From an uncultured Candidatus Saccharibacteria bacterium (GTDB lineage: Bacteria > Patescibacteriota > Minisyncoccia > Phycocordibacterales > CAYSCM01): 64,000 bases of DNA. The position numbers and the translations under genes are program-made. This document shows positions 1 through 64,000 of the stretch, one piece after another (position 1 is the first letter of the stretch; every line of letters starts with the position of its first letter). The notes under the pieces are model-generated. The model was not told the origin of the DNA. It ran no database searches and worked only from the letters and a program-made list of their open reading frames with translations. The stretch covers positions 384,001-448,000 of the forward strand of contig CAYSCM010000001.1 of assembly GCA_964429815.1 (NCBI GenBank), read 5' to 3'.

Positions 1-149
1 GGGGACGAAGCTCACCTTCGTTAGAAATTTTTTGACGAACTGACCGCACGTTAAGCGCCGCCGCGGCGCCCGAGCTTCGGGCGCCGCGGTCCCCATTTTT
101 TAAGAATTTCCGAAGGATTGACCCCTGTATATACACGTGTCGAAATACA

Positions 150-2615
150 TTGTCCACAATTTTCCACCGAGCATCACAGACGTACAATGGGACGACTTTA
201 GTAGATTGTTATTTATCCATGGAGGCACAGCAAAAGTCGATGAGCGCGCAGGAGCTTGTGAAGGACCAAGTCGATCAATTACTCAATGCTCCCGCCGTCG
301 AGGAGGAGCCGAGGCTCATTTCTTCGCAGGATTACACGAAATTCGTGCCGAGCGTTCAGAAACGCGACGCTTCTATCGCGATTTTCGACTTCCAAAAGAT
401 AGTCCGGGCCATCCACAAGGCCATGATCGCCTCCAATGAAGGCTCGCTTGGCGAAGCGGAGATCGTCGCGCATAAGGTGATGAGCGACATCACCCGCATC
501 GCACGCAAATACAAGACTTTCATGCCCACCGTGGAGGGCATCCAAGACACCGTCGAGACCGAGCTCATGTTCTCCGACTACACGGCGACGGCGAAAAACT
601 ACATCATCTATAGACAGAAGCGCTCTGAGCTCCGCTCGATCGGCGTCATCGTGCCCGAGCATGTGCGCAAACTCTCCGAAGAGTCCGCGACGTATTTCAA
701 AGATAATCCCTTAGGCGAGTTCGTGTACCTGCGCACGTACGCGAAGTGGGTCGAAAGCGAAAACCGCCGCGAAACATGGATCGAGACCGTCGATCGCTAC
801 GTGAACTTTATGAAAAAGAATCTTGGCGACAAGCTCACGGCTGACGAGTACGCCGAAGTGCGCGAGGCCATACTCAAACAAGAAGCAATGCCCTCGATGC
901 GCCTCCTTCAGTTCGCCGGCCCCGCGGTCGAGCGCTGCAACGTCGGCGCATACAACTGCTCCTTCATCGCGCCAAGCAAGCTCGAAGACTTCGCGGAGAT
1001 CATGTACGTCTCGATGTGCGGCACCGGTGCGGGCTACTCGGTCGAGAGCGCCAATATCCAGGAGCTCCCGCTCATCAAAAAGCAGACCGGCGAGAAACTT
1101 CCCTCTCATATCATCGGCGACAGCAAGGAAGGCTGGTGTGATGCACTCACTCTTGGGCTCAAGGTGTGGTTTGACGGCAAGGACGTCGACTTCGACTACT
1201 CGCTCATCCGTCCCGCAGGGGCCCGTCTCAAGACGATGGGCGGCAAAGCTTCCGGTCCCGAGCCCCTTCGAAACCTCCTTACTTTCGCTAGGCAGACCAT
1301 CATGGCCCGCCAAGGGCGCCGTCTCAGCAACCTCGATGCGCACGACATGATCTGCAAGATAGGAGACTGCGTCGTTGCCGGCGGGGTACGTCGCAGCGCC
1401 ATGATCTCGCTTTCGGACCTCGACGATGAGGGCGTGCGCGACGCAAAACGAGGACAGTTCTACCTGACGCATCCGCATCGAGCACTCGCCAATAACTCCG
1501 CAGTCTACGAACACAAGCCGACGGCATCGGAATTCATGCAGGAGTGGCTCTCACTCGTTCAAAGCGGCTCTGGCGAGCGCGGCATCTTCAACCGCGGCTC
1601 GCTTGAGAAGCAGCTTCCGAAGCGCCGCTCCGAACTTCTACGAAAAAAATACGGCGAGGACGGGGCGAACCCCATTGGCCGCCTCGGTACCAACCCTTGC
1701 GGCGAAATCATTCTCCAGAGCAAACAGTTCTGCAATCTCTCGGAGGTCGTCTGTCGCGCCGATGACACGGAAGAGACACTACTGCGAAAGATGCGCGTCG
1801 CCGCTATTTTGGGCACCTACCAATCGACCCTTACCGATTTCAAATATCTGTCGAAGGAGTGGCGGGAAAACTGCGAGCGTGAGCGGCTGCTTGGCGTATC
1901 GCTCACTGGCCAGTGGGATTCCCCGGTCGTCCAGGAAGACAAGATGCTTGAAAAACTACGCACGCGGGCCGTCGAGGTGAACCGAACCTACGCTAAGCGT
2001 TTCGGTATCGCACAGAGCAGTGCTATCACGTGCGTCAAACCCTCCGGCACGCTCTCGCAAATGGTCAACTGCGCTTCCGGCATGCATCCGCGCCATAGCC
2101 CCTACTACATCCGCCGCATCCGCATCAGCGCCACCGACTCGCTCTTCAAGATGCTCAAAGACCAGGGCGTGCCGTACCACCCCGAGGTTGGGCAGAGCAT
2201 AGAGACCGCGAACACCTACGTACTCGAGTTTCCGGTCAAAGCACCCGAGCACACAAAAGTCTTTAAGAATGATCTCACTGCGCTCAAACAGCTCAATCAC
2301 TGGAAGCAAGTGAAAAGTCACTACACTGAGCACAATCCTTCCGTCACCGTATCGGTGGGGGAAAGCGAATGGGTCGATGTCGCCCACTGGCTCTACAACA
2401 ACTGGGACATCATCGGCGGCCTCTCATTTCTGCCACGCGAAGACCATGTCTACCAGCTCGCACCATACGAGGCCATCACGAAGGAACAATATGAGGAGAT
2501 GAGCAAGCGTTTCGTGAACGTTGACTACAGCAAGCTCGTCACCTACGAGCTGCGCGACGAGACCGAGATGAAAAAGGAGCTTGCCTGCGCTGGCGGCGTG
2601 TGCGAGATTGTGTAA
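150..2615 (+). CDS. nrdJ: Ribonucleotide reductase, class II (adenosylcobalamin-type) with N-terminal ATP-cone
   Basis: 821-aa ORF. ATP-cone-like segment (VQKRDASIAIFDFQKIVRAIHKAM), active-site finger-loop motif TNPCGEI, C-terminal Cys pair (CAGGVC). The ORF track start at 150 is TTG; an ATG at 219 (MEAQQK...) is an alternative start. Confidence 0.8.
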   Translation: MSTIFHRASQTYNGTTLVDCYLSMEAQQKSMSAQELVKDQVDQLLNAPAVEEEPRLISSQDYTKFVPSVQKRDASIAIFDFQKIVRAIHKAMIASNEGSLGEAEIVAHKVMSDITRIARKYKTFMPTVEGIQDTVETELMFSDYTATAKNYIIYRQKRSELRSIGVIVPEHVRKLSEESATYFKDNPLGEFVYLRTYAKWVESENRRETWIETVDRYVNFMKKNLGDKLTADEYAEVREAILKQEAMPSMRLLQFAGPAVERCNVGAYNCSFIAPSKLEDFAEIMYVSMCGTGAGYSVESANIQELPLIKKQTGEKLPSHIIGDSKEGWCDALTLGLKVWFDGKDVDFDYSLIRPAGARLKTMGGKASGPEPLRNLLTFARQTIMARQGRRLSNLDAHDMICKIGDCVVAGGVRRSAMISLSDLDDEGVRDAKRGQFYLTHPHRALANNSAVYEHKPTASEFMQEWLSLVQSGSGERGIFNRGSLEKQLPKRRSELLRKKYGEDGANPIGRLGTNPCGEIILQSKQFCNLSEVVCRADDTEETLLRKMRVAAILGTYQSTLTDFKYLSKEWRENCERERLLGVSLTGQWDSPVVQEDKMLEKLRTRAVEVNRTYAKRFGIAQSSAITCVKPSGTLSQMVNCASGMHPRHSPYYIRRIRISATDSLFKMLKDQGVPYHPEVGQSIETANTYVLEFPVKAPEHTKVFKNDLTALKQLNHWKQVKSHYTEHNPSVTVSVGESEWVDVAHWLYNNWDIIGGLSFLPREDHVYQLAPYEAITKEQYEEMSKRFVNVDYSKLVTYELRDETEMKKELACAGGVCEIV

Positions 2616-2633
2616 CACCTCGCTCCCCTGATA

Positions 2634-2672
2634 CAACAACTGCCTGCGATCGCGGGCAGTTGTTGTATTTGT
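2634..2672 (+). terminator. Rho-independent terminator after nrdJ
   Basis: Perfect hairpin caacaactgcc...ggcagttgttg followed by tatttgt. Confidence 0.6.
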
Positions 2673-2694
2673 AAAAAGATGGTATAGTATTCCC

Positions 2695-3155
2695 CGTGCA
2701 CCGGATAATCGCGCACCCCAAAGGAATTTGAGGAGGTGAGGAAAGTCCGAACACAGCCGAGCACCTGTAAGGTCGTAGTGCCGCAGGGATGCACTATTGC
2801 TTTACAGGTGCTCGGAGCAGGTAGCGTCCTAAGCTTTCGCTCTGCGAAAGCCGGATCCGACACTCGCAAGAGTGTTCAGGAGGTAACGCCCGTCCACCGT
2901 AAGGTGCGAGATGCGAACAGAAACGTCGATGCCGAAAGGCTAGAGTCCCCTCGGGGATTGTCTCGTCGAGAGGCGAGGATGAAACGGCTAAACTCTTACT
3001 TCTGTGCAAGGCCGCGTCGAGCACCTTTAAGGTTGTATTGGAGCAAGAATCAATATTGCTTTAAAGGTGCTCGAAGTGCCGCTTGAACCGCACAGCGATG
3101 TGTGGTCCAGATAAATGATTATCGTCCGCCACTGGCGGATACAGAATTCGGCTTA
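2695..3155 (+). ncRNA. rnpB: RNase P RNA (bacterial type A-like, about 460 nt, with extra or duplicated hairpins)
   Basis: 5' gaggaaagtccgaacacagc matches the conserved GGAAAGUCCGGGC P4 strand, and 3' acagaattcggcttacag matches ACAGAACCCGGCUUA. The GG>AA / CC>TT change is compensatory. P1 candidate pairs gtgcacc (2696) with ggtgcac (3146). No ORF. A terminator hairpin follows. Confidence 0.75.
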
Positions 3156-3176
3156 CAGGTGCACGCACAAATGATG

Positions 3177-3206
3177 AAGGCCCGCGAAAGCGGGCCTTTG
3201 TCGTTT
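3177..3206 (+). terminator. Rho-independent terminator after rnpB
   Basis: aggcccgc-gaaa-gcgggcct hairpin followed by a T-rich tract. Confidence 0.55.
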
Positions 3207-3283
3207 AACCACAGGAATGCCTGTGGGGGCAGGAACCGTCGAGGTATACTTCCTGTATTACTTTTTAAGAGTTAGAGAGATTT

Positions 3284-5587
3284 ATGAGCACGTCGCGATT
3301 GCCCACCTACCTTCTTCTTATAGGACTCCTTCTTTCTCCCCTCTTTTTCATTCCGTCTGTCACCATACCCTTCGTTTTTGCCAAGGTGCATGTGCTGACC
3401 CTCCTTAGCTCTCTGGCGTTTCTTATCGCCGTCGTCGTCGCACTGCGGCGGCGGGCGGTATCGCTTACGTTTCATCCTGTCCTTCTCGCGCTCTGGACGG
3501 TCGTCGCCGCGTACCTCGTCTCAGCCCTCCTTACCAAAGCGCCGATGCTCTCGCTGGTGGGAATGCGCTTCGACGTGGATACCGTGGCATTCATGGCGCT
3601 TGCGGCGTTTTCAGCGACGCTCTGCGCTCACCTTTTCTCGGAGCGGCGGCACTTGTCGCTTCTCCTGCGGGGAGCCGCCATCGTCGCCGCGCTCGGCGGC
3701 CTTTTTGTGGGCGCGAGGCTCCTTTTCGGAGTTGGGTTTTTGGGCTTCGGGTTTTTCACCGATAAAACGAGCAATTTCTTCGGCAGTTGGAACGACCTTG
3801 CTCTTCTCTCCGGACTCTCAGCGATTCTTTGCCTCAATGCACTTCGCTCCGCGACGCTCGTCGGAGCGAAAAAAGTCCTGGTTATCGTGGGACTCGTCGC
3901 TTCGATCTTCTTCCTCGCTATCACCAACTACTTCACGGCGCTCCTCGTCGTCGCGGTAGTCTCGGCGGCCTTCTTCCTTCTCGAGATGCTCTCTTCGATA
4001 CGCGCACGCTCGACGGCGTCACTCTTCCACCTTTTTCCGATTTTCGCCCTCCTCACCGCGCTCGTGGCGGGCCTCTTCGCTTTTGAGAGCGGTATCGGCG
4101 GGTCCTTGGCGACCTCGGTCGGCATCTCCCAGCTCGAGGCGCGACCCTCCTGGGTCACCACGTTTGACATCGGCAAGGCGACCCTTAACGCTAACCCGCT
4201 CTTTGGCTCCGGACCAAACACGTTCGTGCGGGATTGGCTTCTCAATAAGCCCGCCGAGGTCAACACGACGGCGTTCTGGGCCGCCGACTTCATTCAAGGT
4301 GTCGGCACTATCCCAACCGGCTTTATCACGACCGGCATCGTGGGCACTGCTTTCTACGCAATATTCCTTCTCCTCCTCGTTCTTGCGAGCGTCCAATTCT
4401 TTGTTCGCTCCGGTCAGGCCTCCGGCGGAAGCTTCTACAGCACCACCTTCGCCCTTGCCGCTCTCTATCTCGTGCTCTTCACGTTCCTCTATACCCCCTC
4501 ACCGATACTCGTTCTCAGCGCGTACGCTTCCGTCGGACTCTTCATCGCCGCGCTCATCGCCGAAGGCTTCTTGATGAAGCGGCAAATCTCCCTTGCGATG
4601 CCGACGTGGGGGAGCTATCTCATGCAGCTTGCCATGGCGCTTGCGATAATCACGACCGTCGCCTATCTCGGCGAGAGCGGTATGCGGTTCATCGCTGCAC
4701 TGCAAGCCGGTCAGGCCTCCGCGGACATACAAGCGGGCGACGTGGTGAACGCAAAGCGTCATAGCGCCTCCGCTCTCTCCTTGGCGCACGTCGACGAGTA
4801 TGAGCGACTTGCGGCTCTCGCGAATCTTGCGGCGCTTCGTGACCTGGTCAACAAGAAAAATCCAACCGACGAGAACAAGGCGCAGGCGCAGCAAGAGTTG
4901 TCTGAGGCCGTTGCCCATGTTACGGCGGCCGTAAACGACAATAGCCAGAACTACCAAAACTGGCTCGCGCTCGCGCAGGTTTACATAACCGTGCTGCCTC
5001 TCCAGGTCCAAGGCGCCTACGAAAATGCCAAAACGGCATTGGGGAAGGCGATCGAGCTTGCTCCCAAAAACCCGGACCTCGAGCTTGCGTTCGCCCAGCT
5101 CGAGCTCGGCCAAAACAATACCGTCGAGGGACGAAAGCACCTCACCAACTCCCTCTCGCTCAAAGGAAACTACACCGCGGCGATTTACCTCCTGGCGCAG
5201 CTTGATATAGCCGAGGGCAAGTCTGATGAAGCACTCCAGGCGCTCGCGGTCGCCCAACAACTCATCCCCAACGAACCCTCCGTCTACTTCATGGCGGGCT
5301 ACCTTTTCTACGCGCGAAACGACGACAAAAACGCCATAGGAGCGCTCAAAGAGGCCGTCGCACTCAACAAGGACTACGCCAATGCGCACTACTTCCTCGG
5401 TCTTGCTCTCGCCCGTTCGGGTGACAGTGCCGGCGCCATTGCAGAATTCGAAGGGCTTGCGGCAGGTAACCCTGACAACGCCGATGTCGCGGCGATACTT
5501 AAGAATCTAAAAGCGGGGAAGCCGCCCTTCGCCGCGCAGACTCAGAGGCCGACCAAGAACTCGCCGCTTCCCATCAAGGGTGAATAA
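3284..5587 (+). CDS. Polytopic membrane protein, O-antigen-ligase-like (Wzy_C-type) with C-terminal TPR repeats
   Basis: 767 aa. About 10 predicted TM helices in the N-terminal 450 aa. C-terminal region has repeated TPR-like helices (NYQNWLALAQVYIT..., AIYLLAQLDIAEG..., ANAHYFLGLALARSGD). Confidence 0.5.
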   Translation: MSTSRLPTYLLLIGLLLSPLFFIPSVTIPFVFAKVHVLTLLSSLAFLIAVVVALRRRAVSLTFHPVLLALWTVVAAYLVSALLTKAPMLSLVGMRFDVDTVAFMALAAFSATLCAHLFSERRHLSLLLRGAAIVAALGGLFVGARLLFGVGFLGFGFFTDKTSNFFGSWNDLALLSGLSAILCLNALRSATLVGAKKVLVIVGLVASIFFLAITNYFTALLVVAVVSAAFFLLEMLSSIRARSTASLFHLFPIFALLTALVAGLFAFESGIGGSLATSVGISQLEARPSWVTTFDIGKATLNANPLFGSGPNTFVRDWLLNKPAEVNTTAFWAADFIQGVGTIPTGFITTGIVGTAFYAIFLLLLVLASVQFFVRSGQASGGSFYSTTFALAALYLVLFTFLYTPSPILVLSAYASVGLFIAALIAEGFLMKRQISLAMPTWGSYLMQLAMALAIITTVAYLGESGMRFIAALQAGQASADIQAGDVVNAKRHSASALSLAHVDEYERLAALANLAALRDLVNKKNPTDENKAQAQQELSEAVAHVTAAVNDNSQNYQNWLALAQVYITVLPLQVQGAYENAKTALGKAIELAPKNPDLELAFAQLELGQNNTVEGRKHLTNSLSLKGNYTAAIYLLAQLDIAEGKSDEALQALAVAQQLIPNEPSVYFMAGYLFYARNDDKNAIGALKEAVALNKDYANAHYFLGLALARSGDSAGAIAEFEGLAAGNPDNADVAAILKNLKAGKPPFAAQTQRPTKNSPLPIKGE

Positions 5588-5589
5588 GG

Positions 5590-7269
5590 ATGCCCCAGCG
5601 TATCTTCAATCTTTTTAACCGGGAAGTACGCGGCATACACCAAGCCGCGTACCTCCTCGGTATTTTCGCCATCATCTCTCAGCTTCTCGCGCTCCTGCGC
5701 GACCACCTCCTTGCCGGCGCTTTTGGCGCCGGGGCGACACTCGACCTCTACTACGCCTCGTTCCGACTCCCCGATCTTCTCTTTGCAGGCATCGCTTCGC
5801 TCGTCTCCGTCTACGTCCTTATTCCGTTCTTTTCTCAGAAAGTCGAAGGCGGCGGCGGGGAAGCACGCGCGTTCCTCTCGACCATGCTCACGGGCTATGT
5901 CGCTCTCATCGGCATCGCTTCCCTCATCGTGTTCTTTGCCGCGCCGTACCTCTTGCCCCGAGTGTTTCCCGGCTTCGCCACGCAATCGCACGAGCTCGTG
6001 TTTCTCACGAGACTCCTCCTATTGCAGCCGATACTTCTTGGTCTTTCTTCGCTCATCGGGACCATAACCCAGCACGATCGGAAATTTTTCCTGTACGCGT
6101 TTTCTCCCATTCTCTACAATGTCGGCATTATCCTGGGCATTGCGTTTCTCTACCCGCTCTGGGGCCTTCCTGGGCTCATTGTGGGCGTGATAGTTGGAGC
6201 TCTCATGCACGTGGGAATCCAGGTGCCCTACACGCTCTCGACCGGCTACTTTCCGGTCCTCACGAAAAAGGCTTCGTGGCGGGAGTTTCGTCAGGTCGTC
6301 ACGCTCTCGCTTCCGCGTACCATCGCACTTTCGGCGAACCAGGTAGCGCTTCTCGTCATTGCGACCCTGGCAGGCGGGATTACCGCAGGCTCCATCGCGG
6401 TTTTTAACCTCGCGCTCAACCTGCAATCGGTGCCGCTCTCCGTCATCGGCGTCTCCTATTCCGTCGCAGCTTTCCCGACACTCGCCAGGCTCTTCTCCTT
6501 AGGAGAGCGCGATGCCTTTTTTGCGCAAATCTCTGCCGCGTCGAGGCACATCATCTTCTGGTCTCTTCCAACACTCTCTCTCTTTATCGTGCTGCGCGCC
6601 CAGATCGTCCGCACCATCCTTGGCTCCGGCGCGTTCAACTGGAATGACACCCGCCTCACTGCCGCCGCAGTTGCCATTTTCGTCGTCTCTCTCTTGGCGC
6701 AGGGGCTGGTCCTTCTCATCGTGCGTGGCTACTACGCCGCCGGGCGTACTGCGGTGCCTCTTATCATCAATGTGGGCTCCGCGCTCCTCTCCATCGTCTT
6801 TTCCCTCTACTTTTTGTACTTGTTCCGTTCGTCTCCCGCGTTCGCCTCTTTCACCGAGTCGCTCCTGCGCGTTTCGGGAATCGAAGGGACAGCTGTTCTC
6901 ATGCTCCCCTTGGGGTACATGCTCGCCCAGATCGGGAACGCCGTGGCGCTCTTTCTTCTTTTTGAGCGGGACTTTCGACGCTTTGCCAGCGAGCTCCTCT
7001 CAGGGAGCCTCCAGAGCTTCTGCGCCGCTGTCGTTATGGGGCTTGTCGCCTACCTCCTCCTCAATATCTTCGATACCGTTTTTGACATAACCACGTTTGT
7101 CGGTATATTTTCCCAGGGACTATTCTCCGGACTTGGCGCTATCGTCGTGGGCGTTGTCGTGCTGTGGGTCCTTCGGAACCAGGAACTCTCCGAGATTGCC
7201 GGCTCGCTACGCTCACGCATATTCACCGCTCCCGCTACGGCTCCCGATGAGATAGAGCCTACCGTCTAG
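5590..7269 (+). CDS. murJ: Lipid II flippase MurJ/MviN
   Basis: 559 aa, polytopic. N-terminus IHQAAYLLGIFAIISQLLALLRDHLLAGAFGAGATLDLYYASFRLPDLLF is typical of the MurJ family. Confidence 0.8.
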   Translation: MPQRIFNLFNREVRGIHQAAYLLGIFAIISQLLALLRDHLLAGAFGAGATLDLYYASFRLPDLLFAGIASLVSVYVLIPFFSQKVEGGGGEARAFLSTMLTGYVALIGIASLIVFFAAPYLLPRVFPGFATQSHELVFLTRLLLLQPILLGLSSLIGTITQHDRKFFLYAFSPILYNVGIILGIAFLYPLWGLPGLIVGVIVGALMHVGIQVPYTLSTGYFPVLTKKASWREFRQVVTLSLPRTIALSANQVALLVIATLAGGITAGSIAVFNLALNLQSVPLSVIGVSYSVAAFPTLARLFSLGERDAFFAQISAASRHIIFWSLPTLSLFIVLRAQIVRTILGSGAFNWNDTRLTAAAVAIFVVSLLAQGLVLLIVRGYYAAGRTAVPLIINVGSALLSIVFSLYFLYLFRSSPAFASFTESLLRVSGIEGTAVLMLPLGYMLAQIGNAVALFLLFERDFRRFASELLSGSLQSFCAAVVMGLVAYLLLNIFDTVFDITTFVGIFSQGLFSGLGAIVVGVVVLWVLRNQELSEIAGSLRSRIFTAPATAPDEIEPTV

Positions 7270-7291
7270 GGGCTCCGGAATCCCCCCGTGT

Positions 7292-9085
7292 ATGGACGCT
7301 ATACGTAATTTTTCCATTATCGCTCACATTGACCACGGCAAGTCGACGCTCGCCGACCGCTTTTTGGAGCTGACCGGCACCATTGAAAAGCGGAAGATGA
7401 AAGACCAAGTGCTCGACTCAATGGAGCTTGAACGGGAGCGCGGCATTACGATAAAAATGCAGCCAGTGCGCATGCGACATAGCATTGGAAGCGCCGAATA
7501 CGTGCTCAATCTTATCGACACACCCGGGCATATCGATTTCTCCTACGAAGTCTCGCGCGCCCTTCGCGCCGTCGAAGGTGCGCTCCTCCTAGTCGACGCA
7601 ACCCAGGGCGTGCAGGCACAAACGCTCACCACGCTCGGAATGGCGCGTGAACAAGGGCTCGTCATCGTACCGGTCGTCTCGAAGATAGATTCCCCACTTG
7701 CACGTTCCGATGAAGTAAAGCTCGAGCTTGCGAACCTTCTTAGCGTCTCGCCGGAGGATGTGCTGGCCGTTTCCGGGCGCACGGGGGAAGGAGTGAGAGA
7801 GCTTCTCGACGCCATCGTCGCGCGCATTCCGCCGCCCAGGTGCAAATTCAGCGGCAAGGACGATTTTCGCGGCCTGGTGTTCGATTTCAAGTACAGCAAC
7901 CATCGGGGCATCATTGTGTACTTGCGTGTGTTCGATGGAGAAGTGGCGAGGAATACTCCGCTTATGTTCCGTGCGGCGAATCGGAGCTTTGTCGCTGCCG
8001 AGGTCGGTATTTTCACTCCGGAAGAGTTGCCAAAAGAGGAGCTCACGGCAGGGGAGATAGGCTACATCGTCACTGGCATCAAAGAGCCAGGTGTCGCCTC
8101 CGTCGGCGACACCCTTGCACGAAGCCCTTCAAAGGTTCCGACACTTCCCGGCTATTTGACTCCTGCACCGGTGGTGTGGGCTTCGGTGTATCCCGAGAGC
8201 CAAGACGATTTCGATTATTTACGACAGGCGCTCCTGCGACTGCGGCTCTCCGATTCCTCGCTCTCCTACGAGGAGGAATCATCGGGGAATCTTGGCAGGG
8301 GTTTCCGATGCGGATTTCTCGGCATGCTCCACCTCGAGATCGTGACTGAGCGCCTCAAGCGTGAATTTAATCTCTCTCTTGTTATTACGACACCGACCAT
8401 CGCTTATGAGGTTGAGACGTCCGATAAAAAAATACAGACCATTTATTCGCCGGCGCGCTTTCCCGCTGACGGACGGATAGCGCAGATCCGGGAACCGTGG
8501 GTCAAAGTGACGCTCTTTTGCCCGCCGGAGTACGTAAGTAATGTCATGCAGCTCCTCTACGACCACGAAGCGCAGCTCGGGGATTCGGAAACCTGGAGCG
8601 ACGGGCGCACCAAGATGACGGTACGGATGCCGATGCGTGAGCTCATGCGCAACTTCTTCGATAAGATAAAAAGCGTTTCCTCCGGCTTCGCCTCGCTCTC
8701 CTACGAGATAGAGGGGATGCGGATCGCGGACGTCGTGAAGCTCGAGATTCTCGTCGCGGAGGAAGTCATCCCCGCGTTCTCGCGCATCGTCTCACGTAGG
8801 AAAGTTGAGCACGAGGCGCAAGACGCGGTGGAGAAGCTCCACAAAGTGCTCCCGCGACAGCTTTTCGTCACCAAAATCCAGGGAAAGGCGATGGGGCGCA
8901 TCATCGCATCGCGGACCCTCTCAGCGCTGCGCAAGGACGTCACAGGATACCTCTACGGCGGCGATATCACCCGTAAGATGAAACTCCTTGAAAAACAGAA
9001 AAAGGGAAAGAAAAAAATGAAAGAACACGGCCGCGTAAACATCCCGCAGGACGTGTTTCTCAAAATGATCAAGCAAGAGGAGTAG
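7292..9085 (+). CDS. lepA: Elongation factor 4 (LepA)
   Basis: 597 aa. GTPase G1 [11 protein letters not shown], the DTPGHIDF motif, and the LepA-specific C-terminal domain. Confidence 0.9.
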   Translation: MDAIRNFSIIAHIDHGKSTLADRFLELTGTIEKRKMKDQVLDSMELERERGITIKMQPVRMRHSIGSAEYVLNLIDTPGHIDFSYEVSRALRAVEGALLLVDATQGVQAQTLTTLGMAREQGLVIVPVVSKIDSPLARSDEVKLELANLLSVSPEDVLAVSGRTGEGVRELLDAIVARIPPPRCKFSGKDDFRGLVFDFKYSNHRGIIVYLRVFDGEVARNTPLMFRAANRSFVAAEVGIFTPEELPKEELTAGEIGYIVTGIKEPGVASVGDTLARSPSKVPTLPGYLTPAPVVWASVYPESQDDFDYLRQALLRLRLSDSSLSYEEESSGNLGRGFRCGFLGMLHLEIVTERLKREFNLSLVITTPTIAYEVETSDKKIQTIYSPARFPADGRIAQIREPWVKVTLFCPPEYVSNVMQLLYDHEAQLGDSETWSDGRTKMTVRMPMRELMRNFFDKIKSVSSGFASLSYEIEGMRIADVVKLEILVAEEVIPAFSRIVSRRKVEHEAQDAVEKLHKVLPRQLFVTKIQGKAMGRIIASRTLSALRKDVTGYLYGGDITRKMKLLEKQKKGKKKMKEHGRVNIPQDVFLKMIKQEE

Positions 9086-9091
9086 TTTCCT

Positions 9092-9196
9092 AGCGGAATG
9101 CCGGGAAGTAGAGGAGCACCATCGAGACGATGATGATTACCGAGAGGGTGATCCAGATCGCCTTGAAAGCCGCTTTCGTACGCTTGTCGAACATGA
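9092..9196 (-). CDS. Possible small hydrophobic protein (34 aa)
   Basis: Minus-strand ATG at 9196, MFDKRTKAAFKAIWITLSVIIIVSMVLLYFPAFR, with a single TM segment. It lies between lepA and ftsB-like and is too short for the ORF track. Confidence 0.25.
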
Positions 9197-9212
9197 TGGT
9201 AGACTAGCACAT

Positions 9213-9590
9213 ATGTTGCGTCCCCGTGAAGTAAGCCCTTGGAAGAAGCTCCTCTTCAGCTACCCGACGCTCTTTCTTCTCATCCTCCTCGTGGCACTTC
9301 TCTTCCGCTCGGTGTATCTCGCGTATCTTCGGGAGCGGGCAACAGCGAAGCTCCTTTCCGAGCGTCGCAACGAATTAAACCAGGTCGAAACGCGGGTAGC
9401 TGCGGTCGCGGAGAGGGTCAGGCAACTCAACACACCACGCGGGGTCGAGGAGGAGGTGCGCTCGCGTTTCCAGGTTGCAAAGCCGGGCGAGAAAGTTATA
9501 GTCATCGTTGACCAAGATGCAACGTCTACGGCCGCTTCAGCCGACACAGCTCGGTTCTGGTCGCGGGTAAAAAAGTTTTTTGGTTTCTAA
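9213..9590 (+). CDS. Septum formation initiator family protein (FtsB/DivIC-like)
   Basis: 125 aa. N-terminal TM followed by a coiled-coil (AKLLSERRNELNQVETRVAAVAERVRQL...). Size and architecture fit FtsB/DivIC. Confidence 0.6.
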   Translation: MLRPREVSPWKKLLFSYPTLFLLILLVALLFRSVYLAYLRERATAKLLSERRNELNQVETRVAAVAERVRQLNTPRGVEEEVRSRFQVAKPGEKVIVIVDQDATSTAASADTARFWSRVKKFFGF

Positions 9591-9597
9591 GGAGAAA

Positions 9598-9668
9598 GCG
9601 GGATTAGTTTAGTGGCAAAATGAATGCTTCCCAAGCATTAGTCACCGGTCCGATTCCGGTATCCCGCA
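9598..9668 (+). tRNA. tRNA-Gly (anticodon CCC)
   Basis: Hand-folded cloverleaf: acceptor GCGGGAT/ATCCCGC, anticodon loop ttCCCaa, T-arm ccgg-tccgatt-ccgg. Confidence 0.8.
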
Positions 9669-9741
9669 CAAAATAAGGCTATTTTGCCAAATGTATCCAC
9701 AGGGGAGAGCGTGATATACTAAAAATCCCTAAGAAAATGAT

Positions 9742-9993
9742 ATGAAACCTGTCACTATGTACAGCACGCCGACCTGCCACTTTTGTCACATGGCAAAGGA
9801 TTTTTTCAGAGAGCACAACGTGCCGTTCACGGACTACAACGTGGCGACTGATCTCGTAAAACGCAAGGAGATGATAGAGCGATCTCGCCAGATGGGAGTG
9901 CCGGTCATATTCATAGGCGATGAGATGATCATCGGCTTTAACCAGGAACGCATCGAAAAAGCTCTCGGCCTCACCGCAAAAACCGCCCTCTAG
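9742..9993 (+). CDS. Glutaredoxin-like protein (NrdH/Grx family)
   Basis: 83 aa with a CHFC redox motif near the N-terminus (YSTPTCHFCHMAKDFF) and a thioredoxin-fold pattern (GVPVIFIGDEMIIG). Confidence 0.75.
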   Translation: MKPVTMYSTPTCHFCHMAKDFFREHNVPFTDYNVATDLVKRKEMIERSRQMGVPVIFIGDEMIIGFNQERIEKALGLTAKTAL

Positions 9994-10037
9994 GGCGGTT
10001 TTTGCTTTGCAGACCAGCGTGCTAGTGTTTTTGCATT

Positions 10038-10109
10038 GCCTCCGTAGTTCAATGGATAGAACGGACCCGTCCTAAGGGTTTGATGTCAGTTCGATTCTGG
10101 CCGGAGGCG
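10038..10109 (+). tRNA. tRNA-Arg (anticodon CCT)
   Basis: Acceptor gcctccg/cggaggc, anticodon stem gaccc/gggtt with loop gtCCTaa, T-arm gtcag-ttcgatt-ctggc. Confidence 0.8.
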
Positions 10110-10133
10110 CAGGAAGGACGCTATACTTACAGT

Positions 10134-10457
10134 ATGCCTCCCATTGGCCCCGAGCAGGGGTATCTCAAGGAAATTTATACGCTCACGAAAGAAAATAACC
10201 GCATGCTTAAGCGCATGAGGCGCAGCTCTATCTTTTGGGGCGTCGTTAAGTTTCTCTGGTGGGTTTTCCTTCTCATCGTCCTTCCAGTTCTCCTCTATCA
10301 GTACTACATCGCACCCTTCGTCGATCAGGCACAGCATACCTATCAGAGTGTTCAGCAAGGAGCGAATCAGGTGCAGAATTTTCAGCAGTACCTCACTAAG
10401 CTTCTCCACGACACCCTTGCCAGGTTTGGATTCGGGTCGAGTTCCTCGGGAAACTAG
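10134..10457 (+). CDS. Hypothetical small membrane protein
   Basis: ORF track start 10080 overlaps the tRNA-Arg gene. A start at ATG 10134 (MPPIGPEQ...) is more plausible. One strong TM segment (FWGVVKFLWWVFLLIVLPVLLY). Confidence 0.45.
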   Translation: MPPIGPEQGYLKEIYTLTKENNRMLKRMRRSSIFWGVVKFLWWVFLLIVLPVLLYQYYIAPFVDQAQHTYQSVQQGANQVQNFQQYLTKLLHDTLARFGFGSSSSGN

Positions 10458-10493
10458 CACGGAGAAAAATTTTGCGGTAAGGTATTCAGGTTC

Positions 10494-10566
10494 GCCGAGG
10501 TAGCTCAGTTGGTAGAGCATTTGTCTGAAGAACAAAGGGTCGCCGGTTCGATCCCGGCCCTCGGCA
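10494..10566 (+). tRNA. tRNA-Phe (anticodon GAA)
   Basis: gccgagg-ta-gctcagttggtagagc-a-tttgt-ctGAAga-acaaa-gggtc-gccgg-ttcgatc-ccggc-cctcggc-a. Canonical D and T arms. Confidence 0.9.
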
Positions 10567-10736
10567 CAAAATTGAAATTGCCTGGACTGGCTCCAGGCAA
10601 TTTCAACTTCTGATGAGGGATCGAACCTGGAAGGGGTCGGGAAACGGGAGTTTCCCGTCGAGGAAAACAGCGAGCTTGCGAGCGTTAGAAACCGCGGGTT
10701 TCTAAAGAGCTGCGCAGCAGCTCAGGAGTGAGATTC

Positions 10737-10761
10737 CCGGCCCTCGGCACAAAATTATGGG
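10737..10761. repeat. Direct repeat of the tRNA-Phe 3' end (second copy; first copy 10550-10573)
   Basis: gattcccggccctcggcacaaaatt versus tRNA 3' gatcccggccctcggcacaaaatt. 21 nt are identical, and 163 bp separate the copies. Confidence 0.8.
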
Positions 10762-10827
10762 TTGTTTTTTACAAACCTAGTCTGTATTTACGTCGGCACC
10801 ATAGGGTGGCCAGAAAGGAAGGTTGCT

Positions 10828-11136
10828 ATGGACCATAGCAATCATCAAGTACAAGAGCGTAACCATCAGGCATGTGCCCACGGCATGTGTCTGAATCACG
10901 ACCCGCAATGGGAGAAGGCAGAAGAAAGGCACTTCGAGCCTCGCCCGATGTGGTTCGGCCTCTATCAGGTCTATTGGACCGTACGTTGCTGCGGAAAGGC
11001 GATGAGGCGGGTTAAGGAAGTGATCACTCAACGATGCGCGAAGTGCGGCAGGTTTGGCGAAAAAGTTACAAAGTGGGAAATTGCACTTTGCTCCTGCTGC
11101 GGTCATCACGTAGATATGGGCGGTAGCTCACTGTGA
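10828..11136 (+). CDS. Hypothetical Cys/His-rich small protein (possible zinc-binding)
   Basis: Start moved to ATG 10828 (MDHSNHQ...) behind a gaaaggaagg SD. 11 Cys in 102 aa including CxxC-like pairs (CAKCGRF, CSCCGHH). A terminator follows. Confidence 0.5.
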   Translation: MDHSNHQVQERNHQACAHGMCLNHDPQWEKAEERHFEPRPMWFGLYQVYWTVRCCGKAMRRVKEVITQRCAKCGRFGEKVTKWEIALCSCCGHHVDMGGSSL

Positions 11137-11142
11137 ACTCGA

Positions 11143-11168
11143 AGGCCCGGACGTTGTCCGGGCCTTTC
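11143..11168. terminator. Bidirectional rho-independent terminator
   Basis: ggcccggacgttgtccgggcc hairpin between convergent genes. Confidence 0.55.
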
Positions 11169-11178
11169 AATCTTTACA

Positions 11179-11664
11179 TTAGTTCGATCTCACTTTGAGT
11201 TTTGTCTGGCGAGCCTTATCGATCTTTGGGAGTTTGATGATGAGCACGCCGTGCTTCTCTACCGCCTCTGCTTCCTCGCAATCCACTTCGGCAGGAAGGA
11301 GTATAGTACGTGAGAAGGCGCCCCAGTAGAGCTCGCGGTGGAAATAGTTTTCATCCATGACCTCCTTGGCCTCTTCGCGCCGCCCCTTTATGGTCACCAT
11401 ATCGCGGGTGATGGCGATGTCGAGGTCCTCGGGACGCACGCCGGCGACGATGGCCTTGATGACGATAGACTCCGGCGTCTGGTACATGTCCACCGTGAGC
11501 TCCCCGACCGCCTCGTCCTCTTCAGCACTGGAAGAAGCAGAAGTTGGGCGCTCGTCACGGGAAGCTCTGGAGGGGGATATGCGGCGCTCTTCTTCAAACG
11601 CATCGTACTCGTCCACGTTGACCGAGCCGGTGAGTCTTTCAAAAAATGATCGTCCACGTGCCAT
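11179..11664 (-). CDS. Small heat-shock protein (Hsp20/alpha-crystallin family)
   Basis: 161 aa. Alpha-crystallin domain pattern (ESIVIKAIVAGVRPEDLDIAITRDMVTIKG ... GVLIIKLPK). Confidence 0.8.
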   Translation of the reverse strand: MARGRSFFERLTGSVNVDEYDAFEEERRISPSRASRDERPTSASSSAEEDEAVGELTVDMYQTPESIVIKAIVAGVRPEDLDIAITRDMVTIKGRREEAKEVMDENYFHRELYWGAFSRTILLPAEVDCEEAEAVEKHGVLIIKLPKIDKARQTKLKVRSN

Positions 11665-11679
11665 GATTGTTTTTTTTGT

Positions 11680-12381
11680 TTACCCTACGCGGGTCCGAGG
11701 AGCCCGCAGGCGCTTTATATGTTCGAGGGTGAGGAAGAGGAATATTATCCCGACCCACACTCCGACGAACACGGAGAGCGTCTGGCTTCCGTTGGTCTGA
11801 ATTATAAGAAAATTGAAGAGCGTGTGCAAGAAAACGGCCAGGATAAGTCCCCCGGTGAGAAAAAGGAGGCGGACGCGATACGGGCGATAAAAAGAGAACG
11901 CCATAAAAACGCCGACGGTAGCGGAGGAGAGCACGTGAAGGAGCGAAGCTCCGAGGAAACGGAGATTTCCGGTGAGGATGGTATGGGAGAGTGAGCCTCC
12001 CGCAAGAGGGTCAAGAAGAAAAAAGGTATTCTCAAGAGCAGCGAAGCCGAGCGCAACCGTGATCATGTAGATGGGCGCGTCTATCGGTTCGTCGAACGCA
12101 CGACGGTGCAGGTCGATTATGTGCATAGCCTGAAATTTGGTGAATTCCTCTATCGCGGCCCAGGCGAGCACGATGAGAAGGCCCGGGGGAAGCCATAGCT
12201 GCGCGTAGTGCTCGAAGGGGATGACAAGCGGAACGCAGAGCATCCCGCCGAAAAAGGAGAGAGCGATGAATTTCTTCGGCTCGGGGTGGAGGCGGTCTTC
12301 CTTAAGCCAAAACCACAGCCACAAAAGGGCGGGGAGGAGCCCCCCGAGGAACGCGATGAGGATATTTTGAAGGGAAAACAT
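11680..12381 (-). CDS. PrsW-family intramembrane metalloprotease
   Basis: 233 aa, polytopic. Signature motifs EEFTKF (EExxK) and HTLFNF (HxxxN). Confidence 0.65.
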   Translation of the reverse strand: MFSLQNILIAFLGGLLPALLWLWFWLKEDRLHPEPKKFIALSFFGGMLCVPLVIPFEHYAQLWLPPGLLIVLAWAAIEEFTKFQAMHIIDLHRRAFDEPIDAPIYMITVALGFAALENTFFLLDPLAGGSLSHTILTGNLRFLGASLLHVLSSATVGVFMAFSFYRPYRVRLLFLTGGLILAVFLHTLFNFLIIQTNGSQTLSVFVGVWVGIIFLFLTLEHIKRLRAPRTRVG

Positions 12382-12384
12382 ACC

Positions 12385-14595
12385 CTATGCCTCATCTCTC
12401 GTTGCCGACACGGCTTCTTCCGTGCCCGGCCAGCGCTCCATCATGAGAAGCTCTCCGGAGCCACCGGGTAGCAGCGAGTGAATCTCTTCGGTAATAAAAG
12501 GCATGAAGGGGTGGAGAAGTTTGAGGAGTTTGGTCAGTATCTGGTAGAGCGCCCACGACCGTGCGCTCTTATGCTGAGAGGCGCCCTCTTTGAGGATGGA
12601 CTTGCTTTCTTCGAGTATAACATCAGCGAGCGTATGCCACGTGTAGTGGTAGAGCTTTTCAGCGGCAAGGTAGAGGCGGTACCCCTCGATGTCGGCCGTC
12701 ACGTCCTGCGCGAGATCTTCGAGCTGTCGGAGGTACGAAGCCTCCGCCGCAGAGAGCTCGGGAACCTCCTCGCCAAGCACCCCTTCTTGGAGATTTTCGA
12801 GAACGAAGCGGCTGATGTTCCAGAGCTTGTTTGCGAAGTGCTTATAGCCCTTTATTTTGTCCTCGGAAAGTTTTATGTCCGTCCCAGGCGCTGCGCCAAC
12901 GACAAGGGAAAGGCGCGTCGCATCGGCACCATATTTTTCTATCATCTCCACCGGGTCGATGATATTGCCGAGTGACTTACTCATCTTTTTTCCGTTTTTG
13001 TCGCGCACGAGCCCATGGAGGTACACAGCCCTGAAGGGTATCTGTCCCATGTGAAAGCCGGCCATAAGCACCATGCGTGCGACCCAGAAAAAGAGTATGT
13101 CGTAGCCGGTCTCGAGCACCGAGGTCGGGTGGTAGAGCTTGAGATCCTCCGTTCCCTTCGGCCAGCCGAGCGTTGAAAAGGTCCACAGTCCCGAGGAGAA
13201 CCAGGTGTCGAGGGTGTCTGGGTCCTGTTCCCATCCCGCTCCCTCGGGAGCCGAGACCCCCACGTAGCGCTCAGAATCGCGGTACCAGACAGGGATGCGG
13301 TGGCCGAACCATATCTGGCGGGAAATGCACCAAGGGCGCAGGTTGTCTATCCAGTGGAAGTAGGTTTTACCGAAGTACTCCGGAAGGATGGAGATAGCGC
13401 CCTGCGCGACGGCAGTGCGCATAAGTTCTTTGAGCGAGAGTTCAGCTCCCGACCCGATGCCGAAGATCTGTGAGTGCACGATGCGGAAAGGTTTATCGAC
13501 ATCGACGAACCACTGTTCCTTTATCTGCGGTTCAATGATGCCGCCGCCGCGGCTATTAGTCGCGACATTGTGAACGTAACCCTCGTCGACCTTTTCGAGG
13601 AGTCCCTTCTCCTTCAGCTTCTCGACTATTTTTGGACGTGCTTTTTTTATGTGGAGCCCTGCGAATTCTCCCGCGAGGCGAAGAAGCTTCCCCTTTTCAT
13701 CGATGATTTGCTCCTTATCGAGCTTGTGGCGCTCGGCTATCTCAAAGTCGATGAGGTCATGCCACGGAGTGATGGTCATGACACCGGTACCAAATTCCAT
13801 CGAGGCGGCGGCATCCTTGATGATGGTCGCCGTCACCGGGCCGTTTATCCATTCGAGCTCGAGCGTATCGCCGTGGCGGTAGTTCGCATAACGAGCATCG
13901 TCAGGATGCATTACAACGTACTTATCACCGAATTTAGTTTCGGGACGCGCGGTCGTGATGGTGAAGGGGCCGTACTTAAGATGGTAGAGCGGCTCCTTTT
14001 TCTCCACCCACTCGATCTCGTCATCGGAAACGGTCGTCTGAAATTCAGGATCCCAATTGACGATGCGTGCTCCGCGGAAAATGAGCCCAGCCTCGTACAT
14101 CCGCACGAACGCTTCCATGACGGCCCGGTAACGCTTCTCGTCCATGGTGTAGGCATAGCGGCTCCAATCGAGTGAGCTTCCCATACGGCGAAGCTGCGCG
14201 ATGATGGTCGCCTTACTCTCCTCAGTGAACTCATCGATACGCCGCAGAAGCTCCTCGCGACCGATGTCGTGGCGGGTTTTCTTCTCCTTCTTGTACACCA
14301 TGTCCTCTACCTTCGACTGCGTCGCGATGGCCGCTGAGTCCGTGCCGGGTACCCAGAGCGTTTTAAAACCCCGCATGCGCTTGTAGCGGATGAGGATATC
14401 CTCGATGGCGAGCATCGCCGCGTGTCCCATGTGGAGGGTGCCGGTGACGTTGGGAGGGGGAAGGACTATTGAGTACGGCTCCTTGTGGCTCTTGGGGAGA
14501 TTGTCAGGGTTGAAGTAGCCCGAATCCTCCCATTTTTTATAGATTTCAGGCTCCGTTTCCTTGGGGTTGTAGGGCTTAAGGAATTTCTGGTTCAC
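12385..14595 (-). CDS. valS: Valine--tRNA ligase (short form)
   Basis: 736 aa. PPPNVTGTLHMGHA (HIGH) and KMSKSLGN (KMSKS) motifs, with class I editing-domain-like regions. It is shorter than typical ValRS and lacks the C-terminal coiled-coil. Confidence 0.85.
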   Translation of the reverse strand: MNQKFLKPYNPKETEPEIYKKWEDSGYFNPDNLPKSHKEPYSIVLPPPNVTGTLHMGHAAMLAIEDILIRYKRMRGFKTLWVPGTDSAAIATQSKVEDMVYKKEKKTRHDIGREELLRRIDEFTEESKATIIAQLRRMGSSLDWSRYAYTMDEKRYRAVMEAFVRMYEAGLIFRGARIVNWDPEFQTTVSDDEIEWVEKKEPLYHLKYGPFTITTARPETKFGDKYVVMHPDDARYANYRHGDTLELEWINGPVTATIIKDAAASMEFGTGVMTITPWHDLIDFEIAERHKLDKEQIIDEKGKLLRLAGEFAGLHIKKARPKIVEKLKEKGLLEKVDEGYVHNVATNSRGGGIIEPQIKEQWFVDVDKPFRIVHSQIFGIGSGAELSLKELMRTAVAQGAISILPEYFGKTYFHWIDNLRPWCISRQIWFGHRIPVWYRDSERYVGVSAPEGAGWEQDPDTLDTWFSSGLWTFSTLGWPKGTEDLKLYHPTSVLETGYDILFFWVARMVLMAGFHMGQIPFRAVYLHGLVRDKNGKKMSKSLGNIIDPVEMIEKYGADATRLSLVVGAAPGTDIKLSEDKIKGYKHFANKLWNISRFVLENLQEGVLGEEVPELSAAEASYLRQLEDLAQDVTADIEGYRLYLAAEKLYHYTWHTLADVILEESKSILKEGASQHKSARSWALYQILTKLLKLLHPFMPFITEEIHSLLPGGSGELLMMERWPGTEEAVSATRDEA

Positions 14596-14691
14596 CTAAA
14601 AAGTCTAGCAAACTCAACGTATTTTCAAAAGCTATTCACTTTTTTTAGACTTCGGGTAGTCTTTTGCCTAGACCCTTAGCAGGAGAGAAAG

Positions 14692-15000
14692 ATGGCTACC
14701 TCAATGGTTACGCAAGAATCCCTTGAGACGCGCGCCAGCGACCCGCTGATCGCAGAAGTTGTGGGCGTCTACGAACATCACGTCACGCTGCGCACCCGCA
14801 TCTGCTTCGGAGCGATGTCCGTGCTGGTGCAGTACCCACGCACGGCGTTCACCTGGGGGGAGGGGGAGAGCCCACTCTATTTCAAAGGAGGCGCCGCGCC
14901 CACGTGGGCGCGCATCGATCCCGACCGAGTGGCCTCATTCGTGAATATTCCCCTCGCCGAGGAGGACACCATCAAGTTTCTCCTGGCGAAAAAGTCCTAG
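14692..15000 (+). CDS. Hypothetical protein
   Basis: 102-aa ORF with a good coding look, followed by a terminator. No recognisable motif. Confidence 0.35.
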   Translation: MATSMVTQESLETRASDPLIAEVVGVYEHHVTLRTRICFGAMSVLVQYPRTAFTWGEGESPLYFKGGAAPTWARIDPDRVASFVNIPLAEEDTIKFLLAKKS

Positions 15001-15004
15001 AATC

Positions 15005-15030
15005 GGGCCGCCCGCAGGGGCGGCCCTTTT
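15005..15030. terminator. Bidirectional rho-independent terminator
   Basis: gggccgcccgcaggggcggccc hairpin plus a T-run, between convergent genes. Confidence 0.55.
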
Positions 15031-16192
15031 ATATGAGCGAAAGGTTTCCTTCAGCGATAAAGTCTGCAGCGTTGGAAGCACCAAATTTCTTAAGCCGAAA
15101 GTATCCCGCCGCGGCTATCATGACCGCGTTATCAGTCGTGAGTTCCCGCGCGGGAATAAAAAGTTTTGCTCCCGGGAAATCTTGTGTGATCATCGCCTCA
15201 ATTTCTTTCCGAATGTTGTTGTTAGCAGACACGCCACCGCCCACAACAAGTGTTTTCGCGCCGCGCTCGTTCATCGCTCGGCGCGTCTTGCCGACGAGCA
15301 CGTCGGTCACGGCGTCCTCGAACTCTCTTGCGAAGGTTTCTTTCGTTTGGTCGGAAATCTCAGACAGCTCGCGGAGTGCATAGAGCGCGGCAGTTTTAAG
15401 CCCTGAGAACGAAAAATCGCAATTATTTGCCGAAAGCATGGGGCGGGGAAGCTGTATTGTGCCGCGGGCGTTTTTTGCACGGGCGGATTCAGCGAGTTTC
15501 GAGATCTGCGGCCCGCCGGGGTAGGGAAGCCCGAGCATGCGGGCGACTTTGTCGAACGCTTCCCCCACCGCATCATCGAGTGTCGAGCCGACAAGCTCAT
15601 AGGTGAGCCAGGCTTTCATAAGGACGAGCTCGGTGTGCCCGCCGGAAATGAGGAGCGCGAGTGCGGGGAATTCTATGTTCCCTATTTTGCCTTCTCGAAT
15701 GAGCGACGAGATGACGTGACCTTCCATGTGATTGATGGGGACGGTAGGGAGGCCCCATGCGAGCGCAAGCGCTTTTGCGAAATTGATGCCTACCCACAGC
15801 GCCGGCTCGAGCCCGGGGCCCGATGTCACGGCAATGGCATCAAGCGGCGGCTTCTCGTACGATTCGAAAAAGCCTACGAGAAATCGCGCCAAGTCATGCT
15901 CGCGTTCAAGAAGCTTTTCGATAGTCGCGCGAGCGTCATCGGATAGTTTTGAAGCACTGACATCGAGCATTCCCGCCTCCTCAAGAGCCTTGGTGAGGAT
16001 GGGGATGAGGTTTTTAGCATGTTCGCGCTTGGCGAGTGCAGGGAACACACCGCCGTATTCCCTATGTATCTCGACTTGCGAAAGGACGGCATTTCCAAGC
16101 ACGGTAAAACGGGCGTTTCCGATTTCGCCCTCCGCGTCGACTATGCTCACCGCGGTCTCATCGCAGGAGGTTTCTATGGCGAGGATTTTCAT
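15029..16192 (-). CDS. tsaD: tRNA N6-adenosine threonylcarbamoyltransferase TsaD (Kae1/Gcp family)
   Basis: Start moved to MKILAIETSCDETAVSIV, the canonical TsaD N-terminus. HxxH metal-binding region is present. Confidence 0.85.
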   Translation of the reverse strand: MKILAIETSCDETAVSIVDAEGEIGNARFTVLGNAVLSQVEIHREYGGVFPALAKREHAKNLIPILTKALEEAGMLDVSASKLSDDARATIEKLLEREHDLARFLVGFFESYEKPPLDAIAVTSGPGLEPALWVGINFAKALALAWGLPTVPINHMEGHVISSLIREGKIGNIEFPALALLISGGHTELVLMKAWLTYELVGSTLDDAVGEAFDKVARMLGLPYPGGPQISKLAESARAKNARGTIQLPRPMLSANNCDFSFSGLKTAALYALRELSEISDQTKETFAREFEDAVTDVLVGKTRRAMNERGAKTLVVGGGVSANNNIRKEIEAMITQDFPGAKLFIPARELTTDNAVMIAAAGYFRLKKFGASNAADFIAEGNLSLI

Positions 16193-16620
16193 AATGCTTC
16201 GTTGGAGATCTTCTTTTGCAACCAACAATCAATAACCCGTTTGCTTGAGGTAAACATTGGGGAGGGGAGATTCTTCGGGTCGACCCATTTCCAGTTCCTG
16301 CTTTTTTCCGGTTCAGCATCATATGGTTCGCCTTTTTCTGACTCAGCGAGAATTCCAATGGTGACGTAGTGCTTGTTTTTCGCAGGGTAAAAAATAATAT
16401 CGTTGTTGACGCAAATAATCCCTTTTATTCGAATATCTTTGAGTCCGGTTTCTTCTTGAACCTCCTGCCGAGCGCAATCGGCAAAGGATTGTTCAAATTC
16501 TAAATGGCCTCCAGGTATTTGGAATGTTCCTGCTCCGCCGGACTTAGATAGGCGCTCCCCAATGAGGATGGTATTGCCTCGAGTTATCAAAATTCCGATG
16601 CCGATGTATGGTCGATCCAT
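16189..16620 (-). CDS. NUDIX hydrolase
   Basis: 143 aa with a Nudix box (GGHLEFEQSFADCARQEVQEETG). Confidence 0.75.
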   Translation of the reverse strand: MDRPYIGIGILITRGNTILIGERLSKSGGAGTFQIPGGHLEFEQSFADCARQEVQEETGLKDIRIKGIICVNNDIIFYPAKNKHYVTIGILAESEKGEPYDAEPEKSRNWKWVDPKNLPSPMFTSSKRVIDCWLQKKISNEAL

Positions 16621-16621
16621 G

Positions 16622-16640
16622 GTGCGCGGTAAGGGACTCG
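16622..16640. repeat. Direct repeat of the tRNA-Val 3' end (copy; tRNA copy at 16820-16838)
   Basis: 19-nt exact repeat gtgcgcggtaagggactcg, lying 179 bp downstream (in tRNA orientation) of the tRNA-Val 3' end. Confidence 0.8.
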
Positions 16641-16820
16641 GTCACGAATAATCTACTCGTCGTCGCTCGCAGATTTTCGCGACCCCGGCTCGGTATCAAA
16701 AGCTGCTGCTTTTGATATACCTGCGCCCTTCGAGTCCCTTATGGAAGCGACACTGGTCGCTTCCTCCCGCGCAACAACGAAATTAAAAAACGATGGCAGA
16801 AGCCATATTTTTTAATTTAG

Positions 16821-16893
16821 TGCGCGGTAAGGGACTCGAACCCCTGGCCCTTCCCACGTCAAGGGAATGCTCTACCAACTGAGCTAACCGCGC
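16821..16893 (-). tRNA. tRNA-Val (anticodon GAC)
   Basis: Reverse complement reads gcgcggt-ta-gctcagttggtagagc-a-ttccc-ttGACgt-gggaa...aggggttcgagtccctt-accgcgc-a. Confidence 0.85.
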
Positions 16894-16952
16894 ATGAGAG
16901 ACTTCGGCATTCTAGCAAAAAGTTGCCGTTTTACCACCGCTAGGGTCGCACG

Positions 16953-17171
16953 CTACGATCGCTTTTTGGCAAAAAAAAGCAGATACAAAATTTCCAGAAC
17001 ACCGATGGAATTAACGAGGAGAAGGGCAACGAACCACACCGGTTGATTGTTGCGGCCGGCTCTCCAGAGCGCGAGCCCCTTCCAGACGATGGCCCAGAGG
17101 ATGAGGGCAACAAAAGCGATCATGTGCGTGAGAACCCAGCCGACGAAAAGCCCGAATGATGCGTAAGTCAT
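16953..17171 (-). CDS. Small membrane protein (two TM helices)
   Basis: 72 aa and very hydrophobic (FGLFVGWVLTHMIAFVALILWAIVW ... VWFVALLLVNSIGVLEILYLLFF). Confidence 0.5.
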   Translation of the reverse strand: MTYASFGLFVGWVLTHMIAFVALILWAIVWKGLALWRAGRNNQPVWFVALLLVNSIGVLEILYLLFFAKKRS

Positions 17172-17193
17172 AGAGATAGTGTAGCAGATTTCG

Positions 17194-17267
17194 GCGACCC
17201 TACCGGGATTCGAACCCGGGTTACCGCCGTGAGAGGGCGGTGTCCTAGACCACTAGACGATAGGGCC
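17194..17267 (-). tRNA. tRNA-Glu (anticodon CTC)
   Basis: Reverse complement reads ggcccta-tcgtctagtggtctaggac-a-ccgcc-ctCTCac-ggcgg-taac-ccggg-ttcgaat-cccgg-tagggtc-g. Confidence 0.8.
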
Positions 17268-17575
17268 TCGCTTCGCTCGGCCATGCCGCCGTCGCTCGTT
17301 CGGAAATGAAGGTGCACTTTCATTTCCCTCACTTCGCTAGACGATGGGGCCAAACACGGCGATTCTAGCATTTTCTCCTCCAAATGCTAGGATGACGTGC
17401 GTAGTTTATCAAACGGAGAGGTGGCTGAGTGGAGAAATCGCGAATAGCTTCGCGATTTCTCCGATCCGCGAAGCGGACGTGCCGATGTGAGCGAGCCTAC
17501 CGGCGAGCGAGAAGGCACGAGGTGGACGAACTTGTTCGACCCTCAGCTTCCATTTAGTATGGGCGAAGCCCATAT

Positions 17576-17662
17576 GGAGAGGTGGCTGAGTGGTCGAAAG
17601 CGGCGCCGTGCTAAGGCGTTAGGGGCGAAAGTCTCTCGTGGGTTCGAATCCCACCCTCTCCG
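17576..17662 (+). tRNA. tRNA-Ser (anticodon GCT), class II tRNA with a long variable arm
   Basis: ggagagg-tg-gctgagtggtcgaaagc-g-gcgcc-gtGCTaa-ggcgt, long variable arm, T-arm gtggg-ttcgaat-cccac, acceptor cctctcc-g. Confidence 0.85.
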
Positions 17663-17715
17663 CAAATGTTGCCTATAGGGACAGAACAATCTCGATTTCC
17701 TGTTATACTTTCGTT

Positions 17716-18441
17716 ATGGCGAACCTTGAAGGAGGACCCAATTCGAACGTCGAAAAAGAAAAGAAAATCCGAGAAGCAGAACAAGAGCTTGATTCAATCG
17801 ATCTGAATCCGGACAAACTTCGCCCTCTCTCGCCTGATGAGATCCACAGTCTTCATAGTAACCTCGCCGATCTTCTCTACTCAGCAGAAACAACTAGAAC
17901 GTTAGCTGACTTACCGGACTCTCCCGAAATTCGAGGGATCAGTGGGGAAGAACAAACCCGAATTGCGATTCAGAAACTCCATGAACGCGGTCAAGAGCTT
18001 CTTAAGAAGACCATTGACGACGAACGACTCCGTGCCGACCTGACTGAAAAAATTAGAGAGTATCATCGCTCAAACTGGCGTGAGGCTTTTGCGAATGAAA
18101 TCACCCAAGGACGAACGCCTTTCGGCGATGCGAGTAACTCGATTATTGAATTTTACCGAACCAAGGGGATCAATATTGAGAATCCGACGGAAGAGGACAT
18201 TGATAAGTATTTTGAGCGAAAAGAATACGACGCTGCAGCATTTGGCCTTGAATTTAAACGCCGACGTCGAAAACAGTTTGCGGATATGGATAACCAGAAG
18301 TTTTCCGATTTTCAAAGTTTATTTTGGCGGATGTTTAGGGTGCCTGATGGGCATGGATGGTTCACAACCCTTATGAACGGCAAGGCGTTTGTGCAGAAGC
18401 TCGACGAAATCAACGAAGCTCTGAAGCATAAAACTCCATAG
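17716..18441 (+). CDS. Hypothetical protein (island cargo)
   Basis: Start moved to MANLEGGPNS. The track's earlier start overlaps the tRNA-Ser 3' end. Charged and coiled-coil rich, with no known motif. Confidence 0.45.
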   Translation: MANLEGGPNSNVEKEKKIREAEQELDSIDLNPDKLRPLSPDEIHSLHSNLADLLYSAETTRTLADLPDSPEIRGISGEEQTRIAIQKLHERGQELLKKTIDDERLRADLTEKIREYHRSNWREAFANEITQGRTPFGDASNSIIEFYRTKGINIENPTEEDIDKYFERKEYDAAAFGLEFKRRRRKQFADMDNQKFSDFQSLFWRMFRVPDGHGWFTTLMNGKAFVQKLDEINEALKHKTP

Positions 18442-18773
18442 GGGCATAGGAGACTGTGTTTATTTATGCCAACACGATACCACTTTTTCTTTTTCTAGCC
18501 TGTATGGCCGATTTCCACGCCATGCAAAAGACAGATCTCTTTGATACACTCTAATCGCTCCATGAAGATTGGATCGCGTAGCTGTATCCGGGTTCGAACA
18601 TCGTTCAGGCCTGCCCGCTCGGACCGGTAAATGTCCAGATAGGTCAATTTTGAAAAAGAGCCTTATGAAATGGGCCTCTTTTTCGTCTCCCAAATTCGCC
18701 AAAAAGGTTCGAATCCTAACCAGTCTCTGCTTCCTCACCTTGGTGATGTATATTTAGGCCATCATTTTAATCT

Positions 18774-19427
18774 ATGGTGCCAACCGAGATTATCCTGGCT
18801 AGTGTAAGTTCTCCTTTTGAAATTGGCGCACAAATCGCCGAGATTATTATTGCGGCAGGGACAATTGTGGGGCTCGGGTTTTCGATATGGTTTTCGCGAA
18901 GAACTCTGCAACGATCGGATTGGAATTCAATAATGACTACCGCTCCCAGCATTGCGATCGAGTGTCGTAGTGATGGATTTTGGTTGAATGATAGGCCAAC
19001 TGCCGGAGGTTCTTGGGGAGAGCCCACACGCCATCTCGAACCTTCAGGAAAGTACGTCACCTTCGCGTTGAGATTTAGAATCTCAAATCAGGGGAGGGGT
19101 CTAGCACTTGCTATTAAGCCCGAAGTTTCTTGTAAGGCGAAAGCTTGGGTGGGAGGGATTCAGAATTTCCCTGTTTGGATGGGCACCGACAATGAGGACA
19201 AATCAGATCTTGCTGTTGACATACAGGAAGAGGACTTCAAATGGCTCGAACTGATGAAAAATCCTTTGCATTTGGCGCTGAGCATTAGCTACAAAAATGA
19301 CCAGGGCAACATTGCTTGCACCTCTAGGTGGTCGGCTAACCTGCAACCGTTTACAGTTAATGGAACTCGTCTTGAAATATGCCGGGACCGAATCCAAGAG
19401 CCTAGTATGCAAATTACTTATAGTTGA
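18774..19427 (+). CDS. Hypothetical membrane-anchored protein (island cargo), translationally coupled to the HNH gene
   Basis: 217 aa. N-terminal TM (IAEIIIAAGTIVGLGFSIWF). Its stop TGA overlaps the TTG start of the downstream gene (agTTGA). Confidence 0.5.
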   Translation: MVPTEIILASVSSPFEIGAQIAEIIIAAGTIVGLGFSIWFSRRTLQRSDWNSIMTTAPSIAIECRSDGFWLNDRPTAGGSWGEPTRHLEPSGKYVTFALRFRISNQGRGLALAIKPEVSCKAKAWVGGIQNFPVWMGTDNEDKSDLAVDIQEEDFKWLELMKNPLHLALSISYKNDQGNIACTSRWSANLQPFTVNGTRLEICRDRIQEPSMQITYS

Positions 19428-20107
19428 CTCGAAAAACTGTGAAATTCGAACTCAAAAAAATCAGAAGAAACACCCCAGATGACGAACTTCTTAGTGATCT
19501 GAAAACTACAGCAACAAAGTTAGGACAGCAATTTGTCACGAGGGCTCAGCAGGACCAATTTGGAAAATTTGATAGCTCGAACATGTCGAGGCGACTAGGG
19601 GGATGGGCAAAAGCTCATGAGCGTGCTGGTCTTAGGCTTGCACGTCATCAAAAGAGTCTGAAAGCTTCAGAAAACGAACTATTGCAAAATTTGGAAGAGG
19701 TTTGGACAAGGCTAGGACGACAACCGAATAGTCAGGATATGTTTGCTCCTATCTCACGCTTTGGCGTGAGTGCGTATAAACGCCACTTCGGCAGTTGGAT
19801 GAAAGCTCTCGAGAAGTTTGTTTCGATCGCAAATTTTGAGGGTGCTTTGACAAATGGATCGGATGAGGAGACTGTTGTTTCTGGGTCAAAGCGTAGGACA
19901 AAGCGAGAAGTCAATTGGAAGACGCGCTTTCTTGTAATGCGTCGGGATAATTTCAAATGCAAAAGTTGTGGACGGTCACCGGCTACGGACGCTGGAACTA
20001 TTCTCAATGTGGATCACATAAAGGCCTGGGCGAATGGGGGTGAAACTGTCCTAGACAATCTACAGACCCTATGTGCGGTCTGTAATCTGGGCAAAAGCAA
20101 TCTATAA
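19424..20107 (+). CDS. HNH endonuclease with N-terminal homing-endonuclease-associated repeats
   Basis: C-terminal HNH motif CKSCG...VDHIKAWANGGETVLDNLQTLCAVCNLGK. N-terminal repeats of the FGxxxxxxxRLGGWxxAxxxAGL type. Confidence 0.75.
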   Translation: MTRKTVKFELKKIRRNTPDDELLSDLKTTATKLGQQFVTRAQQDQFGKFDSSNMSRRLGGWAKAHERAGLRLARHQKSLKASENELLQNLEEVWTRLGRQPNSQDMFAPISRFGVSAYKRHFGSWMKALEKFVSIANFEGALTNGSDEETVVSGSKRRTKREVNWKTRFLVMRRDNFKCKSCGRSPATDAGTILNVDHIKAWANGGETVLDNLQTLCAVCNLGKSNL

Positions 20108-20199
20108 GGCATCCGGCGGCAACCCCATTCCTTCCTGTTTCAATATCCAGCGGATTTCCTCGCTCAATAATCACTCCTAGACAATCACACACGTTTTGG

Positions 20200-20517
20200 T
20201 TGTATGTGCTCAGAAGTACATTTGGCCATGCAAGGGAGTGTCTGCTAATGAGCATGAAACCTACCCGCATAACTTTTGAAAATCCAAAATACGGCAAGGT
20301 TGAGTGGACTTTGCCCGAACACGTTGAAACAGCGCTCGCCGCCAATGCTTCATCAAGTGCTGAGATGGAGGAGGCGGTGAAATTCTTAGCACGAACAACA
20401 GCCAAAGTGTTCGGCACGATTGTCTATTGCTTCACTCTAGGCAAATTGCCTGACCTCGACGCTTTCCTTGGTCAATTCGCGGAAAAAGGCGAAGCGAAGC
20501 CACCACCCTCTCACTGA
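20200..20517 (+). CDS. Hypothetical protein (island cargo)
   Basis: 105-aa ORF, with a likely start at ATG 20248 (MSMKPTRITFENPKYGKVEW...). A bidirectional terminator follows. Confidence 0.4.
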   Translation: MYVLRSTFGHARECLLMSMKPTRITFENPKYGKVEWTLPEHVETALAANASSSAEMEEAVKFLARTTAKVFGTIVYCFTLGKLPDLDAFLGQFAEKGEAKPPPSH

Positions 20518-20555
20518 GACTTTCAGGACGTACCCTAGCGGTACGTCCCTTCTTT

Positions 20556-20732
20556 TTAGTCAGACAGCTCCTTACCGTCTCGTCGGATTTCTTCCCGCAC
20601 CCACTCTCGAAGCCTCGCCTTTCTAACGGCTTCCTTTTCCAGTTTTCGCATCTCCTTCTCACTCTTGTCCGGCCAGTCAATTTTCACACCCTGGCGAGCG
20701 CAAACACGTTTGATAAGATGAAAGCGCTCCAT
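20556..20732 (-). CDS. Small basic protein (58 aa, possible DNA-binding)
   Basis: The 133-aa track ORF reads through the attR repeat. Only the C-terminal part from MERFHLIKRVCARQGVKIDWPDKSEKEMRKLEKEAVRKARLREWVREEIRRDGKELSD (Met codon at 20730-20732) is plausible. A truncated paralog (MERLECIKEICLLHGVEIGHTG*) with a conserved upstream leader lies at about 18480-18546. Confidence 0.4.
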   Translation of the reverse strand: MERFHLIKRVCARQGVKIDWPDKSEKEMRKLEKEAVRKARLREWVREEIRRDGKELSD

Positions 20733-21025
20733 GAACGATGGCTCGCGTAGCCATAGCCGGGTTCGAACGTCGTTCAGGCCTGCCCGCAACGGTTTGTAAG
20801 AATGCTCCGGTGGAGCATTCACGCAAAGCGTCGGATTTGTCGTGAGGTGGGATTCGAAAGGCGGAGCCCGACAAACGCAAAGCGTTTGTTTCGGGCGAGC
20901 CCGGGCAGGAGCCACTTTCCGCCGGAGGCGGATTAGTGAGCTGACGCCGAATCCCACCCTCTCCGCAGAAAGAAACTTCCGATTCGGACAGACCCGAGTA
21001 CTTCGGGAGTTAGTATAATGAATGT

Positions 21026-21331
21026 ATGAGGAGATATGTTTCCGGTGGCGTTGCGCATAAGCTACCGGCAGATTTACGGAGGGCTCTATCGTCTGATTCT
21101 AAAGCTCTGGCGGCTTGGGAAGATGTTACGCCACTTTCCCGCAACGAGTGGATTTGTTGGACTGTCTCCGTTAAAACTCCCAAGAAGAGGAGGGAGCATG
21201 TCGACAGGGTCATATCGGAACTAAAGGAAGGGATGCGACGCCCTTGCTGTTGGTACGGCTGCGTTCACCGGAAGGATAAGCCGCTAAACCCTTCGCAGAA
21301 GCTTGTACTCAGTAGAAAAGCGAGAAAATGA
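21026..21331 (+). CDS. YdeI/OmpD-associated family protein (DUF1801-like)
   Basis: LPADLRRALSSDSKALAAWEDVTPLSRNEWICWTVSVKTPKKRREHVDRVISELKEG matches the conserved pattern of that family. Confidence 0.5.
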   Translation: MRRYVSGGVAHKLPADLRRALSSDSKALAAWEDVTPLSRNEWICWTVSVKTPKKRREHVDRVISELKEGMRRPCCWYGCVHRKDKPLNPSQKLVLSRKARK

Positions 21332-21630
21332 GACGCGTCCACAAGAAACGCTGGATTGTCTTATTTGTCTTATTTCCAAAAATTACCCCAGCGACCCGAG
21401 AGCCTCAACAAATTGCCTTCGAAAGCGCTAGAATATCCTTATGGGGATTGACTGAGGTTCTCTGAATCCCGAGTGGTCCGCCCCCAGATTGGCAGCCTAG
21501 AATCGCGGGAAAATGAGGAGATTTTTGGTAAAATAAAGACAGGTTTTCGAAGCATAGCGGTCTTGCCTTATTTTATTCACAAAATTCACAGAAGATTTCC
21601 CCGGCTGCAGTGCCATAATTTACCCATATC

Positions 21631-22704
21631 ATGAATCGACGCGTCTTTTTTGCAGTCTTGATTATTACCGTCGGATTTATCGTAGTTCTCGCACAGTATT
21701 CAACGGGCTATCACACGAAGTATCACAACAGTCTCGCCGCGTCACTCCTCGCTGCAGTAGGCGTTCAGGATACAGCCTCATCATCGGACAACGGCGCTCC
21801 TACAGCTTCAACGACCCCCACCGTTTTGGACGTCCTCCGACAGCTCCAAGAGCAGCAACAGTATCTGGCGGATCAGGTTGCAAGGTTAGGTGCGCGGATG
21901 GGAGCTGCTGATCTGAGAGCGATGTTCACACGCACCCTCAAGCATGGCGATTCAGGCAGCGATGTGAGCGAATTGCAAACCCTCCTCGCCCGAACCCTGG
22001 GGAGTGCTTCGAGTTCTGTCACAGGATTCTACGGCCCCTTGACGGATAAAGCCGTTCGGCATTTTCAATCCCAGGTAGGAATGAAGGAGACAGGAGTCTT
22101 TGATTCTGGGTTACGGGACAAGCTTTTAGAGTCGATACAGGAGCAAGACGCCCAGGATGCCGTGCTATCGGATGCTGTCCCAATTGACCTATCGTCCATT
22201 GCCGACCTAGAACTTAGCATGCAAGACCTGCAGGGCCGCATAGCTCAACTCTCCTCGCAATTATCGGATACCCAAACGGCGGTCGGAGATTTGACGGGAC
22301 AGATTTCCCAACTCGAATCTCGGGTCTCGAATTTGGAAGAAAGCAACACGGCGGCGGCTTTACAGGCGGCGAGCAGCCCGCCCACCACGAGCCCGCCCGC
22401 CACAGGTTCATCCGTACAAACGCTTTCTATCACGAATGTGCAGGCGACCAACATCAGCAAAAATTCCGCCACGATCACCTGGGTAACCAACAGTTCAGCA
22501 ACCAGTGAAGTCGACTACTCACAAAACTCCAGTATGCCGACAAACCAAACGCAAATCGCAAGCACTAGCGCGCTGGTGACAAGTCATAGCATAACGATTA
22601 CATCGCTCAATGCTGGCTCAACGTACTATTACAACGTCACCTCCAAGGGGAGCACAGGCACCGTTGTGCACAGTAGCAATGCGACATTTCAAACAGCGCA
22701 CTGA
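21631..22704 (+). CDS. Secreted/membrane-anchored protein with peptidoglycan-binding domain, coiled-coil and C-terminal Fn3-like domain
   Basis: N-terminal TM. PG_binding_1-like segment (LKHGDSGSDVSELQTLLARTL...GFYGPLTDKAVRHFQSQVGMKETGVFD). Fn3/PKD-like segment ITWVTNSSATSEVDY. Confidence 0.55.
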   Translation: MNRRVFFAVLIITVGFIVVLAQYSTGYHTKYHNSLAASLLAAVGVQDTASSSDNGAPTASTTPTVLDVLRQLQEQQQYLADQVARLGARMGAADLRAMFTRTLKHGDSGSDVSELQTLLARTLGSASSSVTGFYGPLTDKAVRHFQSQVGMKETGVFDSGLRDKLLESIQEQDAQDAVLSDAVPIDLSSIADLELSMQDLQGRIAQLSSQLSDTQTAVGDLTGQISQLESRVSNLEESNTAAALQAASSPPTTSPPATGSSVQTLSITNVQATNISKNSATITWVTNSSATSEVDYSQNSSMPTNQTQIASTSALVTSHSITITSLNAGSTYYYNVTSKGSTGTVVHSSNATFQTAH

Positions 22705-22753
22705 GCTAGTCTTCGGTCCGGCCCCCTAGCTGGCCGGGAAGCCCCAGGCTCGT

Positions 22754-23608
22754 TCAGCGCGTGAGTTCTTTCACGAAGTCGTTGAGATCGTCGCTCACGA
22801 GGATCCCATACAGTCGCAGGGGGTTGTCTTGGTACACCCCCTTGTAGGTCGTCCGCGCCGTCGTGTAGCCGGCCGCTTTGAGGATTGCGATGATAGCCGG
22901 ATTGCTATAGCCGAATGGGGATGCAAAGTGGGTGACGGGCTTGCCGAGCTCGCGCTCGATTATTTTTTTACTCTCGGTAACCTCGACGGTGACCTTGTCG
23001 AGCGGGAGCGTCTTAAAGTACGGATGGGAAAGCGTATGATCGCCGATGGTCATGCCCGCCGCGTCCATGTCCTTGAGCTCTCCCCAGGTCAGGAAGTGCC
23101 TCTTTCCGATGGAGTTCGTGTAGATGAAGAATGTCGCCGTAGCGCCGTATTTCTTAAGAAGAGGGAAGGCGTACGCGTACTGATTGTGCCAGCCGTCGTC
23201 GAAGGTGAGCACGACTGGTTTTGTGGCGGGCGGTAGAGCCCCATGTTTCATATCCATTGCCAGCTCGTCCAACGTGATGGTCGTATATCCATTGTCGTGC
23301 AGGTACTTCAGCTGCTGCTCGAACAACTCCGGCGTAATATCGTACTGGTTCTGTATTTTTGATTCGCCCGCATAGTACGGTCGAACGCTATGGTAAATGA
23401 AGATGGGAATTTTAAGTGCGCCAGGTCCCGGCGCTTCCTCGGGCAAATTTTGGAATTGCGATTCGATCGCCGCCGCCGACTGCAGTTCAGGAGGAATCGA
23501 GGCGAAAACATAACCAAACTGGAGAACATTTTGGCCAACGACAAAAAACACTACTACAGCAGAGAATACTGCGCCCGCAGCTACTAACCAAGGATAGCGT
23601 CGCATCAC
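22754..23608 (-). CDS. Polysaccharide deacetylase (NodB-homology domain)
   Basis: VVLTFDDGWHNQY...TIGDHTLSHP motifs, with an N-terminal TM anchor. Confidence 0.75.
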   Translation of the reverse strand: MMRRYPWLVAAGAVFSAVVVFFVVGQNVLQFGYVFASIPPELQSAAAIESQFQNLPEEAPGPGALKIPIFIYHSVRPYYAGESKIQNQYDITPELFEQQLKYLHDNGYTTITLDELAMDMKHGALPPATKPVVLTFDDGWHNQYAYAFPLLKKYGATATFFIYTNSIGKRHFLTWGELKDMDAAGMTIGDHTLSHPYFKTLPLDKVTVEVTESKKIIERELGKPVTHFASPFGYSNPAIIAILKAAGYTTARTTYKGVYQDNPLRLYGILVSDDLNDFVKELTR

Positions 23609-23651
23609 CGAAGTATAACGCTTTCTGAGAGAAAGTGCCGTTTCACCTTAC

Positions 23652-24092
23652 TTAGTGGGCGCTTGTCGAAGTGGCATGATGCTCCATAGCCACGGGAGGC
23701 AGAGAGATGTCGCGGACGATCTGTGCCGCGATACTCGTTCCCGTTATCAGGCCGTACACGCGTACCTTGTCTCCAACTTTGATATCGGAGAGGGTGATTT
23801 TGTGCCATGTTCTATTGACAATGCGCGTAGAGGCGCTCGTCGTAACGGCATAGTTGGTATCACGAACAGTGAGCACAAAAGACCCCGATCCGATTTCCTT
23901 GATTGTCCCTTGGAGCGTTCTCTTTAATTTTGCCGCTGGCTTGCCGTGCTCCTCCGTGCGAACGCCCCCGGTTTTGCTCGTCGAAGTGGCAGCACTTGTC
24001 GTGGCATGTGAGTCCGGTCCCATGGCAAGTGCCGGAACCGCAAAGCCGAGGACAAGGAGAGTCGCGAGGCTCTTAGATACGAGATGTTTCAT
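23652..24092 (-). CDS. Hypothetical secreted protein
   Basis: Signal peptide MKHLVSKSLATLLVLGFAVPALA, followed by a Thr/Ser-rich linker and a beta-rich domain. Confidence 0.45.
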   Translation of the reverse strand: MKHLVSKSLATLLVLGFAVPALAMGPDSHATTSAATSTSKTGGVRTEEHGKPAAKLKRTLQGTIKEIGSGSFVLTVRDTNYAVTTSASTRIVNRTWHKITLSDIKVGDKVRVYGLITGTSIAAQIVRDISLPPVAMEHHATSTSAH

Positions 24093-24304
24093 ATGGTGCT
24101 ACTAGCTGTGGTCTATTGGTATTGATAATAGTTAATGGTACCACATCTACACTAAGCGCAAGGCTAGCCTGCGGGGACAGGACGGAATGAGGCAGCCCCC
24201 CTCCTTCGCAACTACTAAAGGGTGCTTCGGTGCGGCTCTAGCCAAAAGCCAAAATGTGCCGATTCCGCTTTAATTCGGGGGCGTTTACGTGATTTACTAG
24301 GGCT

Positions 24305-24772
24305 ATGTATCGGCGCTTAGCCCTCATGGCCGTCCTCTCGTTTAGTGCCATGTACCTCCTTATGTATATGATGGTCGACTCCTATGCGAACGTATTTCCG
24401 AACCTCAACGAGTTTTATATGGCGGCCATGATGACCTCACCTATGATCCTCATCGAGCTTTGGCTTATGGGCCGTATGTATGCCGACAAACGACTAAGCA
24501 GGGTAATAGGCTTCCTAAGCATAGCTCTCTTCGTCGCCAGCATAGTTCTCTTGCGGAACCAGATCGGCATCTCCGACCAAGAATTTGTGCGCTCCATGAT
24601 TCCTCATCATGCCGCGGCCCTTCTCATGTGCGAACGTTCAAAGCTTACTGACCAAGAACTTAAAACTCTGTGCCGCAATATCGTGGCAAATCAACAGGCG
24701 GAGATCTTGGAGATGAAGGCGGTTCTTGAGCGACTGCAGAAGAAGTCTACAGAGTCGTGGGCTAATTTGTGA
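24305..24772 (+). CDS. DUF305-family protein (membrane-anchored)
   Basis: MIPHHAAALLMCE motif typical of DUF305. Two N-terminal TM helices. Confidence 0.6.
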   Translation: MYRRLALMAVLSFSAMYLLMYMMVDSYANVFPNLNEFYMAAMMTSPMILIELWLMGRMYADKRLSRVIGFLSIALFVASIVLLRNQIGISDQEFVRSMIPHHAAALLMCERSKLTDQELKTLCRNIVANQQAEILEMKAVLERLQKKSTESWANL

Positions 24773-24950
24773 GGGCGTGTGCGTTTTGGGAGCGCCGCGT
24801 CACAGCTTGTATAGAAGGGCCGAAGTAGCCGGTGACGAAGCCTTCGGGGAGGACGGACGGATTTAGAGCGAGGGTGGTATACCTGATACAGCGCATTGCC
24901 ACATGCACGGATTTTCATTAGGCTGACGGAGAAACAGAGAAAGGAGGGCG

Positions 24951-25172
24951 TTGATGGACGACCAAGAGTATTTCGTCTACGTCGAAGAGGCGGCGAAGCT
25001 CCTCGGACATTCGCCGATCCCTCGGGAGTTCATTAGTGAAGCCCTCCGACGCATTCGACAGGGGAACATGACCGTCGAATACTATCCCGCCTCCGCGTAC
25101 CCGCTCATCCGCGAGGTCCTCACTGCGGCGCGGCGTCTCGAGCGCGCGCGAGCCATCCATGAGGGATGCTGA
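24951..25172 (+). CDS. Hypothetical small protein
   Basis: 73-aa ORF followed by a terminator hairpin (ggccgcccagtaataatctgggcggcc). Confidence 0.35.
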   Translation: MMDDQEYFVYVEEAAKLLGHSPIPREFISEALRRIRQGNMTVEYYPASAYPLIREVLTAARRLERARAIHEGC

Positions 25173-25270
25173 TGCGTTTCTATCTTCGGATTCGGGCCGC
25201 CCAGTAATAATCTGGGCGGCCCTTTTGTATGGAACGAAGGAGTGGTATCGTAGGGGCTCCTTAGATTCCC

Positions 25271-25774
25271 ATGAGCTTTCTCAAACGGGTTTCTCTCTAC
25301 ATCTCTATCAGTATCATGTACGTAGCGCATGTCGCGCGGCACACCTATCTTAGGATTTTCCATCGGCAAAAATTCGCACATGGCGTGCGTGTTATCCTGA
25401 TCCACACGGGACGTGTGGTGCTTGTGCGACACTGGTATGCACCGGGTGTCTGGACGCTCCCCGGAGGGGGCATTCAAGGAACCGAGACGGCGGAAGACGC
25501 AGGACGTCGCGAGGCGTTTGAAGAGACGGGCCTTACCGTCGATTCCTGGGGAGGGGAGGTAGGCACCTACAGAGGCGTGCTTGGCTCTCGTGATACAGTG
25601 ACCGTGTTTTTCTCCGAAGACGTGCAGGGAAGCATGAAGCTTCTGCCAAGCTTTGAGATCATGGAGCGTGGATTTTTCGACCTCACGCATTTGCCCGGTA
25701 CTATTTCTCCGGCGAACCGACGTCGGATCGAAGCGTATCAACGTGGTGTGCGCAATGAACGGGGAACATGGTGA
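25271..25774 (+). CDS. NUDIX hydrolase
   Basis: Nudix box GGGIQGTETAEDAGRREAFEETG. The true start may be downstream (MYVAHV...). Confidence 0.7.
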   Translation: MSFLKRVSLYISISIMYVAHVARHTYLRIFHRQKFAHGVRVILIHTGRVVLVRHWYAPGVWTLPGGGIQGTETAEDAGRREAFEETGLTVDSWGGEVGTYRGVLGSRDTVTVFFSEDVQGSMKLLPSFEIMERGFFDLTHLPGTISPANRRRIEAYQRGVRNERGTW

Positions 25775-25775
25775 T

Positions 25776-26390
25776 ATGAAACGAAGGACGTCTACTGTGG
25801 GCATCGCCCTTCAGCATCTGAAACGCGACCGGCGACTCGCAAAAATCATAGCCAGGGTGGGCAAGCCTGAACTTCGGCACACAAAAAATTCCTACGAGGC
25901 GCTCGTGCGGGCCATCATATACCAGCAAATTTCGGGAAAAGCCGCGGCTTCTATTCTCGCGAAATTTCTTGCTACCGTGCCGCACCGCACCTATCCTACA
26001 GCGCAGCAGGTTCTTAAGGTGCCGATGCGCAAGCTCCGTGCCGCCGGTCTCTCGAGACAAAAAGCGCTCTATATTCGCGACCTCTCCGCGAAATTCGCAA
26101 GCGGCTACATCGCGCCGCACCATTTTCCGCACATGAGCGACGAGGATATCCGAGAGCACCTCATTGCCGTGAAGGGAATCGGGCGCTGGAGCGCCGACAT
26201 GTTCCTTATGTTCTCACTCAACCGTCTCGATGTGCTCCCGACCGGCGATCTCGGCATCCAACGCGGCATGAAGATCCTTTTTAATTTGCGGGTGATGCCT
26301 AAGCCTGCGCGAATGGAAGAGCTCGCCGCAGCGTGGAAACCATATCGTACGCTAGCGTGTTGGTATCTGTGGAGAATGCAGGATACTTAA
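25776..26390 (+). CDS. DNA-3-methyladenine glycosylase II / HhH-GPD family base-excision glycosylase
   Basis: HhH-GPD motif LIAVKGIGRWSADMFLMFSLNRLDVLPTGDLGIQRG. Alternative start at 25755. Confidence 0.75.
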   Translation: MKRRTSTVGIALQHLKRDRRLAKIIARVGKPELRHTKNSYEALVRAIIYQQISGKAAASILAKFLATVPHRTYPTAQQVLKVPMRKLRAAGLSRQKALYIRDLSAKFASGYIAPHHFPHMSDEDIREHLIAVKGIGRWSADMFLMFSLNRLDVLPTGDLGIQRGMKILFNLRVMPKPARMEELAAAWKPYRTLACWYLWRMQDT

Positions 26391-26464
26391 GACACCTGGC
26401 GCGCAGTTGCGCGAGACAGCGTTTATCGGCATGCTAGATCACGGATTTCATAAGGAGCCAACCC

Positions 26465-26743
26465 ATGCTCCTCACGGAGCTCTTTGTACGAAAGGTGCGG
26501 CCCAAGAAGAAGCGCGAAGCGAAAGAGCATGCGCTCCGCAGCCTCACGAAAGCACTCTCGTGGCGTATCCTCGGGACCCTTGATACCTTCGTTCTCGCAT
26601 GGCTTATCACCGGAAGCGCAAAAACCGGCGCCGCCATCGGCGCCGTCGAGCTTTTCACGAAGATTTTTCTCTTTTACGTGCACGAGCGCGCCTGGGCTCA
26701 CGTGAGCTGGGGCCGCCCGAAACTGAAAAATCCGCCTCCCTAG
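26465..26743 (+). CDS. Small membrane protein (DUF2061-like)
   Basis: 92 aa with two TM helices and a basic N-terminus. Confidence 0.4.
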   Translation: MLLTELFVRKVRPKKKREAKEHALRSLTKALSWRILGTLDTFVLAWLITGSAKTGAAIGAVELFTKIFLFYVHERAWAHVSWGRPKLKNPPP

Positions 26744-26755
26744 GCGGATTTTCCT

Positions 26756-27679
26756 TTACCGCGCTCGAAGCTCCATGTAAATATCCTCGAGCGCTTTCAC
26801 CGCATCACCTGCCGCGATGTTGTTCTGGTGGTAGAGCTCGTTGGTGCAATCGCCCGCAGCCCACACGAAGGATGTTTTAGTTTTCTGGTTCTTGGGGTCG
26901 ACGATGACGCGTCCGACCGTATCGAGCTCCACGAGGTCTTTCACGAACTCGGTATTAGGAATGAGCCCTATCTCGACGAAAATGCCGTTGACGGAAAGCT
27001 CTTTCGTCTCGCCACTTTCTTTGTCTTTGTAGGAAAGTCCGGTCACGAAGCCGTCGCCCTTTACAGCGAGAATCTCGGCGTTTTTTATGCCGGTCATCTT
27101 GGGATGTGCCAATACTTTCTCGACGGTAACGGGATCGGCTCGATAATCGCTGCCGTGTGTGAGGAGCGTCACGCTCTTGCAGTAGGCAAGGAGCTGTGCG
27201 GCTGTTTCAAACCCTGCGTTGCCGCCGCCGATGACCACGACATCCATATCCGCAAAAAGCGGCCCGTCGCAGGAGGCGCAGTAGGTGAGGCCCTTGTTGT
27301 CGAACTCGGCTGCGCCCGGGACGTCGAGCTTGCGGCGGTGTGCACCCGAAGCGATAAGGAGAGCCTTCGCCTCAAAGGAGGTGCCGTCCTTAGTGGTCAC
27401 GCGGAAGCCGCCGTCTATCGTTTCGGCCTGCACCGCACGGTCGGGGGAGACTATCTTAAGACAGTCGCTCTGGTAGGCGCGCAGGTGCGCCTCGAGGGAT
27501 TTCGCGAGGTCTGGCCCCGAGATTTTCACCGTCCCTACCCAGTTTTCGATGCCGAAGGATTCAATGCTCTGTCCGCCGAAAGCCTCCGTGATGAGGACGG
27601 TATCGAGGCGTTTGCGGCACGCATAGACGCCGCCGGCGACACCCGCCGGTCCCCCGCCGACGATGATGAGGTCATGCAT
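26756..27679 (-). CDS. trxB: Thioredoxin-disulfide reductase
   Basis: FAD motif IIVGGGPAG, redox-active CASCDG, NAD(P)H motif VVVIGGGNAG. 307 aa. Confidence 0.85.
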   Translation of the reverse strand: MHDLIIVGGGPAGVAGGVYACRKRLDTVLITEAFGGQSIESFGIENWVGTVKISGPDLAKSLEAHLRAYQSDCLKIVSPDRAVQAETIDGGFRVTTKDGTSFEAKALLIASGAHRRKLDVPGAAEFDNKGLTYCASCDGPLFADMDVVVIGGGNAGFETAAQLLAYCKSVTLLTHGSDYRADPVTVEKVLAHPKMTGIKNAEILAVKGDGFVTGLSYKDKESGETKELSVNGIFVEIGLIPNTEFVKDLVELDTVGRVIVDPKNQKTKTSFVWAAGDCTNELYHQNNIAAGDAVKALEDIYMELRAR

Positions 27680-27856
27680 GCGAGAGAGTATAGCGCACCG
27701 TCCGACAAACGCGAAAAAACCACCCCTGCGGGCAGCTCTCGCATTTGCACTTCTTTATCCTTGTCACCTTTCAAACACCTTGCGCAGCCGTCGCGACGGC
27801 GAGCAAAGCAGATTTTGCTCCAGCAAAATACGCGTGTATTTTACATGTGAAAAAAA

Positions 27857-29026
27857 CTACTTAAGTTTGCTCCTACGGAGGAAGGAAGGTACCGCTCCCC
27901 AGTCGTCGTCCGCCTCGACTTCGGCGGCGACAGCCGGCTCACGTCTCTTTTCTTCAACAAGAGGCTCCGCAGCTTTTTCTTTTTTGGAAACGATGGGTGT
28001 ATTGAATATCTTGCCATCCTCTTCAGCCCGCCTGCCGATCGTAAAGAGAGAGGAACTGCGGTGGCCGGAACCCTCGGGGAAGCCGGTCGCGATGACCGTG
28101 ACCTTGAGCTCCCCTTTCTTGAGATTTTCGTCCTTGGTAGCGCCGAAGATGACCCTGGCATTGGGGTCGATTGATTCGGTGATGATTTTCGCGGCTTCCT
28201 GAACTTCAAGCATGCCGAGGTCGTCGGAACCGGCAACCGCAAAGAGGACCCCCTTGGCTCCCGTGACCGAGATCTCGAGGAGCGGCGAGTTGATGGCCAT
28301 GCGCGCGGCCTCCTCGGCGCGCTTGTCGCCGGTCGCGATGCCCACCCCCATGAGCGCGCTTCCAGCGTTTTCCATAATGGCGCGGATATCGGCAAAGTCG
28401 AGGTTGATGATGCCCGGGGTCGTGATGAGGTCGGAAATACCCTCGACGGCGAGCCGCAGGATGTCGTCGCACATCGCAAACGCGCTCTTCACGGTCGTAT
28501 TTTTGTCGACCACCGCGAGGAGGCGGTCATTGGGGATGACGATGAGAGCGTCAACCTCTTTTTTGAGCTCATCGATACCTCCCTCGGCGAGCCGCATGCG
28601 CTGCTGACCTTCGAAGGAGAAGGGTTTCGTGACGACGCCGACCGTAAGGGAGCCGGCCTCACGCGCCGCGCGCGCGACGACGGACGCCGCGCCGGTCCCG
28701 GTGCCGCCACCCATGCCGCAGGCGATAAAAATCATGTCGGCGTTTTTCACCGAGTCGAAAATTTCTTCCTTGGTCTCTTCCGCGGCGCGACGGCCTAGGT
28801 CGGGGTTCATGCCCGCGCCGAGGCCGCGGGTCAGGTTCTTGCCGATGTGGATTTTGCGCTTGGCTTGCGATTGGTGGAGATCCTGCGCGTCAGTGTTGAT
28901 GACCACGAACTCGACGCCGCGCATCTTCGAGCTGATCATGTGGTTTATGGCGTTTTTTCCCGAGCCGCCCACCCCGATGACCCTAATTCGCGCGAACGTT
29001 TCAACTTCAGGTCGGATTTGTTGCAT
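27857..29026 (-). CDS. ftsZ: Cell division protein FtsZ
   Basis: IRVIGVGGSGKNAINHM, NTDAQDL and the tubulin signature GGGTGTG. Start moved to MQQIRPEV. Confidence 0.9.
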   Translation of the reverse strand: MQQIRPEVETFARIRVIGVGGSGKNAINHMISSKMRGVEFVVINTDAQDLHQSQAKRKIHIGKNLTRGLGAGMNPDLGRRAAEETKEEIFDSVKNADMIFIACGMGGGTGTGAASVVARAAREAGSLTVGVVTKPFSFEGQQRMRLAEGGIDELKKEVDALIVIPNDRLLAVVDKNTTVKSAFAMCDDILRLAVEGISDLITTPGIINLDFADIRAIMENAGSALMGVGIATGDKRAEEAARMAINSPLLEISVTGAKGVLFAVAGSDDLGMLEVQEAAKIITESIDPNARVIFGATKDENLKKGELKVTVIATGFPEGSGHRSSSLFTIGRRAEEDGKIFNTPIVSKKEKAAEPLVEEKRREPAVAAEVEADDDWGAVPSFLRRSKLK

Positions 29027-29160
29027 GACGATACGTGAGCTGTTAGTAGCGCCATCATACCAGGCCGCTTTCAAAAGGGAACTTTGACAAAAAAGGGTTT
29101 ACGTATCCCAGTGGCTTATCGATGAAAACAAAAAACGCCCGTCCTTCGGGCGCTCTAGCG

Positions 29161-30327
29161 CTACGGCAAGAACTGAGAAAGGCTCCGCCAGAGGTCTTTG
29201 AAGAGCTCTTTGGCGCTGTGTGAGCCGACCTCCTCGCTTACGGTGAGCCCGGAGACAGCAAGGCCGTACGCGGTTGCCCAGGAAGCATCTTTGAGCTTTG
29301 AATTGATCCGGAAGCTCGGTAGGTAGAGGCGGGCGGGGAGCTTGAGGACGCTCTTCGCGGCGTCGACGATGCCGGTAATACCGGAGCCGCCTCCGGTGAT
29401 GATGGCACCCGCGGGGAGGAGCTGTGCCCGGCCGATTTTCTTCAAGTGGGTCTCGATGAGCCGGAATAGTTCAACGAGCCGCGAGGCAATGATGTCGTCA
29501 AGCTTTTTTTTCGGATACGTCGCGCCGATGATGGAGCCGATTTTTATCTGCTCCGCCTCAGGAAGAGAGATTTTGAGCCCAAGCGCGATCGCATGCGTGA
29601 TGTCGGAGGAACCGGTGGGGAAGATTTTCACCGACATCGGCAGCCCGTTCTCGTAGATAGCAATAGTCGTCGTCTCGGAACCGATGTTGATCAACACACA
29701 GCCCGCCTTTTTGTCTGCCTTGCCAAGCATCACGAGGCTCCCAGCCAAGGGGGAGGCGATGACGTCTTCCACCGAAACGCCCCCCTCCTCGACGGCGCTT
29801 ATGAGATCGTTGAGGTGCTGCTCAAGCATGGTCACCATGAGAACGTCGGTCTCGAGCTTGGTGCCCTTCATACCTTGGGGTTTCCCCATGACCGGAGCTC
29901 CGTCGAGGCGATAGGAGAGCGGGATGGTGTGGAGCACTTTGCGATTAACGAGCTTGTCTTTGGCCTTTCCCTCTGCGACCGCAAGCGCTTTTTCCAGGTC
30001 GAGGTCGGTCACCTCGTAGTCAGCCCGGGATATCACAACCTCGCCGCGGGAGGTCGCTTCGTCGACGCCCGCCCCTCCCGCGCAAATGTAGGCGCGGCGT
30101 ATCTTCATGCCGGAAGATTTTTCGGCCTGGCCGACAGCCGCGGCGATCGATTTTGTCGCTTCGGCGGCATTCACGATGTAGCCGTGCCGCAGTCCCCGGG
30201 TCTCAGAGGCGCCGATACCGATGATGGAGGGAAGCTGGCCCGGCTTATCCTCCTTGCTAATAGCCGCGACGACCACCTTTATGTAGGACGTTCCAATATC
30301 TATACCGACCGCGACTCGTTGCGCCAT
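29161..30327 (-). CDS. ftsA: Cell division protein FtsA
   Basis: Actin-like ATPase motifs (VGIDIGTSYIKVVV, IITGGGSGITG), located immediately upstream of ftsZ. Confidence 0.85.
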   Translation of the reverse strand: MAQRVAVGIDIGTSYIKVVVAAISKEDKPGQLPSIIGIGASETRGLRHGYIVNAAEATKSIAAAVGQAEKSSGMKIRRAYICAGGAGVDEATSRGEVVISRADYEVTDLDLEKALAVAEGKAKDKLVNRKVLHTIPLSYRLDGAPVMGKPQGMKGTKLETDVLMVTMLEQHLNDLISAVEEGGVSVEDVIASPLAGSLVMLGKADKKAGCVLINIGSETTTIAIYENGLPMSVKIFPTGSSDITHAIALGLKISLPEAEQIKIGSIIGATYPKKKLDDIIASRLVELFRLIETHLKKIGRAQLLPAGAIITGGGSGITGIVDAAKSVLKLPARLYLPSFRINSKLKDASWATAYGLAVSGLTVSEEVGSHSAKELFKDLWRSLSQFLP

Positions 30328-30353
30328 GAGAAATTTGCAAGGAGGAGAGGGGA

Positions 30354-30731
30354 TTAGAAAGAAATCCGCAGAAGCCGCCTCTCTTCGTCCTCCATTCTAG
30401 CGCCATGGGCGAGCCCCTTCAAATGGAGGAGTCCGTGGATAAAAAGGTGGGCGAGGTGTATGCGCGGCGTGTGCCCGTAGCGGGAGGCTTCTCGTTTGGC
30501 GACGGCCGGGGCGATGAGTATTTCTCCGGAAGTTTTCGCCATAGAAAACGAGAGGACATTGGCTGGTTTGTTTTTTCCCCGCAGGGAACGATTGAGACGT
30601 TGCGACTCTTTCGCCGAGACAAAGGCCAGTGAGAGCTCGTAGTTCGTGCCAAGCACCCGCTTTGCAAGTTCGGTAAAAGGCAAGCGGGGAAGCTTGCCTT
30701 TCGTCTTGTTTACTATGGAGAGTCGTGCCAT
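30354..30731 (-). CDS. ybeY: rRNA maturation RNase YbeY
   Basis: HLFIHGLLHLKGLAH zinc-binding motif, 125 aa. Confidence 0.8.
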   Translation of the reverse strand: MARLSIVNKTKGKLPRLPFTELAKRVLGTNYELSLAFVSAKESQRLNRSLRGKNKPANVLSFSMAKTSGEILIAPAVAKREASRYGHTPRIHLAHLFIHGLLHLKGLAHGARMEDEERRLLRISF

Positions 30732-30982
30732 TAGCGGCGCTCGGGCTTCAGCTCTACTTTGCCGAGCTTCACGAGCTCGTTGAATTTCTCACGGCGCTCG
30801 ATTTTTTTAAGAGCCTTCTTCTTGCGTACGTAGGGAGAAGTTGGGCGTGCGCGGTAGCGGATGGAGCGCACGCGCGGCAAAATACCGGAACTCTGCACCT
30901 TCTTGGTGAAACGGCGAATGACGCTCCCCGTCGATTCGGAGGGAGCGCGCGTCACTTCGGCATTTATGCCCGAAATCTTCAT
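30731..30982 (-). CDS. rpsU: 30S ribosomal protein S21
   Basis: VIRRFTKKVQSSGILPRVRSIRYRARPTSP...KKKALKKIERREK resembles S21. Start chosen at MKISGINAEV. Confidence 0.65.
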   Translation of the reverse strand: MKISGINAEVTRAPSESTGSVIRRFTKKVQSSGILPRVRSIRYRARPTSPYVRKKKALKKIERREKFNELVKLGKVELKPERR

Positions 30983-31024
30983 GCGGGGCATCCTACCATA
31001 GGGGTGTGACCCTTTCAACTAAAA

Positions 31025-31058
31025 AGCAACCCGCAGTTTTTGCTGCGGGTGCCGTTGT
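31025..31058 (-). terminator. Rho-independent terminator (minus strand) between the 300-nt spacer and rpsU
   Basis: Minus-strand sequence ggcacccgcagcaaaaactgcgggttgcttttt. Confidence 0.55.
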
Positions 31059-31365
31059 GGCCTACACTTCCTTCCTTAAGAGCTCTGAGCAGGCAGTGTA
31101 GGCGTCGTGTCGTCCTTGTAAACGACCGTCTCGGCACCCCAAACCATACGCCTTGTTAAATAGGCGAGTTAGACGTCTTGCCGCGGATCTGAGTGTCCCT
31201 GGGAGAAACTCAAAAACCACTTGCCTGCCTAAAGGATCGTCGGGATACGTTTCGATGCAGAAGATGCTATCCCTGAGTCGAAGGAAGTAATGAGGTCGGA
31301 GAGGCTTCATTTCTTGTCCTCACTTGTAACTTCTAAGACCCTACCAGTTTGGGAAATGGAGTCAA

Positions 31366-32529
31366 TCAGAGCACTTCTTTCTTGAGGTACACGGAGAGCT
31401 GCGGTAGCGGAATGATCTCCTGGGAGCGGGTCTCCATGTGACGGACGATAACGGTGCCGTCGAGCGCTTCCTTATGTCCCATGATGATGGTCCAGGGAAC
31501 GCGAAGCTTTTCCGCGGTAGTGAGCTGGGCAGAGAGCTTGTCGCGTCCCAGCGACTGCTCGAGCGGAATACGGCTCTCACGGAGCATATCAAGAACAGTG
31601 AAAGATTTACGCTTGGCCTCAGGGCCGACGTAGATGAAAAAGATTTTCGGCCTGCGGACCGGTCTTGTGGACACGGAAGCCGCCGAAAGAGCGCGCGCGG
31701 GGGCCTTGAAGGTGAAAACGACACCTATCGCGGGAATGGGCACCCGCAAGAGCCGCCGCGACACTTCGTCGTAGCGGCCCCCGCGCGCAATGCGGTCCGT
31801 GCCGGAGCTGCCGTAGCGTATCTCGAAAAGCGTATGGGTCGCGCTGTCGCGAGCGGAGACGAGGGAGGTATCAAGCTCGTAGGGGACGCTCATACTTTCG
31901 AGAAACTCGAGGATCTCGGAGAGGTGCCGGCGAGAGGGCTCGGAGAGGTAATCAATGGAGCGCGGCGCGCCGGAGCACGCCTCATGCCCCTTCTCGCGAA
32001 GCTCAGCGAGACAGTCGAAGCAATCGTCGCGGATGAGCGCGCGCGCCGCCGCGGGGAGCTCGTTGATATTTTTGCGCAAGTAGACTTGGAGCTCGCGGGC
32101 AAAGCGCGCTGCCGAATCGCGGTCGCCGACGCTGTTGAGACGGATAGATATGTTCTTGACCCCGAGTTCGTCGAGTATCGCAAGCGAGGCCTTCATAATG
32201 AGCGCTTCCGCGACGCTCTTACCGTTCCCCACTATGTCGAGGGATAGGCGTGTGGTATCGCGCTCGGCGCGAAGCGTATAGAGAAGGAGCGGGTTGGGGC
32301 TCTCCGTGCGAGGCAAATCCGAGAAATGGACGAGCGCAGCGAGAGCTTCCTGGGTAAGCGGGGCGAAACTGCGCGGCAAATCCTTGAGCGCGCGCACGCC
32401 GAACTCGCGCGTTTTCTTTTCGACGTCGTGGACGACCGCCTCGAGGGGGGAAAATCCGAAGTGCCGCGCGGCGAGGAGCGCGCGCTTCACGGACGCTGCC
32501 GAGGGAACTTCGAAAATGGTTTCTGGCAT
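31366..32529 (-). CDS. Histidyl-tRNA synthetase-like protein (HisS/HisZ family) with degenerate motif 2
   Basis: Class II aaRS HisRS-like fold. Motif 3 GGRYDEV is present. The motif-2 region is divergent (LYTLRAERDTTRLSLDIVG). The INSxG-like segment is ISIRLNSVGD. 387 aa, shorter than canonical HisRS. Confidence 0.55.
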   Translation of the reverse strand: MPETIFEVPSAASVKRALLAARHFGFSPLEAVVHDVEKKTREFGVRALKDLPRSFAPLTQEALAALVHFSDLPRTESPNPLLLYTLRAERDTTRLSLDIVGNGKSVAEALIMKASLAILDELGVKNISIRLNSVGDRDSAARFARELQVYLRKNINELPAAARALIRDDCFDCLAELREKGHEACSGAPRSIDYLSEPSRRHLSEILEFLESMSVPYELDTSLVSARDSATHTLFEIRYGSSGTDRIARGGRYDEVSRRLLRVPIPAIGVVFTFKAPARALSAASVSTRPVRRPKIFFIYVGPEAKRKSFTVLDMLRESRIPLEQSLGRDKLSAQLTTAEKLRVPWTIIMGHKEALDGTVIVRHMETRSQEIIPLPQLSVYLKKEVL

Positions 32530-32535
32530 CCCGAC

Positions 32536-33120
32536 TTAGAGTGATGGCGTCGGCGTGACTTTACCGGGAAGAAGTTCAATGGAGGAAAGAGGGAAGAGGC
32601 GTACCAGTGCGCGACCCACGAGGTCGCGTGCGGGAAGCGTTCCCCAGTAGCGAGAATCGGAACTTGCCTTGCGGTTGTCACCGAGAACGTAGTACTCGTT
32701 GGGACCGAGCGTGACGCTCAAGTGGTCATTGCTTTGACGCTCTGGCGCAATGAAAGACTGGTTGAAGGCGGCCCCTTCGGGGTGTTCCTTGTTCACGATG
32801 ACGATAGAAGAACCGTTTATCTTCAGCGTATCTCCGGGGAGCCCGATGATGCGTTTTATGAAAAATTTACTCCTGTCTTTTGGGTAGCGGAAAATAACCA
32901 CGTCGCCATACGCCGGCTGCCCCAGCCGGTAGGAGAGCTCGTCGACGATGAGGTAGTCGGCATTCTCGAAGGTCGGCTCCATAGAAGCGCCGGAGACGAT
33001 AAAGGGCTGCGCGATGAAAGTGCGGATAGGAGCCACGATAATGAACGCGAGCACCGCGAATTTGATGAGCTCCCAGAGAAAGTTTCCTTGCTGCTTCGGG
33101 ATCTCAACGAAAGGTTCCAT
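32536..33120 (-). CDS. lepB: Signal peptidase I
   Basis: SGASMEPTF catalytic Ser box, GDNRKASSDSRYWG box E. Confidence 0.85.
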   Translation of the reverse strand: MEPFVEIPKQQGNFLWELIKFAVLAFIIVAPIRTFIAQPFIVSGASMEPTFENADYLIVDELSYRLGQPAYGDVVIFRYPKDRSKFFIKRIIGLPGDTLKINGSSIVIVNKEHPEGAAFNQSFIAPERQSNDHLSVTLGPNEYYVLGDNRKASSDSRYWGTLPARDLVGRALVRLFPLSSIELLPGKVTPTPSL

Positions 33121-33217
33121 ACGACTTGGGCACCATTATAGGCGCGTGGCTTCGTTGACGCAATAGATTTTCTCGTGTCGTAGCGCGTCCGTGGCGATTT
33201 TTGGTACAATCGCACGC

Positions 33218-33808
33218 ATGCAGCCGATACTGGTGGGACTTGGAAATCCCGGGGAAGAGTACGAATCGACCCGTCACAACTCAGGGCGCGACTTTTGCGC
33301 GTACGTTTTGCGCAAGATGGGCGCGGGTGAGCCCGAGGCTCATAAAAAGAGCAACGCGCTCTTAGGTGAGACCAAGATCGGGAAGAAGAAGGTGCTCGTC
33401 GCCATGCCTCAAACGTACATGAACAGCTCTGGGAAGGCCGTGAAAGCGTTGGTGAAGAGTAAAAAGGCGGCCCAAAACCTCACCGTTGCCTACGATGACC
33501 TCGATTTACCGCTCGGCGCCATAAAAATATCCTATGGGCGCTCCTCGGGAGGGCATAACGGGGTGGATTCTATAATAAAGAGTCTCGGCACGAGGGAGTT
33601 TGTGCGCATCCGCATCGGCGTGTCGCCGGGAACTCCCTCCGGCAAAACAAAAAAGCCCTCCGGTGAGAAGGCCATACTCGACTTTTTAATGGGGAAGCGC
33701 CGCCCAATGGAAGAAGAAGTTCTTAAAAAAGTTTTCAAAAAGGCTCTCGAAGCTTTCGAGACAGTCGTTAACGAGGGCCGCGATGTCGCGATGAGCAGGT
33801 TCAATTAA
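33218..33808 (+). CDS. pth: Peptidyl-tRNA hydrolase
   Basis: LVGLGNPGEEYESTRHNSG N-terminal signature. Confidence 0.85.
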   Translation: MQPILVGLGNPGEEYESTRHNSGRDFCAYVLRKMGAGEPEAHKKSNALLGETKIGKKKVLVAMPQTYMNSSGKAVKALVKSKKAAQNLTVAYDDLDLPLGAIKISYGRSSGGHNGVDSIIKSLGTREFVRIRIGVSPGTPSGKTKKPSGEKAILDFLMGKRRPMEEEVLKKVFKKALEAFETVVNEGRDVAMSRFN

Positions 33809-33860
33809 GAATGAGAAAACCCGATTCGCGCTTGCGCGAATCGGGTTTCAGCAGACCAGC

Positions 33861-35000
33861 TTACTTCTTTCCAGCAAACGAGAGCGTCATACGATGCTCT
33901 TTCGGCTCGAATACGTTGATGGTGAAGGGGTAGGATTTGCCAAGCTCGAGCGCGGAACGCAATTCTGCCTCACTTTTGAACTCGGAGATGTGCACCAAGC
34001 CTGCAACACCCTCTTCAATAGAGGCGAGCGCGCCGTGCTTGTTGTACTTGATGATCACAGCGTTCACGGTTTGGCCCTTGGCATACTTCCCAGCTGCCTC
34101 AACCCACGGATTCTGCTTGAGCGCCTTGATGGAGAGAGAAATCTTTCCGTCCTTTATTTCGATGACTTTCACCTTCATCTTATCGCCGACACGGAAGAGC
34201 GCCTTCGGGTCTTCCACAAGACCCCAGTCAATTTCCGAAATATGCACGAGCCCCTCGAGGCCCTCTTCGAGCTTCACGAAGATGCCGAAGTCGACGGCGC
34301 CGGTCACCGTGCCCGTTACCTCATCGCCCACGCTGTAGCGGTCGATGAGCTTCGCTTTCTCTTTTTCGGCTTCACCTTTCTCGGAAAAGATAAGTTTTCC
34401 CTCCCGCGGGTCTGCGGTGATGATCATGACCGAGAGTTTCTCTCCGACGAGCTTTCGGAGTTCATCAAGAATCTTATCTTTGTCGGCATCCGGCACCCGT
34501 GGGTAGTGCTCGGCCTTGAGCTGGGAGGCGGGCAGGAACCCCGGGATGCCCTGCCACTCGAGAATGAGCCCGCCCTTGTTTGCCTCTTTGACCGGAAGCT
34601 CGAAGACTTTCTTTTCCTTGATGGCGCTGTCGGCCTCGCCCCAGATGACCGCTTGACGTGCCTCTTTGAGTGAGAGCTCGATATAGCCGTCTTTGTTTTC
34701 CGTCTCGACAACTTTCGCAGCGATCATGTCACCGGGGTTTACCTTGCGCAAAATCTCGCGCGCGTTCATGTACTCGCGTCCGTAAATGACGCCTGTGCCA
34801 AAAGGCGCGAGGTCTATGTAAATGCGAGCGCGGTCGATCGCGATGACGGGACCCTCGACGAGCTCGCCCACTTTCGGCGGCTCGTTGGTTTCGGCCAAGA
34901 GACGGCCCATGAGGCTCTCGTCTTTCTGTTTTTGCTCGGCCTGTGCGAGGAGTTCCTCCTCGGAAAGCTCGACCGGCGCTTTGGTTGCTGCTTCTGCCAT
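33861..35000 (-). CDS. rpsA: 30S ribosomal protein S1 (four S1 domains)
   Basis: Repeated S1 OB-fold motifs (GxV.G.V..I..FG.FV.L..G..GLVHISE) repeated four times. Confidence 0.8.
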   Translation of the reverse strand: MAEAATKAPVELSEEELLAQAEQKQKDESLMGRLLAETNEPPKVGELVEGPVIAIDRARIYIDLAPFGTGVIYGREYMNAREILRKVNPGDMIAAKVVETENKDGYIELSLKEARQAVIWGEADSAIKEKKVFELPVKEANKGGLILEWQGIPGFLPASQLKAEHYPRVPDADKDKILDELRKLVGEKLSVMIITADPREGKLIFSEKGEAEKEKAKLIDRYSVGDEVTGTVTGAVDFGIFVKLEEGLEGLVHISEIDWGLVEDPKALFRVGDKMKVKVIEIKDGKISLSIKALKQNPWVEAAGKYAKGQTVNAVIIKYNKHGALASIEEGVAGLVHISEFKSEAELRSALELGKSYPFTINVFEPKEHRMTLSFAGKK

Positions 35001-35298
35001 GTTTCTTAAAAATTAAAGGCCGCAGAGATTTCTCTCATGCGAGCCGTCCGCACAGTTTCTCCAGAATTCTCCCGTGACCGTCTCCGAAGGGGTTACTGCA
35101 CGCGCTCTAATAAGATATGTGACTTGTTTGCCCGGCATCGAAGATGCTTAGGGTTATCCGACGCCCGAAGGGCGTTTAGGATCCCGGCGCCCGGGCTCCC
35201 AGGACTATACACCAACGGGGGAAATAGAAAAGGCCCGTCCTTCCGTTTGCGCTGTAACGCAAACTTAGGACGGGCCCGCCCACCGCCATGGGACTCGG

Positions 35299-35433
35299 TC
35301 AAATCTCGGTACCGCCGTCACCGTTGGTGTGGCCGCCGATGAGCATGGAGCCGCCGTCGATATAGCCGAGGTCTTTCTCGATGCCGCCCCAGCCCTCGCT
35401 GATATCGTCGCCGATCGGTCTGAAGAACAACAT
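35299..35433 (-). CDS. Small Gly-rich peptide (44 aa) with its own SD and terminator
   Basis: Minus strand aaaggaggaagtc-ATG...TGA encodes MLFFRPIGDDISEGWGGIEKDLGYIDGGSMLIGGHTNGDGGTEI. Immediately downstream is the hairpin ggcccgtcc...ggacgggcc plus a T-run. Confidence 0.45.
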   Translation of the reverse strand: MLFFRPIGDDISEGWGGIEKDLGYIDGGSMLIGGHTNGDGGTEI

Positions 35434-36043
35434 GACTTCCTCCTTTCGTTTACGTAAGCGTAGCAATAAGGAGAAAAGCCCGCCACAGGGGGTGGCGGGC
35501 TTCCACTGATCAACGGGTACGTTTGTGACCGAATCGAGCCTCCCTGGTAGTTTGCTGCTGTGGGTATACAAAAGAAAGCCGCCCCGTCGCGCATTTGATT
35601 GCAGCTGACGGGGCGGGGGCTCGACGGCACATCCTCGGAGGATATGCGAGAGCGCGTTCATTTTTTCCCGCGCGTACGCGGAGTAAGACTCAGTAACTAT
35701 GTCAATCTCGGGCGAGGCATGTTTCATCCCCGCTTGCTAGCGTCGATTTGCGGACCGATTAAGACCCGTGCCGGGGCCTACTTCCGGCTGCGCCTACGTA
35801 GGCTTCATATCCCCTCTTTGGCGCCACGAGCGCGGTCGGGTGGCGGGCCTGCCCCCCAGACTTCTACCCGAATGGTAGCATATAGTTACTACATTGTCAA
35901 TGTACCCCTATGGAATCTATACGTCACCTAATTTGTCCACATTTTAAGCCATTTTTCAGATATTTTAAGCCGTGCATTCACCGGTTGTTTATGCTAGAAT
36001 GGCCCTACAAGCGGCATACGCTTTTTTCGTTAAACTACCCCTC

Positions 36044-36676
36044 ATGGTCATCAGCTACCACGGCGCAGAATTCATAAAAGCCTCCTTCGGCAACACGACG
36101 CTCGCCTTTAACCCTGTCTCGAAAGATTCTAAGCTCGCTAAAACCCGCTTCGGCGCCGATCTGGCGCTTGTTTCCCTCGACGATCCGGACATGAACGGCA
36201 TCGACCAGGTGACCCACGGGACGACGGTGCCCTTTCTCATCGACGGAGCAGGGGAATATGAAGTGAAGGGCGTTACGGTACGGGGCTATCCAAGCGTCTC
36301 CAAATACATGGGCGATGAGCGCCCCAACACCATTTACTTTGTCGAGCTCGAGGGGATGAACCTTTGCTTTCTTGGCGCGCTTGGCGATAAAAAACTCCCT
36401 GTCGAGGCGAAAGAGGGCAGTGCCTCCGTCGATATTCTCTTCGTCCCTATTGGGGGAGAGGGCGTGCTCACCCCGGCGGAAGCTGCGGAAGTAGCCGCCC
36501 AGATAGAACCCTCTCTCGTCATCCCCATCCACTTCGGCGACATCGGAAAAAGAGATGTCCTCAAAGCGTTCCTTAAAGAAGAGGGGGAAGAAGGACTCAA
36601 GCCGATCGATAAGCTCACCCTTAAAAAGAAAGACCTTGAAGGCAAGGAAGGAGAGGTCGTCGTACTTCAGGCATAA
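36044..36676 (+). CDS. MBL-fold metallo-hydrolase (UPF0173-like)
   Basis: Beta-lactamase-fold pattern. N-terminus MVISYHGAEFIKASFGNTTLAFNP resembles the MKITWLGHS-type start of that family. Confidence 0.55.
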   Translation: MVISYHGAEFIKASFGNTTLAFNPVSKDSKLAKTRFGADLALVSLDDPDMNGIDQVTHGTTVPFLIDGAGEYEVKGVTVRGYPSVSKYMGDERPNTIYFVELEGMNLCFLGALGDKKLPVEAKEGSASVDILFVPIGGEGVLTPAEAAEVAAQIEPSLVIPIHFGDIGKRDVLKAFLKEEGEEGLKPIDKLTLKKKDLEGKEGEVVVLQA

Positions 36677-36678
36677 CC

Positions 36679-37083
36679 ATGTTCGAGCTTATCGCGAGAC
36701 TGCAAAAGAAATCCGAGCACGAGCGTCAGGCGATCGCTTTTTGGGTCGCCGCAAGCGTGACCGGCGTCATCGCGCTTGGCTGGTTTGTCTCCGTCATGAC
36801 GCTCCGGAGTGCACCGGCGGCGAATACCGCAGCCTCGGATTCATCGCTTCCCGGTACCGGGCAACTTCAAAATATCGGGACATCCGCCGTGAATTTCTAC
36901 GAACAATTCAAACAAAATCTTGACCAGGTCCGCTCGGGCCTCTCGGGCCAGACTCAAACTGAAGGTAGCGTACAGCCGGCACCCCCAGGGGGGAGTGTCA
37001 CTGATACGACCTCATCAAATAACGAGCCCCCGCCCGCGCGAGCGCCCTCTCAGCCTATATGGGAGGGGAATGGAGGGCAATAA
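36679..37083 (+). CDS. Hypothetical membrane-anchored protein
   Basis: N-terminal TM ([21 protein letters not shown]) followed by a low-complexity tail. Confidence 0.4.
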
Positions 37084-37085
37084 CC

Positions 37086-39554
37086 ATGGCTGACGATAAA
37101 AAAACGAACTACGAGCACCAAAGCATCCTTCCGCGCAGCATCAGCGCGGAGATGAAAGAAGCGTACCTCGACTACGCGATGAGCGTTATTACGAGTCGCG
37201 CACTCCCTGATGCACGTGACGGCTTAAAGCCGGTGCACCGCCGCATTCTCTACACGATGCATCGACTCGGACTCGCCTCGACCGCGAAGGCACGCAAATC
37301 AGCGACCGTCGTCGGCGATGTGCTCGGTAAGTTCCATCCGCATGGCGATGTGGCAGTCTACGATGCGATGGTGAAGATGGCCCAAGATTTCGTCATGCGC
37401 TACCCGCTCATCGTGGGGCAGGGCAACTTCGGTTCGATAGACGGCGACTCCGCCGCAGCCATGCGCTACACCGAGGCAAAAATGTCGCGCATCGCCGTCG
37501 AGCTCCTGCGCGACCTCGACAAAGAAACGGTCGAGTGGCGTCCCAACTACGATGGCACGCTCAAAGAGCCCGTCGTGCTGCCCTCTGCGGTTCCGAACCT
37601 TCTCTTAAACGGCACTCTCGGCATCGCGGTCGGCATGGCAACGAACGTTCCCCCGCACAACCTCGGTGAGGTGATCGATGCGACCATCCACCTCATTGAA
37701 AACGACGAAGCGGGAAATGAAGATCTTCTCCAGTTCGTCAAAGGCCCCGATTTTCCAACCGGCGGCATCGCGTACAACCAAAAAGATATTTCGCACGCCT
37801 ATGCGAGCGGGAAGGGGGGCGTGGTTGTTCGCGGCGAGACGGAAATTTCTGAAGATAAGAAAGGGCAGTTCCGCATCGTCATTTCCTCCATCCCGTACCG
37901 CGTTAATAAAAGTGATCTCATTGTAAAGGTTGCCGATCTGGTGCGCGAGAAGAAGCTCGAAGGCATCCGCGACATCCGCGACGAATCGACCAAGGACATC
38001 CACATCGTCGTTGAACTGAAGCAGGGTGCTCAGCCGCAGAAGGTACTCAACTATCTCTTCAAGCACACGCCGCTTGAGGAAACCTTCCACTACAACATGC
38101 TCGCACTTGTCGACGGCGTACCGCAGACGCTCTCGCTCAAGGGCATTCTCGAGGAATTTATCAAGCATCGTCGCGAGGTGGTAAAGCGCCGCACGGAGTT
38201 TGACCTCAAGGTCGCCGAGGATCGCGAACATATTTTGCTCGGTCTTTCCAAGGCGCTTGATCATATCGATGCCATCATAAAGATCATAAAGGCGGCTAAA
38301 GACGTGCCGACCGCTAAGGTGGATTTGATGAAGAAGTTTAAGTTTTCTGATCGCCAGGCGGATGCGATCTTGGAAATGCGACTTTCAAGGCTTGCGGGGC
38401 TTGAGCGCAAAAAGATCGAGGATGAACTCACCGAGGTACAAGCGCTCATCAAAAAGCTCAAAGATATTCTCTCGAGCCCGAAGAAAATCCTTGCCGTCGT
38501 CAAAGAGGAGCTCGTCGCGATTCGAGAAAAGTACGCGGACGACCGAAGGACGAAAGTCGTGAAGGGCGGCGTGAAAGAGATATCCGATGAGGATCTCATT
38601 CCGGATGAGGAGAGTGTGCTCGTTCTCACCGCTGGCGGCTACGTGAAGCGCACCAACCCTTCTGAGTACCGCAAACAGAAGCGCGGCGGTGTCGGCGTCG
38701 TCGACCTCGATACGAAAGAAGAAGATTTTGTCACGACCTTCCTCACCACCTCGACCCATGCGGACCTTCTCTTCTTCACCGACCGCGGCAAAGCCTACCA
38801 AATAAAAATGTACGACATTGCGGAGGGGCGCCGCGCGACGAAGGGGAAGTCCATCATGAACTACCTGCCGCTCAGCGACGGTGAAAAGGTCTCGTCCATC
38901 CTCGCGATGCCAAAATCAGCAAAGAAAGCCGAGGGACTCGCACTTCTCATGGTCACCAAAAACGGTGTCGCGAAAAAGGTGAAGGCCCAGAGCTTCTACG
39001 ACGTGCGCCGCTCAGGCCTCATCGCCATTACCCTTAAAGAAAAGGGTGATGAACTCATTTCCGCAAACTTTGTCGAGAAGGGGGACCATGTGATCGTCGC
39101 CACCAGCAAGGGCCAATCCATCCGCTTTAAGGAAAGCGATATTCGCGAAATGGGGCGCACCGCCGCAGGAGTGCGCGCTATGAAACTTGGGAAGAAGGGA
39201 GACGCGGTTGTCGCTGCAGAAATCATCAAAAAAGGTGACAACACCGCGGAGCTCCTCGTGCTTAGTAAAAAAGGCTACGGTAAAAAAACCAAAGCGAGCG
39301 AATACAAAGTACAGCACCGTGGCGGCTCGGGCATTAAGACTTCGAAAGTCACGGACAAAACAGGAGAAATTATTGCCTCGCGCATCGTGACCCCGGAAGA
39401 TGTCGCGGAGGGTGAGCTTGTCGTCATTTCTAAGAAGAGCCAGGTTATCCGCACCGACCTCAAGGCCGTGCCGACACTCTCTCGCGCAACGCAGGGGGTG
39501 CGTATTATGAAGCTTCGCGAGGGAGACGCGATCGCAAGCTTCGTCTGTCTGTAG
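37086..39554 (+). CDS. gyrA: DNA gyrase subunit A
   Basis: MADDKK..., [26 protein letters not shown] (active-site Tyr region), C-terminal beta-pinwheel repeats. Confidence 0.9.
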
Positions 39555-39602
39555 TGGATTAAGAAAGAACACTCCCTCCTACTCGCGCTATACTAATTCT
39601 GT

Positions 39603-40130
39603 ATGGCCTTTTTAGAACCGAAGAAGGCGGTGAAGTTCTTTGGTGTTAACGAAGGCATGAAGGTTGCCGATTTTGGTGCGGGTATCGGCGCATTTGCGCT
39701 CGCGGCCGCCGAAGCGGTCGGGGGAAGCGGCATTGTCTTCGCCATCGACCTCCAGAAAGAACTCCTCGCAGGGCTCAAGAAAGAGGCTCGACGCAGAAAA
39801 CTCAACCTCGAAGTGCTCTGGGGCGACCTTGAGAAAGAAGGCGGAAGTCATATCAAAGATGATCTTCTCGACCTCGTCATTGCGACCAATATTCTTTTCC
39901 AGCTCTCCGAGCGACCGGCGTTTTTGCGCGAGGGGAAGCGTATTCTCCACCCCAAGGGCCGTCTCATTCTCATCGACTGGAGCGATTCTTTCGGAGGACT
40001 GGGGCCGCGGCCGGAGGATGTTGTCACCGATACCCACGCCCGCAAGCTCGCCGAGGAAGCGGGCTTCGTTTACGATAAAGATATTCCTGCGGGGGACCAC
40101 CACTGGGGAGCTATTTTTAGAAAACCATGA
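39603..40130 (+). CDS. Class I SAM-dependent methyltransferase
   Basis: Motif I VADFGAGIGAF and post-I acidic FAIDL. Confidence 0.65.
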   Translation: MAFLEPKKAVKFFGVNEGMKVADFGAGIGAFALAAAEAVGGSGIVFAIDLQKELLAGLKKEARRRKLNLEVLWGDLEKEGGSHIKDDLLDLVIATNILFQLSERPAFLREGKRILHPKGRLILIDWSDSFGGLGPRPEDVVTDTHARKLAEEAGFVYDKDIPAGDHHWGAIFRKP

Positions 40131-40256
40131 ATCCCGTAGTAGAATTTTTGCTTGCGCGAAGCGCGATACGAAACCTCAAACCATGAGCGGCACGATCATC
40201 AGCTTCTCGTTACGAAATGCTATTTTTAGTTTATCTAGCCGAAATCTCACCACAGG

Positions 40257-41552
40257 ATGAAGACCTTTCAAACCGCCATTTTGCTTATTTTTGGGGCGCT
40301 CGCGCTCATCGGGGTGCTTGTCTTTGCGACCGTGAGCAACCAGAGCTCCGGCGGTATCGGAGCGGTTGCCGTTTGGGGGACGCTCCCGAAGGATTCCGTC
40401 GACTCGCTCCTCGCGCAAATAGAGACAAACCGTCATGACTTCGACCAGGTGCGCTACACTTACATCGACCCGGCGCTCTATGAGCAAAAGCTTCTTGAGG
40501 GGTTTGCCTCCGGCACAGGCCCCGATCTTTTCCTCGTACCGCAGGAGTCCCTTCTTGCACAAACGTCCCATATCGCTCCGATAGGTTATTCAACACTCTC
40601 GCAACGGGCGTTCAAGGACCGGTTCGTCCAGGAAGGGGAGCTCTACCTCAAGGACTCCGGCGCCCTGGCGCTTCCTCTTACGATCGACCCGCTAGTTCTC
40701 TATTGGAATCGGGACATGCTGGCGAATGGAGGCATCGCCAAACCGCCAAGCTTTTGGGATGAGCTCGTGACGCTCGCGCCGAAGCTCTCCGTGCGCGACA
40801 GCAAGGGGACCGTAACGCAATCGGCTATTGCACTTGGCGAGTACCGCAATATCACCAACGCAAAAGCCATTCTCTCCGCTCTTTTCATGCAGGCGGGGGA
40901 TTCTATCGTTTCTCGTGATGCGGACGGCAACCCCTACGCGTCGCTCGCGGCGGAAAATTCCTCGCTTACCTCCGCGGGACCCTCGGCGATTCGCTTCTAT
41001 ACGCAGTTCGCGAACCCCATCAACACCATCTATTCCTGGAACCGCGCGCTTCCCGAATCGCAAAAAGCGTTTTTGGCAGGGAGTCTGGCGTTTTATGTGG
41101 GGTTCGCGAGCGAAGCGGCAGGACTCCGCGCCCAAAATCCCAACCTAAACTTTGATGTCGCTCCATTGCCGCAAACGCGCGACATAAAAAATAAGCTCAC
41201 TTACGGCGCGATGCAGGCCATTTCGGTCCCCAAGACGACGCACAACCTCTCCGGCGCCACAGCGGTCGCGCTCGAGCTAGTGTCGGACGCCAACCTCGCA
41301 TATCTCGCCGACAAGCTCGGACTTCCGCCAGTGTCCCGCGCAGATCTTTCCTCACAGCCCCCCAGTGCCGCTCAGCAAGTGTTTTATGCGAGTGCGCTCA
41401 TAGCACGTGGATGGCTCGATCCGGCTCCGGAAAAAACGAATACTATCTTCCAGGATATGATCGAGGGGGTGACGAGCGGGAAGTTTGAAATTTCCGACGC
41501 ACTCTCTCGTGCATCCCTTGCGCTCGATGAGCTTTTACGAGGTAATCAATAG
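40257..41552 (+). CDS. Extracellular solute-binding protein (SBP family 1-like), membrane-anchored
   Basis: N-terminal TM/signal anchor, then a periplasmic-binding-protein-like pattern. Its stop abuts the start of the first pilin-like gene (tagtATG). Confidence 0.6.
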   Translation: MKTFQTAILLIFGALALIGVLVFATVSNQSSGGIGAVAVWGTLPKDSVDSLLAQIETNRHDFDQVRYTYIDPALYEQKLLEGFASGTGPDLFLVPQESLLAQTSHIAPIGYSTLSQRAFKDRFVQEGELYLKDSGALALPLTIDPLVLYWNRDMLANGGIAKPPSFWDELVTLAPKLSVRDSKGTVTQSAIALGEYRNITNAKAILSALFMQAGDSIVSRDADGNPYASLAAENSSLTSAGPSAIRFYTQFANPINTIYSWNRALPESQKAFLAGSLAFYVGFASEAAGLRAQNPNLNFDVAPLPQTRDIKNKLTYGAMQAISVPKTTHNLSGATAVALELVSDANLAYLADKLGLPPVSRADLSSQPPSAAQQVFYASALIARGWLDPAPEKTNTIFQDMIEGVTSGKFEISDALSRASLALDELLRGNQ

Positions 41553-41553
41553 T

Positions 41554-41964
41554 ATGTTTCGCAAAAACCGTATTGCCTTATCCGCTCTTGCACTACTTTT
41601 AGCACCGGCCCTTACACTTGCGCAGCAAGGCAGTTTTTCGGGAAATGGCGTTCAATTTTCATTCCGAAACCCCCTTGGTCCAAATGTGAATGATCTCGGC
41701 ACCTTCCTTAAGCTCCTCCTTAATTTTGTGACTGAGCTAGCGATCCCCATAATTGTCCTCATGCTCATCTACACCGGCTTTAAATTCGTCGCGGCACAGG
41801 GGAATTCAGACAAACTCGCGGAAGCGCGGCGCATACTCTTGTGGACTCTCATCGGCGCGGGCATTATTCTCGGGGCCAACGCGATACTCCTTGCCATTCA
41901 AGGCACGGTGACCCAAATACGGGGGGCAACGGGGCTTGTCGATATCTTCTCGCACCTCACGTAG
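41554..41964 (+). CDS. TrbC/VirB2-like pilin-family protein (paralog 1)
   Basis: Signal peptide MFRKNRIALSALALLLAPALTLA. TM1 (IPIIVLMLIYTGFKFV), loop GNSDKLAEARRIL, TM2 (LWTLIGAGIILGANAILLAI). Confidence 0.55.
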   Translation: MFRKNRIALSALALLLAPALTLAQQGSFSGNGVQFSFRNPLGPNVNDLGTFLKLLLNFVTELAIPIIVLMLIYTGFKFVAAQGNSDKLAEARRILLWTLIGAGIILGANAILLAIQGTVTQIRGATGLVDIFSHLT

Positions 41965-41967
41965 CCC

Positions 41968-42306
41968 ATGAAGCGACCACTTCGAACGCTTGTCCTCACA
42001 CTGCCACTCCTCGCGCCTTCCGTAGCGCTCGCGGCGGCGCGGCCGCAAAATTTCGCCGACTTCGTCCACCACCTCACGAGGCTCCTTAACCTTACGATCC
42101 CCATCGCATTCGCTATCGCACTTCTTGCGTTCTTCTGGGGGCTAGTGAAATTCATATACCTCTCCTCCGAGAGCGATTCGGCCCGTGAAGATGCCAAAAA
42201 CATCATGCTCTACGGAGTGCTCGCGCTTTTCGTCATGCTCTCGGTGTGGGGCTTCGTGCGGATTCTCCAGGAGACTATCTTTGGTACCTCGGGCATTCTT
42301 CCGTAG
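41968..42306 (+). CDS. TrbC/VirB2-like pilin-family protein (paralog 2)
   Basis: Signal peptide, then TM1 IPIAFAIALLAFFWGLVKFIY, loop SESDSAREDAKNIM, TM2 LYGVLALFVMLSVWGFVRIL. Confidence 0.55.
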   Translation: MKRPLRTLVLTLPLLAPSVALAAARPQNFADFVHHLTRLLNLTIPIAFAIALLAFFWGLVKFIYLSSESDSAREDAKNIMLYGVLALFVMLSVWGFVRILQETIFGTSGILP

Positions 42307-42405
42307 AGAGCTTGTCCACATTGACCCTTTTACGCTCCGAGAGCGAGGGCGTACTATAAGCTCGTACAACAATTAGCAAACCTTAGCCCATAAATCGACA
42401 TTTTC

Positions 42406-42759
42406 ATGCGTAAATACGCTTTACTCGCAACCGCCTATCTTCTCCCCGTCGTTGTATTCGCGCAGGGGAGCGGCGTTGAAGGGCTTCTCAACAAGCTCTC
42501 CCGCTGGATAAACATCGCGACCCCGATAGTTTTTGCGCTTGCACTCCTAGCGTTTTTCTGGGGCCTCGCGGTCTATGTTTTTAACACCGGTGATGAAGAA
42601 AAGCGCAAGCAGGGCAAGGACATCATGATCTGGGGCGTCATCGCGCTTTTCGTCATGGTCTCGGTCTTCGGCATCGTGCGCATTATTCGCGAGACTTTCG
42701 GCATTAGCGCCAACGAAACCGCTCATATCCCGACCGTTCAAGGGACGAACGCTCAATAG
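42406..42759 (+). CDS. TrbC/VirB2-like pilin-family protein (paralog 3)
   Basis: Signal peptide MRKYALLATAYLLPVVVFAQG. TM1 PIVFALALLAFFWGLAVYVF, loop GDEEKRKQGKDIM, TM2 IWGVIALFVMVSVFGIVRII. Confidence 0.55.
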   Translation: MRKYALLATAYLLPVVVFAQGSGVEGLLNKLSRWINIATPIVFALALLAFFWGLAVYVFNTGDEEKRKQGKDIMIWGVIALFVMVSVFGIVRIIRETFGISANETAHIPTVQGTNAQ

Positions 42760-42768
42760 CGTTGGCCA

Positions 42769-43032
42769 ATGACCGCGGCCACCACTTTCGTCAGGGCGAT
42801 AAACGACTACATCATCAACCCTATCATCGGGCTCCTCTTTGCTGCGGCCATGGTCCTTTTTATCTGGGGCGGCGCGCAAATGATTTTCTACCCTGGCACC
42901 GAAGATAAGCGCGAGGACGGCAAGCGTCACCTCTTTTGGGGCATCATCGGGATGTTCATCATGGTCTCGGTCTACGGACTCCTCAATCTCATCACGAGCA
43001 CATTCGGCCTCCCGCACGTCGTCAGCCACTAA
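42769..43032 (+). CDS. TrbC/VirB2-like pilin-family protein (paralog 4, no obvious cleavable leader)
   Basis: TM1 IIGLLFAAAMVLFIWGGAQMIF, loop GTEDKREDGKRHLF, TM2 WGIIGMFIMVSVYGLLNLI. Confidence 0.5.
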   Translation: MTAATTFVRAINDYIINPIIGLLFAAAMVLFIWGGAQMIFYPGTEDKREDGKRHLFWGIIGMFIMVSVYGLLNLITSTFGLPHVVSH

Positions 43033-43080
43033 AAGAAAACGGGCCGCACTTGCGTGCGACCCGTTGGTCGTAAAGAACAG

Positions 43081-44109
43081 TTAGAGCTTGTTGTACCAAT
43101 ACTTGAGTGGAACCGGTTCACCCACGATCGAGCGGAACCGAATGCACTTAGTGGGCTTCATTCCTTCGTTGAAGAAGCCCTGATACACCTTGATGGTACC
43201 GTCGTGGAAGTATGCTGCGGCGACTATCTTCAAAATGCCCGGATTCTCCGTCCGGTACATCAAGTTGTAGCCGTCAGGAATGGGCACGCAGCGTGACCAC
43301 TCGGTCGGTACCAGGAAGGTTGAACCTTCAGCCGTAAAGGCAGGGTGGACACGTGGTTGGACCCGCGTTGGTGCCGCCTTGGCCTCCTGGAAGTAGTGGG
43401 GGAACATCTTCGGTGCGGTGTAGATCGCAATTGCGATTGCGAGCAGTGCCGCGAATCCGCCGGCGAAATAGTGACCGACTTCCTGCTTCGTCTTTCCCTT
43501 GCGCGACCCGAGGATGACCACCAACGCAACGGCCGCCACGAATGCGTAGTAAAACGCGAGGTAGGGCTTGAAGTTGTTGATCCACCAGAATTTAAGCTCG
43601 GGGTCGCCCTTCCAGTAGGCAAAAAAGTAGAGGATCGCTGGGATGAAGATCCCCATGAAGGCGATCCATACCATTGTGCCACCCGTGAGGTTGCCCTTAA
43701 TGAACTTGCCGATCTTCGGCAGGGTCCAAAGAAGGATGAACGCAACAAACAGGATGATGCCCGCTTGCATCAGGAAGTCGACGAGTGGCTCACCGGTGAG
43801 GGTGAGTAGGTCGAGCTCCTCCATAGTGTTGTACGTCCAGAGCGAAAGCACGGGGTAGTAGGCGTAGACGAGCAGGCCCACGATCGTCGCAAAGATGATC
43901 GCGAGGATTACGATGCGACGCCGTTGCTTTTTCGGCGCAGTGGTTGTGGTTTGGGTCGTCGTGGTCTGCTGAGCCTGCTGCGATTGTGCGGGCGGTTGAG
44001 CGGAAGCTTGCGCTTGCCCACCCTTGACGGTAGCGATGGTGCCCGAGGCGACCGCCCCGGTCATTTTCATTGCCGCCGTGCTCGCTGAGTAGCGTTGTAC
44101 GGCCATCAC
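43081..44109 (-). CDS. Polytopic membrane protein co-transcribed with the SPFH protein (possible NfeD-like partner)
   Basis: 342 aa. Gln/Thr-rich N-terminus, then at least 5 TM helices, and a C-terminal soluble beta-rich domain. Overlaps the SPFH gene by 4 nt. Confidence 0.4.
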   Translation of the reverse strand: MMAVQRYSASTAAMKMTGAVASGTIATVKGGQAQASAQPPAQSQQAQQTTTTQTTTTAPKKQRRRIVILAIIFATIVGLLVYAYYPVLSLWTYNTMEELDLLTLTGEPLVDFLMQAGIILFVAFILLWTLPKIGKFIKGNLTGGTMVWIAFMGIFIPAILYFFAYWKGDPELKFWWINNFKPYLAFYYAFVAAVALVVILGSRKGKTKQEVGHYFAGGFAALLAIAIAIYTAPKMFPHYFQEAKAAPTRVQPRVHPAFTAEGSTFLVPTEWSRCVPIPDGYNLMYRTENPGILKIVAAAYFHDGTIKVYQGFFNEGMKPTKCIRFRSIVGEPVPLKYWYNKL

Positions 44110-45299
44110 TTATCTCCTTCTTTTGGCTTGAGACCTTGGGGGACGGCTTTGATCACCGCCCCGAGCGTGGCCGCGGGGGATGCGAGACCGTCGGCGCCGA
44201 CGGCGATGAAGGTATCGACTTCCTTAGCCACTTGGACTGCAGTGTCGCGTGCGAAGATGAGTTCGAGCGCACGCGGCTTGTCGCCGCCTTGCGCCGCGAG
44301 CTTTTCGATCGCTTGTGCGTCTCCTTCCGCCTCGTACGAGGTAGCATCTCCCTTCGCCCGACCAGCAATACGGGTGGCCTCACCCTCGGCAAGCGCCTGA
44401 GCGGGCTTCTGTATCGACGTATTGAGCGCGTGAGAGAAATTGAAGAGCTTGATGTTGGCGGTATCGACTTCGACGCCGCCCTTGCCAAGTTTCTCTTCAA
44501 TGAGTGTTCGCAGGTCTACGTTGATAGTCGACGTGCCCCGAAGGGCCTCGGCTGCCGTCCTCGACGGAAGTGTTTCGCTCAGCCCCGTCACGATTGTGTC
44601 TTCAGCTTGCTTCATGGCGGCCGCAAGGTCGCCATTGTACAGGACGAAGAACTCTCGCAAATTTCCTTTTTCGGGTCTGATCTTAAGGATCGCAGCGACC
44701 TCCGCAGTGATGCGGCGGTCGAGCGGATCCTGACCATCCTTGCCGGCGAACGTGATACGCACCGGCGGGTAGTACCCCTCAGCGACGGTGTCTTTGTCGC
44801 CACGATCAACGAGTTCCGGCTCGCTCGGGATCTCTTTTTGCAGCAGCTCGAGATCGGTGATCCGGAGCATGCTGAGAAAGAGGGGAGCATAAACGGGCCC
44901 GTTGGGAAGTTCGCAAACGACCCAGCCGAAGATGCTGAGCACTGCTCCTTCGTTGATATCTACCTCCTCGAAGCTCTTCCACGTGTAGAGTGTGAAGAGC
45001 ACAAGAAGGATCGGGATCACGGGAATGTTGAGCTGGCCGAGCTTGATTGAACTTGCCCCGAGGTTGGAGTAAACGACCAGCAAGGCAAAACTAAGAAGGA
45101 GGATGTTGGCGAAGAGTGCAGCAAGGTGCCAGACGAACCAATTTCTGGTCAAGCGCCCCATCACCGAAGCCTTGTGCCGTTCCTCGTCGGAACCGCCTGA
45201 GGCGGGACCTGCAGGGGGCGTTGGTGGGGTGGGAGGGGCTGGAGGTGTTGGAGTCCCAGCGCCGTTTGGCGGCTGGGTTGGCGTTGCTGTCTGTTGCAT
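44106..45299 (-). CDS. SPFH/Band-7 (stomatin/prohibitin-like) domain protein
   Basis: Pro-rich N-terminus, then a TM, then a band-7-like core and a long Ala/Glu-rich coiled-coil tail. Confidence 0.55.
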   Translation of the reverse strand: MQQTATPTQPPNGAGTPTPPAPPTPPTPPAGPASGGSDEERHKASVMGRLTRNWFVWHLAALFANILLLSFALLVVYSNLGASSIKLGQLNIPVIPILLVLFTLYTWKSFEEVDINEGAVLSIFGWVVCELPNGPVYAPLFLSMLRITDLELLQKEIPSEPELVDRGDKDTVAEGYYPPVRITFAGKDGQDPLDRRITAEVAAILKIRPEKGNLREFFVLYNGDLAAAMKQAEDTIVTGLSETLPSRTAAEALRGTSTINVDLRTLIEEKLGKGGVEVDTANIKLFNFSHALNTSIQKPAQALAEGEATRIAGRAKGDATSYEAEGDAQAIEKLAAQGGDKPRALELIFARDTAVQVAKEVDTFIAVGADGLASPAATLGAVIKAVPQGLKPKEGDK

Positions 45300-45434
45300 A
45301 ATGAACCTCTATGCAGTTGTGTGGGAACGGGATACTGCCTGGAATTCAAGCATAAAATTTCAAAAAAGTCAAGGATTGCGCGGCGGAATGGCAAAAAAGC
45401 CCTCAAAATGGGCTTTTTTGCGTAGAGCACAATG

Positions 45435-45516
45435 TGGGCGAGAGAGGACTTGAACCTCCACCCCTTGCGGGACGCGGTCCTAAGCCGCGCGCGTATACCA
45501 ATTCCGCCACTCGCCC
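45435..45516 (-). tRNA. tRNA-Leu (anticodon TAG), class II
   Basis: Reverse complement reads gggcgag-tg-gcggaattggtatacgc-g-cgcgg-ctTAGga-ccgcg, long variable arm, ggagg-ttcaagt-cctct-ctcgccc-a. Confidence 0.8.
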
Positions 45517-45703
45517 GTATGTGTATTCTACATCCTTGCCGTCACGAATAATTTGATTGCCGTCGAAGAGGACTCGGTCCTTACAGGACCAGTACCCCGA
45601 TTGGATAGTTTGCTTCGGCTCCTCGCAAACTATACTCAATCGGGCTTCGAGTCCTGCACGCAAACGCACCGCGTTTGCTCGGGCGGCACTCGCTGCGCTC
45701 GTG

Positions 45704-45776
45704 TCCGCCCAGCAGGACTCGAACCTGCGACCAATTGCTTAAGAGGCAACTGCTCTACCAACTGAGCTATGGGCGG
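45704..45776 (-). tRNA. tRNA-Lys (anticodon CTT)
   Basis: Reverse complement reads ccgccca-ta-gctcagttggtagagc-a-gttgc-ctCTTaa-gcaat-tggtc-gcagg-ttcgagt-cctgc-tgggcgg-a. Close to bacterial tRNA-Lys consensus. Confidence 0.85.
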
Positions 45777-45844
45777 AAAAACAGAAACGATAGTAGCACG
45801 CTCTTCCGTATGAATGAAGCCCCGCATTGCTGCGGGGCTTTAGC

Positions 45845-46187
45845 CTAGGCGGCCATGAGGTTTTCGATGAGGACGACACCATCCCGGTAGCGTGGGTGTG
45901 TGCTTTCGAGTCCCCAGGCATGTACCGGCGTCGAGTTCTGGTTGTCGCTCTTGAGGACGATTTTCTTCCCGGATTCGTCGGTGAGCGTAAGATGCCACTG
46001 GTCGACGATCCAGAACTTGATAAAGTTGATCTTCTGTTCCTTCGCGAACCGAACAAAGGCCTTGGGATCGCGCGAGGTGAATTCGAGGCGATTCTCGTGA
46101 ACGGCTCGATCCTCGTATTCGCCTTCCCAGCGCTGGAAGATAACGACATGCTTCAGCTCCGGTGCACCCACTTCCATATTCGGCATG
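45845..46187 (-). CDS. Hypothetical protein
   Basis: Start moved to MPNMEVGAPEL (113 aa). No motif recognised. Confidence 0.4.
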
Positions 46188-46263
46188 TTAGCCTCCTGTT
46201 TCTTGTTCCTGCCCGACTCTAGCAGGAAGCATTCTTTTTTCAATAGTGCCGGGGGTGGGGGTC

Positions 46264-46339
46264 GGCACATCCGGCTTCCAAAATGCCGAACACGGCGCCT
46301 GCCCGTCCGAAGCTTTAGCGAAGGAGGGAGGCCGCTTCG
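46264..46339. repeat. 76-bp inverted repeat, left copy (partner 47543-47619)
   Basis: cggcacatccggcttccaaaatgccgaacacggcgcctgcccgtccgaagctttagcgaaggagggaggccgcttcg is the reverse complement of 47543-47619, with one mismatch. Confidence 0.85.
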
Positions 46340-46470
46340 TTGACAATATAAAATTTTTCTTTGGCGGACTAATTCGAGAATGCGCGGAGCGTATACAATA
46401 TTGTTCTTTGAAAAAATAAAGAGCGCCCCATCGCTGGAGCGCTCTGTGTCGAGTTGAACGGCGCGAGCCG

Positions 46471-46810
46471 CTACTTGTCGGACTTTTCGGCCCCTTGCAG
46501 CTTGCAGTCGGCGTAGGCCCAGACGTAGCGGGTGCAGGTGAATGCGCCGGGTTTCTGGAGATATGCCGAGATGAACTTCGGCTCCTTGGTCTCGTCCTCC
46601 TTGCCGCCGCAGTCGAGCTTCATCACCACTTTGGTATTGGTGGCATCGTAGGATTTCGCGGTGCAGATCGCGTCACGAGCGACGACGGTATTGCTGACGA
46701 TAGCCGCGTGGACGCCCCACTGAATGCCACCGCTGACGGCGATGACGATGCCGAAGCCGAACAGCTGCTTCCACGTCATGACGAAGTTGCCGACGAATCG
46801 GTTCCTCATG
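46471..46810 (-). CDS. Hypothetical signal-anchored Cys-containing small protein (island cargo)
   Basis: Start at MRNRFVGNFVMTWKQLFGFGIVIAVSG (TM/signal). 4 Cys in the mature part. Its own terminator lies at about 46426-46455. Confidence 0.45.
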
Positions 46811-47310
46811 ACACCGCTCCCTGTGCTTGGTGGTTGAAGGTGATGATCGGGCAGACCTTCTGCTTGGCCGCCACGATGTATTGCCACACGACCTGCCAGA
46901 AGCCGGGACCCGTCGGCGCCGGAGCGGCGACCTTGGGCGGTTCCTTCTTCTTTTCAGGCTTGGGCGCGGGAGAAGGTTGCCGCCCCCACTCCTTCAGCCG
47001 TCGGAACAGCGCCTTCAGACCGATGATAACGCCGACGACGATTGCGAGTGCGCCGACGACATACGCATAGCCGGTGCCGCCCCAGAAGTAGATGGGTAGC
47101 GCCGTCAGTGCGGCGACACCCGAGCCGTACACCACTGCGTTGAGCAGCAGCACGAGCGGGCACCAGACCAGCATAACGCGCAGGAAATGGCACAAGTTTG
47201 TGCCGTCCCGATAGTGCCACGAGTCGTCGCCGCGGTCCTTGAACTCGTCCCAGACCGTCAAAGACCAGAAGAACCAACGGACGTACCACTGGCGTTTGTC
47301 CAACTCCATG
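46806..47310 (-). CDS. Hypothetical membrane protein (island cargo)
   Basis: Start at MELDKRQWY. 2-3 TM helices. Lys/Pro-rich tail (PSPAPKPEKKKEPPKVAAPAPTGP). Confidence 0.45.
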
Positions 47311-47542
47311 ATGTTTCTCCCCTTGAAAATTGGCCAAAACAAGCCAAGGATTGTGTACCACTTCCAAGCATCAGTGTCAAGTTGTGGCGAACTGTCGCAC
47401 CGAAAGAGTGTTTAGTAGCTAATCGTTCTGTATGCCAAAAAGTTTTCTTTTTCCTGACATAGATTCAGAGCGGGCTTCGCCCGCACCGAGTGAGAATGGT
47501 TTGCACCGATGTTTTTCTCCGGGCTCTTTTGCGGTTTTCGAG

Positions 47543-47619
47543 CGAAGCGGCCTCCCTCCTTCGCTAAAGCTTCGGACGGGCAGGCGCCGCGTTCGGCATT
47601 TTGGAAGCCGGATGTGCCG
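47543..47619. repeat. 76-bp inverted repeat, right copy
   Basis: Reverse complement of 46264-46339. Confidence 0.85.
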
Positions 47620-47809
47620 CGCCGCCGCCCTCGCCACCGACGGCGCGGCTGGTTCGAGTTATTTCTAGTATTCTGCACTATAGCAGGCAACTGCTTGCCT
47701 GCGTGTGGGCATCGAAGGCCGCAGTGATGTTTCGTTAGGAGACGAAACCGCGGGGCGGGGTCGCGACCGAGGCGAGCGGCGGCGAGCTCTGATTTGTAGT
47801 TTCAAACTT

Positions 47810-47894
47810 GGTGCCGGGGGTGGGGGTCGAACCCACATCTCTTGCGAGGCACGATTTTAAGTCGTGTGCGTATACCAATTCCGCCACCCCGGCG
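47810..47894 (-). tRNA. tRNA-Leu (anticodon TAA), class II, CCA encoded
   Basis: Reverse complement reads gccgggg-tg-gcggaattggtatacgc-a-cacga-ctTAAaa-tcgtg, long variable arm, gtggg-ttcgacc-cccac-ccccggc-a-cca. Confidence 0.85.
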
Positions 47895-47899
47895 TTCGT

Positions 47900-48295
47900 C
47901 TATTGTAAAACCTTTTCGAGTTTACTCGGAAGCGCGGGGTATGCAAACGGATAGTTTTGAAGCTCAGCGATCGAGACAAATGCATACTCCTGGTGCTCGT
48001 GGCTAAGTTTTAGTTGCGATAGGTCTTTGATTTGAACATCAAACACGACCGCGTACGTAAGCCCTGATGTACTAATGTCGACATCCACAATTTTATTCAT
48101 CCCGCCCACTTCGAGATCGGTCTCTTCTCGCGTCTCTCTCTGTAGTGCTTCAAAACATCCCTTATCGCGATGCTCCATGCGGCCGCCGGGCAGCATCCAA
48201 CCGTTTTTATTTTTCAAAATCAAAATTTTACCGTCCCCACTTCGGATGATTGTCTGCTGGCTGATGAAATGAGGTTTGTGATCGGTTTGATTCAT
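47900..48295 (-). CDS. NUDIX hydrolase
   Basis: Nudix box GGRMEHRDKGCFEALQRETREETD. Start moved to MNQTDHK to avoid overlap with tRNA-Cys. Confidence 0.7.
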   Translation of the reverse strand: MNQTDHKPHFISQQTIIRSGDGKILILKNKNGWMLPGGRMEHRDKGCFEALQRETREETDLEVGGMNKIVDVDISTSGLTYAVVFDVQIKDLSQLKLSHEHQEYAFVSIAELQNYPFAYPALPSKLEKVLQ

Positions 48296-48299
48296 GTAG

Positions 48300-48374
48300 T
48301 GGAGGCCCAGACCGGAATCGAACCGGCGCATCGCGGTTTTGCAGACCGCTGTGTTACCACTTCACCACTGGGCC
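48300..48374 (-). tRNA. tRNA-Cys (anticodon GCA), CCA encoded
   Basis: Reverse complement reads ggcccag-tg-gtgaagtggtaacac-a-gcggt-ctGCAaa-accgc-gatgc-gccgg-ttcgatt-ccggt-ctgggcc-t-cca. Confidence 0.8.
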
Positions 48375-48379
48375 AAGTA

Positions 48380-48712
48380 TTACTTTTCGCTATCTTCCTC
48401 GACAAGGCGATCTAGACGTTGCCGATTCCTTTCGCCCTGGTCAAGTGTAACACTAAGCGACGGTACCCTCGCGATGCGGGATTCCTTGGCAACGTACGTG
48501 CGAAGGTCGCCGAGGTTGCGCTTTAAGAATGCGAGTGCGGGTTTTTCTTTTTCCGTCGGAAACACGGTGACAAAAATAGTCGCGTACTTAAGGTCGGGGC
48601 TAAGTTGTATGCGCGTCACCGTAATAAGCGACGTGCGGTTGCTCTCCGAGGCTATATAACGACCGATAACGGTTCGAAGCTCCTCGCTCACTTTTTCCTG
48701 GCGCTCGCTCAT
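48380..48712 (-). CDS. rbfA: Ribosome-binding factor A
   Basis: 110 aa. ITVTRIQLSPDLKYATIFVTVFP resembles the RbfA core. Located immediately downstream of infB. Confidence 0.75.
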   Translation of the reverse strand: MSERQEKVSEELRTVIGRYIASESNRTSLITVTRIQLSPDLKYATIFVTVFPTEKEKPALAFLKRNLGDLRTYVAKESRIARVPSLSVTLDQGERNRQRLDRLVEEDSEK

Positions 48713-50214
48713 TAGCGTTTGACGACGACAAAGCTCTGGAGTTCGTCTCCGGGCATTATTTCAATCTTTGATTGCACTTCGGCGCCGAATTCTCCATCGG
48801 TTACCTTCTTTACATCAACTTTCTGCTGCTGGAGGTTGGTGATTTTACCCTTGCCGACCTCGAGCTTTTGGCGAATAATCTTTACCTGATCGCCGAGCGC
48901 GATGGCTCCTTCCTCCATCCGCGCGCCGATAACGTGCTTGTCCTTAGTCGTATTGAATTTTCGCAGCACTTTGAGACGAGCAGAGCTTTCTTCGACGTCG
49001 ACCTTCGGCGCGGCCGTGGTCAGTTTTTCAGCGAGCCACTCGGAGAGTTTGTAGATGATATCGAAAGTCGCTACTTCGACGCCATCGCGTTCCGCCAAAA
49101 TTTTCGCCGCCGACTCGACCGGGGAATTGAACCCGACAATAATGCCCTTTTCCGTACCAAGGGCCTTTACGTCGGCCTCGGAGACGGGTCCGACACCGCG
49201 CTCTACGATCTTCATAGTGATGCGTTCGTGGGAGAATTTCGCAAGCTCATGCTCGATGGCTTCAAGCGAGCCCGCGGTGTCCGCTTTTATTACGATAGGC
49301 AGCCGAAGTTTTTCACCCTCCGACGCGCTCACCGGAGTTTTCTTTTTCATGGCGAGACGTTCGGTCTTGGTTATTTCCTCGGCCTCCTTTTTCTTTTCGA
49401 CCGCTGTGAAGGGCGAGCCGACCTCGGGGAGTTCGCTCCAGCCGATGATGCGCGCGGGGGTGCCTGCAACGATCTTCTTTGCGGGCTTTCCCAAAAAATT
49501 TTCCATAATACGAACGGGGGAGTATGCCGCCCCCGCGATCACAAAGCTGCCGCTCGCCAAGGTACCGTCTTTGACGATAAGGGTCGCTGCGATGCCGCGC
49601 TTGGGGTCGCGGTGCGCTTCGATGACAACCCCGGAGGCAGGCGCGCGCGGATCTGCTCGAAGCTCTGCGAGGTCGGCGACGAGGAGAAGAATGTCGAGAA
49701 GTTGCGGAATACCCTCGCCCGATTTCGAAGAAATGGGAACGTACGGTACATCGCCACCCATGCCTTCAAGATAGATTTCATTCTCAATCAAATTTGCTTT
49801 GACGCGTTCGACGTTGGCGTTTGGCTTATCGATCTTGGTGATAGCGACGACGAAGGGACGCTTAGCGTCTCTGATCGATTTGAGCGCTTCGAGCGTCTGC
49901 GGTTTTACGCCGTCCTCTGCGGATACCACAAGGATGGCAATGTCGGCAGCATCCGCGCCGCGCGAGCGCATTTTTACGAACGCCTCGTGGCCGGGCGTGT
50001 CGAGGAAGGTGATCGTGCGCAAAGCGCCTTTCTCACCCTTATGCGTGACCTCGTACGCAGAGAGGTGCTGCGTTATGCCACCCGCCTCTTTTTCGACGAC
50101 GTTTGTTTTACGAAGGTAATCGAGAAGTGTCGATTTGCCGTGGTCGATGTGTCCCAACACGGCGATAACAGGAGCTCGCGTTGAAAGGGAAATAGCTTGT
50201 GTCGTTTTTTCCAT
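48712..50214 (-). CDS. infB: Translation initiation factor IF-2 (short form lacking the N-terminal extension)
   Basis: G domain [29 protein letters not shown]. 500 aa. Confidence 0.85.
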
Positions 50215-50231
50215 ACAAAACGTGATGAAAT

Positions 50232-50711
50232 CTACTTGTCGCCGAGATACTCTTTAGCATCTTTGATCGCTGCCTTCTCTTCGTCGGTAAGCTCGTAGGA
50301 GGAGCTGCCTTTTTGGAGCGGCTTTCCAAACACACTCATACGATCCCTACTCCAGAGTGTCGAGAGGATCATGCCGTCTCCATCTTCGTTGAGGAATGCG
50401 GTAGCAAAGCTCTGAAATCCTCCCTCGCCGGTTCCCTTAAAAGGATTGAAGCGGATGGTTTTCACACCCTGCACGGCACGTCGGAGTCTTCGCTCGACGC
50501 GCGAGAGATATTTCTCCATCTCATCCTGCCACTCCCGCATCTCGATGAGCGACTTACCATGCTCGGCGATCGCGGACTCAAGGTCGGCGCCTTTCTTTCC
50601 GCGCGTGAGGCGATGAAGTCGCATTTCGAGGCGAATGATCCACAGCGTCGCGATGATGAGTGCGCCCGTAAGAATAAGAAGAAGCGTCGTGGTTTCAAAA
50701 GGAGCGGTCAC
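50232..50711 (-). CDS. Hypothetical membrane-anchored coiled-coil protein
   Basis: N-terminal TM (LLLILTGALIIATLWII) followed by a charged helical region. Confidence 0.4.
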   Translation of the reverse strand: MTAPFETTTLLLILTGALIIATLWIIRLEMRLHRLTRGKKGADLESAIAEHGKSLIEMREWQDEMEKYLSRVERRLRRAVQGVKTIRFNPFKGTGEGGFQSFATAFLNEDGDGMILSTLWSRDRMSVFGKPLQKGSSSYELTDEEKAAIKDAKEYLGDK

Positions 50712-50776
50712 GGCATAGCCATACTACACGCGGGGGACGCTTTTGCAAAACGGCACTCCCTGCGTAGAATGGCGCA

Positions 50777-51982
50777 ATGGTTTGGTTTCTGCGCCGAAAA
50801 GCGCCAGCATTGAAGCGAGTATACCTCGACTACGCATCGACTACGCCGGTCGACCCGCGCGTCAGCGCGGCCATGGCGCCATACCTTTCGGAGACCTTTG
50901 GGAATCCGAGCTCGCAGCACGAAGAGGGATTCGCGGCTCGCGACGCGCTCGCTATATTTCGCCGATCCATCGCGCGCACGATAGAGGCGCACGCGGACGA
51001 GATAACGTTCACCGGAAGCGGCTCGGAAGCAAACAATCTCGCCATTCTCGGTCTTGCGCGCGCGCTTGAGAGGAAGGGAAGAAAACTCTCCGACATGCAT
51101 GCCGTCGCCTCGGCCATCGAGCATCCCTCCGTGCTCGAGTGCCTTGCCAAGCTTCGTCGGCGGAGTCTCTCGGTCACTTTGGTGCGCCCCACCAAGGAGG
51201 GCATCGTAACGGCAGAGGCGATCGTGAAAGAGCTTACGGAGAGGACGGTGCTCGTTTCGGTTGGGCTCGTAAACGGCGAGATAGGGACGATCGCGCCATT
51301 GCGCAAGATCTCTCAGGTGCTCAGGGCCCGGAAGGGGGAGACGATCTACCTCCATACGGATGCGTCACAAGCGCCGCTCTACCTGTCGCTTCTTGTCGAT
51401 TCCCTTGGCATCGACCTCATGACGGTTGATGCACAAAAAATCTATGGACCCAAGGGCGTAGGGTTCCTCTACCACAAGCGCGGCGTGCCGCTCTCGCCAC
51501 AAACTCTCGGCGGTTCGCAAGAGTCGGGGCTACGCGCCGGCACTGAGCCGCTCTCGCTCATCGCGGGGCTCGCGACGGCACTTCGCCTCGCTCAGGAAGG
51601 GTGGAAAGAGCGTCGCGAGAGTACCATGTCGCTGCGTGACTATCTTATAGAAGGGTTGGAAGCGCGCATTCCCAAGGCTGTTCTCAACGGAAGCCGCAGC
51701 AAGCGCGTCGCGAACAACGTCAACATGTCGTTTCCAGGGATGGACGGAGAGTATCTGGCGGCGCTTCTCAATGCCGCGGGCTTTGCGGTCGCGACCAAAA
51801 GCGCATGCCTTAACAGAGAGCGTGTCTCCTACGTTATCGAGGCGTTGGGAGCGGACGAGGCCCGCTCTTCATCGGCGATTCGCATCACTCTTGGTATACA
51901 TGTAGGTCATGGGGAGCTCAATGCGTTCCTCAAATCACTCGCGACGATCGTTGCAAAATTTGACAAATCGCCTCAAAAGTGA
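50777..51982 (+). CDS. Cysteine desulfurase (class V aminotransferase, IscS/NifS-like)
   Basis: VYLDYASTTPVDPRV, the PLP-lysine region, and active-site Cys in ...SACLNRERVSYV... Confidence 0.75.
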   Translation: MVWFLRRKAPALKRVYLDYASTTPVDPRVSAAMAPYLSETFGNPSSQHEEGFAARDALAIFRRSIARTIEAHADEITFTGSGSEANNLAILGLARALERKGRKLSDMHAVASAIEHPSVLECLAKLRRRSLSVTLVRPTKEGIVTAEAIVKELTERTVLVSVGLVNGEIGTIAPLRKISQVLRARKGETIYLHTDASQAPLYLSLLVDSLGIDLMTVDAQKIYGPKGVGFLYHKRGVPLSPQTLGGSQESGLRAGTEPLSLIAGLATALRLAQEGWKERRESTMSLRDYLIEGLEARIPKAVLNGSRSKRVANNVNMSFPGMDGEYLAALLNAAGFAVATKSACLNRERVSYVIEALGADEARSSSAIRITLGIHVGHGELNAFLKSLATIVAKFDKSPQK

Positions 51983-52059
51983 CACGATGACGACATCGGT
52001 GCGCACTCCGTAAACGCTAGCAGTTGTAGAGGGAAGCGGCCCGGCTTACAATATTTCCA

Positions 52060-52905
52060 ATGAATATCGAAGAACTCACGAAAACCCAGCTCATTCTCCT
52101 CACGCTCCTCGTGGCCTTCGTGACCTCGATCGCGACCGGCATCGTGACCGCTTCGCTTCTCCAGGAAGCCCCGCAAACTCTCACCCAGACCATCAACCGC
52201 GTCGTTGAGCGCACGGTAGAGCGGGTCGTTCCCGACACCTCGACCGCTGCGGCGACCGTCGCCAAGGAAAAAGAGACGACCGTGGTCGTCAAAGAGGATG
52301 ACCTTGTGACGAGTGCCATCGCTAAAAACAGCGCCTCGCTCGTGCGCCTCACGCGCCACATTCCAAACGGCGGCACGGAGGAGTTCTCCTTTGCCGCGAT
52401 CGGCGTCATTCTCACGAAAGACGGGCTCGTGGCGACCGACGATGCGCAAATAAGCGCCGGCGGCTCCTATATAGCTTTGCTTCCGGACGGAACCCAGGTG
52501 AACGCTAAGGTAGTTACGGAGGGTGCGGGCCCGATAGCCCTTCTGTCCCTCGATATGACCTCCGCGACGACGACCAAGCTCACGCCCATCACGATCGGCG
52601 GCTCGGATTCGCTCAAACTCGGACAATCCATCGTCGGGCTCTCTGGGCGCGAGCGCACCACAGTCGCGACCGGCATCATTTCGGGCATCATCTCCGGAAA
52701 GGGCGGTACACCGGCCTTCATCGAAACCACAGTCGGGGGGCTCGCCGCCGGCGCGCCCGTCATAAACGTCTTCGGTGACGTTGTCGGGCTTTCGACCGGA
52801 AATTCACGCGAACACGACCCGTCTACGTTCACACCGGGCTCGGTCATCAGTGCCGAGCTCAAGAGCCTCTCCGGCACGGCGACGAGCACCCAAACAGGGA
52901 CTTAG
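52060..52905 (+). CDS. Membrane-anchored trypsin-like (DegP/S1C-like) domain protein, apparently catalytically inactive
   Basis: N-terminal TM. The fold pattern resembles HtrA (…KDGLVATDDAQI…, …GGLAAGAPVINVFGDVVGLSTG…). The catalytic His is replaced by Asp (ATDDA instead of TNNHV), and the Ser motif GNSGGP is replaced by GGLAAGAP. Confidence 0.45.
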   Translation: MNIEELTKTQLILLTLLVAFVTSIATGIVTASLLQEAPQTLTQTINRVVERTVERVVPDTSTAAATVAKEKETTVVVKEDDLVTSAIAKNSASLVRLTRHIPNGGTEEFSFAAIGVILTKDGLVATDDAQISAGGSYIALLPDGTQVNAKVVTEGAGPIALLSLDMTSATTTKLTPITIGGSDSLKLGQSIVGLSGRERTTVATGIISGIISGKGGTPAFIETTVGGLAAGAPVINVFGDVVGLSTGNSREHDPSTFTPGSVISAELKSLSGTATSTQTGT

Positions 52906-52923
52906 CACGTAAAAGAAATTACC

Positions 52924-55602
52924 ATGCCTCCATTCAGCAATTTCACAACTAAAGCGCGGGAAGCTATCCGGAAAGCACACGAACTCGCCATCGAGCGGGG
53001 GCAAAACCATGTGAACCCGCTCCACCTCCTCGCGGCCCTCGCTCTCCAAGAGGAGTCGATGGTCTTTTCCATTCTTGAAAAACTCGACATCGATACGATA
53101 CTCCTCACTGACTCCGTGCTCGAAGCGCTCGAAACGCCCGAAAACGCCTCGGTGCTCTCACCCTCTTACCAACTCTACCTGACGCCGGAGTTCGCACAGG
53201 TGCTTGAGAGCTCGACCAAGATCGCAGGGAACCTCGGGGAGAATTTCGTCTCGACCGAGCACCTCTTCGTCGGCATCATCGACAATCCGGGCCCGGCCCG
53301 CGACGTCCTTTCGCGCTTCAAGCTCGACCGCACCAGTGTCCTTAACGTTCTCTCGGAGCTTAAAAACAGCAAGGTCGCTGAGACGAAAGAGCCCAAGCGC
53401 TTCCGTGCACTCGGCAAATACACGCGCTCGCTCACCAAGCTCGCCGCGGAGAATAAGCTCGACCCGGTCATCGGCCGCGACAGTGAAATAAACCGCGTCA
53501 TTCAGATAATTTCCCGCCGTACGAAGAATAACCCGATCCTCATCGGCGAGGCCGGCGTGGGAAAGACGGCCATCGCGGAGGGTCTCGCTCAGCGCATCGC
53601 GAGCGGCGACGTTCCGGACTCTATTCGTGAAAAAGAGCTTCTCTCGCTCGATCTCGGGCTCCTCATCGCCGGCACTAAGTATCGTGGTGAGTTCGAGGAG
53701 CGTCTCAAGAATGTTATGAAAGAGGTGGAACGCGCGGAAGGGAAGGTCATTCTCTTCATCGATGAGCTTCACACGATCGTCGGTGCTGGGGCCGCTGAGG
53801 GCGCCATGGATGCTAGCAATATGCTCAAGCCCGCTCTTGCGCGCGGCGAGCTTCGTGTTGTCGGGGCGACGACTCTCAAGGAGTATCAAAAGCACATCGA
53901 ACGCGATCCGGCGCTTACGCGACGCTTCCAGCCGATCTACGTCCAAGAGCCGAGCCTCGACGATGCTATCGCCATTTTGCGGGGTCTCAAGGAGAAATAC
54001 GAGCTTTTCCATGGCGTGCACATCACCGATGACGCCATCGTCGCGGCGGCACAGCTCAGCTCCCGCTACATCAGCGATCGCTATCTCCCCGACAAAGCCA
54101 TCGACCTCATCGACGAAGCCGCTTCCGGACTGCGCATATCGCTTGAGAACAAGCCTCCCATCCTCGAAGAAGCCCATCGGAAAATCTTGCGCCTCGAAAT
54201 AGAGAAGGAAGCGCTCAAAAAGGATGTCGAAGCAGGCACCAATTCCGCCAAAAATCGCGTTAAGAAAATAGACAAAGAGATCGCCGACCTCAAGGAGAAA
54301 ACTTCCGAGCTCTCGCTCAAGTGGAGCAACGAAAAGGCGACCCTCGGGGAAATAAAGGAGGCAAAAAAGACGCTCGAGAGTTTGCGCGTCGAAGCGGACG
54401 CTGCGGAAGCGCGCGCCGACCTCGCCCGTGCGGCCGAGATCCGTTACGGCCGCATCCCGAACCTCGAAAAGGACCTCGATGCAAAAAGCAAGCGCCTCAA
54501 GAAGCTCCAGAGCTCGCGTCGCATACTTAAGGAAGAAGTCACTGAGTCCGATATCGCCTCGGTCGTCGCGCGTTGGACCGGCATTCCGGTCGCCCGCATG
54601 CTCGAGGAGGAGGCCGCGAAGCTCTCTCGCATGGAGGAGGAGCTCAGGAAGCGCATCATCGGCCAGGACGATGCCGTGAAGCGCGTCGCGGACGCCGTGA
54701 AGCGCTCACGTGCCGGCATCTCCGACCCCCACCGCCCCATAGGCTCTTTTCTCTTCCTTGGCCCCACCGGAGTGGGAAAGACCGAGCTCACCAAGGCGCT
54801 TGCTGAGTTTATGTTCGACGACGAGAAAGCTCTCATCCGCGTCGATATGTCGGAGTATATGGAGCGCCACGCGGTCTCTAAGATCATCGGGGCTCCTCCG
54901 GGCTACGTCGGGCACGACGAAGGAGGCTCGCTCACGGAGATGATCCGTCACCGACCGTACTCGGTGGTCCTCTTCGATGAGATAGAGAAGGCTCACCCGG
55001 AGGTCTTCAACATCCTTCTCCAAGTGCTCGACAACGGCCGCCTCACGGACGCAAAAGGACGCGTGGTGAACTTCAAAAACACCATAATCATCCTCACGAG
55101 CAACATCGGTGCCGAATTCATGGACAAAGGGAGCTCTATCGGCTTTGCCGCGAAGGGGGGCGAGGTTGCCGAATACGAGCAGATAAAAGAGAAAGTGACG
55201 GGCCGCCTCAAGGATTACTTCCGTCCCGAGTTCATCAATCGCCTCGACGAGATCATCAACTTCAACATTCTTTCGCAGGAAGCTATAGCCAATATCGTAA
55301 AGCTTCAGGTCGAGGTCGTGCGCAAGCGGCTCCTCGAAAAAGAAATCGAGCTCGAGATTGCGCCGGAGGTTTATGCCTACCTCGGCAAGGAGGGCTATAA
55401 CCCGCAGTATGGTGCTCGACCACTGAAGCGCTTGATCCAGAACAAAATTCTCACCCCCATTGCCTCACTTATGGTGTCCCACGGAGTCATGGAAGGAGGT
55501 CTTATCTCGATCGGCCTCAAGGGCGAAGAGTTTACCTTCGAGGTAAAGAAAGGGAAGATCCGCTCGCACTTCTCGGCAAAGAAGCAAAAAGCCACAGCAT
55601 AG
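52924..55602 (+). CDS. clpB: ATP-dependent chaperone ClpB
   Basis: Two AAA+ modules ([16 protein letters not shown]) separated by a long coiled-coil M domain, plus a Clp-N domain. 892 aa. Confidence 0.9.
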
Positions 55603-55664
55603 GTGGGGTTTGTAAAAAGAAAGCCGCCCAATGTGGGACGGCCTTTAGTCGGTCATCACGATGC

Positions 55665-56156
55665 CTAAAGTGGTACAGCTTCGTGAGCGATGTTCTCCAT
55701 GAAGTTTGAATCGCGGTGGGGGAGTAGACATTGGAGTGTCGACAGATTCTGCCTCCAGTTTGGAGGAAAGCAGAATATATCGAGGACTCCACAGTAGTGA
55801 GCGCTCAGTTTGTAAATGAGGTCATCGGCCGTGGGGCCAAAGGTATCACGAAGAAGTTCTCTCCAGGCCCCGAAGTCTTCATGTTGGAAGGTGGGATCTT
55901 GGTTGTCGTCGTAGTCATCGAGATCGCTGATTTCAAACGAGGTCCATCGCGTCTCGACCCCAGCTGCTATGTGAGCAGCTTCCTGGCGTTTTGCGACAAA
56001 AAAATGGGCAGCGATAAAATCTGGGACGGTCAGGATGATGTCAATATCGCCACCCCTTCCTTCGCGCGCGATGCTACCGAACAACTCTACCGATTGCACG
56101 TATGGACAACTGCGCAGTACCTCGGCCACCTTTTTTGCGTCCGCAAGTGTAGGCAT
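55665..56156 (-). CDS. Nucleotidyltransferase-domain protein (Pol-beta/MNT-like)
   Basis: GSIAREGRGGDIDI motif (GS...D.D). No HEPN partner is visible nearby. Confidence 0.55.
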   Translation of the reverse strand: MPTLADAKKVAEVLRSCPYVQSVELFGSIAREGRGGDIDIILTVPDFIAAHFFVAKRQEAAHIAAGVETRWTSFEISDLDDYDDNQDPTFQHEDFGAWRELLRDTFGPTADDLIYKLSAHYCGVLDIFCFPPNWRQNLSTLQCLLPHRDSNFMENIAHEAVPL

Positions 56157-56273
56157 GCTAGCCTCCTTACATGTTCATTCTCTGAAAAATATTATATCAA
56201 TAAAAATTTAAAATGTCAAAGCTCGCCAGCGAGGGATTTTAAAAAGACAAAAAAAATGCTAGCCTAGCTTCGC

Positions 56274-56357
56274 GCGTCGGTGGCGGAGTGGTCAATCGCA
56301 CCTGACTGTAAATCAGGCGGCTTTATGCCTACGGGGGTTCGAATCCCTCCCGGCGCA
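56274..56357 (+). tRNA. tRNA-Tyr (anticodon GTA), class II
   Basis: gcgtcgg-tg-gcgg-agtggtcaa-tcgc-a-cctga-ctGTAaa-tcagg, variable arm cggctttatgcctac, ggggg-ttcgaat-ccctc-ccggcgc-a. One U-G pair in the acceptor. Confidence 0.75.
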
Positions 56358-56489
56358 CTACGTGACAAGTACTCTAAATAAGAGTACTGTTAAGAGCAGA
56401 GTACCTGTAGCGCGACGCTGCAGGTGCGTTCCTAGGGCAAGCGTGATGCTTGTCTAACAATACGGCGCGATGCCGTAAGGAGTAGTACC

Positions 56490-56915
56490 ATGAGACGTTC
56501 GAATGTTGACGCAATTTATGCGGAAAATCCCTTTCTGTCGAAAGTGATCGCGAGAGTCAAGGTTCCAGATGCGCAGGTGAAGCGCTGGAACGAAGATTTC
56601 CTCGGCAGCACACCCGACACCTACCCTGATTCAGGAACTGAAAAGATTTACCTGATCGACGGACAAGGCAACAAGATCGTACGCGTGGGAAGTCTTTCTG
56701 ATCGAATCACTGGATTCTTTGGACTCCACCAGAACAGCGAAACGGTCGGACAGGCCTTAGCGCGTATCGGCGACAAAACTCGCCAGGTGCAGTACGCGGT
56801 CGGAGAGTGGAACGGGAGGGTCATTTTGTGGAAACTCCCGAACGGCTACAACAACGCAGCCGATTGGTTGAGGTCGCGGATTGCGGAAGCTCGGGCTGAG
56901 CTGAAAGCATCCTGA
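56490..56915 (+). CDS. Hypothetical protein
   Basis: 141-aa ORF followed by two terminator hairpins (about 56938-56966 and 57025-57055). Confidence 0.4.
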   Translation: MRRSNVDAIYAENPFLSKVIARVKVPDAQVKRWNEDFLGSTPDTYPDSGTEKIYLIDGQGNKIVRVGSLSDRITGFFGLHQNSETVGQALARIGDKTRQVQYAVGEWNGRVILWKLPNGYNNAADWLRSRIAEARAELKAS

Positions 56916-57073
56916 TCAACCTACCAGAATAATTGTTTGACCCCAGGCAATCCGGCCTGGGGTTTTATGTTTTCTGATCTAAAACCATTCCGATATCGTT
57001 CCATACGGCGCACCAAAACAAAAACCCACAGCGAAAGGCTGTGGGTTTTTGTTTTGGCTCTATACTTAACTCA

Positions 57074-58366
57074 ATGAGCAAAAAGCTCGCCTTCTTTATA
57101 TTTATTGTGTCTGTCGTTGCCGTGTTGGTCGCGACAGCAGTGCAGACATCCGCGGCTCCCATCGTGCCGCAGGTATCCGCCCAGCCCGGCTCTGTTGAAG
57201 GCGGTCCGCTTCGCGCCTGCGACCTCCTCACCCTCTACAACAACATCCTCCGGTTCGGGATCTATGCTGCGACGGTTATTGCGACCCTCATGCTTACCTA
57301 CGCGGGCTTCCTCTACATCACCTCCTCGGCCAAGATAGGAAACATTGAAAAGGCACACGGGATTTTTACCAATGTCATCATCGGCTTCATCATTGTCCTC
57401 GTCGCGTGGCTTATCGTCTCGACTCTTTTGCGCGTGTTTACCGCGCAATCGAACTACAATCCGTTCGCCGCGATACAGTGCAATGTTGAAACACCGACGA
57501 CGACGCGCAACGTCACCCCTGCCGGATTTGAAACACAGTCCTATTCTGACTATCCCACCGGTCTTCCCGCCGGAGAGGTTCCGGTGTGCCTCACCGCCGA
57601 TAGCGACAGCAATTGCACCACCTACGCTTCCATCGGGCTGCAAGACTCGACCCTTCTTGAGTGCCAGGATCCCGGAGCAACCGGCGAGCAGTACTGTTGC
57701 TCGATGACTAACGCCGACGGCTCATGTAAGCTAGCGGTCACGGTCGGGCCAAATGGCCAACCTTCCTACAACAACGATGTGGGTGAGAATCTCTACGTAA
57801 ATCCGAATGTGGGGCTCACTGGCGTTGCCCCGACAGAAGGTATTTGCTCCCCGGATGCGCTCCAGAGCGTGTGGGGAGATAACGCCGCAACCGCTGGGTG
57901 CATATGCGCTTCAGAAAGTGGTGGGGGGCTCTACAACGGCATTACGGGCCCGCGCACGGACGTCATGCTCATCGATCAACAGCAGCCAGATGGTTTTTAT
58001 CCAGGTTTTTCGGCATGCCCATTCCAGCTCAACGTCACGAGCCTTCCGGCACAATATGGTGGATGTGGCGCGTATACCTGCAATACCAACACACAGGCGT
58101 GTATGATAAACGGTGTATTAACGCCACCCAATCCCACGAAATGCGATACAAATGTATCAGCCTATGAGCAAACCCTTGGATACAAGGAAGGGGCTCTGAG
58201 TCGAAACGGAGGCTATTGCCATGTGATAACCAATCAACCCGCCTTTAACTCCTGCGTGCAAAACCTTCTTACACCCGGGGGATGTGCCAAGGGAGCTCAA
58301 TATCTTCTTGCCAATGGCGGCTGGGCGCACTGGAGTACGAGCGCTAAAAAATGCCGAGCTATATGA
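57074..58366 (+). CDS. Pilin-like (TrbC/VirB2-type N-terminal module) protein with large Cys-rich extracellular C-terminal domain
   Basis: Signal peptide, then a two-TM module LLTLYNNILRFGIYAATVIATLMLTYAGFLYITSSAKIGNIEKAHGIFTNVIIGFIIVLVAWLIVSTLL. This matches the modules of 58920-59813 and the four small paralogs at 41.5-43 kb. The C-terminal ~300 aa contain more than 20 Cys. Confidence 0.55.
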   Translation: MSKKLAFFIFIVSVVAVLVATAVQTSAAPIVPQVSAQPGSVEGGPLRACDLLTLYNNILRFGIYAATVIATLMLTYAGFLYITSSAKIGNIEKAHGIFTNVIIGFIIVLVAWLIVSTLLRVFTAQSNYNPFAAIQCNVETPTTTRNVTPAGFETQSYSDYPTGLPAGEVPVCLTADSDSNCTTYASIGLQDSTLLECQDPGATGEQYCCSMTNADGSCKLAVTVGPNGQPSYNNDVGENLYVNPNVGLTGVAPTEGICSPDALQSVWGDNAATAGCICASESGGGLYNGITGPRTDVMLIDQQQPDGFYPGFSACPFQLNVTSLPAQYGGCGAYTCNTNTQACMINGVLTPPNPTKCDTNVSAYEQTLGYKEGALSRNGGYCHVITNQPAFNSCVQNLLTPGGCAKGAQYLLANGGWAHWSTSAKKCRAI

Positions 58367-58923
58367 GAAAACTATTACTCACCATCGTGCTCCTTCTTGT
58401 AGCGGTTGTCATCGGTGGTGGAATCTACGTATTCCTCGTTTCGCGCAGCACCCAGCCGGCAAGCGTACAAAACGAAACGGGAACTTCGCCTTTTGGCAGC
58501 GGCGCAGGAGCTATTCCTTCTGGCGGCAGCGGGCAAGGAAATACCACGTCCAGCCAAACCTCGGAGCAATTCATCGTCCTGGGAGCTGACGGTAGCATGA
58601 TTTCGGTAGCTGACTTCCGCTCAGAGCCGGGAGTGCAAGAGCTTTCTGACGGGAGCTATCGGCTCGGTCCATTCACCGGAAGCTCGACGTATCAAATTCT
58701 CTACTATGCCGCCGACAAGAGCTTCACGGTGACTCTTCTCGAGGAGCCACTGGGAGCCACGAGAGAGAGCGCAGAGCAGTACCTCATGAATGCTCTCCAA
58801 ATCGGCAAACCCCAGATGTGCAGATTGCGCTATGGTGTCTACGTGCCCATCAAGATCAGCCAGTTCTATGCGGCCACCAATCTCGGATTTAGTTTCTGTC
58901 CTCGCGCGATAAAACTACCATGA
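58363..58923 (+). CDS. Hypothetical membrane-anchored protein
   Basis: Start at MRKLLLTIVLLLVAVVIGGGIYVF (TM), then a Ser/Gly-rich linker and a small globular domain. Confidence 0.4.
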   Translation: MRKLLLTIVLLLVAVVIGGGIYVFLVSRSTQPASVQNETGTSPFGSGAGAIPSGGSGQGNTTSSQTSEQFIVLGADGSMISVADFRSEPGVQELSDGSYRLGPFTGSSTYQILYYAADKSFTVTLLEEPLGATRESAEQYLMNALQIGKPQMCRLRYGVYVPIKISQFYAATNLGFSFCPRAIKLP

Positions 58924-59813
58924 TACGCACCGCCGCAATCGCGCTCATTCTCTTGTGCGTCTTTGTCGTGACACCCTTTGCGCACGCGCAGAGTTTTGCT
59001 GGTCCCATAGTCCCCGATTGTGGTGGTGGCCCGTGCCAAGCCTGCCACCTCGTAAAGCTTGCGGACAACCTCCTGCGTTTCGGCATCTATCTGGCGACCG
59101 TCATTGCGACTCTAATCCTTGTCTATGCGGGTATTCTCTACATCACCTCAGCGAGCAACCCCAGCAATATTTCGAAAGCACACAGTTTATTTGGGAATGT
59201 CATTCTCGGTTTTATCATCATACTCATCGCTTGGATCGTCGTTGCTACGCTGCTGCGGGTTTTTCTCGGACAGGGCAAAGCTCTTCCGTGGGAGCAGCTC
59301 ACCTGTAACGTCACGGCGAATCCTGGCCCGACACCCTCGACCACGCCTCCAGGACTAACCGTAGCACCCCTTGCAGCTCCGCCAGGGGAAGGACAGCTCA
59401 CTGATCCGCAGGCGCGCCTTTCAATTGCCGCCTATAATGAGTCTCATCCTGACGCGCAGGTGTTAACTTGTGGTGATACAGCTTCCTGCCCGGCAATTCG
59501 CGACCGCGTCCTGTACGGCGGTATTGATAACGGCCTTCTCCAAAATGTCCTTGATACTACCTCTGCGGCCAATAGGGGGAACACCATTGTTACCTCCGCG
59601 GCAAATGAGCGTACTTCAGCTTCCAATCACCCAAGCGGCAATGCAATTGATATATACGGCACAAGCGCTTTCAATGCCTATGTTCAAAGCTTTCCGGCGG
59701 TCCCAGGTCTTTCAAACACATACCAGGTCGGGAATTATCGATACTGGTGGGAGCCATCAGGCACGGCTAATTCAACAGGGGACCATTGGCATATCTCAAA
59801 GACCGGACGTTGA
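58920..59813 (+). CDS. Pilin-like (TrbC/VirB2-type module) protein fused to a LAS/M15-family zinc peptidase-like domain
   Basis: N-terminal signal peptide plus two-TM module (LRFGIYLATVIATLILVYAGILYITSASNPSNISKAHSLFGNVILGFIIILIAWIVVATLL). C-terminal SNHPSGNAIDIYG ... GDHWHISK resembles the SxHxxGxAxD ... HxH zinc-binding signature of D-Ala-D-Ala peptidase-like (LAS) cell-wall hydrolases. Confidence 0.5.
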   Translation: MIRTAAIALILLCVFVVTPFAHAQSFAGPIVPDCGGGPCQACHLVKLADNLLRFGIYLATVIATLILVYAGILYITSASNPSNISKAHSLFGNVILGFIIILIAWIVVATLLRVFLGQGKALPWEQLTCNVTANPGPTPSTTPPGLTVAPLAAPPGEGQLTDPQARLSIAAYNESHPDAQVLTCGDTASCPAIRDRVLYGGIDNGLLQNVLDTTSAANRGNTIVTSAANERTSASNHPSGNAIDIYGTSAFNAYVQSFPAVPGLSNTYQVGNYRYWWEPSGTANSTGDHWHISKTGR

Positions 59814-59873
59814 CGCCTTCCTCGCGGTCTTGTATATTCTCCTTCACAGGGCAAGGCCCTTATTTTAATTTTC

Positions 59874-60032
59874 ATGTCACAAGATAGGCTTCTCAGGCTC
59901 AATTGCAGCGTCTGTAAGAACACCAATTATTGGACGAGCAAAAATAAAAAACTTGTCGAGCGCAAACTCGAGTTTAAAAAGTATTGCAAATTCTGCCGCA
60001 AGCAGACTATCCACAAGGAGGCAAAGAAATAA
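59874..60032 (+). CDS. rpmG: 50S ribosomal protein L33
   Basis: 52 aa MSQDRLLRLNCSVCKNTNYWTSKNKKLVERKLEFKKYCKFCRKQTIHKEAKK with the L33 zinc-ribbon pattern (CxxC...CxxC, TxKNKK..ErLELKKY). Terminator at 60037-60066. Confidence 0.8.
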   Translation: MSQDRLLRLNCSVCKNTNYWTSKNKKLVERKLEFKKYCKFCRKQTIHKEAKK

Positions 60033-60098
60033 TCAAAACACCGCCCCCAGGGGCGGTGTTTTGATTTGAGGAGGGGAGTAAGGTAATTTAGATACGTT

Positions 60099-60170
60099 GG
60101 GCCTATAGTTTAATTGGTAAAACAGCGGTCTCCAAAACCGCCATTCCCCGTTCAAGTCGGGGTGGGCCCG
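60099..60170 (+). tRNA. tRNA-Trp (anticodon CCA)
   Basis: gggccta-ta-gtttaattggtaaaac-a-gcggt-ctCCAaa-accgc-catt-ccccg-ttcaagt-cgggg-tgggccc-g. Confidence 0.8.
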
Positions 60171-61071
60171 CCTGGAATTTATACGAGAGCGCTTTCTTCG
60201 CGGACGAAAACCAACGTATGCCGTTGTCACGTTTCCACCACGTCATCTGTCGACGCGAGAACTGCCAAATGGCAGCCTCAAGCCGCGTGAGCATCTCCTC
60301 TTTGGATAGTTTCCCCTCAAGGTAGTCGGCGAGATAGCGATACTCAAGTCCAAGCTCACGCATGCGCTTCAAGCGGAGCCCCCTTCGTCGTAGGCGCTTC
60401 GCCTCAGCGACCATTCCCTCTCGTATACGGGCATGAAGACGTTTCGCAATGTTGGCTCGGAGTTGCGAGTCTTTTGGCCGTATCCCGATTGTTACTGCCT
60501 CGTAGCGTGGTTTCGGGAGCTCTGCGGTTTTTTCTGCTGCGAGTGCGACCTCGATGGCGCGAATGAGACGCACGGGATTTTGCTTGTCGATAGTGAGATA
60601 GCGACGCGGGGCGAGCTCTTTAAGGAGTGTTTTGAGTTCTGGGAGCGTCTTCTTTCTTAAATGATGTCTGAGAGCGGCGTCTGGCCGGACATTGGCAAGC
60701 TTTGTCTTACCGAGTGCGGCATCGATGTAAAACGCCGAGCCGCCGACCATGATGGGCAGTTTACCGCGCCGCGCTATATCCTCGATAGCGGCGCGGGCAG
60801 CGATAGCGAAATCATACGCAGTGAAGACCCGCTTAGGGTCAGCGATGTCGAGGAGGTGATGGCGGACACCTTTCATCTCACGTTTCGTAATTTTGCCCGT
60901 GCCAATCGTGAGACCGCGATATACCTGTCGAGAATCCGCGGAAATTATCTCGCCGTTAAGTTTTTTTGCCAGTCGCACACCCAGGCCGCTTTTCCCAGAG
61001 GCTGTGGGGCCGACTATAACGAGCACTTTTGTTCTTACGGACCTGTTTTTGTATACTTCTTTCGTACTCAT
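60103..61071 (-). CDS. miaA: tRNA dimethylallyltransferase
   Basis: P-loop VGPTASGKSGLG, DSRQVYRGLTIGTGK. The last ~22 codons are antisense to tRNA-Trp, so the annotated C-terminus may be an ORF-extension artefact. Confidence 0.8.
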   Translation of the reverse strand: MSTKEVYKNRSVRTKVLVIVGPTASGKSGLGVRLAKKLNGEIISADSRQVYRGLTIGTGKITKREMKGVRHHLLDIADPKRVFTAYDFAIAARAAIEDIARRGKLPIMVGGSAFYIDAALGKTKLANVRPDAALRHHLRKKTLPELKTLLKELAPRRYLTIDKQNPVRLIRAIEVALAAEKTAELPKPRYEAVTIGIRPKDSQLRANIAKRLHARIREGMVAEAKRLRRRGLRLKRMRELGLEYRYLADYLEGKLSKEEMLTRLEAAIWQFSRRQMTWWKRDNGIRWFSSAKKALSYKFQAGPPRLERGMAVLETAVLPIKL

Positions 61072-61084
61072 TAACTACATACTT

Positions 61085-61663
61085 ATGGAAACCATCACAC
61101 CGATCCACATCGGACAAAAAGTCCCAGATCTAGCCTTCAATGTCTACCACAATGATAAGGAGAAGAAAATGAGCCTCTCTGATTTCAAAGGGAAGTGGCT
61201 TATCCTCTTCTTCTATCCAAAGGACTTTACCTTCGTGTGCCCGACCGAGCTCGAAGAGATGGCCGGCCTTTATGATAAGTTCAAAAAAGAGGGGGCAGAG
61301 ATCGTCTCGGTCTCAACCGATACCGTGCAGGTGCATAAAGCCTGGCATGACACGTCCGAAGCTATCAAAACGATAACCTTTCCGATGGCTGCGGACCCAA
61401 CGCACGCCCTCACGCACACCTTCGGTGTCCATATCGAGGAGGAGGGTGTGGCACTACGCGGCTCATTCGTGGTTGACCCTGAGGGAGTGCTTCAGGCGCT
61501 TGAGATAAACCCCGATGGGGTAGGGCGTAATGCGAAGGAACTTTTGCGCAAGGTGCAGGCGCTCAAATTCGTCCGGGAGCACGGGGACAAAGTGTGTCCG
61601 GCGAGCTGGGAACCGGGGGACGAGACTCTTACTCCCGGAATGGACCTTGTCGGGAAAATATAG
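61085..61663 (+). CDS. Peroxiredoxin (2-Cys Prx / AhpC-TSA family)
   Basis: Start at METITPIH. Peroxidatic Cys motif FTFVCPTE. Resolving Cys in VCPASW. Confidence 0.85.
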   Translation: METITPIHIGQKVPDLAFNVYHNDKEKKMSLSDFKGKWLILFFYPKDFTFVCPTELEEMAGLYDKFKKEGAEIVSVSTDTVQVHKAWHDTSEAIKTITFPMAADPTHALTHTFGVHIEEEGVALRGSFVVDPEGVLQALEINPDGVGRNAKELLRKVQALKFVREHGDKVCPASWEPGDETLTPGMDLVGKI

Positions 61664-61815
61664 CCGCTAGAGAAGTACCCTCTCCGGGTCTTCTGATCTA
61701 CTAACTCCATATTCTAGTTTTTTGCAAAAAACTAGAATATGAGATTTCTATTATATATAGCGTCGCGGTCGGGGAATAAAAAGAAAAGCGGCGGCTCGTG
61801 AGAGCCGCCGCGGCA

Positions 61816-62559
61816 TTACCGGCGGTACAAATCCGTGTACTTGGTGATTATCTCAAGGGGTGACTTTTCATACCTTGGGTGAAAGAGCATTCGTCCCAAA
61901 ATATGATTCACCACTCGACCGTCCATGAGTGCAATAAGTTCTTCGGGCGTGATGGTATGGATTTGGTCGTCCTCCGCGATCCACGTGACCCACGTCGGGC
62001 GAATAGCGGGGATCCAAAAGATAACCTTATCGAAGCGAGGCTTTTCGAGCAGTGTCGGCAGATCCCTTCCCGAACAAACAATGTCATTGATACCGGCGTT
62101 GACTGCCTCGGTCGCGAGGAGTTCCACCGCCTCAGCTCGTGTCTCGACCTTGTGAAGTCGTCTGGTCTCAACAAGGGGCTGCGTCGTCGGAACCGTGACT
62201 GCAATCAGGGTAAGGTCGTGAGCTTTGGCAAGTGCGGCTCGCATCATGTGCTGCCCACCGACGGCAGCGACCGTGAGGTACTTCGCTCCAGCAAAGCGCG
62301 CTTTTTCAACGCGCTCCACCACGTCACTGTCGGCGCCATATCCTTTGTCGTCAACGAACACTCCTAGTGGGTCGAGTGGTCTTGCCGAGTGGATCGCGTT
62401 GACACCTCCTTTTAGGTTATGAGAGCGAAAGGGTCCGTGGATCTTGATACCCCGAACATGTGGATTCCTCGCGAGTTCAACTGCGAGGTTTTCATGCGTG
62501 TCTGGGAGCGGATGACCCAATCGCTCGTCAAGCGCTGGCCAAATTCTGAGTTCCTGCAT
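61816..62559 (-). CDS. Orotidine-5'-phosphate decarboxylase family protein (divergent)
   Basis: PyrF-like pattern (GIKIHGPF, LTVAAVGGQHMMRAA, LIAVTVPT, IPAIRP, DDQIHTITPEELI). The catalytic DxKxxD region is atypical (VDDKGYGAD). Confidence 0.45.
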   Translation of the reverse strand: MQELRIWPALDERLGHPLPDTHENLAVELARNPHVRGIKIHGPFRSHNLKGGVNAIHSARPLDPLGVFVDDKGYGADSDVVERVEKARFAGAKYLTVAAVGGQHMMRAALAKAHDLTLIAVTVPTTQPLVETRRLHKVETRAEAVELLATEAVNAGINDIVCSGRDLPTLLEKPRFDKVIFWIPAIRPTWVTWIAEDDQIHTITPEELIALMDGRVVNHILGRMLFHPRYEKSPLEIITKYTDLYRR

Positions 62560-62626
62560 TTCTCACCTCAGATGAACAGAGAATCTCGCGGTATAGTACG
62601 CTCCAAGAAAGGAAATGCAAGTTTGT

Positions 62627-62709
62627 GCCGGGGGAGAGAATCGAACTCTCATGACCGTGAGGTCGCACGATTTTGAGTCGTGTGCGTCTACCAATTCCGC
62701 CACCCCGGC
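62627..62709 (-). tRNA. tRNA-Leu (anticodon CAA), class II
   Basis: Reverse complement reads gccgggg-tg-gcggaattggtagacgc-a-cacga-ctCAAaa-tcgtg, long variable arm, gagag-ttcgatt-ctctc-ccccggc-a. The 5' half is nearly identical to tRNA-Leu(TAA). Confidence 0.8.
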
Positions 62710-62810
62710 AATTGGCTCCAATCTACACCACGCTGGATATTAAAGAAAATTCTTGCCGGCAGCGATAAGTTCGTGTAGATTCGGCGTAGCAGCTCTTAAG
62801 GGAGATCAAG

Positions 62811-63620
62811 ATGTCAGAGTCACTCACTAAGCGGCTCCGATTCGTGGAGACGTTTCAACGTCAAGCTGAACGAGAAAGTGAGAGGGACGAGTTTCAAATC
62901 GGGCGCCTCAAAGAACAACAGAGGCGGCGCAAGGAACGTGTCTATCAAATCCTTCGTCGCCTGAAGAGCGATCTGTCGACTGGAAGAATCCCGGTTCACA
63001 ACCGATTTCTCGCGTACGCCGCGCAGACGACCCACGCCGAAGGTCTGCACAATATTCCCTATCATTCCGCAGCTCTGAAGGCTCTCCACGGCGACTTATT
63101 GAAAAAGGAAGGGGAGTTGGCACTGGTAGCCACACTCTACATGCCCGAGTACCGACCGAGCGTCATAGTGGGTGTAATTGCTGCCGGCGGGTTACTAATC
63201 GGAGTAAACTCGCGAGGCGATCGCACCTGCTTCATTGATACTTCAAAACTCTCTCTCTGCTTCGGCGAGGAGGCTCATGATATGCCGGACGGACCGATGG
63301 CGATTGATGTTCCCCTTAGTCCCAGGTGGAGCAAGGATGACGGTCCACGACCTGAAGCGGGGTTTAACTGGCACTTTAAATTTTTCTTGGAGAACCACTT
63401 TGGTTGGCCAAAGCGGCGTGGGATTAAGGCGTTCGTCGCCGAATTACGTCGGGTGTGGTCCGGAGAAGGGATGCCGGAGAAAGGGTCTCAGTACCTTCTT
63501 TTGGGAAATGACGCCATCCGTAAAGCACAATACTTACTACAGCGTAGTGGAGTTGATCTTGGTCAGGTCAAAAAACTTTTTGGAGTCGATCTGAGCAAAT
63601 CAATTTCGGCGGCAGCCTAA
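62811..63620 (+). CDS. Hypothetical protein
   Basis: 269-aa ORF with a basic coiled-coil N-terminus. No motif recognised. Confidence 0.4.
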   Translation: MSESLTKRLRFVETFQRQAERESERDEFQIGRLKEQQRRRKERVYQILRRLKSDLSTGRIPVHNRFLAYAAQTTHAEGLHNIPYHSAALKALHGDLLKKEGELALVATLYMPEYRPSVIVGVIAAGGLLIGVNSRGDRTCFIDTSKLSLCFGEEAHDMPDGPMAIDVPLSPRWSKDDGPRPEAGFNWHFKFFLENHFGWPKRRGIKAFVAELRRVWSGEGMPEKGSQYLLLGNDAIRKAQYLLQRSGVDLGQVKKLFGVDLSKSISAAA

Positions 63621-63672
63621 TTCACCTACAAGCCCAGTGCGCAAGCGCTGGGCTTTTTGTTACAATATCGAA

Positions 63673-64000
63673 ATGACCCCCTACGTCGGAGACTCCATTT
63701 TTTGGGTCGAGCTCGATCGCATCAAGCCCAACCCCTACCAGCCGCGGCGAGAGTTCGACGAGGGGAAACTTTCCGACCTCGCTGAGTCGATACGGCAGTA
63801 CGGCGTGTTGCAGCCCATCGTCGTTACGCGCAAAGAGGTCCGCAAGGAGGACGGTGGCATCGTAAGCGAGTACGAGCTCATCGCTGGCGAGCGTAGGCTC
63901 CGCGCCAGCAGGCTTGCTGGCCTTTCCCAAATTCCGGCCATTATTCGCAACGAAGCGGAAAGTGATCGGATGAAGCTCGAGCTCGCCATCATCGAAAATT
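63673..64000 (+). CDS. parB: ParB/Spo0J-family partition protein (N-terminal part; runs off the window end)
   Basis: MTPYVGDSIFWVELDRIKPNPYQPRREFDEGKLSDLAESIRQYGVLQPIVV...LIAGERRLRASRLAG carries the ParB box I/II signatures. No stop codon before the window end. Confidence 0.8.
   Translation, partial: MTPYVGDSIFWVELDRIKPNPYQPRREFDEGKLSDLAESIRQYGVLQPIVVTRKEVRKEDGGIVSEYELIAGERRLRASRLAGLSQIPAIIRNEAESDRMKLELAIIEN

Follow-up and report, generated by a model that had tools for sequence, protein, structure and literature searches.

Pilin-like modules joined to probable peptidoglycan hydrolases in a three-gene operon of a Patescibacteria chromosome

In Agrobacterium, VirB1* promotes T-pilus formation, and a functional link between VirB1 and VirB2 is thereby established. 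Patescibacteria possess type IV secretion systems (T4SSs) of the Gram-positive type together with arrays of VirB2-like pilins, and most of them have no recognisable VirB1 (PMC12102498, PMC12857230, PMC10633639); a recent survey likewise reported that most Patescibacteria genomes are without a VirB1-type wall hydrolase (PMC12102498). The role of these essential T4SSs and pilin arrays is an open question (PMC11665869, PMC12857230). The Hedgehog/DD-peptidase (LAS) superfamily of zinc peptidases is recognised by its H-x6-D and H-x-H zinc-binding motifs (PMC6027127). Our literature searches, which covered VirB2-hydrolase fusions and PF18896/SLT_3, found no description of an architecture combining a pilin with a hydrolase, and no described VirB2-type equivalent of the modular type IV pilins. 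The consecutive accession numbers of T4SS_pilin (PF18895) and SLT_3 (PF18896) are a hint that curators may already know the combination of these two domains.

A preliminary description of the window, the whole 64-kb stretch of DNA analysed here, reported two neighbouring genes, P1 and P2, in which a pilin-like module precedes a large extracellular domain. The ORF calls returned the same coordinates for both genes (Table 1). In addition, an identical gene call for P1 is present in a public assembly, and a protein identical to P2 exists in public data. The genes lie between clpB and miaA, as do the corresponding loci of the relatives L002, L003, L005, L008, L010 and L011, and the neighbours are housekeeping genes (IF-2, ClpB, L33, miaA and peroxiredoxin) that are syntenic across genomes. 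A third gene, Pmid, which the preliminary description did not contain, is situated between P1 and P2. It gave no Pfam, NCBIfam or PHROGs match; an orthologue was found in L003 (5152-5742), and the gene is absent from L008, L010, L002 and L005. Pmid is joined to P1 and to P2 by ATGA stop/start overlaps, and P1, Pmid and P2 form a translationally coupled three-gene operon on a Patescibacteria (Kaiserbacteria-like) chromosome.

Table 1. Features of the P1-Pmid-P2 operon and of the small pilin array (positions in the window)
Feature	Coordinates	Strand	Description	Basis
P1	57074..58366	+	430 aa; signal peptide, VirB2-like pilin hairpin, variable Cys-rich spacer, probable lysozyme-like C-terminal domain	ORF
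P1 pilin module	57230..57427	+	aa 53-118 by Pfam; Cys49 before helix 1, Cys136 after helix 2	PF18895, hydropathy, hhalign
P1 C-terminal domain	57779..58363	+	aa 236-430, probably lysozyme-like (SLT_3)	via L003 orthologue
P1 candidate catalytic Glu281	57914-57916	+	within CICASESGGG	motif shared with L003 orthologue
Pmid	58363..58923	+	186 aa; N-terminal membrane anchor, Gly/Ser-rich linker, conserved ~100-aa domain	gene call, hydropathy
P2	58920..59813	+	297 aa; signal peptide, VirB2-like pilin hairpin, Pro/Thr-rich linker, probable LAS-type zinc-peptidase domain	ORF
P2 pilin module	59079..59246	+	aa 54-109 by Pfam; hairpin flanked by Cys42 and Cys129	PF18895 below cut-off, hhalign
P2 C-terminal domain	59394..59810	+	aa 159-297, probable Hedgehog/DD-peptidase (LAS) type	
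P2 SNHPSGNAID	59622..59651	+	aa 235-244; predicted zinc ligands H237 and D244 (H-x6-D)	aligned to 10-residue Shh segment
P2 E278 to D288-H289-W-H291	59751..59792	+	candidate base E278; H291 predicted third zinc ligand (H-x-H)	
Four small VirB2-like pilin genes	41548..43032	+	138, 112, 117 and 87 aa	PF18895

The preliminary description held that P1 and P2 share a signal peptide and a module of two transmembrane helices, and that this module is the one found in the paralogues at 41.5-43 kb rather than an unrelated anchor. Both statements were borne out. The N-terminal regions of P1 and P2 are 49-53% identical over ~156 aa, and a hydropathy scan placed two hydrophobic helices behind a signal peptide in both proteins (segments 1-32, ~62-83 and 91-126 in P1, with the helices at ~57-83 and ~97-122; segments 1-28, 50-79 and 84-119 in P2), with a short, polar, positively charged loop (K, K, H) between the helices. 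P1 matched PF18895 T4SS_pilin with 31.0 bits (cut-off 26.6), while P2, whose module is 53% identical to that of P1, reached 24.1 bits, just under the cut-off; the modules of their relatives scored 27-45 bits. All four of the small genes exceeded the PF18895 cut-off, one of them also exceeded that of TrbC, and the array showed a weak NCBIfam match to a pilin-like conjugal transfer protein. In profile-profile comparison, the P1/P2-type module aligned with the small paralogues over 95 columns (hhalign probability 96.4%, E 1.3e-9). Pairwise identity to these paralogues is just 14-25%, and the P1 and P2 modules thus constitute a separate subfamily, in which helix 1 is preceded by a conserved Cys and helix 2 is followed by an invariant one (C136 in P1). 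These results strongly indicate a VirB2/TrbC-type T4SS pilin module at the N terminus, homologous to the small pilins. We know of no PF18895 protein for which pilus formation has been demonstrated by experiment. No T4SS machinery gene (VirB4, VirB6 or VirD4) turned up in the 64-kb window or in the regions flanking the loci of the relatives.

The C-terminal domain of P2 had been proposed to hold a zinc site of the LAS/M15 type. P2 contains the exact motifs SNHPSGNAID and DHWH (288-291), and H237-x6-D244, E278 and H289-W-H291 are invariant across the six members of its family (P2 and five homologues); both H-x6-D and H-x-H are also kept in three bridging proteins (P0012, P0013 and P0014). The invariant Glu precedes the first His of H-x-H by 10 residues in P2 and by 3 residues in P0011, and there is an insertion of ~9 residues between these elements. 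We infer that E278 is the equivalent of Shh E177, in a part of the Shh alignment that is unreliable. P2 has no His aligned with Shh H134/H135 and reads NERT there, whereas other family members have His, and P2 contains a Cys-bridged insertion at aa 184-190. In the relatives L005 and L002, H-W-D replaces H-x-H.

This peptidase family is very rare, with ~6 proteins among 1.8 billion representatives in an exhaustive HMMER search, and a word-index protein search with either the C-terminal domain or full-length P2 returned only P2 itself and an unfused pilin (P0002) at the clpB-miaA locus. The profile search that had been suggested for this domain gave an answer that depended on the query. P2 alone had no Pfam peptidase match and no NCBIfam match, and a direct PDB sequence search with its C-terminal domain gave none or chance matches. 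The family members scored below the cut-offs of VanY, M15_4, M15_3 and HH_signal, with no Pfam peptidase model reaching its cut-off, and the family profile matched 1lbu and Hedgehog weakly (E 0.2-0.6). A search of a 5.8-billion-protein database with the family profile recovered the three bridging proteins (E 6e-4 to 7e-3), among which P0013 is above the Pfam HH_signal cut-off (25.8 vs 22.1) and P0014 scores 22.4 against Peptidase_M15_3 (cut-off 23.2) and matches a PHROG endolysin family. The profile that included these bridging sequences matched more than 20 PDB structures of Hedgehog N-domains (E 1.5e-5 to 7e-4), and in these alignments the zinc ligands coincided.

Structure prediction had also been proposed for both fusions. 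The AlphaFold2 model of the P2 domain had a pLDDT of 84.8, and the order of its elements (helix, strand TS, strand D, helix, hairpin with E, strand HWH) was that of Shh in the profile alignment; fold searches with it gave only weak agreement with the LAS/Hedgehog-DD-peptidase fold. The sequence profiles of the family matched LAS families only. The proposed zinc site was thus supported as a full, family-conserved signature with profile links to Hedgehog and M15, while the structural support is compatible with it but weak. With good confidence, we assign the C-terminal domain of P2 to the LAS/Hedgehog-DD-peptidase superfamily as a divergent member; judged by its sequence profiles, the family is a divergent Hedgehog/DD-peptidase subfamily beyond the reach of current Pfam models.

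The domain following the pilin module of P1 had been described as carrying more than 20 Cys in about 300 aa. It is indeed Cys-rich, but the count was too high: P1 contains 20 Cys in all, 19 of them within the C-terminal 307 aa. A single-sequence AlphaFold2 model of these 307 aa reached a pLDDT of 33, too poor for a fold search, a direct PDB sequence search with the C-terminal domain gave none or chance matches, and a pattern scan of genome and metagenome contigs found no relatives of P1 or of this domain. The P1 orthologue in L003, which was reached solely through the alignment of pilin modules, is 50% identical to P1 overall and 57% identical in the C-terminal domain. Although P1 itself gave nothing against Pfam SLT_3, even at E 10, or against NCBIfam, this orthologue matched PF18896 in two stretches (30.3 bits as a domain and 27.0 full-length, cut-off 27). 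The motif CICASESGGG is identical in the two proteins and lies inside the first matched stretch, so that E281 of P1 fits the SLT_3 trait of a catalytic Glu in an E-S motif at the predicted end of the first helix. In addition, FQ(I/L)N is conserved with the orthologue (FQLN at aa 317-320 of P1). Comparison of the P1-type domain with the classical SLT domain of L008 by hhalign was not significant, so the P1 domain and the partner SLT domains are not closely related. The most likely assignment of the Cys-rich domain, made with moderate confidence, is a lysozyme-like (SLT_3) domain; since this domain would be lysozyme-like, both P1 and P2 probably encode peptidoglycan hydrolases.

Related Kaiserbacteria-like genomes again show, at the clpB-miaA locus, the pairing of a pilin-peptidase gene with a pilin-glycosidase gene. 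L008 and L010 each have a pilin-LAS gene with a pilin-SLT gene behind it (clear PF01464 match, 37.3 bits), and the two genes of a pair share 446 and 461 bp of identical DNA, which encodes the pilin module. The third gene of L003 has an apparently unrelated domain, and a protein of L002 has surface Ig-like domains additionally fused on its N-terminal side. The assignment of the C-terminal domain of L002 as a LAS domain (E 8e-4) is only suggestive; the same assignment was tested for the third gene of L003 and the C-terminal domain of L007 and was unsupported.

We think it rather probable that P1 and P2 together correspond to the two-domain wall hydrolases of Gram-positive T4SSs, divided between two proteins and carried on pilin modules. 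Both proteins would be exported by a cleavable signal peptide, and each would insert into the membrane through its VirB2/TrbC-type hairpin, with both ends predicted to lie outside the cell and possibly stapled together by a disulfide (Cys49-Cys136 in P1 and Cys42-Cys129 in P2). A flexible linker would then present the enzyme on the extracytoplasmic side. The zinc peptidase of P2 (predicted ligands H237, D244 and H291, predicted base E278) would cut the peptides of peptidoglycan, while the disulfide-rich SLT_3-type domain of P1 (predicted catalytic Glu281) would cut the glycan strands. The glycosidase and the peptidase would thus be divided over two proteins, each grafted onto a pilin module that may bring them to the assembly site of VirB2-like pilins. 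The enzymes might even enter the filament itself, where the termini of the pilins face outwards. The data fit an anchored hydrolase acting on the cell's own wall and a role at the pilus, its tip or the host wall equally well.

The best surviving alternative is that P1 and P2 are housekeeping autolysins in which the hairpin is merely a membrane anchor, serving the remodelling of the cell's own peptidoglycan during growth and division, independently of any T4SS or pilus. The position of the locus among syntenic core genes, the absence of T4SS genes nearby, and the presence of a MurJ gene in the window, from which it follows that the organism makes peptidoglycan, agree with this explanation. However, one transmembrane helix would suffice for anchoring, yet a whole module homologous to VirB2-type pilins has been kept; the DNA of this module is identical between the two enzymes in L008 and L010; and enzyme domains have been swapped or lost among close relatives (the third gene of L003 and the unfused P0002), which would be unusual for essential autolysins. 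We regard this explanation as unlikely.

Another explanation is that P1 and P2 are attack enzymes of the polymorphic effector kind, whose module co-polymerises with the small pilins so that the hydrolases are displayed along a VirB2-type filament or at its end and break down the wall of the host bacterium, with Pmid as an immunity protein or inhibitor. The modular design, in which variable C-terminal domains follow a conserved N-terminal carrier and long Pro/Thr/Gly linkers, would suit such a role, as would the Ig-like surface domains in L002 and a small membrane-anchored gene directly after P1. Moreover, Patescibacteria are epibionts whose T4SSs and pilins are essential for their lifestyle (PMC10633639, PMC12857230), and modular type IV pilins provide a precedent (PMC8179133). 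Nevertheless, we found no sign that such bulky fusions pack into a VirB2-type filament, the locus has no linked T4SS genes, Pmid is missing from four of the relatives, and no Pmid-like gene follows P2. This explanation appears quite unlikely. On a broader speculation, VirB2-type pilins could be modular in the way of type IV pilins, and in these Patescibacteria a filament of small pilins carrying a muramidase and a zinc peptidase on pilin subunits would act as a drill that opens the host wall for the uptake or delivery of molecules, with identical carriers and swappable heads forming a cassette system that adapts to host walls; we consider this doubtful.

It is very improbable that the C-terminal domain of P2 is a non-catalytic binding module, whether a Hedgehog-like pseudo-peptidase or an alpha/beta sandwich of a general kind, like the ATP-binding domain of histidine kinases: the family keeps all three zinc ligands and the Glu without exception, and LAS families alone were matched by sequence profiles. 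A histidine-kinase-like fold was rejected, since an extracellular ATP-binding domain makes no sense and no kinase ATP-binding motifs were seen by eye. An origin from a prophage, as holin-endolysin or signal-anchored endolysin fusions, is barely conceivable, because the arrangement of two membrane helices before a wall hydrolase, as in a lysis cassette, and the PHROG endolysin match of P0014 are set against a cleavable signal peptide, a PF18895 match, a conserved chromosomal position without phage genes around the locus, and the lack of PHROGs matches for P1, P2 and P0009. A tblastn search against phages returned nothing.

If P1 and P2 are indeed the pilin-borne hydrolases that we favour, the pilin-glycosidase and pilin-peptidase fusions suggest where the missing wall-opening activity of Patescibacteria may reside. 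The fusion links wall hydrolysis directly to the pilin, and the pairing could explain how the cell wall, whether the organism's own or that of a host, is opened for a secretion pilus. The family is rare, and beyond the identities of the domains, the make-up of the operon and the recurring pair, we infer the enzymatic activity, topology, T4SS or pilus association and target wall of P1 and P2. The operon offers small expressible targets: the two enzyme domains, a set of five point mutants and, as a candidate inhibitor, Pmid.

Compared with known systems, the modules of P1 and P2 resemble the published PF18895 arrays of Patescibacteria (PMC12102498, PMC10633639, PMC12857230) in having a signal peptide and a two-helix hairpin of the same Pfam family in the same phylum, and a small PF18895 array of four paralogues lies 15 kb away. 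However, the pilins described in these papers are small, unfused and often encoded beside virB4, whereas P1 and P2 carry enzyme domains of 170-300 aa, have a subfamily-specific Cys pair and occupy a clpB-miaA locus without T4SS genes. With the LAS/M15-type enzymes (the zinc DD-peptidase of Streptomyces albus, VanX/VanY, MepA, the phage T5 endolysin and bacterial Hedgehog-like proteins; PMC6027127), P2 shares the zinc motifs, a candidate Glu before H-x-H, the T-S strand and the order of predicted elements, but P2 and its five homologues fall below all Pfam peptidase cut-offs, there is the insertion between Glu and H-x-H, and P2 has the Cys-bridged one. SLT_3 (PF18896) and SLT (PF01464) domains, whose cut-offs were reached narrowly by the L003 orthologue and passed by the L008 partner, respectively, have an E-S motif with the catalytic Glu and G-L-F/M-Q-I; P1 is below detection, a Cys-rich insertion interrupts its domain, and GLFQIN is changed to CPFQLN. 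Like PrgK (pCF10), TraG (pIP501) and CwlT (ICEBs1), and like VirB1 in Gram-negatives, P1 and P2 would bring together anchored, extracytoplasmic cleavage of glycan and peptide. PrgK, TraG and CwlT, however, combine the activities in one protein with a CHAP or NlpC/P60 peptidase and a plain transmembrane helix as anchor, whereas here the peptidase is of the LAS/Hedgehog type, the activities are shared between two proteins, a pilin module serves as the anchor and the genes stand outside a T4SS cluster. No CHAP or NlpC/P60 domain was found, Pfam detected no classical SLT domain in P1, and the window contains no T4SS neighbours; the likeness to the wall hydrolases of Gram-positive T4SSs is functional and not one of family membership. 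PilB and PilC of Streptococcus sanguinis, which are modular type IV pilins (PMC8179133), follow the same principle as P1 and P2, in which a small pilin carrier is joined through a linker to an effector module that a filament would display, but they come from an unrelated filament family whose members carry a class III signal peptide and a single N-terminal helix.

The open reading frames of P1 and P2 agree with the coordinates assigned to these two genes in the preliminary description, and public gene calls concur; they also place a third gene, Pmid, between them. Because ATGA stop/start overlaps join both P1 to Pmid and Pmid to P2, the three genes form one translationally coupled unit, which is bordered on each side by a terminator-like hairpin. 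Immediately upstream of P1 there is also a long GC-rich inverted repeat (aaaacaaaaacccacagcg...cgctgtgggtttttgtttt), flanked by A-runs and T-runs, that looks like a bidirectional terminator. Pmid encodes a membrane-anchored protein with a conserved C-terminal domain of about 100 aa containing two Cys; this domain had no family match, and the gene was conserved only in the lineage of contig L003. A role alongside P1 is possible for Pmid, whether as its inhibitor, immunity partner or assembly partner. The rest of the window, which has a GC content of 55%, mostly comprises housekeeping genes (ribonucleotide reductase, MurJ, LepA, GyrA, IF-2, ClpB, L33, miaA and peroxiredoxin). Two small genes with a tRNA-Tyr between them separate clpB from the operon; one shows a weak nucleotidyltransferase likeness (NTP_transf_2/Polbeta, E about 2e-3) and the other matches nothing. 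Downstream, the miaA ORF given by mechanical ORF listing runs at its 3' end into tRNA-Trp, and the peroxiredoxin ORF, when begun at its listed TTG (60893), also overlaps miaA, while public gene calls have it begin some 190 nt further on; both overlaps arise from the listing itself and are not real gene overlaps.

Features of the operon, its surroundings and the small pilin array
Feature	Position	Strand	Length and basis
Solute-binding-protein gene	40257-41552	+	
Four tandem small T4SS_pilin genes	41548-43032	+	138, 112, 117, 87 aa
Polytopic membrane protein gene	43081-44109	-	342 aa
SPFH/Band-7 gene	44106-45299		
Small gene	55665-56156	-	
tRNA-Tyr	56274-56358		
Small gene	56490-56915	+	
Terminator-like hairpin, upstream of operon	56939-56964		
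GC-rich inverted repeat	57018-57052		
P1	57074-58366	+	430 aa; ORF and matching public gene calls
Pmid	58363-58923	+	186 aa; public gene call
P2	58920-59813	+	297 aa; ORF and matching public gene calls
Terminator-like hairpin, downstream of operon	59848-59860		
tRNA-Trp	60099-60172	+	
miaA ORF, as mechanically listed	60103-61071	-	

Hydropathy analysis revealed that the N-termini of P1 and P2 each consist of a signal peptide and two strongly hydrophobic helices with a short Lys/His-containing loop between them, and the first ~156 residues of the two proteins are 49-53% identical. The P1 hairpin matched the Pfam family PF18895 (T4SS_pilin) at 31.0 bits, above the cut-off of 26.6, and the P2 hairpin fell slightly under it at 24.1 bits. 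All four of the small genes that had been named as paralogues of this module exceeded the PF18895 cut-off, and one also exceeded that of TrbC/VirB2. The small paralogues are just 14-25% identical to the P1/P2 module (about 15-25% to that of P1); therefore, homology was tested by profile-profile comparison, which returned a probability of 96.4% and an E-value of 1.3e-9 over 95 columns. The N-terminal module is thus related to the small paralogues, as had been claimed, and is not a generic signal anchor. The P1/P2 subfamily is marked by a Cys just ahead of helix 1 and an invariant Cys just past helix 2 (C49/C136 in P1 and C42/C129 in P2). Both would lie outside the membrane, where a putative disulfide may staple the two ends of the hairpin. 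The small pilin array is flanked by a solute-binding-protein gene and a polytopic membrane protein gene with no family match, past which lies an SPFH/Band-7 gene, and no VirB4 gene was found near it. In NCBIfam, two of the four small pilins weakly matched a family known from Mycoplasma ICEs, 'Mbov_0395 family pilin-like conjugal transfer protein'.

The P2 C-terminal domain is nearly an orphan in sequence searches. A word-indexed protein search with this domain recovered no protein but P2 itself, and P2 alone had zero matches in Pfam and in the PDB. An exhaustive HMMER scan of 1.8 billion representatives identified five true homologues (P0004, P0006, P0008, P0009 and P0011). The two zinc-site motifs reported for P2 are exact (SNHPSGNAID, aa 235-244; DHWH, aa 288-291), and the residues invariant among the six proteins include T-S, H237, G, A, D244, E278, G, H289, W, H291 and S. 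An H-x6-D ... H-x-H pattern is the defining signature of the Hedgehog (Hh)/DD-peptidases (PMC6027127). The P2 family shares this pattern and has an invariant Glu, a candidate catalytic base, ahead of H-x-H. Against the PDB, the profile of the six proteins gave weak matches (E 0.2-0.6): Hedgehog N-domains and 1lbu, the zinc DD-peptidase of Streptomyces albus, with S.H..G.A.D as the aligned motif, plus three unrelated chance matches. Sub-threshold Pfam matches of single members were chiefly to VanY, Peptidase_M15_4, Peptidase_M15_3, HH_signal and Extensin-like_C, all of which we take to be LAS-type families, with a few scattered matches to unrelated families. Searching a 5.8-billion-protein database with the family profile recovered three short bridging proteins, of which P0013 exceeded the HH_signal cut-off (25.8 vs 22.1) and P0014 fell just under that of Peptidase_M15_3 (22.4 vs 23.2); P0014 has the same GNHWHVS ending and also matches a PHROG endolysin family. 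With these three proteins added, the profile matched more than 20 Hedgehog N-domain structures (E 1.5e-5 to 7e-4), and the alignment sets 'TS..ND..H...S.HysGnAiDi' over the zinc ligands H141 and D148 of the Hedgehog protein Shh. The structural evidence is weaker than the sequence evidence. The AlphaFold2 model built from the six-sequence alignment is confident (pLDDT 84.8, pTM 0.83), and its elements follow one another as expected of the fold: a helix, the TS strand, the D strand, a second helix, a hairpin bearing the Glu and the HWH strand. Foldseek found nothing significant in the PDB, and in BFVD the best match (E 0.045, probability 0.90, TM 0.40) was to a phage protein with a Hedgehog-like annotation. 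P2 differs from the other members in having 'NERT' where they have a His, in the loop aligned with Shh H134/H135. The invariant zinc-site signature and the extended-profile matches support the LAS/M15-type assignment, and P2 very probably carries a divergent LAS/Hh-DD-peptidase domain with its active-site signature intact.

The C-terminal domain of P1 is indeed Cys-rich; however, P1 has 20 Cys in total, 19 of them in the last 307 residues, rather than the more than 20 first counted. No database search with this part itself gave a match (including Pfam, PDB, contig, PHROGs and NCBIfam searches), and single-sequence structure prediction failed (pLDDT 33). The pilin-module alignment led to a P1 orthologue on the 162-kb metagenome contig L003, which is 50% identical to P1 overall, with a variable spacer and 57% identity over the last ~190 residues. 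The orthologue's domain matched PF18896 (SLT_3, 'Lysozyme like domain'; cut-off 27) at 30.3 bits when isolated and 27.0 bits in the full-length protein, in two stretches with a Cys-rich insertion between them. The first stretch includes CICASESGGG, which is the same in P1 (candidate catalytic Glu281), and GLFQIN, which reads CPFQLN in P1. Because of the orthologue's SLT_3 match and the CICASESGGG kept in P1, the Cys-rich domain is probably a disulfide-stabilised lysozyme-like or lytic-transglycosylase-like domain. The preliminary observation was confirmed with small corrections. Its interpretation is partly supported, in that its domain calls hold and can be taken further.

The glycosidase/peptidase-type pilin pair recurs at one chromosomal locus in relatives, the closest named one being a Candidatus Kaiserbacteria genome, which places the organism among the Patescibacteria (CPR). 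Contigs L003/L004 carry ClpB, the P1 and Pmid orthologues, and a pilin whose fused C-terminal domain is unrelated. This last protein (L003 5742-6893), at P2's position, has a pilin module of this kind too (PF18895, 34.1 bits) and a 250-aa C-terminal domain similar to neither the LAS family nor any Pfam family. In L008, which encodes P0009, a ClpB fragment is followed by a pilin-LAS fusion (333 aa) and a pilin + SLT fusion (405 aa; 21 Cys; PF01464 at 37.3 bits), with miaA lying further along. In L010, which encodes P0004, the order is IF-2, DUF4446, an aminotransferase, ClpB, a pilin-LAS fusion and a pilin carrying a Cys-rich, SLT-like domain (20 Cys), again with miaA further along. In both contigs the neighbouring fusion genes (L008 2061-4257; L010 5734-7848) share exactly identical DNA (446 bp in L008, 461 bp in L010) spanning the pilin module and part of the linker, which indicates recent duplication or gene conversion, and suggests gene conversion or a cassette-like swap of enzyme heads on a constant carrier. 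In L005, a pilin fused to a P2-homologous domain (hhalign 94%, E 1e-7), with H-W-D instead of H-x-H, adjoins miaA. In the Kaiserbacteria contig L002, a 713-aa protein (3684-5825) lies between ClpB and miaA; its mid-protein pilin module (35.8 bits) is preceded by repeats of a surface Ig-like domain and by some 130 aa of Gly/Ser/Thr linker, and its C-terminal end is weakly LAS-like, again with H-W-D and not H-x-H. This module has domains on both sides; therefore, the hairpin can carry cargo at both ends. At this locus L011 has P0002, a pilin of the same subfamily that is not fused to another domain, and its clpB-miaA interval also holds a 1997-aa protein (850-6843, - strand; 2143 aa in L012) for which Pfam records no family. 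No T4SS machinery genes were seen in the flanks of the L002, L003/L004, L005, L008, L010 and L011 loci.

Epibiotic growth of Patescibacteria depends on a T4SS of the Gram-positive type; these bacteria also have VirB2-like pilin arrays, which are unusual among single-membrane bacteria, and a recognisable VirB1 hydrolase is absent from most of their genomes (PMC12102498, PMC10633639, PMC12857230). Gram-positive T4SSs require an anchored hydrolase combining a glycosidase and a peptidase (PMC12102498 and references cited there). The present data show the domain identities and the genomic pattern of the pilin fusions; on the best-supported interpretation, P1 and P2 divide the work of this anchored hydrolase between them as its split, pilin-borne equivalent. 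Both proteins would be exported and inserted in the membrane as hairpins with both ends outside, and their flexible linkers would carry the enzyme domains into the wall; this topology is inferred, and so are the enzyme activity, any link to a T4SS or pilus and which wall is the target. The pilin of solved VirB2-type pili has both termini facing outwards, and Agrobacterium VirB1* promotes assembly of the T-pilus. The alternative that P1 and P2 are plain autolysins with no T4SS or pilus role is kept alive by the lack of T4SS neighbours at the locus and by the housekeeping gene context; that the module is elaborate, conserved and sometimes identical in DNA argues that this carrier has a role beyond anchoring. 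Surface display is consistent with the variable heads, the long linkers and the Ig-like domains added in L002. The pilus-tip wall-breaching device initially claimed is unproven.

The component parts belong to known kinds, namely the PF18895 pilin, the LAS/Hh-DD-peptidase and the SLT_3 lysozyme-like domain. Because the accessions PF18895 and PF18896 are adjacent, the combination of pilin and SLT_3 may already be known to curators. No description of a pilin-hydrolase fusion was found in the literature, where neither the Pfam identifiers nor VirB2 in combination with a hydrolase led to a relevant paper. The family is rare and the evidence entirely computational; the fusions offer a concrete, testable lead on an open question. 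The survey of Patescibacteria T4SSs and the reviews treat pilins as small, unfused proteins, and the nearest conceptual precedent is the modular type IV pilins, which nevertheless belong to an unrelated filament family (PMC8179133).
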